This document shows positions 1 to 64,000 of a stretch of 64,000 nucleotides of DNA, piece by piece. Within the stretch, counting starts at the first letter, position 1, and the number at the start of each line of letters is the position of its first letter. Source of the stretch: Octopus vulgaris (taxonomy: Eukaryota); NCBI GenBank assembly GCA_951406725.2, contig OX597814.1:69626001-69690000 (forward strand), read 5' to 3'. The notes below the pieces were generated by a model. It was not told the DNA's origin. It ran no database searches and saw only the letters and a list, made by a program, of their open reading frames with translations. The position numbers and the translations under genes are program-made.

Positions 1-1306
1 GCATGTGATGGAATCTGTTGTCTGAGCATCTGTGGTGTTTATTGTCCCTGTGCATCTGCCACACACGAAAGCTATCGTCTCAGTTAATCTTCCTTTGATG
101 TTGCTGCACCTCTTATGTGTCCATAGCTTACACTTATGGGGTTTCTACCAACACCTTTTCTACAGATTGAGCAGGGCCACCTATCTGAGGGGTTTGTGAT
201 GTGTTTGCCTTCCTACTTACTAGGACTTTGGCTTTTGCAACATTGACTCTAAGGCCCTTCAATTCTAAACCTTGCTTCCACACCTGAAATTTCTTCTTTA
301 GTTCTGGTAGTGATTCCGCTATGAGAGCAAGGTCATCAGCATAGAGGATCTTCCAGGGGAAATCTGTCTTGAATTCCTCTGTTATTGCCTGGAGGACTAT
401 GATGAATAAAAGGGAGCTGAGGGCTGATCCTTGGTGAACCCCTACTTCTACCCGGAAGTCTTCACTATACTCATTGCCGACCCTTACCTTACTAACAGCA
501 TCCCTGTACAAGGCCTGTACAGCTCTTATTAACCACTCGTCTATCCCCAGTTTCTGCATTGCCCACCAGATAAGGGATCAGGGGACTCTGTCAAAGGCTT
601 TCTCCAAATCAACAAAAGCCAAGTATAGGGGGTTTATCTTTGGCTAGGTATTTCTCCTGCAGCTGTCGTACCAGGCATCAGTGGTGCTTCTATCTGGCAC
701 AAGACCGAACTGCATCTCATCTAAGCAGACTCTCTCCCTAATTAGTTGGGCTATGACCCTCTCTGTGACCTTCATCACATGATCCAGTAGTTTGATACCC
801 TTGTAGTTATTTCTATCTAAAGCATAATCTTTACCTTTGTAGCTGTTGACTATGGTACTGCTATGCCAATCATTGGGTATGACTCCTGCGTGAACTCCCT
901 GGTTTACAATACGGGTGACTAGGCCATAACCCATACCACCAGATATTCTAAGCATCTCAACAGTGATCCCTGATGGGCCAGGGGCTTTTCCTGACTTCAT
1001 ATACTTAATTGCTTTATCTACCAGGGTGCTATATATTCAGGTAGCTGGTCCCTTGACTGGGTCAATATTTGTCAGGTTCTCCTCCTCCCATTCATTCTCC
1101 ACATTCAGCAGCCTTTCATAATGGCATCTCCAAGCCTCTTTCTTTGCAGAATCAGTAAAAGCAAGTGCACCATCATCCATGCGGACACATTTCTCTTCTA
1201 TGACATCACAAATTTCTCTCACACACTGTCTTGCAATCCGAAATACTTCAGTTCTTTGGTCCTCATGTCGCTGAACATTGGCAAACTTCTTTTCTGTTTC
1301 TCCCAA
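1..1306 (-). mobile_element. RTE-clade LINE, RT fragment (degenerate)
   Basis: ORF fragments KSGKAPGPSG, QFGLVP, GVHQGSALS, LYADDL with frameshifts. Confidence 0.9.
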
Positions 1307-1339
1307 TGAGGATAGATAAAGGAGAATATGAATATCAAT

Positions 1340-2675
1340 ATGCCAATGTTAGATTAAGAAGGCAGGCAGCTAAACTGGTTGCTTTTGTCTTGGGAGAGAG
1401 GGAGAGGAGATTGCAGGTATGATAGAGGATACCACCAGTGTGGGAGGGGGTTTCCAGTGAGAGGAACAAGCACGCCCATACACCCCCCACACACACACAA
1501 GCACAAGATAGGCATGCACACAGACAAGAATAAGCACGCATGCATGCACACACACACATATGTACAGCCCATTAGCTTTCTCTTTCCACTTAAGTAGGTA
1601 GGCAGCTAAACTAGTTGCTTTTGTCATGGAAGGGAGAGAGGGAGGAGATTGCAGACATGATAGAGGATACCACCAGTGAGGGAGGGGATTTCCAGTAAGA
1701 GAAGAGAGATATCCGGTAATGGTGGTGGGAGAAGAGAGAGAAAGAGATCCGGTATTGGTGGTGGGAAAAGGGAGAGAGATATCTGGTATTGGTGGTGGGA
1801 GAAGAGAAAGAGATATCCGATATTGGTTGTGGGAGAAGAGAGAGGAATATCTGGTATTGGTGGTGGGAGAAAAGAGAGATATCCGGTATTGATGGTAGGA
1901 GAATAGAGAGAGATATCCAGTATTGGTGGTGAGAGAAGAGAGAGAGATAGATAGATAGATATCCAGTTTTGTTGGTGGGGGCTGGAATGGGCAGGTGCAC
2001 TATGAACAAGCAAGGGTTAATTTAGAGAGTTGGTACAAAAAAATATGTAGCCAACATGAGAACAGATTAGAAAAATACATGAAGAATTAAGGTGAAACGA
2101 AGGCTGAGAGAAAGAGAGATTAGGAAGTTATATATTGAAGGGTCAATTTAAATAATTAGCTTACAAAAGTAGGTATTAGTAAATAGTAAGTAGTAAATAA
2201 TACACATTAAATATTAGTAGTGATGGCGGATGAATGCATGAAAAAATCGAAAAATATCTTAGCGATAGTGGGCATCCAAGAAACGTCTGTGTTGGAAGGA
2301 ATTGCATGCAGAACAGGCAGGAAAATATGAGTAAAGAGTTTTATAGACGTGCTACTTTCTGAAGTGGGCATTATGGAGGGTGCCAAAGACAATAGAAATG
2401 GTAGTAACAGAGTAGCACAAGAAGCTATAGTGAATGACAAAAAATATTTAGCCAACATGAAACACAGAGGGAACAAGCACTCCGAACAAGCAAGGGTTAA
2501 TTTAGAGAGTTGGTACAAAAAAAAAAAAAAATATGTAGCCAACAGGGGAGGGGAGGAGATATTTCATTTAGAAAATTACATGAAGAATTAAAATGAAATG
2601 AAGGCTGAGAGAGAGTGAGAAATTAGGAAGTTATATGTTGAAGGGTCAATTTAAATAATTAGCTTATGAAAGTAG
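1340..2675. repeat. Composite repeat: duplicated ~110-bp block, purine-rich ~35-bp minisatellite (about 1700-1960) and duplicated ~170-bp block (2004-2175 / 2484-2675)
   Basis: aggcagctaaact..ataccaccagtg twice; gagagatatccggtattggtggtgggaga units; gaacaagcaagggttaatttagagagttgg twice. Confidence 0.75.
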
Positions 2676-3138
2676 CTTTGTACATATGTGTATATATCTA
2701 TCTTACATATATGCACAACACATAGTATGTGTATGTGTGTGTACACATAAATATATTTTCTTTTCTTCTTTTTTCTGTTCTTTGAATTGAATAAATATAA
2801 TATGTAAGACAGAAGATGTTTGTGTGTATGTGTCTGTATGTGTGTGTGTCAGGCTATTTACGTGCAACCCCTTAAAATCAATATTTTCCACCTGATTTCA
2901 TTCACTCTAAGCACATACATCCTTAATGTTTTGCAAATGATCCTACACTCTTTAGATTTTTCACTTATGGGGTAATATGGAGTAATGGGGCCTTTAGGGT
3001 CAGCTAAACCTGCATTCCTATAATACAGTACCTATTGTGGACAAGGGAGGTAACTCTTTGCGAAGTAACATTCAGAAATTGATTGTCTCCCTTACATTTG
3101 TATCCCTTGTGTACAATATATATACACACATGTATAAA

Positions 3139-3166
<28 letters not shown>

Positions 3167-3169
<3 letters not shown>

Positions 3170-3600
3170 TGATTAAAATTGTAAGACAACAAAAGAATGA
3201 GAGAGACCTCGATATTATGTAAATAGAGAGATTTATCTGTAAATATATGTAACAATTATTTGGTAGCCATGATAAAACTCCGAGTTTCAGATGCCGAGGT
3301 GGAAATCCATGCCGCCATCTCTTCAGTTATTTGGCTATCGGAAAAAATGCTATGAAAATGACCGTTATACAAAGGGAAATTACTGTGTGATTAACCATTA
3401 TTAAGACAAAAGAGCTATATGAATGACCGCTAAGTGAGGGGATGGAGTAAAAGTAAGGGGGTAAAAAGTAAAAATAATATTCGCATAAGCGTGCATGTCC
3501 ATACCTACACATGCACGCCCGCACACCTGCATACATGCACCTAAAAGTATACACCCATCCACCCTCTCTTGAAACGTACACATTCTCATCCACACCATTC
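3167..3600 (-). mobile_element. Penelope-like 3' UTR/pLTR remnant (same family as the 31.2-34.5 kb element)
   Basis: Homologous to 31225-31450; flanked by (TA)n. Confidence 0.8.
3271..3330 (-). ncRNA. Minimal type-I hammerhead ribozyme motif, intact core
   Basis: AUAA-CUGAAGA-GAUG..CAUC-U-GAAA-CUCGGAG-UU-UUAU on the minus strand. Confidence 0.7.
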
Positions 3601-3602
3601 GC

Positions 3603-3649
<47 letters not shown>

Positions 3650-3650
<1 letters not shown>

Positions 3651-4068
3651 ATACAAGTGAGATTGTTGCCAGAGCAACAAGCTGGCCTCCGTGCCGATGG
3701 CACGTTAAAAACACCATTCAAGCATGATCGTTACCTGCGTTGCCTTACTAGCACTTGTGCTGGTGGCACGTGAAAGAAAACATTCGAGTGAGGTCGTTGC
3801 CAGTGCCGCTAGACTGGCACCTGTGCAGGTGGCACATAAAAAGCACCATTTGAGCATGGCCGTTGCCAGTACCACCTAACTGGCCCTCATGCCAGTGGCA
3901 TGTAAAAAGCACCCACTTCACTCTCGGAGTGGTTGGTGTTAGGAAGGGCATCCAGCTGTAAAAACTCTGCCAGATCAGAGTCTGGTGCAGCCATCTGGTT
4001 CACCAGACCTCAGTCAAATCGTCCAACCCATGCTAGCATGGAAAACGGACGTTAAATGATGATGATGA
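3650..4068 (+). mobile_element. RTE 3' end with ~66-bp tandem units and (GAT)n tail
   Basis: gtgccg.tggcac units; tggttggtgttaggaagggcatccagctgt; gttaaatgatgatg. Confidence 0.85.
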
Positions 4069-4332
4069 TATATATATATACAATCTCACACACACACGCG
4101 CGCATCAAAAAAGTTCGTAAGCACAAGAAAAACAGGGCTAAGGGTAACAATACAGAAAAAGGTGTAAGGGAGTATAAAAATAAGCAAAGATTAAACCACG
4201 TCTATATACGCACATACCCATATGCACGCACGCACACAGACGTCTATATACACACATACCCGAATACGTCTATATATGCACACAAAAAAGTTCATACACA
4301 CATCTATATGCGCACATACACAAGAAAAAACA

Positions 4333-4572
4333 GGATCGTTGCCAGTGACGCCTTACAGGCACATGTGCTGGTGATACGTAAAAAGCAACATTCCAGTGTG
4401 GTCGTTGCTAGTGCAGCCAGACTGGCTTCCATGCAGGTGGCATGTAAAAAAACCCTTTTGAGCATGGTTGTTGCCAGAGCTGCCTGACTGGCCCTTGTGC
4501 CAGTGGCATGTAAAAGTACCCAATACACTCTCGGAGGTGTTAGGAAGGGCACCCAGCTGATGATGATGATGA
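4333..4572 (+). mobile_element. RTE 3' end fragment
   Basis: Same units and (GAT)n tail. Confidence 0.75.
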
Positions 4573-4594
4573 TATATATATATATATATATATA

Positions 4595-5252
4595 GACCAA
4601 ATATGTGGTTGGAGCGAAGTGTTGTAAAACCACCAATAGAAGAGAATATGACTAAGAACTGCATGTACACCATCCCATGCAGCCGTGGTAGGTTATACAA
4701 AGGCAAAACATGCCATCCCCTTAAAATAAGAGTAGAGGAACATCACAAAGGTGTGACACGAGGAGATATTGATAAATCAGGTATAGCTGATAATGTATGG
4801 AAAAATGGAGACCACCTCCCCCTGTGGGATGAAGTTAAAATAATAGACAGAGAACACCACTGGAAAATACGAAAACTAAAAGAAGCAGCACATATGCTAG
4901 GACACAACAACCTCCTAAGCAGACTGAGTGCAGATATGAACAGCATATAGGAACCAGTATTAGGGAAGGATAGGAAAATATTAGATTTATAAGCCCTAAA
5001 ATTCACTCCATAATTGCTCACGAGCATATGGCATAGTGGTTAAGAGCACGAGCTACTAACCCCTAGATTCCAATGACAACAACAACAACAACAAGAATCC
5101 AGGTTTGAAATTTCCCCAAGACACCTGATGAAGGCTGGAAGGTATATCAGCCAAAATGTTGTGTTAACAACAAACAAGATGTGGACAAATATCGGCATTG
5201 CAAATGATGTAAATAATGTACATAATTCCTCATCTCTTAAATATAGAACTGT
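4595..5252 (+). mobile_element. Penelope/Poseidon-type PLE 3' fragment (GIY-YIG) with tRNA-like segment and decayed hammerhead
   Basis: MYTIPC..LYKGKT..LKIRVEEH..SGIA..RKLKEA; A-box at 5029-5039; ACAC-CUGAUGA-AGGCUG..CAGCC-(A)AAA-UGUU-GUGU at 5121-5164. Confidence 0.8.
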
Positions 5253-5879
5253 ATTAAGCTGCCATGTAAAAAGCATTGGTACTGGCACTATGTAAAAAGG
5301 ATGTAGCACACTCTGTGGAGTGGTTGGTGTTAGGAAGAATATACAGCCATAGAAACCAAGCCAAAATATACTATGGAACCTGGTGCAGCACCTAGTCTTT
5401 CCATCTAAACCATGTTAGCTTGGAAAATGGAGATTCAAAGTTGATGATGATGAAGATTGTTGTAGTTCTCTTGAAGTATTGTAGTACAGAAGTAGAATAA
5501 TAAATGAAATAAGAAATAGAAAAGCTTTTAACAAAGCAGAAAGTTTAAAAATTTGGGTACAAATGCCTATCTTCAGAGGGATACAAAGAAATGTGTGTTT
5601 ACATACATCCTACTATTTTGGATAGCTGAATAAGCAGTGATATCACTGCCCATCTGGTGGGTGTTGATGCAAAACAACACACATGATGTAGTGGCAATGA
5701 TGACAGCAAATATGAGTGGGAAAAAGAGGAATGTGGGAACTAGTGAGACAATAGGAGTATAGCGAGATGGATAGCTAAGGGACTGTACTTTAGGTGTTGG
5801 GGTTTGCACATGGTCAGGGAATGCATGAAATTGAAATAGGGAGTGGTGTTTTACCAATGTACCTAGCCTGGGTACACAG

Positions 5880-7500
5880 CAAGCTACTATAAATAGAGAA
5901 ATGAGAAGAGAGGAATTACTGTGCTGCAAGTTTCCACTAAGACTGAATGAAAACACACCACCACTCATTGCTTGTAATAAGGGTTCTGGCAAAGGTAAGG
6001 GAAGCACGAGCCCTTGTGGATAGAGGTTGCACAACAATTCTGATGACTGCAAGAATGGCAGAGAATTGTAGAGGAGACCCCAGCCTCGGTGTGGTGGATG
6101 GTTGGGAGGTCAGGTGTAGGGGTATCAGTGAAGTGGAACCAGAGATACAGAGGACAGTGATGAAACTGCAGGCAATTGTTGTTGATGAGGTGGTAGACAA
6201 TGTCAACATAGAAGTGTCTGATCAGTTGGATTTTGGCCTGAGTTCTGTGCCAGAGATCATGGCAAAGTCCTCAAGGTGGTTTTGGAGAAAAAGGCCAAAG
6301 TGGAGCAGGTTATATATATATTGATGACATCTTGGTAGATGTGAGTGTGGCATCAGTAGAAGAAACTGTGGCTCATCTGAGGTCTGAACTGATGGCAAAT
6401 CAACCAGAGGAGACACAGCGCTGGGGCTCAAACTTGAAAGAGATAAAGCAGATAGGCTTGTGTTTCAGAGAGGATCCCAGACCTGCACCAGGATATGAAT
6501 AAGTGAAGGCTGTTCTTGATGTAGGGAGCTGGTGGGACACTATCCTATTGCAGGATGGCTCCATACAACATGTAGGTACATCAAGAAGTGAACAGAAGGA
6601 GGGAACTAGGGTGATAAAGTGGGAGAGATGATTACAATGATGTGAGATGTCTTGGAGAGAGTGTGAGTGGAAGACCCAGTGAAGGGCAGTTGGTAAGTGC
6701 CTGAAACAGAAAAAGGGATCATATGGTGTGACAAAAGTAGTAAACGACAGAAGATTTTCCAAGTGGAGCACCCAAAACTGAGGTGGCTACACAACATGCA
6801 TCACATAGAGGTTGACAGGACTTTGTTTTAGGCCAGGATGATTGACCCCAATGTCACCAGGGAGAATTCTCAGAAGGTAGTTGGGACTTGTGACAGGTGT
6901 CAGTACAATCGACCTTGCAACAAGTGTGCATGAAATAGGAAAGATTCAAGTGTAGGAAGACTGGAAGAGGTAAGTGATAGACTTGATACACTTTTGGGGA
7001 AGGTAATACTTCACAGTGGTTGACTGTGGACCAGGGCGAATAGCAATATAGGGAGAAATTAGGAAGAAGACTGTGGCTGAAATTGCAGATGTACTGTATG
7101 CTGTGTTCTTGGAAAGGGGGCCAGTGGATGAGCTGTTGATGGACAATAGCACAGCTTTTTGCTCAGAACAGTTGAGGGAGATGCTTGAAAGATGAAACAT
7201 CAGACATTTCTGCAACTTTGCATACAGGCCCAGTGGAAATGGGATTATGGAACAACACCATTGCACAATTAAAGCCATGGCTGAGAGGGGATGAATCTCC
7301 CTCATGGAGGCAGTCTTCTGGTACAACATTTTGTCCAGGGTGGGACAAATTGAAGAATCGATCCTGCAAAGAGCCAAATTCTGGTACAAATGGTGACACT
7401 GAAGTGTGCTACCACGGCAGCTATAAGCGGAAGGAATTGCATCTGTCCAGATATGAGATGAAGTGTGGGCGAAGCCCCCTAATACACAACACAGTAGAAG
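5880..7500 (+). mobile_element. Degenerate Gypsy-like LTR retrotransposon internal remnant (protease and integrase; RT/RNase H apparently deleted)
   Basis: ALVDRGC protease-like motif; H..H..C..C near 6790-6900; VFLERGPVDELLMDN..YRPSGNGIME integrase core. Confidence 0.7.
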
Positions 7501-8147
7501 AAAGGAAGAGTGATCACAATCATTCCCTTTCCATTCTCTCCCATGCATTCATGATTTTCCCAATTCTCTCCTCTTTGTCTTTTTCTACAGATTATGCATG
7601 CAAACTTATAAATGCAACCATCTCACTTCTTTTCAATACTTGACACTTTCCTTTCTTTCCTTTTCCCGCAACCTCAATTTATATGTCTCTCTTCTTCTTG
7701 CTCTCTCTTTTTCTGTCTCCCCACTTTCTCTTTTCTTTTCTGTTTCCTCTCTTTCTCTCACACTCTCTATACGTATTCATCCTCCAAACTTAGTAGCTAA
7801 CTTACTGCTCTAACCATATATACTGAATTATTTCCATCAACTGGTTTACATTTTGAAATGTTTTAACTGAGGAAGGTTTTACATAATGGATGCATTTCCT
7901 ATTATATATTATGCAAACCTGAAACATGCATATTAAATGATTTCAAAATATCATTTTTTTGGTTTGACTCATTGTTACAACTTATACGACTTAATGTCAG
8001 AAGAAACTAGCTGTTCCAAACACCACCTATGCAGATACTCTAGCAACAATTTAGAGTAGTTTGTTATATTTGACTTGAGTTGAAAATTCTGGTACTGTTC
8101 ACCACTTCTAAGGATAATGGTGATGATGATGGTGTGTGTGTGTACGT

Positions 8148-8857
8148 ACTAGCAAAGTAGCTCATTAAGAAAATCTTTATTAGAGATGAAAGCATTATTT
8201 ACACTGAGAAGTAACGTTTTTTGCCACCTAAACATGTTCTATAAGAACAGATGATACTGCTATTTTAACCCCAGGAGGGTGCCTCCTCCATCTGATTATT
8301 CAGTGCACTTCACACTTCATATATATTGCAAGCAGGGAGAGAACTCAGAGACCGCCATATAACATGACTATGATTTTATTTGATCATCCTCAATGATGGA
8401 TGCTCATCTGCTGGACATAGCAATAGTTACCCCAGCTCACAATATATAGAAAACCAGTGTCACACAGTCACTGACTTTGCTGGAGGAAGCATCCTCCTGG
8501 GGTTAAAATTACAGTATTGTCTGTTCCTATAGAACACCTATGTTTATGTGGCAATAAACATTACTTCTCAGTATAAACACTGCTTTCATCTCTAATAGAG
8601 ATTTCTTTAACAAGCTAGTTTGCTAGTTGCAAGACCAGTGTCTGTATGACACTGTTTTTCTATATATTGTGAACTAGAAAAAACTACTACTATGTCTAGC
8701 AGACAAGTATCCATCACTGAGGATAATCAAATAAGAGAGAAATCATGTGATATGGTGGTCTTCAAGCTAGAATAGTAAGGAGATCTCTTCCCACCTGCAA
8801 TATATATCGAGTGCAAAGAGTACTGAATAACCAGTTGGAGGAGGCATCTTCCTGGGG
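8148..8857. mobile_element. Hammerhead-bearing ~330-bp non-coding repeat, one inverted and one permuted copy (retrozyme/pLTR-like)
   Basis: 8148-8480 is the reverse complement of unit U; 8481-8627 is the second half of U; 8628-8857 is the first half of U. Confidence 0.75.
8711..8758 (+). ncRNA. Minimal type-I hammerhead ribozyme motif
   Basis: CCAUCA-CUGAGGA-(weak stem II)-GAAA-UCAUGUG-AUA-UGGUGG; near-palindromic stem III. Confidence 0.7.
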
Positions 8858-9401
8858 TATCATCTGTTTTTACAGAACTCTCAAGTTTAGGTGGTGATAA
8901 ACATTGCATGTATGTATGTGCGTATGTATGCATGCATATGTATATGCATGTGTTCATGTGCATGTTTATGATATACTTATGCATGACTTGTATCTGAGTC
9001 TAAATGAGATGTATGCGTGCATGTATGCTATTAACATATTCTTTTAACTTTTTTCCAATTAATAAGTGGCAACAAGTTTTTTCATGCTTTGCTATATTAG
9101 TGTACAAAATTCTTCTAGTAATCAAATTCCTTTGAAATTTCTTCAGGCACAAGAGCTTATGCCTAAAAGTACATAGGTCAAAACATTTTACCATCCCAAT
9201 GCACAGTTTAATCTGAAAACAAGGAGCACACATACAAACAGAATTTGGATCTAAATTTTATATAGGTTATGAGGAATGTTTTGTAAACCCCTGGACAGGA
9301 ATGTTTTAGAAGTGAATGTAATGACTTGTTGTCAATCATTACATATAGTAATGAGAAAAATAATGGAATATTGGGCTACAAAAAGCCCATAATTCATTTA
9401 C

Positions 9402-9803
9402 CTTTGTAGCTGCCATCAACTGTTGCCAGTGACGATCACGAATAGCTGGGCTCTGTAAATCTCCAATAGCACGAAGTGATGTTATTACATTCTTCACATT
9501 ACTTTCTACTCCCAAATAAACATCCCATGTTCGCAATTCTTTATCCATCATCCTGATGTCCTTTGCAAATATCTTACAAGCCAGGTCCATATGGTCAACA
9601 TTAATGTCTACCCACAGTGTACATTTCCATTCTGCAATACTGGAACACACAATTTCAATATAATCCCAAAGATGCTTCAGCAAACGTAGATCCCTGCGGC
9701 ATTGCTTCAATTGTTTGAAGTCAGGAATGTTTACTTCAAATAGAGCAGCAGATATCTGAAGACTTTCCATTTCTTTTTCCATAGTGTATATTTCCACATG
9801 AGT
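9402..9803 (-). CDS. Dynein heavy chain exon (THVEIY...QLMAATK), start of the DHC_N2-type region
   Basis: ttttag acceptor, AAG|gtaaat donor; 402 nt; LFEVNIPDFKQLKQCR and AIRDRHWQQLM motifs. Confidence 0.93.
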
Positions 9804-10022
9804 CTAAAAATAAGCCAGATGTGTGAGATATTGATAATTAAATTTATTCAATCAGTATTTCAGATAGGACTCAGTTAAATTCTTCAATTGAATACACAAA
9901 TATTGTCATTTACAGAATATGGCAGATATTATTTCTTTAAGAGAATTTATAAATTAATGGTCTTGAAAAACAAATGAAAACAAAGATCATAATAGTCAAT
10001 AGTAAATTTCTTTCTATTATTG

Positions 10023-10435
10023 TTTACTCTTACTCTTTACTCTTTTACTTGTTTCAGTCATTTGACTGCGGCCATGCTGGAGCACCGCCTTTAATCAAGT
10101 AACTCGACCCCGGGACTTATTCTTTTGTAAGCCCAGTACTTATTCTATCGGTCTCTTTTGCCGAACCGCTAAGTAACGGGGACATAAACACACCCGCATC
10201 GGTTGTCAAGCAATGCTAGGGGGACAAACACAGACACACAAACACACACACGCATATATATATATATACATATATACGACGAGCTTCTTTCAGTTTCCGT
10301 CTACCAAATCCACTCACAAGGCTTTGGTTGGCCCGAGGCTATAGTAGAAGCCACTTGCCCAAGGTGCCACGCAGTGGGACTGAACTCGGAAACTTGTGGT
10401 TGGTAAACAAGCGACTTACCACACAGCCACTCCTG
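10023..10435 (-). mobile_element. tRNA-derived SINE (octopus OK-like), near full length
   Basis: Head GGAGTGGCTGTGTGGTAAG, B-box-like GAGTTCAGTCCC, CORE-like body, (TAAAAGAG)n tail. Confidence 0.85.
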
Positions 10436-11006
10436 TTTGTAAAATATTATAATATTGATTTTCTAAGTGAATTGAACTTACAATAGGAACTGGTCACAGA
10501 AAACTATACAGTATTGTACTTTTAATTTCTATTATTTTAGAATATTTCAAAAGTGATTTCTTTCAATAAGGCATTTTATCGATTTTCATTCAGAATCATT
10601 TATTATTGCAACCACTTATATATAAAAGATAAAATTAACACTAGCAGGATTTGAAATTACACAATAAAGCAATGTACTGTAATGCATTTAGTTTATCACT
10701 TTACTATCTTGGCCATTTTAGCATAAATACTGACAACAAAATAACAAACCCACTTTAAAATCTTTTTCACCTCTAGTTTTTGCAAATGAAAATAATTTGG
10801 TAGCTGTGAAAACATGGTTATTTCGTAAATATTGATTTTCTAAGTGAATTAATCCAAACGTTCTATTGTTTTCATCTACTGCAGCCCTAATTCTTGAAAA
10901 TTTTACATCTCTCTCTCTCTCTCTCTGTTTTGTTACCCACTATTTTCGCTTGCCCATATTATGTCTGTATCCTTGCTATGTAAATGGAAATTCAATGTTT
11001 ACTTGT

Positions 11007-11230
11007 ATTAATCTGTTAGCATTTAAATCAGTCATATCAGGTCCAAATATTTAACTTGTTTTATGTTCAAACAGGCTAGATCCAAACTCTCAAACATATC
11101 CTACAATATTATTATAAAAATAAACAATCTCATCAAAATCTCAAGGCTATATGATAATACATGATAAATTCAAAACAATGAATAAATAAGCATTACATTT
11201 GACTGAGTAATCTAAATGCTAAAGTGTTAG
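11007..11230. mobile_element. MITE with degenerate TTAACCCTTTAGCATT-type TIRs
   Basis: ttaatctgttagcatt ... aatgctaaagtgttag. Confidence 0.55.
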
Positions 11231-11374
11231 TAATTGTATAGCTCCACAAATTATATTTTGATAGTATTTTGATAATACTGCAACAATTGGTATTTTGATC
11301 ATTCTGCAAATGTTGACATTTTAATATTTCTGCAAATATTAATATTTTGATCATTCCACAAATATAGATATTTT

Positions 11375-12178
11375 ACCTCTGCTGGTGACTAAAGGCCTCT
11401 CGCTCAGAGTAAAAGGCAGACTGTATGATGCATGTGTACGAACAGCCATGCTACATGGCAGTGAAACATGGGCCGTGACTGCTGAGGACATGCGTAAGCT
11501 CGTGAGGAATGAAGCCAGTATGCTCCGATGGATGTGTAATGTCAGTGTTCATACTCGACAGAGCGTTAGTACCCTGAGAGAAATGTTGGACCTAAGAAGC
11601 ATCAGTTGTGGTGTGCAAGAGAGACGATTGCGCTGGTGTGGTCATGTGGCGAGAATGGATGAAGATAGGTGTGTGAAAAAGTGCCAATCCCTAGCAGTTG
11701 AGGGAACCCGTGGAAGAGGTAGACCCAGGAAAACCTGGGACGAGGTGGTGAAGCACGACCTTCGAACCTTGGGTCTCACTGAGGAAATGACCAGCGACCG
11801 AGACCTTTGGAAATATGCTGTGTGTGAGAAGACCAGGCAGGACAAGTGAGTCCAGCCCACTTATGCATGCCTTTCCCCCTTGGACACACAAAGACCTGTT
11901 GAGGCAAGCGAAGTCGATATCGACACAAAAAGACCTGTTGAGGCAAGCAAAGTCAATATCGAACCTCATCCGACGACAGGCACCTATGGCAACCCCCTTG
12001 CTTGCGAAGACCTGTTGGGGCAAGTGAAATCGTTAGGAAGGGCATCCAGCTGTAGAAACTTTGCCAGATAAGACCGGAGCCTGGTGCAGCCTTCTGGCTT
12101 CCCAGATCCCTGGTCGAACCGTCCAACCCATGCTAGCATGGAGAACGGACGTTAAACGATGATGATGATGATGATGAT
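11375..12178 (+). mobile_element. Young 5'-truncated RTE LINE
   Basis: ORF C-terminus KGRLYDACVRTAMLHGSETW..RGRPRKTW, almost identical to the 26.9-27.4 kb copy; (GAT)n tail. Confidence 0.92.
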
Positions 12179-12308
12179 AGTTTCTGTTTAGTGTTGCTCT
12201 AAATTTTGAAATATTTCATCTCTTCATTTGTTTTGTTACCTGGTATCTAATCCAAATGTTCTATTGTTTTCATCTACTGCAGCCCTAATTCTTGAAAATT
12301 TCACCCCT

Positions 12309-12353
<45 letters not shown>

Positions 12354-12699
12354 GTTACCCACTATTTTCACTCACCCATATTATGTCTGTATCTTTGCTT
12401 TCCCATGTTTATTGTTAATTAGCAGCTTTCATTTTATTTGTGGATATGTTACACCACCTTTAGCTAGAAAATAGTGCATCCATGGTGTGCCCTCTCAACC
12501 CACCCGCACTACCTGCACCAGAAGTATTTCTCCTCTAGCCTCTACTGGAAGTCTTTCTCCTAGCAACTCTAATGGTTACCTATACAGAATGCTCTCTCCC
12601 TTCCACCACTATCTAGTGTCTATTTCCTAGTAAACATAGTGATTGCAAAGTGAATAAAATGATGGCGATGTGTATGCAGGTTGAAACCTATTTGTAGTT

Positions 12700-15600
12700 T
12701 TACAATGTCTGCCAAATGCACATGAGAGTTTTCTTTTCATATGCAAAATGCTGTCTCCCTGAGATGCTTGAACGGAGGCATGTAGATTTGTGTTGCATCC
12801 AAGAAGTAAAGGAGGTTCTGCTAGGTTCCTTACAGGCAAAGAGCATAGATATAAGATTTTCTGGGTATGGAATAGTGGTGGGGTTGGGGGCAACAGTATA
12901 CTCCTTGTTGAGAAATGGGTTGATAAGGTAATCAAGGTAGTCAGAGTCTGTGATAGACTACTTAAGCTTTGACTAGTGCTGCAACATGGAACAGCAACCA
13001 TTATCTCAGCCTATGTCCTTCAGCCAGGTCTACCTGATAAACAGAAAGACCTATTTTCTGACACCTTCTTGCACACTACCTCATCAACGAATTACAGGGA
13101 CCTTCTCTTTGTGGCTGGCAACTTCAATGGGCATGTTGAACAACATCCAGGTAGCTTCCATGGTGTGCACTGAGACAACGGATTTGGTTCCTGTAATGAG
13201 GAGGGAACCAGGCTGCTGGAGTTCTGTGATGCAAATGATCTGATAATCTGCAATACTAAGTTCAGGAAACCTGCCAGCCACTTGTTCACCTACCAATCTC
13301 GTAGGCACACTAGTCAGATTGACTACATTTTCACCAAGAAATGAGAAAGATGGCCACTTATAAATGCCAAAACTTACCCAGGTGAAGAATGCACCCCACA
13401 ACAAAGGTTGTTGTTAGCAACTTCAGGAGCAGGACCAAAAACAACCAGTGTGGAAAAGAAAGGTCTAGAAGCTTAAGGATCCTCTGAATGGACAGAGGTT
13501 TAGAGATGTATTACTTGAAGCTTTTGATGAAAAAGAGGGGGATATAGCATCATATAATGTGGAAGACAACTGGAAGTTCCTATGGGACAACCTGTTGAGG
13601 GCTACTGACCAGGTCTGTGGCAAGTGCAAAGTCTCCTCTTGACCTAAGGTGACATGGTGGTGGAACATTATAGTTGACAAGGCCAGTAGAGAAAAGAAAC
13701 AAGACTGGAAGTGTGCTGATAGCAGGGAAGTGTATCAGATAACCAAAAGGGAAGCTAGGAGAAAGGTACACTTAGCCAGAGGGGAAGCAGAAAAGAAGAG
13801 GTCTGCCAATGTTCTGTGTCATGAAGACTAGAGACTCGAAGTGTTTCAAATTGCAAGACAGTGTGTGAGAGAAAATCTTGATTGTCCACATGGATGATGG
13901 TTCACTTGTATTTAATGATGCTGCAAAGAAAGAGACTTGGAAACGCTATTATGAAAGGCTACTAAATGAAGAAAATGAATGGGAGAAACAGTGTCTGCCA
14001 AATGTTGACCCAACTGAGGGACCAGCTTTCTGAATTGACTGTACCTTGGTAGATAAAGCAATTAAAGATATGAAGACAGGGAAAGCCTCCAGCCCACCAG
14101 GAATTACTGCTGAGATGCTTAAAATATTTGGCAGTGTAGGCTATGGGCTTGTCACCCATGTAGTTAACCAGGTGGTACACAAAGGAGTTATACCTAATGA
14201 CTGGTGTAGCAGCACCATAGTCAACTGCTAGGAAGGTAAATCTGTGCCTTAAGATAGAATTACAGAAATATCAAATTGTCGCATCAGGTGATGAAAGTTA
14301 TAGAGAGGGTTGTAGCCTAACTAGAGAGAGTTAGTTTAGATGAGATGCAGTTTGGTTTTGTGCTAGGGAGATGCACCACTGATGCTATTTTTCTGGTAAG
14401 GCAACTGCAGGAGAAATACCTAGCCAAAGATAAACCTCAGTACTTGGCTTTTGTTGACATAGAGAAAGCCCTTCACAGGGTACCCTGATCCCTTATCTGG
14501 TGGTCAATGCAGAAACTAAGGAAAGATGAGTGATTGGCGAGAGCTGTACAAGCCACTTACAGAGATGCTGTCAGTAAGGTGAGGGTTGACAATGAGTATA
14601 GTGAAGAATTCAGGGTACAAGTTGAGGTTTACCAAAGATCAGTCCTCAGGCCTCTCTTATAGTCCTCCAGGCAATAACAGGAATTCAAGACAGGCTGCTC
14701 CTGGGAGCTCCTTTATGCTGATGACCTGCTCTTATAGCTGAATCAATACCAGAACTAGAGAAGTTTCAAGTACGGAATCAAGGTCTAGAATTGAAGGGCC
14801 TTAGAGTTGACCTAGCAAAAAACAAAGTCTTAATAAGTAGGAAAGCAGACAAATCACAAATCTCTTCAGGTAAAGGGCCAAGCTTGATCACTAGTAAAGG
14901 TGAAGGTAGAAACTCCGTAAGATGTACCCAGTGTAAGCTATGGACACATGTGGTGCAGAAATATCAAAGGAAGGTTAACATGCTAGGGGAAAAACTAGTA
15001 ATTGATAGCTTCCATTACCTAGGTGACAAGGCAGTAGTTGGGGTGGATGCTCCAAGAGAATAGCTGCTAAAATAAGAATTGGCTGGGCAAAGTTCAGAGA
15101 GCTAGTAACAAAGAGTCTCTCACTCGGAGTGTAAGGCAGATTGTATGATGCCTGAGTGCGAATAGCCATGCTACACAGCAGCGAAACATGGGCTGTGACT
15201 GCAGAGGACAAGCATAGGCTTTTAAGAAAAAGGCTAGTATGCTTCACTGGATGTGTAATGTCAGTGTGCATGCACAACAGAGTATAAGCATCTTGAGATA
15301 AAAGTTGGACATAAGAGGCATCAGATGTGTTGTGCAAGAGAGATGACTGCACTGGTATAGTCATGTGATGCATATGATCAAGGACAGCTGTTTGAAGAAG
15401 TGTCACACTCTAATGGTAAAGACAACCTATGGAAGAGGTAGATCCAAGAAGACATGGGACAAAGTGGTAAAGCACAATCTTTGAATGTTGGGCCTCATGG
15501 AGTCAATGACAAGTGACTGAGACCTTTTGCGATATTCCTTGCTTGAGAAGACCCATCAAACCAAGTGAGATTGTAGTTGTGGCCAATGCCAAGTGTCATG

Positions 15601-16030
15601 TAACTGGCCTGTTAAAAGCACCTGCCAAATGGTGGATGATATGCTGTGCTTGTGAAGGCCTGTTGAGCTAAGTGAAATCATAATTGCGGCCAATGTCATC
15701 TGACTGACACCCAAGGCAGTGGCACATAAAAAGAACAGTTTGAGCATTGGGCTTCATGGAGGCAGTTACAGGTGACTGAGACCTTTGACAATATATTATG
15801 TAAGACTGTAGTGGTGGCCAATGCTGATGTCAGGTCAATGGCATCCATGCTGGTGGCACGTTAAACACACCCATACACCCTCAGAGTGGTTGGCGTTAGG
15901 AAGGTCTTCCAGCTGTAGAAACCTTGGCAAATCAGATCAGAACCTGGTGCAGCTTCCCGACTTAGCAGTTTTTAATCAAACCATCCAGCGCATACCAGCA
16001 TGGAAAATGGACATTAAATGATGATGATGT
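12700..16030 (+). mobile_element. Near full-length degenerate RTE LINE (APE endonuclease + RT + 3' UTR)
   Basis: DLCCIQE, AGNFNGHV, SQIDY (APE); KAS.PPGI, QFGF, LYADD (RT); many stops; 5' boundary approximate. Confidence 0.9.
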
Positions 16031-16678
16031 TGATATTCCTTGCAAATATAGGTAATTTTATAATTTTGCAAATGTCAATATTTTCCCCTAAAATGTTTTC
16101 CAACATCTCAACAAAGGCGAGTTATAAATGCTGGACACATTTGTTTGAAATTATTTAATAAATTTAAATGAGACAAGATCATTACCATTATTAGAAGTAC
16201 TTGTTTTTGTTCTATTCAAACCTGTACTTTACAAATATTTGGAAGTATATGCTGTTTTATTACGCTGAATTAGAGTATCATTTAGCCAAATGTAATGTAG
16301 TGGTGTAGTTAGATAAATAGTTGAACGATCTCCCTTGCAAGAAAGATCATAGAGTAACCTCCCTTTTCTCAAAGTGTCTGTGTCATGGGACGTGAATCTT
16401 AATTATTCAAGAAGCTTAGCTTTTCTCATGGGAGTTTCTAGAATGTCTAATAATAAAAACAGCTTTCGAACCCATCTTTTTGCTTATTAGTTGATTAGAC
16501 TTAGAGCCATCCATGTTGTTGCTATGTCCACCACCACTTAGCTGTTATTCTACATTTTCTGTCTCTGAACTTTCTTGCATAGATTACTTCATTCATCTAG
16601 CTTCTACAATTTGATTCCATGTACCATCATCGAAAGAAGAATAAAATATATTTGCATGTAGTAAATATGCAGCAAACC

Positions 16679-16973
16679 CTAGTGAACTTCCTCTCTCTAT
16701 TATATATACATACATTCAAACGTAGCAGATAACAGCTAACCTTTGGCCACTGTTGTGTCCACTACTCTGATTGGTTGATATTGGCAAAATTTGTCTCTTA
16801 CTCTGCGATTGGTTAGGTTGCATATTGGCGCACAATAGAGTAAGGGACAAATTGCGCCAATATCAACCAATCAGAATGGTGGACACAACAGGGTCCAAAC
16901 AGCAGCCAAAGGTTAGCTGTTATCTGCTATGTTCGAATGTATGCATATATAATAGAGAGAGGAAGTTCACGAG
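16679..16973. mobile_element. Foldback MITE with ~125-bp TIRs
   Basis: ctagtgaacttcctctctctattatata.. versus ..tataatagagagaggaagttcacgag. Confidence 0.8.
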
Positions 16974-17020
16974 TTCACTACAGACAGCTTTCTTTTGCTC
17001 CTGCATGCTAGCACCTGCAG

Positions 17021-17200
17021 CCTCTGCAAGCAACTCACCGCTCTTGCAGGCTTACAACACTAGCCTCTACAAGTGACCCACTGCTCTTGCAGGCTTACAA
17101 CACTAACCTCTGCAAGTGACCTACTGCTCTTGCAGACTAACAACATTTTTTTTTCCACTACAAGTGACTCACTGCCCTTGCAGGCAAAGTCTTGGCACTA
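17021..17200. repeat. ~43-bp minisatellite, 3-4 units
   Basis: cctct(g/a)caag..gctcttgcaggcttacaacacta repeated. Confidence 0.75.
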
Positions 17201-17431
17201 CTCATGTCTCAGCAGCCAGCATTGCACCTCAAGCACTTTGACTTTTGCATCCTGTGATTTCCAGTTTCCTGGACAGTTGTTATCACTTTTGCATGTCAGA
17301 CATTCTGTGTCTCAGACTATTTACATTTCTTAACTTTGCCTTGCCAGTGAACGGACTGAAGAATAGACTTATGTTGTTATAGACAATGCATTCACATTTT
17401 CTCTCTTTCTGTATCATTGTACATATATGTG

Positions 17432-17843
17432 TGTATGCCTGTGTTTGTCCCCTAGCATTGCTTGACAACCGATGCTGGTGTGTTTAAGTCCCCGTCACTT
17501 AGCGGTTCGGCAAAAGAGAACGAAAGAATAAGTACTGGGCTTACAAAGAATAAGTCCCGGGGTCGATTTGCTCGACTAAAGGCGGTGCTCCAGCATGGCC
17601 AATTGGTAGACGGAAACTGAAAGAAGCCTGTCGTATATATGTATATGTATATATATATGTATGTGTGTGTGTTTGTGTGTCTGTGTTTGTCCCCCTAGCT
17701 TAGCGGTTCGGCAAAAGAGAACGATAGAATAAGTACTGGGCTTACAAAGAATAAGTCCTGGGGTCGATTTGCTCGACTAAAGGCGGTGCTCCAGCATGGC
17801 CACAGTCAAATGACTGAAACAAGTAAAAGAGAAAAGAGAAAGA
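17432..17843 (+). mobile_element. Two tandem 5'-truncated OK-like SINE copies
   Basis: cttagcggttcggcaaaagag..ccagcatggcc twice; taaaagag tail. Confidence 0.85.
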
Positions 17844-18410
17844 GATATGTTTTGTTCTATTTGATGGACACTTTTCTTTGCTGAACATTCTTCCTTGTTG
17901 TTCCTGTTTTGTTCATACTTAAAAAAATATTTTTACTCAACATTCATACATACACACATATATGCTGTCTGCCTCATGGTATCCACTCTGACACATTTCT
18001 ATATTTATTCTAGCAGAAGGTTTTTCTCGAGCCTTTTCTCATCCGGCAAAAAAAAAGCTCCTTGCATATTTTTGTCGTGTGTTTCTTCTCTGGTTTGTAG
18101 GACGTACAAACCACCTCTTCTAAACGCATCTTTCCTTGCATCACATAGTGTTCCAAGCATTTTCTTCCTTTGGTGCCTAATCAACATCAAGTTTCTTGCA
18201 TGTTGGAATTTCTTTCTTTCACCACCATCTTTATGGCTTGACTCGCTTTGCTAGTCACTGTTGCTTTGCTAGCATCTACAGCCTTTGCTTCTGCAAACAA
18301 CTCACTGTTTTGCAGGCAAATTCTTGGCACTGCACATTCTCACAGCAGCCAATGTTCTCTCATTTACCTTAATTTTTCGCATTCCCGTGATTTCCACTTA
18401 GCTGAACATA

Positions 18411-18790
18411 CACTTGCGTCAGAAATTAATTAGCACTTCTCAAATTTCTACATTAAATAGGTTAAATCAATTAACCTATGAGCTGTTCAAAACGTCTTAC
18501 GCGATGAGAAAACTTAGTATGGTGTGATTTCGGTCCTTGCGAGGCGCTACCTATATCTATTAAACAAAGGAAAATTTGTCTGCATCCGCACTCCAAGTTG
18601 TTGTTGCACTGCTATGTCAACATCATAAGGCTGTAGACTCTCAAACTGCTCTGCAAACAAAGTTACGTCATCGTTCTGCGCAACAGTGAACTCGCAACAA
18701 AGCAATAGTTCGAGATATGGCCACTAGGTGACAGCACATACCTTGAGTGAAGAGCAAATCAAGGGTGCTAATTAATTTCTGACGGTAGTG
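18411..18790. mobile_element. Tc1/mariner-type MITE
   Basis: TA|CACTTGCGTCAGAAATTAATTAGCAC ... GTGCTAATTAATTTCTGACGGTAGTG|TA. Confidence 0.85.
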
Positions 18791-18911
18791 TAGGTTCATC
18801 ATGTTTGCACATCAAGTTTTGCTGGCTACACAACTCTTTTCACCTCTTCATTACAGAAATATCTTCCTTTTATCAGCTATTTTGTCTCCCACAAAATGAC
18901 TTGTGGGGGAT

Positions 18912-19080
18912 CACTAGTGAACTTCCTCTATCTATTATATATACATATACTCGAACATAGCAGATAACAGCTAACTTTTGACCACTGTTTAGACCCTGTT
19001 GCGTCCACCACTCTGATTGGTTGATATTGACACAATTTATCTCTTAATCACCAATATGCAACCTAACCAATCACAGTCTC
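18912..19080. mobile_element. Truncated, oppositely oriented copy of the 16.7-kb foldback MITE
   Basis: Same TIR; internal ccaatatgcaacctaaccaatc is the reverse complement of the first copy's spacer. Confidence 0.75.
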
Positions 19081-19699
19081 CAAATAAATCACGTGAGACA
19101 GTTTATTCTAAACTCTAATTTTGAGCCTACCATTAGCTATTATAACTCATCTCCTCCTAGTCTCAAGATTTGTTGGTTCCAGATTTTCTAAGGTCTAACC
19201 ACTGACCACACGACAGCATTGCAGCGATCTCTGTCTTCGTCACCTCATGTCTCTTACCAACATTGTCAACAACATCTCTATACAGCACCAACAACACTGC
19301 ACAGGTTTTAATATGACCGCTGTTCATGAGCTACCTCACCATGGTTAACAGCAAATATACAACCCATGCTGATGCATGTAGATATATGAATAAATGTTCA
19401 TCAAGCAATTTCCATTTACCATTCAGCTTGTATATATACATGTGGCCAGCATTAAAGTTACCAGCTTGTTCCATGTTTTTCTTTATACCTTGTTCCTGTC
19501 AAATGATATTACAACTTTCTGAGTAGAGTCACATCAGATGGTTCCACAACCTTATTCATCTAAAAATATATAGATCTTGAATTTATTTTTTCATCTCTCT
19601 TGTAATATCATACACACAGCCACATGAACACCTTGTACTGACTATATATTTCACTACAGTACTTTCAGTCACTTCAAATCAACATTAGCTACAAACACT

Positions 19700-20760
19700 G
19701 TGCCCTGGAACTACTCATACATGTCACACACTTCAATATCTCTTTACTACAGGGACTTACTTTGATCTTTGGAAATATACTACAGTGTGTCCCATTCTCA
19801 AGAAAAGAAACTCTCTAACTGTCACCCTATTACACCTACTTCTAATAACTTTAATGTAACCCATTAACAATGACATCCTCCAAAGCTCTGAATATCTCTC
19901 ATTCGTTAATGGCCAGTCAGACATTATTCAAAACCATTACCTTCCAGTAGGCTCTTAATTTAGCAGAGTTTGATGGAAGCAACAGACCTTTTGACAGTGT
20001 CTGGCATGTGAATTTTCAATCAAAACTTTTTGCCAAGAGCCTCTACCTTCTCTAACTGGAAGTTTTCTAACATATTGCACTTTGCCACATGTGTTGATGG
20101 AGTTTTTTTATCCCTTATTTCATCAACTCCACAGTGCATCACAATTCAGTTTTGTTCCCACACTTGTCCCTATATAAAGCAATAATTCACCCGCTATCAC
20201 ATCCAACATTCACTCTTACACAGATGACACTACTTTATTCCTCCCTAATATTTTCCAACCATGCATTATCCTCTTCTGACTGTATGCTAAGTCAAAACTG
20301 ATTCCATAAATAGAAACCCCAAAAACATCCTCTAATATGGATATGCCAATATTTTCCTTTTCAACAACAAGAAAACAGATACCACCCTACTCATTTAATC
20401 ATGAGCAATATTCAGCTAAAGCCTGACTGGGATGATGCTGCTACACACACTGATAACCTGGACTGCATCCAGAAAATGCCCATGTGACTGACTGGTGTAA
20501 AGTCACCCATAGACAAGCTTCAGCTCCTGGTTTGAAGGCATTCTCTCTGTCTCCTTTCCTTGGTTTCTATTTTTTTTACCACTACTATAATAATCTCTGC
20601 TGCTCAGACCTAGCTGTGCTCATGCCACCTTTATGCAGCTATTCCTATTCTTCTCATCTCTCCTCCATTCATTACTTGTGTCCAACCCCCAATCACAATG
20701 TCCAGCCCTTCTTTTCCAGAATGTCAGAAATTTCCTCCGTACTCAAATCTTCCCACAGGC
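19700..20760 (+). mobile_element. Highly decayed CR1/Jockey-group LINE RT remnant
   Basis: Residual PILKK, FDSVWH and YTDDT-like motifs. Confidence 0.45.
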
Positions 20761-20949
20761 GTTGATGTAAACTTGGTTCAAAAAGAATATTAATGACATT
20801 AGTCATACTGGTTAAAAAAGACTGGGCCTTTCCTTCAGAGCTGAAAGTAAGGTAAAAAAAAAGGGACTGGCAGATGTGTACCTTCTGACACAATGTAGGA
20901 AATAAAAGAGTGCTTCTGTATATATTTTATTGTTGTTGTTGCTAACAAC

Positions 20950-21049
20950 NNNNNNNNNNNNNNNNNNNNNNNNNNNNNNNNNNNNNNNNNNNNNNNNNNN
21001 NNNNNNNNNNNNNNNNNNNNNNNNNNNNNNNNNNNNNNNNNNNNNNNNN
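20950..21049. other. Assembly gap (100 N)
   Basis: Run of n. Confidence 1.
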
Positions 21050-21187
21050 AACCATATTTTCTATCAAGTTTTTAAGCTAAAGCATCTCTAAATAGACCAA
21101 ATCAAAAAAGGAACCAGAAAAAAGAGACATTTCCAGTCATGAATAGAAAGGACAGCAAACTAACATGCATTAATTATTTGTACTCAC

Positions 21188-21391
21188 AGTATCCAGTATA
21201 TCATAAGCATTTTCACATTTATAGTAAAATGGCTCCAAAGTGCAGAAGGATTCCCGATATTTTATTTGCTTAGCATCAAATATTGCAGTCTTCTTACGAA
21301 CATTATTGACTTCTGCAGCTTGTAAAGGAGCTACATACTGTTTGACAGTGATAGCAGTCTTCTTGGTGTTGTTCCATTTATCAGGAAGTTT
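21188..21391 (-). CDS. Dynein heavy chain exon (KLPDKWNNTKK...YDILDT)
   Basis: ttccag acceptor, ACT|gtgagt donor; 204 nt. Confidence 0.92.
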
Positions 21392-21641
21392 CTGGAAATA
21401 AAATTGATATATGTACATATATACAGGAATGTTGAGGCAAACAGGAAAAATACAACTTAAAATATGAGTATAGGCATATTTTTATTAATATTTAGCAGAA
21501 GTAGCAGAGTAACTCAAGGTCCAAGAGTTTCATGCATTGGCATTTATCAAACTACATGCAGGTTGAAGAGTCATGAGTTTATATAGCTGGCAATAAATAC
21601 ATTTCCTTCTGGATTGTTCTAGATCAAATTTTAGATATATA

Positions 21642-23450
21642 CTAGCAGAATTGCCCGGCGTTGCTCGGGGCTGAATTGCTTGAAAGTACTGTTAATGATT
21701 GCACTGAATTATGATGATTATTCAGGCAAATATTGATATAAGCTTACGGTGGGAGATAAGGACTTAACGATCAAACGTGTGCCATTGCATTGTTTTGGGA
21801 GAACCAAATTTCTGATGAGCATTATAGGGGCACCAACTTTAAATTTGAGAAAGTGTGGTGGTAGTCCGGGGTGCTCAAAGGAATTGAGTACCTCTATTGG
21901 ATAGTTGATGACGTCCTCTGGGTCAGGAGTTGTATCGATAGACTGATATACATAGACTTCCCCAGGAATGAGTTTTAGCATTTCATCATTAATATGGTGA
22001 ACAGTTTTATTCCTCGGGGCCAGTATAGCCTTTTTGCCAATCCAATCCATATTCTGATAATTAGCTTGTAGATCTGGGAACACTGCATCTCTGAGATCAG
22101 AAGGCGTCTTAACAATGGTACAAATGGAATCGATGGCAATATTACCATTTTCATCCCCTGGTATTTTGCCTTCGCCAAGTGCAAGGAGGGTGTGAGGAAA
22201 TGCTGCTGATGTGATATTACGTCGCATATGAGCACGCATATTGGTGTGAAGTTTGAGAGTTACTTCCGTTTATTTTTAAAATTATGCATGAAAATGGAAA
22301 AAAATGATGGTAAATTATTTGTAAAATCATAGACTCATCGTAGACGCGCGCTAATACCCAGAAGGGCTCGATATGAATCACGACTATAAGATACCTGGTT
22401 TTGGTTAAACTGCATCGCAAAATGTGGGAGTAGTTAGGAATCTAAATCGGAGTAGACAGACACACAACCTTTCTTTTATATATAAATATTTTCATCCTAA
22501 AAAACTTTGTATGGATTGAATGGTTACCTCTATGGAAATATATACACGCACATTATACATACATGTGTGTATAGATGAATATATAAATACATTTAAATAT
22601 CTATATACACTTTTGGGCGATCTTTCTGTTTCTTAGAGATAACTTTAGATCTTATTTTCGTCCTAAAAAACTTTGTATGGAGTGAATGGTTACCTCTATG
22701 GAAATATATACACACACGTTATACATACATGTGTGCATAGATGAATATATAAATATATTTATATATCTATATACACTTTTGGGCGATCTTTGTGCTACTT
22801 AGAGATAACTTTAGATCTTATTTTCGTCCTAAAAAACTTTGTGCGGAGTGAATGGTTACGTGTATGGAAATATATACACACACATTATACATACATCTGT
22901 GTATAGATGAATATATAAATACATTTAAATATCTATATATACTTTTGGGCGATCTTTCTGCTACTTGGATATAGGTCTTATATTCGTCCTAAAAAACTTT
23001 CCAGTAACACACTCACACACACGCACATACACACACACACACGCACCCTCAAACACACACACACGCTCACACACACACACGCACGTTAGCTTACAATTTT
23101 ATTTATATATTTGCGTGTCTATGTGTGTAAATAGGAAGTGGGAGGCAGAGTGAAAGAGTCACTCACTTCAGAAAGTGAATTACTTTCATTTTATTCGTTG
23201 CACACTGTGTGTGTGCGTTTGCGTGTGCTGTATCCCACACTAAGAGAAGCATTTGACTCATACACCTCAATGTGAGTTTTCTGTAAATTTTGCTTAATTG
23301 GGGTTGAAATTTTAAAAAGTGGACCTGGCACGACCCGATGCATTCTACTCTTAAAAATGCTAGGTAAATTGTAATTGAAGAAATCCTATATTGTAGATTT
23401 CTATAAGATACAAAGGGAGGCAGATAAAATCTGCCTTTTATAATAAGAGA
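21642..23450 (-). mobile_element. Non-autonomous Helitron with Pif1-helicase fragment and 3 internal ~165-bp repeats
   Basis: 5' TC, 3' hairpin CCCGAGCAACGCCGGG then CTAG, between A and T; ORF with KAILAPRN and PIMLIRNL..CNGTRL. Confidence 0.92.
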
Positions 23451-24247
23451 TATATATTTTACATACACACAAACACACACATAACAATATAAGATATATA
23501 TATCAGTCCAAGTCATATAAGACCATTGAGTCCAGTCTGTATAAGAAATAATGAAAGACATTATTTTTTTTAAATCCAAGAGTAGATATAATGGTTTTAC
23601 TTGTTTATGCAAGAGTAGACTAAAGGAAACAGTTAGCTTTATCATTAAGAATGTAAATATTGCTTTAAATGTAAGATATTTAAACAAATAATGGGTAGTT
23701 TGATGGGTGGTCACTGTAGCCCTCTATTAACAGATATATATTAATCTTCATGTGAATTTTGTTTTTTTTAGTGATTTATACCAAAGGAAAAAGATAGGCT
23801 TAGTTCAATATTTAGTGGCTGCTACAGATGAAAATGTTGGGCAACTATTTTAACTTTTGTTTAGGAAGTCAGTGAAATTTTGAGTATTTTCTAATTTTCA
23901 ATTTAGTGTAGATTTACAAAAGCATTAGATTTATTAAGAGTTGAATGTAATGTCATTCTTTTACATTTATCAGTAAGTTATATATGAGTATTGTGTATCA
24001 TTATGTACAATGTCACTTGCATTAAAGAGTAATTCAGGACTTCTACTCTTAAATTACAAATGGTCTTTTAGCAGTGAACAACAAATTAAGTTAAGTGATA
24101 AGCCTTTGTTTTGATACTATATTCTTCTTATATAATGAATATTTTTGTTACCATGTGCTTGTTTTAGTCAATTTTATTTTATATGCTTGTTTTCTAAGGG
24201 AAAATATTAGTTTAAATACATTTTCTATAATTAAAGTTTATATTTAA

Positions 24248-24431
24248 CCCTTTTTTTTACCATATTTCTGTTATAAATATAACAAAGAATTTAGTAAAAT
24301 AACCTAGTTATCATTAAGCTAGTGTTAAAAACATAAATTGTGGCTGAGGTTTGGTAGAAGATTTCAATTCACAACTTTTGAAAACAAGACATCTGTACTA
24401 TAAAGGCAGAGGCGGTTTGGTATCAAAAGGG
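24248..24431. mobile_element. piggyBac-like MITE
   Basis: TTAA|CCCTTT ... AAAAGGG|TTAA. Confidence 0.7.
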
Positions 24432-24689
24432 TTAATAGCAGTAGGTTTACCCTGATTTATTTCTATGTTGTAGCAATATTTCTATGTTGTAGCAATTGAT
24501 GCCTTTTAAAGTGATATGTCATTCCATATAGATTCCTTTCATTATTTAAAAAAATTATTTACTGGTTATTTTCATTACAATTTGGGTGTTTTAATCAATT
24601 TTATGGAGTTGTTTAGGTGGAAATATTCATTTCAATATATTTTCTATAAACTTTATATTTAATAAGTATTGGGTGGGTAGGTAGGCAGA

Positions 24690-25620
24690 ACAGATGGGAA
24701 ACTCTTCAACTTGGCCCATCTTCATACCTCCACCAAAATCAGGGAAATGTGTGTCAAGGAGCTGCTCAATGCAAATGACACAGCAGTCATGGCAAACAAC
24801 ATTGATGACATGCAATACATTGTGGACCAGTTTTCTTGTGCAGCAGAAATATTTGGTCTTAACACTTCAAAAACTGAGTTGCTCTACTAGCCCCCACCAA
24901 GATGTCCAAATAGATCAAGAGAGCCCTAGCCAGTGATGGTACATGTGGAGCCCCTAAAGTACACTAAGGCCTTTAGCTATCTCAGTAGTACAATGACTTG
25001 TACTAACTCATTTGACCTCAAAGTTGAGAGGCAAATACAGTCTGTCACAAAGGCTTTTGGCTCTCCCACGAGGCATCTATGGAGCTGCCATGACATTGCA
25101 TGCAGCATGAAGATAAGGGTGTACAGTGTCATGATGCTCCCTTTCCGTTTCTATGCCACAGAATGCATGGCCCTCTATCACAGATACATCAAGGCCCTGA
25201 AGTCCAACTTCATCATCTGAGCTCCATCTTGCATATTAGAAGGCAGGATCACATTCTTGATGTAGAGGTGCTGCATCATGCTGAAGTAGTTAGGGTGGAG
25301 GCCCTCATTACCACATCACAGGTGCACTGGGTGGGACACGTTTGCAAGATGGAGAATGGCAGGCTCCCAAAGGCAGCTTTCTATGCTGAACTATGTTGGA
25401 ATAGGCAGAGCTATGGTAGTCAGAGGTTGAAATACAGGGATGTGCTGAAGAAGCATATGAAGAACTTGGGCATAATCACCAGACACCCGGAATCACTGAA
25501 ACTTTTAATTCAAGTTACTGAGGAGAAACAACAGAGAGAATACAAAAGAGCAAATGAGGTCTCACTTCTCTATTGTGTCAAGTAGCTTCACTTGTGGCAG
25601 ATGTCATCGCTGCAGCAGAT
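24690..25620 (+). mobile_element. Degenerate RTE (BovB-like) LINE fragment
   Basis: FSYLSS, WVGHVCKMENGRLPKAAFYAEL. Confidence 0.75.
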
Positions 25621-25699
25621 CAAGAGCCTGTCAGAGATGATTACTGAAGAAGCACTCAACATTGACCTACACTGGAGAGCTGAAGAAAAATATGTATAT

Positions 25700-26150
25700 A
25701 TCATCATTTAGCGTCCATTTTTCATACTGACATGGGTTAGATGGTTTGACTGGGACTGGTAAGTCAGAGAGTTGCACTACTCTCCAGTTTGATTTTGCTT
25801 CATTTCTATTTCTAGACATCCTTTTTAATGCTAACCACTCCAAGAGTGTAGTGGGTGCCTCTTAGGTATCACTGGCTTTACTTGGCTTGACAAACAGAGC
25901 ATGTCTTCTCAAACAGAGCAAATCACCAAATGTCATAATCATTTGTCATCACCTCCATGAGACTTAACATCTGAAGAGCATCTTTTGCCACATCCCACGT
26001 CTTTCTGGGTCTACCTCTTCCACAGGTTCCCTCCACAGTTAGTGACTGGCATTTCTTTATGCAGCTGTCTTTGTCCTTACACATCACATGACCATACCAA
26101 TGCAGTCGCCTCTCTTGTACACCACATCAAATAGCTCTTACACTTTGTTG
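25700..26150 (-). mobile_element. Degenerate RTE 3' end
   Basis: Reverse complement of the RGRPRKTW region and 3' tail. Confidence 0.7.
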
Positions 26151-26591
26151 TACATGATGAAGTGCTTCTCTAATGTCTAAAACTGCAAACATTATGTAAA
26201 TTTTCAATTCTAATTTTTGCATAAATGTCTGTTGCAAATAGAGTTGGTACAGAAACAATCATAACAAATCATTAAAGATGTGTTAAAGAATTTTCTTTCT
26301 TTTCTTTTCATCATTTGGATTATTTACTCTTTGCCAAACCTACTTTATGGTGCAATCTTCGTGAAACTTGAATTTTCTACATCTGGAGAATTGCAGCTTT
26401 GGACTGGGACCCAACTGTTGATAGCCCAGTATTTTGGGTTGAGTGCTTTTCTGGAAATACCCTGACTTTACATCCTAACAGGGCCTAACTGTATATATAC
26501 AGGCATGTATGTGTGTGTGTGTGTATGTATATATATATATATGTATATATATATGTATATATATGTATATATATATGTGTGTGTGTGTATG

Positions 26592-26631
<40 letters not shown>

Positions 26632-26635
26632 TATG

Positions 26636-28032
26636 AAAAGGTGTAGGTAGAAACTCTATAAGATGTACCCAGTGTAAGCTATGGACACATAAGAGGTGCA
26701 GCAATGTCAAAGGTAGGCTAACTGGGAAGATAGTTTTTGTATGTGGCAGGTGCTCTGGAGCATTGACCTCCGAAAATCTGCAGAAAACAACTTCTGTCAC
26801 TTTCCGGGGGGAAAAACTAGAAGTAGTTGATAGCTTCCGCTATCTAGGTGACCAAGTCAGTAGTGGGGGTGGGTGCGCTGAAAGTGTAACTGCTAGAATA
26901 AGAATAGCCTGGGCAAAGTTTAGGGAGCTCTTACCTCTGCTGGTGACTAAAGGCCTCTCGCTCAGAGTAAAAGGCAGACTGTATGATGCATGTGTACGAA
27001 CAGCTATGCTACATGGCAGTGAAACATGGGCCGTGACTGCTGAGGACATGCGTAAGCTCGTGAGGAACGAAGCCAGTATGCTCCGATGGATGTGTAATGT
27101 CAGTGTACTTACTCGACAGAGCGTTAGTACCTTGAGAGAAATGTTGTACCTAAGAAGCATCAGTTGTTGTGTGCAAGAGAGACGATTGCGCTGGTATGGT
27201 CATGTAGCGAGAATGGATGAAGATAGGTGTGTGAGAAAGTGCCAATCCCTAGCAGTTGAGGGAACCCGTGGAAGAGGTAGACCCAGGAAAACCTGGGACG
27301 AGGTGGTGAAGCACGACCTTCGGACGTTAGGTCTCACCATGGAAATGACTAGAGACCGAGACCTATGGAAGTATGCTGTGCGTGAGAAGACCCGGCAAGA
27401 CTAGTGAAGCCATAATCCGTGGCCCCTACCTGGGACGTAGTCAGTCCACCTGTGCATACCTTCCTTCTTGTGACACTTGTGAAGACCTGTTGAGGCAAGT
27501 GAGAATCGAATCGTATCGAATCAAATCGAACCAAATCAAAATAGATGAACATCAATGGAATTTGTATCCTTGTGGTACCAGTGCCGGTGGCACATAAGAA
27601 AACCATCCGAACGTGACCGTAGCCAGTACCGCAATGACTGGCCTCCGTGCTGAGGGCACGTAACAAACACCATCCGAGCGTGGCCGTCCGCCAGCTTCGT
27701 CTGGCACCTGTGTCGGTGACACATAAGAAAACACCATCCGAGCGTGGCCGTCTGCCAGCCTCGTCTGGCACCTGTGTCGGTGGCACATAAAAAACACCAT
27801 CCGAGCGTGGCCGTCTGCCAGCCTCGTCTGGCACCTGTGTCGGTGGCACATAAAATCACCCACTACACTCTCGGAGTGGTTGGCGTTAGGAAGGGCATCC
27901 AGCTGTAGAAACACTGCCACATCTGACTGGCCTGGTGCAGCCTTCGGGCTTCCCAGACCCCAGTTGAACCGTCCAACCCATGCTAGCATGGAAAGCGGAC
28001 GTTAAACGATGATGATGATGATGATGATGATG
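26636..28032 (+). mobile_element. Young 5'-truncated RTE LINE with 3'-UTR tandem array, in a TA/CA microsatellite
   Basis: Open ORF C-terminus ([25 protein letters not shown]) to stop at 27404; five 63-66-bp units at 27581-27860; (GAT)n tail. Confidence 0.93.
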
Positions 28033-28482
28033 ATATATATATATATACATATATATATATACATACACACACACACACACATGCCTGTATATATATACAT
28101 GAAGATATGTATTAGCATCAAACTAGTACAATTTGGTAGTTGGTTTCTCACCTATCTGTCTTCTGTTTTGTTTTTTTTTTTTTTTTTTTTTTTACATTTT
28201 AAACCATATACACACACATATGGAACGAAAACACTCAGCAATGATGTGTATAAATACAAACTTGTTACTAGTTCAAATATACTTAAGGCACATATATATA
28301 CTTAATGACAAGAAAGTCATTCACAGTATTTTGTTATGGAGAAACTTCCTTACTGTAGACGGATGGGTCTAAACACACCAAGTTGATTTGTGGTGCTCCC
28401 TAAACAGGCTGGTGGATAATGGGAATATAATAAGAGAAACCACTTTCTCTTGTCAGTTTTCAGCATCTATCTTTCTAGTTTC

Positions 28483-28528
28483 TGGTGCTGAAGAGGAGCT
28501 AACCACCCTGAAATGCATGCATTCACCA
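28483..28528 (+). ncRNA. Minimal type-I hammerhead ribozyme motif
   Basis: UGGUG-CUGAAGA-GG..CCU-GAAA-UGCAUGC-AUU-CACCA; 5-bp stem I, palindromic stem III. Confidence 0.72.
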
Positions 28529-28645
28529 ATCTATATACTCAAGTGATGGAAGGATATATGCAGGTGCTTTGCTGAAGAAGTGAATACAGGCTGGCAGAGA
28601 GAGAGAGAGGGGGGGAGAGGGGGACGGGGAGAGAGGGAGAGGGAT

Positions 28646-28682
<37 letters not shown>

Positions 28683-30339
28683 TGATGGAGAGAGAATGAT
28701 GTGAGGTCATAGTACAAGGTAAATATGAGAGACAGAAAAGATTAGAGGAACAGAAAAGGTGGATTTGTAGGTAAGTGTACTGAATAAGAATGGTGTGATA
28801 GACGATTAAAGATAGGGAATTTGTTGCATGCAAAGAATATCTGTTCAACAGAGGAGAAGTGAAAGAAGGAAATAGGGTAACACAGATAACTGAAGGAAGA
28901 GTGGGTGTTAGAATATGAGTTGAGGAAGGCTTCACAGAATGTAAATGATGAATGGTCTTCAAGTGCAGCATATCGTTATTCACCATGGTCCACCATCATC
29001 TCCTCTGTATGTAAAAGTTCAATGTGAGAAGTTACATATTATTTGCAGTTTTACACTAGAGTAGCCCTTCCTCAAATGTGCATCAAAAGGTGTGCTCTTG
29101 TCATGTGCTTGTGTCAAGTGTTGTACTTTGCTTATATCAGGAGGAAGAGGAGGAGTATGAAGTACCATGGTAATGAAACATGGGTCCTAAATGCAAAGGA
29201 CATGAAGACCAGAGAGTAATAAGACTAGTATGCTCTGTGGGCATGCATATACAACAAAGTGCTAGCATATTGGAAGAAAAGTTAGGTATAAGAAGAATTA
29301 GATGTAGTGTGCAAGAGAGAAGCTGGTTTGGTCATGTAATGCTGTAACGCATATACATGAGAAGAGTTGCTCAAGGAAGTCTCTGTAGGGTCATAGCTTT
29401 TCCCTTAAACTGCCAGACTTTAGACCTCTCTCTCATCTAATTCTTTTCCCCACTTCTTATGACCTGAACTGTTTCAAGTCTAAAGTAAATACATTCCTTT
29501 CCTCTTAATTTCTCCTTCTTCATAATCACACTAAGCAGCTTCTCACATTGTTTGAAGGTATATATTCACACACAAACATACAGTCACATGAATACCAGCA
29601 TCTATCTATATTGTCCATCTATATTGCAAGCGCACATAGATATTTACATGTACAAAGTCAGCTACATAGATACTCACACACACTTACAGGCTCCCAGATG
29701 GATATATACAATGTATATACACAACAGCTGACACATACAAAGTTAAAACATGCAAAAAGCAACAAACCTGTGTATACAAAATAGCAGGCACAAATTTATA
29801 AACTTAGAACAATTTTCTTTCCAGTATTAATATAATCTCCTAGGATTGAACAGTCAGGTATCTGATGAAATAGTACAGTAGCAAATTCTAAGGTACCAGT
29901 CTGTAGTGATTTGGGCCCCATGATCCAGGTTGCCTAATAGTGAAATCATATCCTAGGGAAAATTTTCCTGAATATATAGCTGCATCATATAAATAGTTCA
30001 TTAAAATCAACCTACAATCCAGAATCCAGATAGCTTTTGCTGAATGTAAATTGCACTACCCTTCATATGGAAAAGCAGTTTGTATTACCAACTAGAAAAT
30101 TGAATAATTATTAATATTCTTGTTATTCTGTAGTGGGAAATTCTAAAATTTAATAGTTCTTGATAATTCCTCTTCAAATCCAGTGAGGTGTTGGTTATGT
30201 GGTGTATAGCAAAAAGATCAGAATTCAGATATCGAGTCTTTTCCATCCATACTTCACTTACTATTTATACTCTACAATGGAAATAGACCTTGTAGAGTTT
30301 CTGTTCGAAACCTGAGTTTTCATAGGATATATATATGGA

Positions 30340-30845
30340 TGAGCACAGTTGCATAAAGAAGTACCCAGCTCTAATTGTGGAGGGTACCAGTGGAAGGGGC
30401 AGACCCAGGAAGATGTAGGATGAAGTGTTGAGAAAGGATCTTCAGATGCTGGGCCTCACTGAAGAAATGACAAGGGACCAGGAGATGTAGTGATTTGCTG
30501 TATTTGATAAGACACATCAAGCTAAGGAAAATTGCTGTCTTCCACACATACAAGCTTGTCCTTTCAGGTGCCAATGCCACCTAAAAAGCACCTATACCAG
30601 TGCTGCATAAATGTACCCATGCTAGTGCAGCATAAATGCACTTGTGCCAATGCTGCATAAATGTATCCATGCAGGTGCTGCATAAATGCACCCATGCCAG
30701 CAGTACATAAAAAGCACCCAGCACATTAAGTAGTTGGCATTAGGAAGAGTATCCAGCCATAGTCTGGACAGCTCGCTGCTAGCCAGCTCCATGTCAAACT
30801 GTCCAACTCATGCCATCACGGAAATTGGACGTTAGACCATGTTGA
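30340..30845 (+). mobile_element. Degenerate RTE 3' end
   Basis: GRGRPRK remnant, decayed ~28-bp units, ttggcattaggaagagtatccagcc. Confidence 0.65.
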
Positions 30846-30869
30846 TATACTCCATTATACCACTTTATA

Positions 30870-31112
30870 TAGTTTTGAATTCAGTTCCACTACCTGATAT
30901 CTTGGACAAGTATCTCCTATAGCCTCAGGTCAACCAAAGCATTATGAATGGATTTGATAGATGAGACCTTGTCTGGCCATGACAAAATATTATCTTGCTT
31001 AGAAAGAGGTGAGGGTTGGCAACAGAAACAGCATCTGGGCATAGAAAAGCTGTTTCAATAAATTCTGTCTGATCTATACAAGCATGGAAAAGTGGATGCT
31101 AAATGATGATGA
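30870..31112 (+). mobile_element. Degenerate SINE with RTE-like tail
   Basis: cttggacaagtatct CORE-like segment; agcatggaaaagtggatgctaaatgatgat tail. Confidence 0.6.
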
Positions 31113-31123
31113 CATATATATGG

Positions 31124-31171
<48 letters not shown>

Positions 31172-31224
31172 CATATATATATGGTATATATATATATGGT
31201 ATATATATATATATATATATATAT

Positions 31225-34200
31225 ATTGATAAAACGGTAAGATAACAAAAGAAAGAAAGAGACCTCAATATTATGTAAATAGAGGAAATTTATCTATACA
31301 ATATGTTACATTACTCGGTAGTCAAGATAAAACTCTGAGTTTCAGATGCCGAAGTGGAAATCCACAACACCATCTCTTCGGTTATCTGGCTATTTGAAAA
31401 CGTTATGAAAAAATACCGTTAAAAATGAAGGGAAATTACTCTGTTATAACTCTGCTTTGCCTGCGTACTTATACATCGCTCGCATTTTTCGTCATAAAAA
31501 TTATATAAAAATACATAAAAATATATAAAAATATATAAAAATATATAAAATCTTCTTGGGACATAACACAGAAAGCATGTTCTATCCGTTTTCTTTAGGG
31601 GACCAAAAACGTAACAGAAATTTAGTCACATGTGGGCATGATCCGAAAAGCTCTGTCCTTGTATTTAGACATGTGGTAGGGTCTAAGCTGCTTTTCCAGA
31701 TAAGCCATCTCTCCATGTCGCATAAACCGCACCTTCCGCTGCCGTTAGTATAGGGCTTACATCTGGCCAAAATCTTCCATTGTATGTTATAATCGACACC
31801 TTTATCTCTTAAAGACCAAATATGATTGGATAATTGTGTCGCTTTTCTTTTGTTCCAGTGCCTAAAGCTCAAAGTGTGGTTATTGAACCTGGCCTTGAAA
31901 TTACCCTCTGTCAGGCCCACGTATTTCTTCGTCGAAACGGTGTCTTTAGTGGTTATAGAGTTTACGGTAGCTTCATATATGATGGTCTTGGACATGCAAG
32001 CTCCATTTAGCGGGCACAATTCTTTATTCCTGCATGAACAGCTGTTTTCTTCTTGTGTTTTTTGTATGTTATGATTGATTATGTTTTTAAAATTGGTAGT
32101 TGAACTAAAACTAATTTTTAAATTGTGTCTATTGAAGAGTTTCCTATAAGCATGGTTAACTGGAAAATGTCTATCTATCAGTGCTAGGAAATATTTACCT
32201 ATATTGAAGGCCACCTCGGGCCTTCAATATAGGTAAATTATATATTCCTTTTCCTTATTGTTGGGCTGGTGATAGGTGTATATTTTATTATTTCGCTAAA
32301 ACCACTATCTTTTAAAGCTTTATTATAAACTGGGGCAACGCTATTGAAGATGTCCTCATTAGATGAGAGGCTAGAAATCCTCTTACTAATATTTTTAACT
32401 AAATTTTTGAATACTATAGGGGGATGGCATGAACCTACATTAATATAACTTAGTCTATCATTGGGCTTCCTATAAGGCTTATAAATATTATTATTAAGAT
32501 CTAAGGAAACGTCTAAGAAATTGACAACCGTCAGGTTAGTGTCTATAGTTATACTAAGTCCGAAGTGTTTCATTAACTGGATAATATCCTTCCTAAAACG
32601 ATCTTGTGCTGGTCCATTTGTAATTAGCTGTTAAGGCGAGGGCATCATCTTTGTAGATGGCGAAATGTACGTTAGGGAATGTCTTACCGAAGGTATCTAG
32701 GAGAAAGAGTCCAATTAGATCACAGATGCCTGCCCCATCATATGAACCCATGCTCACATTGAAAGCGCCCTCCGTGTCGGTGTTTTTTACCCACTTTGCA
32801 TTCTCACTGAAAAGTAATGTCTTTCTAGCATGGAAGATTACATCCTTATCATTGGTACTAATTTCTATGAAGTCACTAGCGAAGATTAGGGCTTTATCTA
32901 GCAGTTCTTTAGAGATAGAGGCATAAAAATCAACAATATCGAATTGTGTAAACCTCGCTTTTTTCTTATTCTTAATAGCTTTAAACCAGTCTACGACTTC
33001 TATACTATTGGACCATTGCACTAGCCTAGTATCGGTCTTAATTTTCGTATTTATTTTATCTAAAATTTCTTTGCTAATAATCCCTAGTTCTGACTTGGCT
33101 GGGTTGATAAGCCTACATTTAGGGTTGGAAAGGAAGTTTTCTTTGTGGTCTTTAATAGTAATAAAGGCCTCTTTTTGGGGGAGGGTTTCTATTTTTTTAT
33201 CTAATTTAAGTTTAGCGGCGATGACGCTAGCTTCTTTATTAATTTCGTTATATGTCTGTGCCCTAGCCTTAGTATAATTATTAATGATGCTGTTGTGTAA
33301 GAGTTGTGTGTATTTGCTGTTATCTACCAGGTATAAGTTCTTGGTTTTATCCGAAAAAAGTGCTTTTTTCTTGGAGCTTTTTATATGATCAATATCTATT
33401 TTCAATTTATGTTGGAAATTGTTAAAAGACTTCCGAAACTTTATTTTGCTCATGATCTTCAGCAGGTCCGCTTCGAAATCTTCCAAGCCTTTAATCCTAG
33501 GAGGGAATTTTTGGATTTTATCCGATAGCAAATGTTTTCCTTGGTGTTCGCTTCTGTGTCAAAAAAGAAAGCCTTCCATCTCATACGCTTAATTACATCA
33601 GTAATTTTTTGCAGAAGTTTCTTAGAGTAAAAATCCTTTGATGGGATCGGTATATTTTTCATAGAATAATCTATGTGATATGCGTCCATATTAGATTCTT
33701 TTGTTTGTGAGAGTCCTCAACCGATGTTAGGCGATAATCCCAAAAAGGTCGTATTAGCTCTTAGTTGAGAATAACGTCGTCCGGGAAGTGATTTATTGAT
33801 AAAACGGTAAGATAACAAAAGAAAGAAAGAGACCTCAATATTATGTAAATAGAGGAAATTTATCTATACAATATGTTACATTACATACGTGGGCCTGACA
33901 GAGGGTAATTTCAAGGCCAGGTTCAATAACCACACTTTGAGCTTTAGGCACTGGAACAAAAGAAAAGCGACACAATTATCCAATCATATTTGGTCTTTAA
34001 GAGATAAAGGTGTCGATTATAACATACAATGGAAGATTTTGGCCAGATGTAAGCCCTATACTAACGGCAGCGGAAGGTGCGGTTTATGCGACATGGAGAG
34101 ATGGCTTATCTGGAAAAGCAGCTTAGACCCTACCACATGTCTAAATACAAGGACAGAGCTTTTCGGATCATGCCCACATGTGACTAAATTTCTGTTACGT

Positions 34201-34515
34201 TTTTGGTCCCCTAAAGAAAACAGATAGAACATGCTTTCTGTGTTATGTCCCAAGAAGATTTTATATATTTTTATATATTTTTATATATTTTTATGTATTT
34301 TTATATAATTTTTATGACGAAAAATGCGAGCGATGTATAAGTACGCAGGCAAAGCAGAGTTATAACAGAGTAATTTCCCTTCATTTTTAACGGTATTTTT
34401 TCATAACGTTTTCAAATAGCCAGATAACCGAAGAGATGGTGTTGTGGATTTCCACTTCGGCATCTGAAACTCAGAGTTTTATCTTGACTACCGAGTAATG
34501 TAACATATTGTATAG

Positions 34516-34517
<2 letters not shown>
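31225..34517 (-). mobile_element. Near full-length Penelope-like element (RT + GIY-YIG; RWK motif suggests Hydra clade) with 90-bp direct and 633-bp inverted pLTR copies, in (TA)n
   Basis: ORF pieces 33689 to 31582: KRMRWKA, FDIVDFYASI, MGSYDG, YKDD, IIY..YVG, CGLC; 31225-31314 equals 33795-33884; 33885-34517 is the reverse complement of 31291-31924. Confidence 0.9.
34423..34483 (+). ncRNA. Hammerhead motif of PLE pLTR, core variant CCGAAGA (mirror copy on minus strand at 31326-31386)
   Basis: GAUAA-CCGAAGA-GAUG..CAUC-U-GAAA-CUCAGAG-UU-UUAUC. Confidence 0.6.
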
Positions 34518-34573
<56 letters not shown>

Positions 34574-34592
34574 ATATAAATGAATGCATGTA

Positions 34593-35010
34593 TAGGTGCA
34601 GGTGTGACTATGTAAATAAGATGCTTGCTTCCCAATCATAAGTTCAGTCCCACTGTATGTCACCTTGGGTAAGTGTCTTCAACTTTTCTGCTACAGCCCC
34701 AGGTGAACCAAACCTCAGTGAGTGGATGTGGTAGGTGGAAACAAAAGCAGCTCGTATATATGTATGTGTGTCTGTAAATGTGTACCTTAGTCTTGACATC
34801 ACATGATGGTTGTAAATGGGTATCACTGCCATACAAGTGATGTTATTTCCAGTCTCCCATGAAGAACATGTCAGATCATGGGGAAGTATTACCTTGCTTA
34901 GAAATAAGTGAGAGCTAGTGACAGGAAAGGACTCAGAACATAGAAAATCTGCCTCAACAAATTCCATCTGACTCATGCAAGTATAGAAAAATGAATGATA
35001 AATAATGATG
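34593..35010 (+). mobile_element. tRNA-derived SINE with RTE-like 3' tail
   Basis: ggtgcaggtgtgactatgt head, gttcagtcccactg, caccttgggtaagtgtc, gat-repeat tail. Confidence 0.7.
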
Positions 35011-35030
35011 ATATATACATATATATATAT

Positions 35031-35186
35031 GTTTCAGTCATTTGACTGCAGCCATGCAGGATCAACACCTTAAAGGATTTCTAGTCAAAGAAATCGACCC
35101 TAGGGCTTATTGTAAGCCTAGTACTTATTCTATTGGTCTCTTTTACTAAGCCACTAAGTTATGAAGACATAAACACACCAACATCA
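35031..35186 (-). mobile_element. OK-like SINE 3' fragment
   Basis: gtttcagtcatttgactgcagccatg..gtacttattctat. Confidence 0.7.
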
Positions 35187-35199
35187 CTAAAGTTAACTC

Positions 35200-35880
35200 T
35201 CTGAGAACATATGTCAGATCTCGATCTTCTGGCTGCCTCTTTAATCTGTGCCAATTTACTGCCAATTCAAAAGTTTTCCAGTCTCTTATTCATGACCTCC
35301 CTTATGCAGATGACTGTGACTTAGTCACTCATACAATGGATGACATGCAAATACTTATGAATCATATTTCTGCTTCTCAGCATTAACCTGGACAAGACTG
35401 TTGTAATGTTCCAGCCTGCACCAGGAAATCCATGTGGAACCAGCTATCTTGGTTGAAGGAACAATTCTGAAAGTGGTAGACAAGTTTGTCTACCTGGGTA
35501 GCACATTCAGCCATTCTTGCTCCCTGGATGATGAAATATCTTTCAGGCAACTGATTCCTTCTGGTCTCTTCAGTCTTGTGTCTGGTTTCAGTATGGCATC
35601 ACAATGAAAACAAAAATTGCTGTGTACCATGCATGTGTACAGACATTGCTCCTTTACTCATGTGAGAGATGGACCTTTTACAAACATCATGTAAGGATCC
35701 TTGAATGCTTTCATCTGAGATGTCTGAGATACATTCTGAATGTTGGCTGGACCATAAAAACTCCAGACATACAAGTCCTTAGGAAAGCCAATATCTTGAG
35801 TATTGAGGCAATGGTGCACAAGCACTAGTTACATTGGACTGAACACCTTATTAGAATGAAGGATAGCAGGATTGCACACA
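35200..35880 (+). mobile_element. RTE (BovB-like) RT fragment, same family as the 53.1-54.9 kb copy
   Basis: YADDCDL, KFVYLGS, LLYSCERW. Confidence 0.85.
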
Positions 35881-36383
35881 TCTTGCTGATGAGATTGTGT
35901 GTGAGTAATTGCTACAATTAAGAACTCCAATGAATCAGAAAATCCCAACAATTAGATCATTTAATTGATTATGGAAGGAATTTCAACCATGTTTTGTGGT
36001 CTGCTACCACAACAGCTCCTTTATAGGATCCAGTTAGCTCAAGACATCATCAGGAGGAACCACATCCAGTTTTGGCCCCTACTCCTCTACCATTTAAGTA
36101 ACAATTTTTTGAATAACGCAAAAAAAGTATGATAGCTTACTTGCTAATTATACTTCCATGTATAATTGAAATCACACTAACGTGATGGCAAAAGTTCATT
36201 CCACTTAAATAATGTATACTCAGTCATACACTTACAATACACTCAGCATATCATTTATTGTAACAGTGAACCACCAGTTCTAAGACAAAAACATATCTGT
36301 TTAAACATATACTTAGTTTTATATATAAACTCTAAATATTCTTGTTGCAGTTACTTTTTATTTCACACTTCTCACTACCTTAC

Positions 36384-36606
36384 CTCAATTTGTTGATGAA
36401 CATTTTCAGGCATTTCCTGATCATAGGTCTTCAGTAGCTCTATTGTTTCCTTCAAAGGTTCAAACATCATGTCAGTATCATCTTGTCGTTTATGGACAGC
36501 ATTCAGTTGTTCCATAACTGCCACTAACTGGTCATAGTCACCCTCTTCAACAGTTTTACCCAAGCCTTCATCAGCAATCTTAATAAATTCTTCAAGTTCG
36601 TTTAGA
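36384..36606 (-). CDS. Dynein heavy chain exon (SLNELEEF...HQQIE)
   Basis: ttgtag acceptor, GAG|gtaagg donor; 223 nt, phase 2 to 0; TDMMFEPLKETIELLKTY motif. Confidence 0.92.
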
Positions 36607-37011
36607 CTACAAATCAAATAAGGACAATCTGAGAATGAAAAACAAGTACATATTCCCCAACAAAATTGAAAAAGCATGTAAACTTTGATTGATTAGTTCA
36701 TAATCCCCTTGATTGATTGGTTCATAATCCCCTTGTTAAATCAATCAATATCTTCTGAGAAGAAAAGTTTTTCTATTGTATCTCATTTCTCTTTATTGCT
36801 TGGAATAATTAACAGGTTAATATAAAAATAAAGAAAACATATTTTCTCAGTTTCAATAGAATTATATAATACACCCACAAAACATGTAGTCTAATTATCT
36901 ACTTGATAAAACAAAAATAATATAAAAACATTTTCTTTTCCACAAAAATAATTATACATAATATTTCAATAAAAGATTTTCCATCACTCAGTCCTATCTT
37001 TCTTTACTTAC

Positions 37012-37181
37012 CTATTTATCACATGGTCAATCAAATATTGTTTAAACATAAAACTCCATTTCTTAATGATGTTTAGTAAGCCATACTTGAACGGTCGTAT
37101 ATCTACACGGAACCAATTGTCAAAAATCATGATCTTTTTTATACCTTTAGCCTCTTCATAAACCAGTTCAAATGTATCAAT
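37012..37181 (-). CDS. Dynein heavy chain exon (IDTFELVYEE...IDHVIN), absent from the ORF track
   Basis: ctttag acceptor, AG|gtaagt donor; 170 nt, phase 0 to 2; manual translation IDTFELVYEEAKGIKKIMIFDNWFRVDIRPFKYGLLNIIKKWSFMFKQYLIDHVIN. Confidence 0.92.
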
Positions 37182-37659
37182 CTAAAGAAAGGAGAGAAGA
37201 TAAAAAACTTATAACATTAGTATAATCTTATTCCTGTGGATGAATTGTTTCTCAGATTCTGATATGATCAAGGAAACAATAAGCCATACAATTCCATTCT
37301 AGTGAATTGTAAGGAAAACAAAAGTTTTTAAACCTTGCTTATCTCTGCTTTGGTCACCCACACTACAAAGTCTTCAATTATGTTAAAATAAGGTGAATAA
37401 CAATATAGAATAAAAATGTTTCAACTGTCACTTTGCTCACCACCAACATAAACCAATAATGTTTAAACACTACTTGATTGCCCATGTGATAATACAGTAG
37501 AAAAATATGTACTGCATACTCTCTGAATAGACTGCCATTCAGAGCATATGATTCTACTTTAGAATTTCAGCCAACAATTTCTATGCAGGTTAGGATAAGA
37601 GCACAATCATTGAAGTGTGAAGGTTGACCTCAAATAATTTAAAGGATATAGACCTTTAG

Positions 37660-39100
37660 CATCATCATCGTCATCATTTAACATCTGTTTTCCATGCTAG
37701 CATGGGTTGGACGGTTTGACCGGGGTCTGGGAAGCCATGAGGCTGCACCAGGCTCTAGTCTGATCTGGCAGTGATTCTCCAGCTGGATGCCCTTCCTAAT
37801 GCCAACCACTCTGTGAGTGTAGTGGGTGCTTTTTACTTGCCACTGGCACAGAGGCCAGAGGAAATAGGCGACGGCCTCAATTGGTTGGTGCTTTTTACAT
37901 GCCACCGGCACGGAAGCCAGTCAAGTGCTTTTTATGTGCCACTAGCATAGGTATCACAACTACAATTTCCATTTGATTTTCATTTTGATGTTGATGTACT
38001 TGACTCAATAGGTTTCCTCAAGCACAGCAGGTCACCCTATGATACAAGGTACTTTTGAATGGGCTGGGGCTGGTTATGCGAAACTAGTGTAGGATACAGC
38101 TGTGAACTCACTTTATTTGCTGGGTCTTTGCAGTCACAGCATATCTCCAGAGGTCCCGGTCTTTCATCATTGCTTCTGTGAGGCCCAACTTTCCAAGGTC
38201 ATGCTTGACCACCTCATCCCATGTCTTTCTGAGTCTACCTCTGACCTGGATTCCTTCAACTGTTTGGGAGTGGCACTTCTTCACACATCTCTCCTCATCC
38301 ATCCGCAGTACATGACCATACCAGTGCTAACATCTCTCTTGCATGCCACATCTGATGCTTCTCATGTCCAACATTTCTCTCAGGACACTTACACTCTGTC
38401 GTGTATGCACACTGACATGACTAACGGATCATGCTAGCTTCATTTCTTTCGAGCCTACGCATGTCCTCCATAGTCATGGCCCACATTTCACTGCCGTGAA
38501 GTATGGTAGTTTGCACACATACATCATACAATCTACCTTTCACTCTAAGCAAGAGGCCTTTTATCACCAGTAGGAGTAGAAGCTTTCTAAACTTTGCCCC
38601 GGCTATTCTTATTCTAGTGGTCACACTCTCTGAGCATCCACCCCCACTACTAACTTGGTACCTAGGTAGTGGAAGCCATCAACAACTTCTAGTTTCTCTC
38701 CCTGGAGTATGATGGAATCTGTTTTCTGAACATCTGTGGTGTTTATTGTTCCTGTGCATCTGCCACACATGAAAGCTATCATCTCAGTTAATCTTCCTTT
38801 GATGTTGCTGCACCTCTTATGTGTCCACAGCTTACACTGGGTACATCTTATGGAGTTTCTACCTACACCTTCTCTACAGATTGAGCAGAGCCACCTACCT
38901 GAGGGGGTGTGTGATGTGTTCGCCTTTCTACTTACTAGAACTTTGGTTTTTGCTACAGTGACTCTAAGGCCTTTTGATTCTAAACCTTGCTTCCACACCT
39001 GAAATTTCTTTTCTAGTTCTGGTAGTGATTCTGCTATAAGGGCCAGGTCATCAGCATAGAGGAACTCTCAGGGGCAACCTATCTTGAATTCTTCTGTTAT
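37660..39100 (-). mobile_element. 5'-truncated RTE LINE
   Basis: [29 protein letters not shown], 3' tail. Confidence 0.88.
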
Positions 39101-39804
39101 CAATTGTATAATAATTACCTCAGGTGAATAAAAGTGTTTATTGTATAGGTTATTCAATCTAAAGCAATAATAGCTTGTAAGAATTGGCCTTGTAAAGCAT
39201 ACACAGAACAAAACTGATTTAGCTTGACAAATGAAAGTTTGAGAGAAAATATTCAGCACATAGCTTTACATGAGTATTTTATATCAAAGAATAATATAGA
39301 AAAAAGTAATCAGAAATTAAAGAACTGCCTATAATGAAGTTGCAGTTGAATCAGGCAGCTTTGAAATGCAAATATCAGAGCAATAAAGAATAAGAAGAGC
39401 AAAAGAGGATTACTGAATTTGAGGATCAGCTATGGAGATAGTTTTTAAAGCAAATACCCTCAAGTCCAGTCATTGTGGCATAAATGTAAATATCAGAACT
39501 TGGAAGGTTTTCAAATGTTTAATCTCAGACAATGTTCTTTTAAGAAATTTTTCTTTGTTGTTCATTTGTACAAAATTCCTGATACTGTCACTCTTATGTA
39601 AAGTTACCATTTTTTTCTATCCACTAATATGTAACTTTTGAAAGCCCTATCTCATATAAGACCAGTGTGATTTGTTTTTTAATCACAAGACATATATTTG
39701 TCTTTTAACTGTTTAGTGTTTACAAAAATATTATTCCATAATAGTCTCTGTACAGAAAACAAGGTCAAAAAAGTAAATAACTGTTACTGGAGTCATCTGC
39801 TTAC

Positions 39805-40059
39805 CTGTTCTTTAAAATGTTGAAGTGTTGGGGGTTTTTTAGGTGCATCTTGCTCAATTACAGTCTTAGTAGCTTGTGCAATTAAGACTTCACCATAAAG
39901 AAGGAATTGTTGCATAAATTCATTCCTATCTCTTTTCCACAAATATGAATATTTCTCAAATGTATTACTGTATTCCATAGCTTGGTTTATCACACTATCA
40001 ACTCTTGCCATAACAGTTTCTCTCATTGTAGCTATTTCATCATTTATTTCAAGATCAGG
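39805..40059 (-). CDS. Dynein heavy chain exon (PDLEIN...PTLQHFKEQ)
   Basis: ctacag acceptor, CAG|gtaagc donor; 255 nt; FEKYSYLW and FMQQFLLYG motifs. Confidence 0.92.
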
Positions 40060-40625
40060 CTGTAGAAATATTAAATGTAAATAATAAACTTTATTTTTAG
40101 TAACATATTTTTCCTGTTATCCTAGCAGAAATGCCACAATTAAAAGTATTACATGAAATAACAGAGAAAGGGTTACAATGAGAGAGAGAAGATTGAGGGG
40201 AGAAAGATAATAAAGACAAACAAGGATGAGGAAACGAATGAGAAAGTTATTAGGTTGTAGAAATAGAAAGACTAATTGGAATAGAGGTAGAACACAAGGC
40301 TTAAGTAAATTGGATAGACTGATTTGCTTCACAATAATTTGTTATATATGCAAATCAATCTATCCAATTTACTTAAGCCTTTAGTAATAGTGAGTTTATA
40401 AGCAGTGTCACTGTGGACAGTTAAAGAAAATATTCAGTCATCAATAAAATCTCAAAGCAGATTGATTTATTGTAGATTGAGCTGATACCTCATTTTTTTT
40501 TTGACCATGAAAATAATGTAGAAAAGATAAGCTGTTTACACATGTATATAAATAGTGTTGTTTAAAATCTACAGATATATTCTATGGTACAGTATAGCAT
40601 AGAAGCAATACACACTTAATGCATC

Positions 40626-41038
40626 TGTAACGAAGATCTGTTATCGATTCACTGAAAGGGTGTCGATCCGATCTAGTTACATACAATTTTATAAGACAAT
40701 ACAGACGAAGTCAGGTTGTAGGTAAAAGACAGCAGTTCGTTTATTTATTGCGATGGCGTACGTGTCTGATGGGAGAAGGACAGCCTCTGATGTACAGCTT
40801 CTTGTTAGTTTGTTGAAGTTTGTTGATGGTCGTTGGCGGCTATGTCGGTGAGGTTGTCAGAGCCTGTTGAATGTACATCCGTTCGCTGTGGGCTGACTTG
40901 CTAGAGAGAAAGATTTGAGTTTGGCGGGCCTGAGGGAACGTTTCCCGCACATGCGCATGGGGAAGACTTCCGGTGGCCACCCGGAAGTAGTCCCATTCTG
41001 CGCATGTGCGCTGAACCCTACACAGTAGCATCACTACA
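40626..41038 (-). mobile_element. Solo LTR (413 bp) with 4-bp TSD
   Basis: CATC|TGTAACGA ... TCACTACA|CATC; CpG-rich; AATAAA on the minus strand near 40741-40750 sets orientation. Confidence 0.85.
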
Positions 41039-41255
41039 CATCAATAATTCATAATTTCAAATTTGAATACATTGTGTTGTACCTTTAGTAGTGAACATAA
41101 TACTGCTTGTTTCTATACTTTCCTAAAATGTCATAGCTTATTTTTTAGTCAGCTGTTTGAAGACTAGAGGATAAAATATCAAAAGTTAGTTACTCCCAAT
41201 CTGTCACATAAAAGTTGAATAAAGCTAATGCAAGAAGTTATGACATTAATTTTAC

Positions 41256-41588
41256 CTCATAATTATGTACATTACTATGCTTTGCAAGCCGTTGTATGCC
41301 TGATGCTTGTGAGTATATATCATCCATGAGTCCTTCAACAAGGTCCCAGAATCCATCTGGGTTTTGAATATTCAGTGATGGAGAAAACTGCATTTCAGGA
41401 ATATTTAACTCCAGTTTCACTTCAAATAGTGGATCAGTTGTTTCATGAGGGTCTGTGTTATTCAGAAAAAAATTGAGACTTGTCCCAATGAGGGCAAAAA
41501 ATCCAACAGCAACTTTCTGATCAACATAGTCAACATATGCTTTCCACTCAACTGAATCAGGATCTGCTTGAAAGTTTTCTATATTTTT
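41256..41588 (-). CDS. Dynein heavy chain exon (KNIENFQAD...VHNYE)
   Basis: ttccag acceptor, GAG|gtaaaa donor; 333 nt; WKAYVDYVD and PLFEVKLEL motifs. Confidence 0.92.
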
Positions 41589-41879
41589 CTGGAATAAATG
41601 CAAGAATAAACATATGCTATAAATACCATATATATTAAGATTACAAAGAGGACAATTGTTAATAACCATATTTTACTCAGTGTGTGGTTCTTGAAATAAG
41701 AAAAGGAAGTGTATTATAAAGAAAAAGAATTAAAGTGTGTATCTTCTGTTCAAAATGGCAACAAACATTGCTTCTCTTTTCAAGATAAACTTTTAACTGT
41801 TTCTAGATAGTTTCCAAGATCTGGATTTATCAACATTCTATCCTGCCCTTTCCTACCATGTGACCTATGACATCTACTG

Positions 41880-43090
41880 CTTTACATGGTTCCACTGATA
41901 ACAGTTGAGTCCCTTAAAAGGAAGATCAGTAGATTTCTCTGCAAGGGTTTGGGGATTTTCCTGAAGACTCAGTGATGTGGCATTGTCTGGAGGCCAGTAA
42001 TATCTTGCAGCTTCCATTCATAAGCATCTCTGAAGAATATATGATAACTTGAAAAAAAATTTCAAAATTGTAAGGGCTCCAGGGATCAGAATATGTCATC
42101 AGTGAGCATATTCCCCTAGGGAGTGGGCATGAAGAGCAGAGAAAGCAATGCAATATGGCAGAAAAATGCCTAAGGTAAAAGGAGCTGGTGAGCATCATGT
42201 CAACTGGCAGAGCAGACTTAGGATACTTTCCAAAGACCCAGGTTAGTAAGACTTAGAGCAAGTAGAAACAACCTTCTATCTAAGAAGAGGTCTGAGCAAG
42301 CACAGAGGAAGAAGAGTTGAGCAGCACAGGGAAGGTTCAGGCTGCATGGAGCATGGACAAGCTTGGAGCATAGGAATACTTGGTCAAACATTATGTAGAT
42401 AGATTTCCATTATATGCAGTTCTTTGCCCAGGTTACCTATGATATCTTACCAAGCCCAGATAAACATCATATCTAAGGTAAGCATGAAACATCATCATGT
42501 CCATTTTGAAAGAAGATCCTTAGAACACTTCAGTAGCTACCAAAGAGCTTTTGGAAATGGCTGCTATCATCAACAACCTCATCAGCTGCTAGGGGCAGTC
42601 ACAAAGAATAATCAGTATAAATAAACACCACTACATCAAAAAGAAAGAAATTAGATTTGTCAAAACTAGAAAGAAACCAAATCCACAATCAAAAACAAGA
42701 ACAGGCACACCCTCTGACTGGCAGCTGGTTGTTGATCTGGGCAGGCTACTGAAGTTACCACAACACTTAGTACCAACACTCTTGTCATACATTATCATCA
42801 CAATGGAACTTAGAGTGCTCTGGGGAAAGAGTATATTGAAGAAGCCAAGGAAAGGTAACATGAGAAGTATTGGGAATTGGAAAAGTGACAGGGTACTTGC
42901 TAGAAAACACATTATGAACATATACAGATAGGCTATAAAGACAGTGCAAGATGTACAGCCTGCAAAGCCCTCAACTGATTGAACTTTACATGGGTGGAAA
43001 AGAAAAGGATCATATTGTTGCATGTGAAGTTGCTAAGAAAGCTATCAGATTACTTTGTATTAAGAAGAATGATATATGAGTGTTTCTGCT
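41880..43090 (+). mobile_element. Decayed RLE-type non-LTR retrotransposon (HERO/NeSL-like) 3' half
   Basis: Remnants LQLPF..SEEY, YDILPSP, SLEH.SS..RA.G.G.Y (zinc knuckle region), DWQLVVDLG..KLPQH. Confidence 0.55.
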
Positions 43091-43291
43091 AGGATGTAAG
43101 TCAATATGTGTCACTTCGATGTGGATGTCTGAAACATGAAACATTTGATGCCTCCAGGTCACATTATTGATGATGTATCTCAGCTCATCTAGGAGATGTT
43201 TTACAAAGTACATACCACTGGCACTTTATGTTTAAATAGTAAAGAGAACCCTCTTCTGTACAAATAAAATGTCTTTGTCATTCAAATAGGA

Positions 43292-43333
<42 letters not shown>

Positions 43334-43356
43334 CACATATTTTAATTTAGCTTTAC

Positions 43357-43601
43357 CTGTAGAAGTTCATGAATTAGTTGCCCATTTTTAGTAATTTCTG
43401 CTGAGCGCTTTGCTAGACGATCTATTCTGTCATCCAAATTGAGCAAGAGTCCATTTTTTTCATCTTTACGCTCAAACAATGGTAGCTTATTCCATGTGGA
43501 CATCAATACTTCAATTGTTTGTACATTTTCCTTTGACATTTTGAGGCTAATGTATAATTTATAAATTGTATTCTTTGTTTCTTCTATATACTCCCAGATA
43601 C
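43357..43601 (-). CDS. Dynein heavy chain exon (GIWEYIEE...IHELLQ)
   Basis: cattag acceptor, CAG|gtaaag donor; 245 nt, phase 1 to 0, in frame with previous exon. Confidence 0.9.
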
Positions 43602-44040
43602 CTAATGAAATAGATCATGTTATCAAATAATCTCATTACATGGAAACAGCAAACTATATTAAGCATAACACTTCAATGTAGTAAGATACTGGTATTAAAA
43701 GCACAATAATTGTAGAGATTTTAAAAAAAATATGTTCCATGAGATGGACATACAAAATTAACCTTTAGGAAAAAGAAAAAAACTGTAAATGAAATCTGCA
43801 GAAGGTGAGGCATTAAAGACATCAGCTGAGGTGTGTCTTCCACTTATTACAAAATTTCTTATGTTATATGGACATTCTGCACTCAGTATGTGACTTTCTT
43901 ATATGAATGAACACTTTTGTTCATTCATATCAATAAACCAGTAAAATGTGTGTGTAATGTAAGAAATTGGTTAAGATATGGAAGAAGTGAATATTAGACT
44001 TCAAGGATGAGATGAAATAAAATTTTGTAGACAGTGACAT

Positions 44041-44446
44041 AGGCGCAGGAGTGGCTGTGTGGTAAGTAGCTTGCTAACCAACCACATGGCTCTGGGTTCA
44101 GTCCCACTGCGTGGCATCTTGGGCAAGTGTCTTCTGCTATAGCCCCGGGCCGACCAATGCCTTGTGAGTGGATTTGGTAGACGGAAACTGAAAGAAGCCT
44201 GTCATATATATGTATATATATATATGTGTGTGTGTGTGTTTGTGTGTTTGTCCCCCTAGCATTGCTTGACAACCGATGCTGGTGTGTTTACGTCCCCGTT
44301 ACTTAGCGGTTCGGCAAAAGAGACCGATAGAATAAGTACTGGGCTTACAAAGAATAAGTCCCGGGGTCGATTTGCTCGACTAAAGGCGGTGCTCCAGCAT
44401 GGCCGCAGTCAAACGACTGAAACAAGTAAAAGATAAAAGATAAAAG
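44041..44446 (+). mobile_element. Full-length tRNA-derived SINE (OK-like)
   Basis: GGCGCAGGAGTGGCTGTGTGGTAAG A-box, GGTTCAGTCCC B-box, CORE-like body, (TAAAAGA)n tail. Confidence 0.9.
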
Positions 44447-44949
44447 TGAGGCAACAACAGTGGTGACAATAGTGGCAGCAATGATAATAATGACAATATC
44501 TAGTTTATATGTATTTTATTGATAGTGAAGTAGTAGAAGAGTAGCAATTCTGAACCTAATTAACTACCATATTTTGTTTCCTAGGTGGACATAACTATTC
44601 TGCAATAACTTTGCTAATATCCTTTGGAAAGATAATGAATGTTTTACAATCTCCCATTTCCAACTTAGTTAAGAAAATATAAATTGTTTTCATAACAAGA
44701 TATCAGGTTTACAGCTTGAGGAAACTTCCTTGATGGTTCAATGGTATTTGACTTTTGTTGATAGTCATAATAGCCATGACTAAACTGGAGGAATAGGATT
44801 GTTCAATGCAGTTAATATGCTTAACATATATGATCTGCATTAGTTGACAGAAAGAAAATATAATCTAAAAGAGTTCTAATGCAGGGGGCTAGTTAAAATG
44901 TAGTTTAAAAGATACGACAAAAAAATGAGATCACAGCTGTAATCTACAC

Positions 44950-45470
44950 CAGTGTCACATGACTAGCCAACTCAAAAAGTACCCTTGGATTGTAGGGCGA
45001 CATGCTGTACTTGAGGAGACCTATTGAGTCAACTACATCAACATCAAAATGAAATCAAATCACAATCAAATGGAAATTGTAGTTGTGGTCTCTGTGCCAG
45101 TGGCACGTAAAAAGCACCATCCAAATGTGGTAGGTGCCAGCCCCCTTGCCCCGACTGGCTTCTGTGCCAGTGGCACATAAAAAGCACCATCCAAACATGG
45201 CCGATGCCAAACCACCTTGACTGGCTCCCATGCTGGTGGCACATAAAAAGCACCATCCGATCGTGGTTGATGCCAGCCCCTTCTGGCCCGTGCTGGTGGC
45301 ACATAAAAAGCACCCACTACACTCAAAGAGTGGTTTGCATTAGGAAGGGCAACCAACTGTAGAAACACTGCTAGATCAGACTGGAGTCTAGTGCAGCCTC
45401 TTGGCTTTTCAGACCCCAGTCGAACCATCCAATCCAGATCAGCATGGAAAATGGACATTAAACGATGATG
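44950..45470 (+). mobile_element. RTE 3' UTR with four tandem units
   Basis: gtgcc.gtggcac.taaaaagcacc four times, RTE tail. Confidence 0.85.
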
Positions 45471-46364
45471 AGGAGGAGGAGGGGGATGACAGGAGCAGAA
45501 TTTAAGTCAGATATATGACATGTAGTTTCAGGTGAAATGTAACATATTGAACCACTGGCTATTTAAAGTATGTATAGCATAATTTCATTCCACTACAACA
45601 CTTTTGGTTACTCCAAGAAGACATATAACTGAATAACCCAGTCTAATTATCTAACAAGAGATATTGCTCCTGTTTCACAAAAAAAGGGATTCTCTGAAGC
45701 ATCTCTGTAATAATGTTACTCAGAGATCACAGCCCCAGTACTTTAGACATGTAATGAGAATGTTGCAGGAAAGAATCGCATGAAGGATTCAAGCTGAACC
45801 AACCAGCAGGAGATCTAGGGGTAGTCCAAGAATGAGATGCCTGGATAATATCCATAGTCTCAGCTAGTCATACTTGCGAATCCAGCAAGAAAGTGTAATG
45901 ATGGTTGCTACTGATAGGACCCTATAAATGAAGTACTTGAGGACTCCATTCTTATGATCCTCTCAAGAATAGAGGGCAAGAAGATGGGCAGTTATTCAAA
46001 AGGGCTTTCAGTTGTAGAGGTCCAATATTCCATCAACTCATGTTAAAGTTTACAAAATATCGTTCTACTTATGCAATGCAGAAAATACTGTTAAAACAGT
46101 AGCTCAGGCATCATTCGTCTATTTTGGCATGATTTCTATGGCTGGATGCCCTTCCTAACACCAACCACTTTTCTTTAATTAGATTATTCATACAGCAGGT
46201 ACAAGACCATAAAACTGTAAGGGGAGAGACATATCTAAGTAAAACTGTGTACAATTTGTATAAATAGTGTACAATTTCAATCTTCTAGTAATTTTCCAAT
46301 TCCAACTTTGGTAACAACCTACATAAAAACAAAAACATACACAAAATATAAAACAAAAACAAAC

Positions 46365-46620
46365 CTTCGCTATTCCAGTTCATTTGCTTTTCAGCTTGAT
46401 GAAGCTGCTCATCAATTACGCCAAGCTGGTTGACAATAAGAGGAAATTCCACAGTAAGGGCTGATGTACGAATATCATCGTACCAAAATACTGTTTGGTC
46501 AAGGTTTGTTACATACCGATAGAAATCATCTCTTCTAGCATATAATTCATTGCTGCTGTCAGGGATATTTGAAATACCTCTAATTTCCATGTATTTCACC
46601 TCTTTTAGGACAGCAGTTAG
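46365..46620 (-). CDS. Dynein heavy chain exon (LTAVLKEVKY...MNWNSE)
   Basis: ttcag acceptor, G|gtttgt donor; 256 nt, phase 0 to 1. Confidence 0.9.
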
Positions 46621-47945
46621 CTGAATATGTAAGAACACAGTTAGATTAAAATTAGTTAAATGGCTTTTTTAACTGTAGCTGTTGGAAGAAATTTTAAATA
46701 TATTGAAACAATATCATATTTTAAAATGAATATTAGAAATATCATACTGCAAAATATTCAATACATACAATAATCCTATATACCGTAATAATGCAACATA
46801 ATAATATCATACATAGCAATACACTATAAAGAGCAATATCATATATAACAACACTATTAATATCATATAAAACATTTATATGTTACTGAATGAAGCTCCA
46901 CATTATTTTACCATTTCTAATTCTATATTATCCAAATAAATATTTCTTTTTTAAATTTCAACATTCTTGATACTTAATGAAACCAGGAATGTTAACTGTC
47001 AACATGTGAAAGATTGGTCATTGCCATAAGTAAAATAGCCTCATAATCTTTATAAAACTAAAATTCAAAGTTCATTTTTGTTTGTGAATTCCATAGCAAA
47101 ACTAGTACTTTGTTGTGATAAAATGTTTGACTTCTATACTTTCTATATATTTTTTGTAAAATAATTTCCAGTGTATTTCTGATCAGTGGAACCTTCAAAA
47201 TAGAAAGATTTTTGTGCCTTATTACATCACAATGGAAAAGAAACATCTCTCCAATGATAAACAACAGACAATAATAAATAGAACAGTCAGACAGACATAC
47301 AAAAAAGCAAAATCCTACAGAGACTGACATACAAAGACACCACATGCACACATAGACATAATATACCAAATGCATAAACACACAAAAAAAGCACACCCAG
47401 ACTTCTAATAGCAAACACACATATATAGATTTATATGTAAGCATTTATCGATTTAAAACTATTTCAGTGAGAGACTGAACTAAAGGTAAATTAGTTTATA
47501 ATGTATGAAATATATAATTAATGTCTTCTGCAATTTTAAGAGTTATGAAATGTTTGTCTTTGAAATGTTTGAAATGTCTTTGAAATGTTTGTCACAAAGG
47601 AATAGGTATCTCTATTCGTTTGTCTCTCTTACTCTCTCTCCCTTTCTGCATGCACAAACACATATTAGATAAATAGATAGAAAGAGATGCTATGTTATAT
47701 ATATATATAAGAGTGCACTTTTCTATGCAAATCTTTAACACTCTAGTACTGAAAACTGTAAACTTTCACATGGAACTTTTGCATACAATGATATTAAAAA
47801 CAAAATGGTATCAAAATAATTGTAACTGGTTATTGAAGATGTACTAGTCTTTCTTTGTCTTCTTATTGGGAATACATATGTATGTACATATGTACACACA
47901 CACGCACACACCGCATGCACATACATACATACATACATACATACA

Positions 47946-47978
<33 letters not shown>

Positions 47979-48167
47979 TACTTTAGTGTAAATGGTTAGC
48001 ATATGTGTTAATGGGTACATGTATTGTCTGAATTCTACAAGCAGTTTTCACACTTTTTTCTACAACAAAGCTTTTAGAATGGATCTGGTTGATGCATATT
48101 GAAAGATCACTTTATGTTTGTGTGTATACACACATATAAACACACACACACAAATATAAAATTGAAC

Positions 48168-48360
48168 ATCCATGGCCTAGTGGTTAGGAATGTTGCACTC
48201 ATGATAGTGATTTTCAAACTGGCTGTGCATTGTATTCTTGAGCAAAACACTTCATTTCATATTACACCAGTTCACCCTGCTGTAAATAGGTAACCCCATG
48301 ATGGAGTGGCCTTTCAATCAGGTAGGAATGTTGGCTGTTCACCTAGCCAGCAGAATGGCA
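48168..48360 (+). mobile_element. Degenerate tRNA-derived SINE (OR/Ceph-like)
   Basis: catggcctagtggttagg head; ttcttgagcaaaacactt; ctgctgtaaatagg. Confidence 0.55.
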
Positions 48361-48689
48361 TTGATGTATAACAACATCTGATCAATACTGTGATACTATG
48401 ATATATATAAATATATTAATACACACAGACATGTATGTACCTAACCACATCTCCTGACCTCTTTTGACAAATATGTCCTCACTATATAGACTAGTATATA
48501 TCTAATCTAGTGCATTGACCATTCTGTCTTTCCATCACAGGATAGTATATTATTCCTACTCAACCCTAATTCACTCTCTATTCTTTACCATGGATTATTA
48601 TCAAATATTCTTATTTGAACATAACCAAAACTAAAGAGAGCAATAATAATAAAGCATTTATTGGTACCCTACCATCTCAGATTTATATC

Positions 48690-50025
48690 ACAGAATATTA
48701 CATTTGGAGAATTTTGTATCACTGTAAAGTAGCAGGATAAACAACATACTTGGTTTTACCATTTGGTGTGAATATGAAGAGATTGTTGCCATTTCCAATT
48801 CTGGAACAACCAACATAAAGCTGACCATGGGAGAAGCACTGCTGCATGAGGAGAAGTCCAACAATTTTCAGTGATTGTCCTTGGCTCTTGTTAATTGATA
48901 TTGCAAAACTAACACTTACTAGAAATTGAAGTCTCTTGAATTCAAAGGGCATACATTCTGGAATCAGTGGACTTCTTGGAATAAACACGTTTTCTCTCTT
49001 TCCTTGTCCAGTGAGGATTGTTGCTGCCAAAAGATGTGGATGCATTTGCCTGACAATCAGTCTTGTTCCATTGCACAGCTTTAGAGGATACAGATTTCTC
49101 AAAAGCATGACTGGAACTATTTTCTTCAATGTCAGTTTGTTAGAAATCATTCCAGGAGGATCCAAAGAGTTAAGAAACTAAGTAGGATAATTCACATATT
49201 CACTGGGGTCTACAACAATATCAATATTTTTTTTCCTCGGTATTGATTGATTGCATAATTTTCCATTTGACAACCTGGACAGTTTCATTCTTTGGGTAAA
49301 CAACCTTTTGCAAGGAAAAAACTTCAAATCTGAAGAAGATGCAAAAACAACCTTGCATAATTTCATCACCTCTTGCTCTCCAGAATTCTTTGCTGCCGGC
49401 ATAAATAAGCTACTGATAAATTGGCAAAACTGTGTTGATAATTCAGGTGCATAATCAACTCTTCTACAGTTTTGACCAAAATGCCACAGCCATTTGGAAA
49501 AATGATGTCTCCATTACTGTCTTGCTGAATGCTTCTATTTCCCAGATCCAGTAGCTGAGCTGCAAATCTTCCAGTACCCAATTCTCTAAATAAACTGACT
49601 CTGCTGAAAGCTCAATCTGGCCAGAAGTCCAATCAGGCCAAAAGTCCAACCTGGCTGAAAGTCCAATTTGGGTGAAAGTCCAATTTGGGTGGAAGTCCAA
49701 TTCTTCAAAATTTCCTTCCAAGTGCTTCAATTCACAAACTCCATGGAACTTCAAAACTTTATGAACAAGGAACCTTTCACTAACTTGGATCTAGTTTTAA
49801 ATGAACTGTATTGAAAATATTTAAAAAATTTGTTGTAGCATATAACAAATCCTCATCCAGACCTGATCCCAATGCTGGGTGTTCAAGAACCAAATGAAGG
49901 TCAGATTTTCAATCCCAGGATCATCCTAATTCCAAAAATATGTCTATGTAGAGCACAGTTATACTGAGATAGCAGGTCCTGGATGGACAGACAGACAGAA
50001 TTTCATGTTTATTATCATAGCTAAG
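48690..50025 (-). mobile_element. Older Helitron remnant (Pif1 helicase C-terminus), interrupted
   Basis: MLLRNL..CNGTRL, FAISINKSQGQSL, FSHGQLYVGCSR; Helitron-like 5' end near 50020. Confidence 0.8.
49240..49455 (+). mobile_element. Mariner transposase C-terminal fragment inside the Helitron
   Basis: LQGKNFKSEED..FFAAGINKL..WQNCVD..G. Confidence 0.75.
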
Positions 50026-50628
50026 TAGTGGATGTTCACAATCACACAGGTGCATACCCACATATGCAAGAAAAAATAGTACATGTTGATATGAATATAT
50101 ATATATATATATAATATACACACACATACAAACATACTTCCACACTCACGTTGACGTAAATACATGTACATACATATATACGCATACACCCACATTTTAC
50201 CCTACTTTCGTTCTAAAATTCTAACAGCACAGAGGCTATCCAATGGTTTAGATTCTTATCCTATAAAAATAGATATAAATATATTCAAGTTGATATAGAT
50301 GAGAATTATTCTAGCTTCTCACCCATTCTATTTAATAAGGCCTAAATTTTTGCACTTGAAAATTCTAGGAAAATTCTAGGAAAGATGTGGATATAATTTT
50401 AGCAGCCCTTCAAACAGTTATTAAAGTTGATGGGAATATTTGGGCCCATAAGGTTACCTCCAATTACTTTGACACCCCTATGTGAATATATATGCCAATA
50501 AACATTTATTTTGAATATTTTGAATATAACTGTGTGCTTATGGGTATGTACACGTGTGTGTGTGTGGATATACATATGTGTACATTGTGTGTGTGTGTGT
50601 GTGTGTGTGTGGATATACATATGTGTAC

Positions 50629-50673
<45 letters not shown>

Positions 50674-50979
50674 GTATGTATATATGTACATGTAGATGTA
50701 CGTGTATGGTTGCATATATATGTGGGTCCACATGCATGTTAGCTTGTTGATATTGTGTATTGTTTGAAAATGGATGAATATATCAGTATGTCTATGTTCC
50801 TATGAGTGTATATACAAGAAGGTACCCAAAAGTAACCAGAAACGTTCTCTGTATGAATATATATATATTCCATTGTAATACAGGCCTCTGCCACTAGAAG
50901 CCACTTGATGCAACCCTCAGGCATCAGTCTGCCAAGCAGCAACATTGAGTAAGGTTGTAGTATCATGTGGTGCATTTTT

Positions 50980-51410
50980 GTTTTGCCATGCTTCTCCCTG
51001 ATTCGTTGATTTTTACAAAGAATGAAATGAAAGAACAGCATGCTTCTGAGAAATTCTGTTTTCTGCTGAGGAATGGTGGCTGAAATAGTGGTCATGCTTC
51101 AAACAGCTTAAAAAAACATTGCCATGGGCAAAACACAAGTTTATGAGTGGTTTTCATGCTTTAGGAATGGTCACTTGTCACTTGAAGACAAACCTTGTTC
51201 AGGGCAACCATCAATCTCTCAAAATTAAACATCAGGAAAATTCATGAACTGATCTTGGAGGACCATGACCTAACAACTGACAAACTTGTTGATGTGACTG
51301 GTGTGTTCTGAACCTCCTGCTATGAATTTTGCAAATGAAGACTTGTAGCAAAATCTCTGCCTCGCTTGCTCATGGAAGACCAAAAGTAGTCACAACTAAA
51401 TGCATTAGAA
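50980..51410 (+). mobile_element. Decayed mariner transposase N-terminal fragment
   Basis: KFCF..YEWF..FRNGH.SLEDKPCSGQP HTH region. Confidence 0.7.
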
Positions 51411-51627
51411 AATTATTATTTTTAAATCTCACAACAAGGGATATTCAGCAACAGTACTTTGTAGTAAAGACTGTTTGCCAACATAATATGACAGTCCTTG
51501 TTCAGGATGAATGTTGCTGTAATTTAGCCCCAGGAGACATTGTCTCCAGCTGGTTATACGACATGATCTGTGTCCTTATATTTTCGAACAAGGGAATCTA
51601 GCATCCCCACTCAGCTCAAAACAATAT

Positions 51628-51669
51628 CTATGTATCGCGATTTCTGGTTATTTCCCTTCATTGGCACAG
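51628..51669 (-). ncRNA. Decayed hammerhead motif within a non-coding repeat (about 51440-51700)
   Basis: CUGUG-CCAAUGA-AGG..CCA-GAAA-UCGCG-AUA-CAUAG; palindromic stem III, core mutated. Confidence 0.55.
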
Positions 51670-51719
51670 AATAACCGTTCAGCTTGAGGTGGCACTGCCA
51701 AATTCCCATTCAAAATGTA

Positions 51720-53050
51720 TAGTTTTCAAAGTGACAACTTACAGAGGGGAATTTTAAGGCCAGGTACAACAATCACACCTTGAGCTTCAGGTACTGGGAT
51801 AAAAGGAAAACGACCGAATTATCCAGTCATATATGGTCCTTAAAAGATAAAAGCATCAGTTAAAACATCCATTGGAAGATCTTAGCCAAGTATAAGCCTT
51901 ACGCCAACAGCAGTGGAAAGTGTGGTCTTTGTGATATGGAAAGATGGCTCATCTGGACAAGCAGCTTAGCCCCCCACAACATGTCTAAATTCAAGAACTG
52001 AACTTTTTGAATCATGTTCATATGTAGCTAAATATTTGTTACGTTTTTGGTTCCCACCCCACCAAGATCACAGATAGAACCTGCTTTTTATATTGTGTCC
52101 ACATACAAGTATTTTATCTCTCTACACTTTTTATATATATTTTTTACATGTTCTTTACATATTATTTTACATCTTTATAGATATATTTTTATATTTTTAT
52201 TGCTTTATATATTTTTACACATTTTTTTCTATATTTTACCTTTCACCTTGCATTTATCTTGTGCAAGTGCGCATATAGACATGTATATGAACTTATTTGT
52301 GTGTGTACGTGTGTGTGTATGTGTGCAGGTATGTTTGCATGTATATGTGGGTGGACAAGCGAGTGTTCCATGTGAGTGTGAGTGAGCATATGCATATATA
52401 GCATGTACATACTTTAGACATGTATTTGAATATAACTGTGTGCGTATGGGTATGTACACGTGTGTGTGCGGATATACATATGTGTAGATGTACGTGTATG
52501 GTTGCATATATATGTGGGTGCACATGCATGTGTTTCACATGAGTGTGAGTGAGCATATAGCATGTACATATTTTTAGACATGTATTTGAATATAACTGTG
52601 CGTGTATGGTTATGTGGATGTGTGTGTATGTGTGCATGGATATGTATACGTGTACATGCATGGTTGCATATATATGTGCATCTATTGGCATATGTGTGGG
52701 TGTGCATGTATGTGTTTCATGTGAGTGTGAGTGAGTATATGCATACAGGCACAGGTACATGGGTGTGCGTATGTGTATGTATGTACATGTGCACAAGTAA
52801 TTGCTATGAGCATCTTTACTTCTTTACTTTTACTTCCTCCCCTTTGGTTTTTTTCCCCTTATTTAATGGTCATTCTAATAGCTCTTTTGTCTTAATAATG
52901 GTCTATTACATAGTAACTTCCCTTTGTTTAACTGTAATTTTCATAGCATATTTTGATTGCCTCAGTAACTGTAGAGCTGCTGGAGCAGGTTTCTGCTCTG
53001 ACATCCGAAACTTGGAGTCTTATTATGGCAACCGAATAATTGTCACATAT
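51720..53050 (+). mobile_element. Older PLE 3' fragment (31-kb family): GIY-YIG end, microsatellite-rich UTR, decayed hammerhead at 52964-53024
   Basis: LTEGNFKARYNNHTLSF..CGLCDMERW; CUGUAGA..CCGAAAC-UUGGA-GUC-UUAU. Confidence 0.82.
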
Positions 53051-53060
53051 TATATTACAG

Positions 53061-53091
<31 letters not shown>

Positions 53092-53094
53092 TAC

Positions 53095-54945
53095 ATGATG
53101 GCCATCCACTCGTGAACGAGGAAGACCATTGCTGACCTTCAGGAACATTGTGCGCTCTAGGACTAACTTATATTTTGCATTTGTGGCTCCGTTAGTGGCT
53201 AATGAACCCAGCTCTTGACAAGCATACACGACTGCAAACATTGCAGACCAAGCTTTCCCCATTCACTATACGAGCCGTGCGCTTTCGCACAGCTCGCTTA
53301 AGTTCTTCATGCTGGATATGTGCTCTCTCAAAAGTGTCGATCCCCTCCTTAACCTGCTTCCTCCATCTGTGGCAATGACAGGCATTGTTCTCCCAGTCAG
53401 TGTCCTGTATATCAAAAGCCTTTAACGAGGAATTGACACAGTCCTTAAATCGTAGCCTTGGTTTCTCCTTTCATTCACAAGTTCTCCATAGAGCATCTGC
53501 TTAGGAATCCTTCTATCCTCCATTCTAATAAGGTGTCCAGTCCAACGCAACTGGTGCTTGTGTACCATCGCCTCAATACTCAAGTTATCAGCTGTCCTCA
53601 GGATCTGTGTGTCTGGAATTTTTGAGGTCCAGCCAACATTGAGAATGTGTCTGAGACATCTCTGATGAAAACATTGAAGGACTCTTACCTGACGTTTGTA
53701 CAGAGTCCATGTCTCACATGAGTAGAGAAGTGATGTCAGTGCACAAGCACAGTACACAGCAACTTTTGTTCTCCTTGCAATGCCATGTTGGGACCAGACA
53801 CGAAACTGAAGAGACTGGAAGGAATTAGTTGCTCTCTGCAGCCTGAAATATATTTCCTCATCCAGAGAGCAAGAACGGCTGAGTGTGCTGCCCAGGTAGA
53901 CAAACTTGTCTACTACCTTCAGAATTGTTCCTTCAACCAAGATAGCTGGTTCTATAAATGGATTTCCTGGTGCAGGCTGGAACATTACAACAGTCTTGTC
54001 CAGGCTAATGCTGAGTCCAAATGCCCTGCAAGAAGCAGAAATGCAATTCATGAGTATTTGCATGTCATCCACTGTATGAGTGACTAAGTCACAGTCATCT
54101 GCATAAAGGAGGTCATGAATAATAGACTGGGAAACCTTTGAATTGGCAGCAAATCGGCGAAGATTAAAGAGGCGACCAGAAGATCGATATCTGACATATA
54201 TTCCCAGAGAGCTAACCTTAGCAAAAGCATGAGTAAAAGCAGTAGCAAAGTACAAAGAAAAAAGAGTTGGGGCAAGGATGTCACCCTGCTTGACACCATT
54301 CTCTACAGGAATGGGTCCCGCCATGGTACCACTAACATTGACCCAAGCCTCCATCCTATCATGAAATGATTTAATTATAGATACAAAATGATCCGGACAT
54401 CCAAGTTTGCCAAGTATTTTCCATAGAAAGGCCCTACTTACAGTATCAAAGGCCTTAGTTAAATCAATGAATACCTAGACAAGATCCATATTCTGCTCAT
54501 AGCACTTCTCCTGCATCTGTCTTGCTGTGAAAATCATATCCATTGTCCCTCTACCAGATCGGAAGCCACATTGAGATTCAGATAGGACATCATTTATGAG
54601 ACACCCATTCAGACGGGTAAGAAGAATAAGTAAATTGAATCTTGGTAGGGCACCTGGAAAGGATGGAATTTGTGCCGAGGTTTTGCGATTTGGTGGTAAT
54701 TGCATCACACAGTCCCTTCATGAACTTATTAGTGCAGTCTGGAGAGATGGTGCAATCCCTAAGGACTGGAAGGATGCAATTATTCTTCCTCTATATAAAG
54801 GAAAAGGAGCCAGAACAATGTGTGGTAACTACAGAGGTATTGCTCTACTATCAGCTGCTGGCAAGGTTCTGGCAAATATTCTTCTTACCCGTCTGAATGG
54901 GTGTCTCGTAAATGATGTCCTATCTGAATCTCAATGTGGCTTCCG
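53095..54945 (-). mobile_element. RTE (BovB-like) LINE with inverted 5' segment
   Basis: Minus-strand RT (QCGFR, GVKQG, YADD, YLGS) 54628 to 53095; plus-strand upstream segment 54629-54945 (GRAPGKDG, NYRGIALL). Confidence 0.9.
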
Positions 54946-54994
54946 ACATATATACATACATATATATATACATACACACACACACACACACACG

Positions 54995-55067
<73 letters not shown>

Positions 55068-55343
55068 CAAGTAAATGGTGTTGATGTTTTAGAAGGTCCG
55101 TTACGGATATATTGGCAAGTTACTATACCAATACAGTTAAAACATTGTGATGACGTCCCTGTACCACCAATTGCATCATGGAGACACAGCTATTATGCTA
55201 CTCCAACTGGTAATGGCCTTAATGTTGATGCTGAAGAACCACAGGTAGGCTTCTTATGTATTCTCTATTTATGTGTATGTGTGTGTGGGCGTGAATATTA
55301 AACATTGTTTGTATCATAAAATATACATGTAAAAGGCTTCTGC

Positions 55344-55374
<31 letters not shown>

Positions 55375-55786
55375 ATCAATCATTACATGTACTAATGTGT
55401 GTGTGTGTGTGTATGCGTGCACACACATATACATGCATGTAATTTCTTTAAAACTTACAATTTCTGTGTCCAGAATATAAACTGACCAATGCACTAAGAA
55501 TTAGAAGTGTAGATGGCTATGTTACTAAATGTGTTAGTGTTGAAAATCAGGCAAAGAATGAGACCAGCTGGCAGACACTTTGCCAATGCAAAGTTTGTAA
55601 GATTAAGATGTACAGTAACATGCAACTTTCCACCATTGTTATGTAAATCCATTCCAGCAATGGGCATTTGATTCTTCATAGAAACCAATCGACTTCTTTA
55701 TGAGAATTTCAAACAAGAAAGTGACTTTCATGAAAACTATGCACTAAGTCAGCAAACTAAACCAGTTTTTCTTTTTATTTTTTCCT

Positions 55787-56600
55787 TATCTTTGTGGTAC
55801 CAGTGCCGGTGGCACACAAGAAAACCATCCGAACGTGGCCGTAGCCAGTACTGCACCGACTGGCCTCCGTGCTGTGGGCACGTAACAAACACCATCCGAT
55901 CGTGGCCGTTCGCCAGCCTCATCTGGCACCTGTGTCGGTGGCACATAAAAACACCATCCGAAGACCCGGCAAGACTAGTCAGGCCATAACCTGTGGCCCC
56001 TACCTGGGACGTAGTCAGTCCACCTGTACATACCTTCCTTCTTGTGACACTTGTGAAGACCTGTTGAGGCAAGTGAAAATCAAATCAAAAAAAAATCAAA
56101 ACAAATCAAAATAGATGAACATCAATGGAATTTGTATCTTTGTGGTACCAGTGCCGGTGGCACGTGGCACACAAGAAAACCATCCGAACGTGGCCGTAGC
56201 CAGTACCGCATCGACTGGCCTCCGTGCTGTGGGCACGTAACAAACACCATCCGATCGTGGCCGTTTGCCAGCCTCATCTGGCACCTGTGTCGGTGGCACA
56301 TAAAAACACCATCCGAGCGTGGCCGTCTGCCAGCCTCGTCTGGCACCTGTGTCGGTGGTACATAAAAAACACCATCCGAGCGTGGCCGTTTGCCAGCCTC
56401 GTCTGGCACCTGTGTCGGTGGCACATAAAATCACCCACTACACTCTCGGAGTGGTTGGCGTTAGGAAGGGCATCCAGCTGTAGAAACACTGCCAGATCTG
56501 ACTGGACTGGTGCAGCTTTCGGGCTCCCCAGACCCCAGTTGAACCGTCCAACCCATGCTAGCATGGAAAGCGGACGTTTAAATGATGATGATGATGATGA

Positions 56601-56605
<5 letters not shown>
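55787..56605 (+). mobile_element. RTE 3' UTR, partially duplicated, with tandem array
   Basis: Near-identical to 27390-28030, preceded by an extra partial array 55787-55960. Confidence 0.9.
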
Positions 56606-56637
<32 letters not shown>

Positions 56638-56842
56638 CACTATACTTGGAATGACCAATTTTAAATACTAATGTATTTTACTCATAAGGTATTGGAATCT
56701 TATATGTATACCATTCTGCCTAAATAATGGATCTACAAATACAAAATCCCTGCATATCACACATCTATTTTCATTCCTCAACCTCACTCTCTATTTCGTA
56801 TCTTATCTAAATTAACTATTGCTTAACCATCTTCTCACACCA

Positions 56843-56888
56843 TCTCTGATGAAGAGATACAATAAATATCCTAGAAACAGCTGTAAGA
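56843..56888 (+). ncRNA. Minimal type-I hammerhead ribozyme motif, intact core
   Basis: UCU-CUGAUGA-..GAUA..UAUC..-GAAA-CAGCU-GUA-AGA; palindromic ACAGCUGU stem III. Confidence 0.75.
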
Positions 56889-57113
56889 CCTTCTAATTTT
56901 TTTCCATAGCAAGATACAAAATCTATATAGCCTTGGTTTTTATCTCATTATGGAAAAAAAAATTTTTATATACACACACTGATATACGACCTAAGTTGGA
57001 CCCCTTATTCGCATAATCATTGAACCTAGAACTTAACCTAGAACTTATCCAGCATTACTTGACACCTTTGGGTTTCACTGACACCACAACCTCTCATAAA
57101 TGACATAAATATA

Positions 57114-59080
57114 TCTCTTATTATAAAAGGCAGATTTTATCTGCCTCCCTTTGTATCTTATAGAAATCTACAATATAGGATTTCTTCAATTACAATTTAC
57201 CTAGCATTTTTAAGAGTAGAATGCATCGGGTCGTGCCAGGTCCAGTTTTTAAAATTTCAACCCCAATTAAGCAAAATTTAGAGAAAACTCACATTGTGGT
57301 GTATAAGTCAAATGCTTCTCTTAGTGTGGCCTACACCACACGCACACGCACACAGACAGTGTGCAACAAATAAAATGAAAGTAATTCACTTTTTGTAGTG
57401 AGTGTAGTCAGTCTGCCACTTCCTCTTTACGCACATAGACACGCAAATATATAAATAAAATTGTAAGCTAACGTGCGTGTGTGTGAGTGTGTGTGTGTGC
57501 GTGTGTGTGTGTGTGAGGGTGCGTGTGTGTGTGTGCGCGTGTGCGTAAGTGTGTGACAGGAAAGTCTTTTAGGACGAATATAAGACCTATATCCAAGTAG
57601 CAGAAAGATCGCCCAAAAGTGTATATAGATATTTAAATGTATTTATATATTCATCTATACACAGATGTATGTATAATGTGTGTGTATATATTTCCATAGA
57701 GGTAACGTTTCACTCCATACAAAGTTTTTTAGGACGAATATAAGATCTAAAGCATATACAAGTAGCAGAAAGATCGCCCAAAAGTGTATATAGATATTTA
57801 AATGTATTTATATATTCATCTATACACAGATGTATGTATAATGTGTGTGTATATATTTCCATACACGTAACCATTCACTCCGCACAAAGTTTTTTAGGAC
57901 GAAAATAAGATCTAAAGTTATCTCTAAGTAGCAGAAAGATCGCCCAAAAGTGTATATAGATATATAAACGTATTTATATATTCATCTATGCACACATGTA
58001 TGTATAACGTGTGTGTATATATTTCCATAGAGGTAACCATTCACTCCATACAAAGTTTTTTAGCACGAAAATAAGATCTAAAGTTATCTCTATGAAACAG
58101 AAAGATCGCCCAAAAGTGTATATAGATATTTAAATGTATTTATATATTCATCTATACACACATGTATGTATAATGTGCATGTATATATTTCCATAGAGGT
58201 AACCATTCAATCCATACAAAGTTTTTTAGGACGAAAATATTTATATATAAAAGAAAGGTTGTGTGTCTGTCTACTCCGATTTAGATTCCTAACTACTCCC
58301 ACATTTTGCGATGCAGTTTAACCAAAACCGGGTATCTTATAGTCGTGATTCATATCGAGCCCTTCTGGGTATTAGCGCGCGTCTACGATGAGTCTATGAT
58401 TTTACAAATAATTTACCATCATTTTTTTCCATTTTAATGCATATTTTAAAAAATAAACGGAAGTAACTCTCAAACTTCACACCAATATGCGTGCTCATAT
58501 GCGACGTAATATCACATCAGCAGCATTTCCTCACACCCTCCTTGCACTTGGCGAAGGCAAAATACCAGGGGATGAAAATGGTAATATTGCCATCGATTCC
58601 ATTTGTACCATTGTTAAGACGCCTTCTGATCTCAGAGATGCAGTGTTCCCAGATCTACAAGCTAATTATCAGAATATGGATTGGATTGGCAAAAAGGCTA
58701 TACTGGCCCCGAGGAATAAAACTGTTCACCATATTAATGATGAAATGCTAAAACTCATTCCTGGGGAAGTCTATGTATATCAGTCTATCGATACAACTCC
58801 TGACCCAGAGGACGTTATCAACTATCCAATAGAGGTACTCAATTCCTTTGAGCACCCCGGACTACCACCACACTTTCTCAAACTTAAAGTTGGTGCCCCT
58901 ATAATGCTCATCAGAAATTTGGTTCTCCCAAAACAATGCAATGGCACACGTTTGATCGTTAAGTCCTTATCTCCCACCGTAAGCTTATATCAATATTTGC
59001 CTGAATAATCATCATAATTCAGTGCAATCATTAACAGTACTTTCAAGCAATTCAGCCCCAAGCAACGCTGGGCAATTCTG

Positions 59081-59083
<3 letters not shown>
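57114..59083 (+). mobile_element. Second copy of the non-autonomous Helitron (4 internal repeats)
   Basis: Reverse complement of 21642-23450; Pif1 ORF differs by 1 of 173 aa; 3' CTAG merges into (TA)n. Confidence 0.92.
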
Positions 59084-59127
<44 letters not shown>

Positions 59128-59599
59128 TATACACATACATACATATATACATACATACATATATATACTTAATATATATATATTTATATATATATATATA
59201 GATAGATAGATAGATAGATAGATATAAATATACATATTATAGTTACTTAGGGGTATTTAATTAGAAGGGCTGTTTGTATAAAGCCAATATAAATACCAAA
59301 ATTAGGAGGAAGATTTATCATTGAGGTGAGAGAACAAATTAACACAAATAACTTTTAAAATCTATTTTATACTTCTTAATTTAATATTAGTATATAATTA
59401 GCATGTCATTTTAACAACAATTATTCTTTTAACCAACACCGGGTTTCAGTCCTTATTATAATAAGCTAAATAAGTTAATTAACAATTTTTAGCTCATAAT
59501 ACTTAAATTATTATATGTTTTCTATAAACATTTGCTATTGAAGTTAATAAGATATGGATATGGATAGAAGATGCTATGGTTAATGGAACCATTAAACCC

Positions 59600-60500
59600 T
59601 GTATACTCCACTCACACTATCAGAAACCGATGGCTAATCCGTAGTGACTCAGCTATGTCGAGTACTACCAAACTCAACATCCTAGTGGCAGACTTAGTTA
59701 GAGTAATGAGGAATGTATCCCCACTATGCCAACCAAAAGAACGACAACAACACATCCAGCACTACATATTCCGAATGCAATGCTCCAGATACACACAAAA
59801 CGATAGAGTCAGAGTGTACAAAAGAGCAAAAGCGAGATTCGAATGCATTCTAAGGGACGACGAAAACAATATATGCCCCCTATACCGCAACAAGTTCTGG
59901 AATAGGTTAGAGAGAGACACCAACAAAAGGAAGAGATACGATACTTGGTATGATAACAGGAAATTTCACGGGGTAATGTTCGTTGACGCCACACCTAAGA
60001 ACAAGCTAAGTAAGACATTCAAGAAAATCCTGCACACTACTGGCCTTAAAATCAAGGTTGTAGAAAAGACAGGTAGGACTATCAAATCTGCATTATGCAG
60101 ATCATATCCATTTGATAGAATCACGTGTCAAAGTAATTGTGCAGTATGTTCAACAAACCCACATGTGAACTGCAAAACCAGGGGTACTATATACCAAATT
60201 GAGTGCCAAGAAGGACCTTGCGCAACTAACCCAGAGTCATACATAGGTGAGTCTTCTAGGAGAATCAACTACATTAAAAGGAAACCAAACTCCATCTTCT
60301 ATCAACATGCTCTAGACTGCCACAAGGGATCCTTAGGAAAACTTAAGTTAAACATCCTATCAACACATCCCACCGATGCAATGTTGAGACAGGTCACAGA
60401 AGCTGTTTGTATACAAGAATACAAACCTACTCTCAACCGAAAATCCAAATGGACTAACATCCAGATCCCATTCAGGAGGACCATTCTATAACCACCCCTC
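59600..60500 (+). mobile_element. 5'-truncated Penelope-like element, probably Naiad clade (RT thumb, Cys-rich linker, GIY-YIG)
   Basis: PLYR..W, FVDATP, KVVEKTG, C..C..C..C, TIYQIEC...C..YIGESSR, EAVCI..PTLN; Cys pair inside the GIY-YIG motif. Confidence 0.7.
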
Positions 60501-61980
60501 TCACTCATTTACATGTAATCCTTACATACATGTTGCAATGCATGGTGCTAAAGCACTTATGTGCAGTTATATATAACCGTATGAGCGTACGTTGTTTGAT
60601 ACGTATGTGCATGTATGGTGCTATAAAAAAAAAAGCATGCGCATATGAGTATGTATGGATGGATGTATTGTATGTGTATGCGTTTAGGCATATATAAAAA
60701 AAGAAAGAAAAGTGCAGATAGGTTAATATAATGCATGTCCGATTTTTAACCATTGCCCTTGAATACCGTGTCATATTTATGTATGTATGTGTGTGTGTGC
60801 GTATGTATGTTTATGCGTGTGTATGTGTGTGTGTGCGTGTGTGTGTATGTGTGTAATAATACATATGTATGTAGAAGTGGATAAGCATATATGAGTATAT
60901 AATTTAAGATTATATGTATATTTAAGAGTGTGTCTATATGATTGTGTGTACTTGTATATATGTATACGGTTATATGTGCACTGCTGCACCTAAACATTGT
61001 ATTCATTCACCGTTAGACGATGATGAGAGGGACAAACACACACCCACACATATATATATATGTGTGCATCTATATGAACATATATGTGTGTATATATACA
61101 ACCTTCAACAAAGTAACAGTCATGTACACAACTTGGATAGACACATACCAGTACATGGACATACGTTCACATGCACATACACATGTACACACACACAGAC
61201 ACGTCTGCCCATTCTCCTGATACTCACATACATACGTAGCATATAAGTACAAACATACATACATGCGTATGGGCATACACACGTACATACGCACGTACAT
61301 GTACACACATACATACGCACATGCATATGTGCGCATATACATACATACGCACATGCGTACATGCGTGCATATACACATACATACACACATACATATGTAT
61401 ATATATATATATAACCTGAACTAACTAGATGTAAGGGAAAAAAAGGAAAAAAATACACACACATATACATATTTGTATATACACACACATATGCATATAC
61501 TATAAACTTATAAAGCTAGTAACTTTTAGAGGCGGGGGGTGGGTGTAAACTGACCATTGATATCAAATTACAACCTCAATCAGTATTTCAATCGAAATTA
61601 AGAAGTTATTTATGGCCACTACCATCCCATCAAAGCCAAAATCTTATTCTCAGCCCTTTAGTATCTTATCTCTTTATCTCTTACTCTACTTTATATTCTC
61701 AATTCTTTTGTCTTTATCTTTTTTTGTTACTTTATTCTTATTTGGCTAATTCTTATTTATATGTGGTTCTAACTTTATTATCCTTATTTTTTACTTTTTT
61801 TATTATTATTTTTGCTTTTTTACTCTTGTCTTTTGCTTCTATTGTCTTTTACTTCCAGTACTCTTGCTCTTTATTTCTTTTTTTTATTGTTTTATTTTTT
61901 AACTTTTAACATTTATTTTTTCTCTCTATTTTTTCTTTTTTTTCCTTTTTTCTTTCTATCTTATTTTCCTTCCTATCTTA
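60500..61980. repeat. Low-complexity (CA/TG/TA) and T-rich tracts
   Basis: Microsatellite mosaics. Confidence 0.8.
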
Positions 61981-62216
61981 TACAAGGGAATTAAATATAA
62001 ACTCATTCCAATCTATTTAACATTCACTCTTTGTTGACTGGCGATACAGTATGGGCAGATTTTCGAAATCCAATGAATCTTTATACATTTATACAGTAAG
62101 GAAATTTTACAAATATACTTTTTCAAGGAGATATGATAAACCCATTATAATGGGTAATATTACATGTAATTTTCATATTTTTTATATTGTGATGTAATTC
62201 TTTGGACTAACAATGT

Positions 62217-62310
62217 TTGCAGCTGAAGAGAGCTTTAAACCAGCTTTTATATCAATAATACACTGATGTAATAACGGATTGTTTATAAAGCTTGAAATAT
62301 GTGTACCGCG
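62217..62310 (+). ncRNA. Hammerhead motif with long stem II
   Basis: GCAG-CUGAAGA-GAGCUUUA..UAAAGCUU-GAAA-UAUGU-GUA-CCGC. Confidence 0.6.
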
Positions 62311-62440
62311 ATATCCTTTGTGTTCTGTTTTAAACTTTATTTGATAGATTCTCTCTCACCTCTACCATTATCTTGCATATACAGGTGCTTGTACTTATCA
62401 AGTATTCACCCTAAATTTACAGTACCTATAAATATACATA

Positions 62441-64000
62441 TAATCAAAATAAGCAACAAGGATATCCAAGGTAGTGTAGTACAATCGTTTTATGCTACTT
62501 CATTTTATTAAACAATGTAAGTATTATATTAGTTTTAAATGTAGAGCAGTCTTCAGTCACATATAGAATTTTCCAATTAAATAGACAATGTACATTTTTA
62601 TACTTATTCCATTTGCCAACATTACAAAGAGGGTAGATATATAGACAGAGAGGTTAATTTCATCATTAAGAACATGGTAGTAGAAGGTCCTTCCCTATGG
62701 CCAGATTTTTTTATCACTGAGTTCACTTAGTTATTTAGATTTATCAATGGGGAGGGTTTAGAAGAAGGGGTAGTACAAATGTCAAAGAAATAAATCCAAC
62801 CCCATTATGAGGAATTTAACTTTGGCATATTTGTATGTATTTTAGCTAAAGTTAGCAGGCTGTGGGGTAGGGAGAATAGAGACTACTAATGCTCTAGAGA
62901 TTTCTAAGGTTCTTAACCATTCAACAGCCATAATCTTGTTTGTGATTTTAAATAAATATCCTTTAGATAGTTTTTTCCAACGGATTCCAATAAATTTTAG
63001 TATCTTATATAGGGATGGAGAATATAGAAATCATTTCATATTTATATAAATATATATCAATTTTTATTAATATAGATTTATAGTTAGTTAGTAAATAGTG
63101 ATTCATTTTTATTAATGAGTTAAACTAAAGGAATATGCTAGACATAATATTTATTACCTGTAAAAAAAAAACCTTATCAATTAGCACGTTGTCAAGAGCC
63201 TATAAGATATATTAAAATGTAATGGAAGGGAGGAAATCAGGATGACCTAAATAATTTCACTAGATATATGGAATATATTCAGTCCTATATAGGAAAGTAT
63301 GTGTAATTTATGCAATCCTATATAGGAAAGTATATGTAATTTATGCAATCCTATATAGGAAAGTATATGTAATGTTGGCAAATGGAATAAGTATAAAAAT
63401 GTACATTGACTATTTAATTGGAAAATTCTATATGCGGCTGAAGATTGCTCTACATTTAAAACTGATGTAATACTTACATTGTTTAATAAAATGAAGTAGC
63501 ATGAAATGATTGTACTACACTATCTTGGATATCCTTGTTGCTTATTTTGATTATAATCACCCCATTTGATTTATATGGATAATACCATACCAAATTCTGG
63601 TGCCTTTAAACTTAGGTACCATATTCATCTGAATCTAAATTTTGCTGAACTTTATATATATATATATATATATAAATTCTATAATTATGAGCATAATTAT
63701 AATTAGGGTTCAGCAAAATTTGCTTCACCACATACGGAAATTTAGAAATAGCAGTTAAAATACTATTCTACAACCATAATTCCAGTAATAAATCTAAATA
63801 ACAAAGTAACTTCCTGTGAAAAAATATCAGTTACTACTATGATATTGTTGATGAAACTTGTTCTTTGTCTATCTACTTACCCTCTTTGTGATTTTGGTTA
63901 ATGGAATAACTATACAAATGAATCCTTTGAATTTAAATTCTATATTTTTATTGCTCTACATTTTAAAACTGATGTAATATTTGCATTGTTCAGTTAAATG
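62441..64000. mobile_element. Decayed PLE-like pLTR array: inverted ~185-bp hammerhead-bearing repeats plus a third partial copy
   Basis: 62441-62626 is the reverse complement of 63368-63555; partial copy at 63950-64000. Confidence 0.65.
63433..63519 (+). ncRNA. Hammerhead motif (family related to the 62217 motif)
   Basis: UGCGG-CUGAAGA-UUGCU..AGCA-U-GAAA-UGAUU-GUA-CUACA. Confidence 0.62.

Follow-up and report, generated by a model that had tools for sequence, protein, structure and literature searches.

A hammerhead-carrying repeat in a probable dynein intron of Octopus vulgaris: a likely relic of a PLE-mobilised retrozyme family

Introduction

What kind of element is the hammerhead-carrying repeat, here called U, that lies in inverted copies in the window (the whole 64-kb stretch of Octopus vulgaris DNA analysed), how was it inserted, and did a circular RNA serve as its template? 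Such repeats are known from cnidarians, mussel, insects and many vertebrates (excerpts of PMC7229834 and 10.64898/2026.07.22.740005). The non-LTR retrozymes of mussel (350 to 390 nt) and axolotl (330/350 nt) form circles, and PLEs have been called a strong candidate for moving animal retrozymes (both from an excerpt of PMC7229834). In a survey that sampled no mollusc, retrozymes were found in 20 of 31 vertebrates and linked to PLE ends (10.64898/2026.07.22.740005); the mechanism was left open, and one of nine predicted dimers cleaved (Li, Clavereau and Pollet 2026, 10.64898/2026.07.22.740005). For the giant squid genome 235 Rfam hammerhead_1 loci were reported as a count, with no element described in the excerpted text (PMC6962438). 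Among the papers listed in searches of the open-access literature, we found no description of a cephalopod retrozyme family.

Results

Layout and limits of the repeat

Repeat finding, alignment and self-BLAST showed that U is present as one minus-strand copy and a divergent plus-strand array, flanked on both sides by microsatellites:

8118 to 8147, no strand: left target microsatellite, (GAT)n followed by (GT)n, as read from the sequence
8480 to 8148, minus strand: full-period copy of U, half A followed by half B, 333 nt; its 3′ "long" end faces the left microsatellite
8480/8481, no strand: head-to-head (divergent) inversion join of the copies' 5′ ends
8481 to 8628, plus strand: B half, 5′-truncated start of the array, 87% identical to the minus-strand B
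8629 to 8835, plus strand: A half, carrying the hammerhead, 79% identical to the minus-strand A
8836 to 8907, plus strand: B′, a partial third copy with a 12-nt gap; its 3′ "short" end corresponds to B position 8562-8564
8908 to 9030, no strand: right-hand target microsatellite, a degenerate (TATG/TGCA)n whose right limit is approximate

These identities refer to the alignment without gaps, in which B′ reached 78 to 84%, and self-BLAST of the arms gave E values of 1e-65 and 9e-62. The copies differ from each other by 13 to 21%, mainly by transitions. The period on the plus strand is 355 nt and the unit overall measures ~350 to 355 bp. The minus-strand copy falls ~21 nt short of the period on the plus strand because of three gaps (16, 4 and 1 nt), at the largest of which other U copies in contigs carry ~15 letters. 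The unit length of ~330 bp given in the preliminary description is therefore approached only by the minus-strand copy of 333 nt, whose position (8148 to 8480) and A-then-B order were confirmed by repeat finding, alignment and BLAST. For the plus strand the description had the order of the halves right, B (8481 to 8627) before A, but the array does not end at 8857, a limit within which the first 22 nt of B′ alone fall. It continues to ~8905-8907 and comprises 1.2 head-to-tail units, which is what the proposed circular permutation amounts to, although the order of halves on which that proposal was based is present.

BLAST revealed no further copies of U within the 64-kb window; a 21-nt match at 41756 (E 0.045) is probably due to chance. 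No open reading frame of at least 110 amino acids overlaps U, all three sense frames contain stops, and the GC content is 36 to 38%. A target-site duplication, which in retrozymes exceeds 4 bp where present, was not discernible at U, both ends of which lie in microsatellite.

Two features place the repeat relative to a host gene:

9342 to 9803, minus strand: open frame with a dynein heavy chain exon, matching positions 1-103 of 403 of DHC_N2 (E 1.1e-23)
46288 to 46668, minus strand: DHC_N1 exon, on the same strand as the DHC_N2 frame

U thus probably lies in a dynein intron, downstream of the DHC_N2 exon on the strand of the gene. The best protein match of the dynein sequence came from a land snail (68%), and no cephalopod was named among the matches of the protein searches.

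Hammerhead motifs in both copies

Both copies of U carry a hammerhead motif:

8711 to 8758, plus strand: type I hammerhead with a helix I of 6 bp, an intact core and a broken helix II
8399 to 8352, minus strand: decayed type I hammerhead with four changed core positions, helices I, II and III each being interrupted by one mismatch

The plus-strand motif had been described as intact. This holds true for the core (CUGAGGA, GAAA and AUA) and for helices I and III, but not for helix II. Helix III, 3 bp long and closed by a 4-nt loop, is self-complementary over 10 bp, the self-duplex of a dimer having an energy of −8.6 kcal/mol. One extra U follows A9, and the predicted cut site is after 8752; AUA is a natural hammerhead cleavage triplet (excerpt of PMC1636495). 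With a descriptor that was fixed after the motif had been seen, it was the sole match with a helix I of at least 6 bp on both strands of the window, compared to 0.01 expected per window from 200 shuffles. The minus-strand motif is decayed, as claimed previously, with its four core changes at 8399 to 8352; it retains the helix II letters that were lost from the plus copy.

An Rfam scan gave no hammerhead match for either motif (E values up to 10, gathering score, three settings), and the Rfam matches listed were weak and located mostly over the right microsatellite. The hammerhead shape was absent from the minimum-free-energy folds of both motifs. Judged from their letters, both local ribozymes are probably dead. 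The hammerhead on the sense strand of the host gene has four core changes, the antisense one none. As one change inactivates and one of the four lies at an inferred CpG, we claim no selection on the minus-strand hammerhead. When U was folded as a circle, the z scores against 60 shuffles were −1.7 for the minus copy, −2.9 for the plus copy, −3.7 for the antisense and −1.2 for the control; folding was mildly better than that of the shuffles, without strand specificity and with the antisense best.

Two further motifs of this type were observed in the window. The first, at 7851-7945 (plus strand, core at 7867), is unrelated to that of U and has a PLE-like form with a helix II of 6 bp and a long loop, a helix I extendable to ~15 bp and a damaged helix III. 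It belongs to a separate multi-copy repeat reaching to ~8119, which ends beside the left microsatellite of U. The second, at 28483-28527 (plus strand), is a type I candidate whose helix I measures 5 bp and whose helix III is palindromic; by chance, 0.035 such motifs are expected per window.

Copies of U in public contigs

Contigs of four of 24 sequencing runs were aligned to positions 7900-9200 at 80% likeness; the runs X5, X14 and X11 represent the coded organisms A, E and D, respectively. The majority letter at one position of B was found in up to 84, 103 and 68 contigs of X5, X14 and X11, and the majority letter at the hammerhead in 19 to 23 contigs of these runs, all of these tallies being counts of contigs and not copy numbers. 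In X5 the summed depth was 75 to 4200 over U compared to 14 in the right flank, which likewise gives no copy-number estimate. A single-copy U would have spoken against a retrozyme, but dozens of distinct contigs per position were present in three organisms. The other possible objection, that the family lacks the hammerhead core, also found no support among the listed letters, as other copies favour the core letters.

The boundary from B to A was crossed by nine pieces with at least 31 letters on each side, among the 32 listed of 10,968. Two of the nine represent this locus or its orthologue; the other seven differ by 13 to 19% and are other copies. Among the pieces listed, records 2, 20 and 25 together with four go-back joints extend across the adjacency from A to B. 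Other copies of U thus span each of the two unit boundaries, which fits a head-to-tail family.

The inversion join itself was spanned by record 26 of X5 with no differences, i.e., by this locus, and by record 9 of X14 (organism E) with 16 differences in 280 positions, i.e., by the orthologue. It is thus present in organisms A and E at ~6% difference, while the local copies are 13 to 21% apart, and the insertion would predate the A/E split.

The contigs also suggested how helix II may look elsewhere in the family. At 8725 and 8737 the majority letters were found in 23 and 14 contigs of X5, with X14 and X11 being similar; together with the minus-copy letter that matches 8738 they give a helix II of 4 bp with a 6-nt loop. 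This helix is a composite of majority letters (among the 40 listed of 321 differences) and the minus copy, and thus of several molecules. At 8354, 8361, 8368 and 8370, four positions damaged in the minus-strand hammerhead, two X14 contigs had the plus-copy letters, one of these contigs being changed at U16.1. Among the listed pieces, of which those from other loci are at most ~250 nt long, there was neither a single molecule with an intact hammerhead nor a dimer with two hammerheads.

Record 16 of X14 is an 860-nt contig with ~70-fold depth, compared to 3- to 19-fold in the other X14 pieces listed. It matches U over ~300 nt, in the order A then B, up to ~8568 near the short 3′ end, and may represent a young U subfamily or a coding parent. 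In run X17, taken for RNA only by guess, low-depth pieces covered U but left most of the hammerhead region uncovered, so that this run is uninformative on expression. Pattern matches in metagenome, viral and GTDB collections (44, 0 and 4 loci) aligned over at most 43 nt and were treated as chance.

Insertion ends and a neighbouring PLE

Both outer ends of U are 3′ ends inside a microsatellite. Counted downstream from the predicted cut site, they lie at ~230 and ~165 nt and are staggered by 63 to 65 nt, a value from one locus. Two simple origins of these ends were rejected. With positions of −123, +84, ~+165 and +230, no end coincides with the ribozyme cut site, and classical single-breakpoint twin priming would need a deletion of ~200 nt.

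A fresh PLE in the same window offers a comparison:

31221 to 34518, minus strand: fresh Hydra-type PLE with frameshifted RT and GIY-YIG frames, ~23 kb from U

Its main copy comprises one 2570-nt period plus 94 nt (a 94-nt pLTR), and its inverted partner has one mismatch in 634 nt (~99.7% identity). Each 3′ end is embedded in (TA)n, the stagger (tail) being 67 to 70 nt, and the layout is divergent as in U. The RT-like frame had no Pfam match of its own, but a homologue matched RVT_1 (E 7e-5); the GIY-YIG match was weak. With Hydra-clade PLEs this element shares RWK, DKT and CxCx5C motifs (by eye), the short length and the (TA)n target. A relaxed scan found no canonical hammerhead in it.

PLEs are known for inverted partners, a one-sided tail and a microsatellite bias (excerpt of PMC8557442). 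In work with a purified PLE protein, both strands of the target were cut and extended; synthesis began internally, at two positions downstream of the hammerhead by which the tail is defined, and was independent of hammerhead cleavage (PMC11167929). The earlier suggestion that the inverted join of U is a PLE hallmark is thus upheld: it has the form of a PLE-style inverted insertion, and the neighbouring PLE has the same layout. A derivation of U from this particular element was rejected because of a lack of sequence likeness (best E 0.28). As U shares no sequence with it and lies in a different microsatellite, the partner of U was probably another PLE family. At or near U no RT or GIY-YIG frame was found at this locus.

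Other elements were observed in the window. Older fragments of the Hydra-type PLE lie at ~3108-3391, 51738-52168 and 52904-53088, and a decayed, stop-rich stretch resembling an LTR-retrotransposon integrase was seen by eye in the translation of 6700-7510 (plus strand). LINE-type reverse transcriptase fragments are located at 137-577, 38624-39067 and 53425-55081, one of them with a PHD-finger-like tail. Two 166-bp tandem arrays (22487-23000 and 57561-58239) have frames for a Pif1 helicase 2B domain near them (21721-22269, 48722-49177 and 58457-59005), which is suggestive of Helitron-type pieces.

Discussion

A PLE-mobilised retrozyme

The layout, the contig copies and the insertion ends, all of them sequence data, point to U being a non-autonomous, PLE-mobilised non-LTR retrozyme, and to this locus being an old, dead relic insertion in a dynein intron; we consider this reading probable, with room for doubt. 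Like animal non-LTR retrozymes, U is non-coding and arranged head-to-tail, measures a few hundred nucleotides per unit, has a GC content below 50% and a probably canonical type I hammerhead, and occurs in many dispersed copies alongside PLEs. Its unit length falls within the retrozyme range of ~150 to 450 bp, and the composite hammerhead agrees with the form that is canonical for type I in animals, with 6 bp in helix I, 4 bp in helix II and a short palindromic helix III (excerpt of PMC4209133). The retrozyme family proposed in the preliminary description is to this extent borne out, as U is multi-copy, non-coding and head-to-tail with a type I hammerhead. Where Li et al. (2026) ask of an active retrozyme at least two consecutive units, each with a complete hammerhead, this locus has one damaged hammerhead per strand, and instead of a long array it has 1.0 and 1.2 units in head-to-head orientation. 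Neither inverted pairs nor staggered ends are described for retrozymes by Li et al. (2026) or in the excerpt of PMC7229834. The giant squid hammerhead_1 loci, as far as the excerpt of PMC6962438 describes them, match Rfam, in contrast to the hammerheads of U.

With endonuclease-positive PLEs, U shares the inverted 5′-truncated partner, one longer 3′ end, the microsatellite target, 3′ ends downstream of the hammerhead and off the cut site, and the extra nucleotide after A9. In contrast to PLEs it has no open reading frame, and its unit is closed at ~350 nt. Its hammerhead has a helix I of 6 bp, a helix III and a helix II of at most 4 bp, whereas the minimal PLE form has 4 to 5 bp in helix I, no helix III and 7 to 8 bp in helix II. 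The stagger of 63 to 65 nt is longer than the PLE tail of 30 to 40 nt given in the PLE literature consulted.

The history of the locus could be as follows. A tandem source locus would have been transcribed, and the hammerheads, as monomers or as helix III dimers, may have excised monomers that a host ligase would circularise. Judging from the layout, a PLE RT/GIY-YIG endonuclease acting in trans would have nicked both microsatellite strands, and each nick would have primed the synthesis of cDNA from within the RNA, at ~230 and ~165 nt past the cut site. The end product is seen: divergent copies of 1.0 and 1.2 units with their 3′ ends facing outward. Later decay would account for the 13 to 21% distance between the copies and for the damage in both hammerheads.

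Was the template a circle?

The preliminary description had attributed the permutation to reverse transcription of a circular or multimeric RNA. A multimer is compatible with the pattern, but a circle is not required by the permutation alone, since a read-through multimer or a template jump yields the same pattern. The circle step is therefore put forward as a hypothesis, for which the minus-strand copy provides the motive. This copy is one period less one base long, with neither end at the cut site, and its 5′ end lies one base past the position of its own 3′ end in the tandem. By a rough hand estimate made post hoc, a random truncation would land so close with a chance of ~1/100. A tentative explanation is that the minus-strand copy represents the footprint left when a PLE reverse transcriptase made one turn on a monomeric RNA circle, starting internally and stopping at its own cDNA, and that the 63- to 65-nt stagger of U and the 67- to 70-nt stagger of the PLE each reflect two start sites from two nicked strands; we hold these two proposals jointly, as a possibility and not as the expected outcome. 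For the minus-strand copy, one turn on a circle without strand displacement and a linear RNA from A with template jumps are equally good explanations, and for the 1.2-unit plus copy a multimer or strand displacement is needed.

Alternative explanations

U might instead be the terminal repeat of a coding PLE, made up of a pLTR plus tail and perhaps duplicated in tandem internally, the locus then consisting of 5′-truncated inverted ends. PLE insertions have exactly this layout. Pairs of opposite-strand hammerheads 100 to 700 bp apart have been interpreted as PLE remnants, and an additional nucleotide after A9 is a typical trait of PLE hammerheads (both from an excerpt of PMC4209133). Furthermore, 24 of 57 frog retrozyme families are homologous to known transposable elements, and 21 of 22 of these matched elements are PLEs, matching at their ends (Li et al. 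2026); X14 record 16 might hold the body of such an element in its remaining 560 nt. We nevertheless regard this origin as unlikely. In the seven other copies listed, A follows directly on B at the very boundary that a coding body would need to occupy, an RT or GIY-YIG frame is absent at or near U, and the presence of a helix III together with the inferred 4-bp helix II is unlike the minimal PLE form.

Less probable still, and in our view quite unlikely, is an origin without a PLE enzyme, either by two independent insertions of a hammerhead repeat or by a DNA-level fold-back inversion in a microsatellite hot spot. A second multi-copy hammerhead repeat does end beside the same left microsatellite, and copies 13 to 21% apart are no proof of a common template. 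However, the 5′ ends abut with neither spacer nor microsatellite between them, the arms are not mirror images about the join as a simple fold-back would give, and the fresh PLE with the same layout and one mismatch in 634 nt indicates that such pairs arise in one event. A chance hammerhead in an ordinary repeat, or an assembly artefact behind the inverted layout, is very improbable: the missing Rfam match, the folds without a hammerhead and the descriptor selected after the motif was seen would allow it, but only 0.01 matches are expected per window, the letters needed for pairing and for the core are favoured among other copies, and the join, whose arms differ by 13 to 21%, is spanned by contigs of two studies and two organisms.

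Significance

As a family record, U would extend a known class to one more animal lineage, possibly the cephalopods. The locus is also a test case in two respects: the same end geometry occurs within one window at an insertion of retrozyme type and at a fresh coding PLE, and one copy of U is almost exactly one period long. If the circle footprint proved true across the family, a step that has been proposed but is unproven in the literature would be recorded in the genome, namely the use of retrozyme circles as templates by PLEs.
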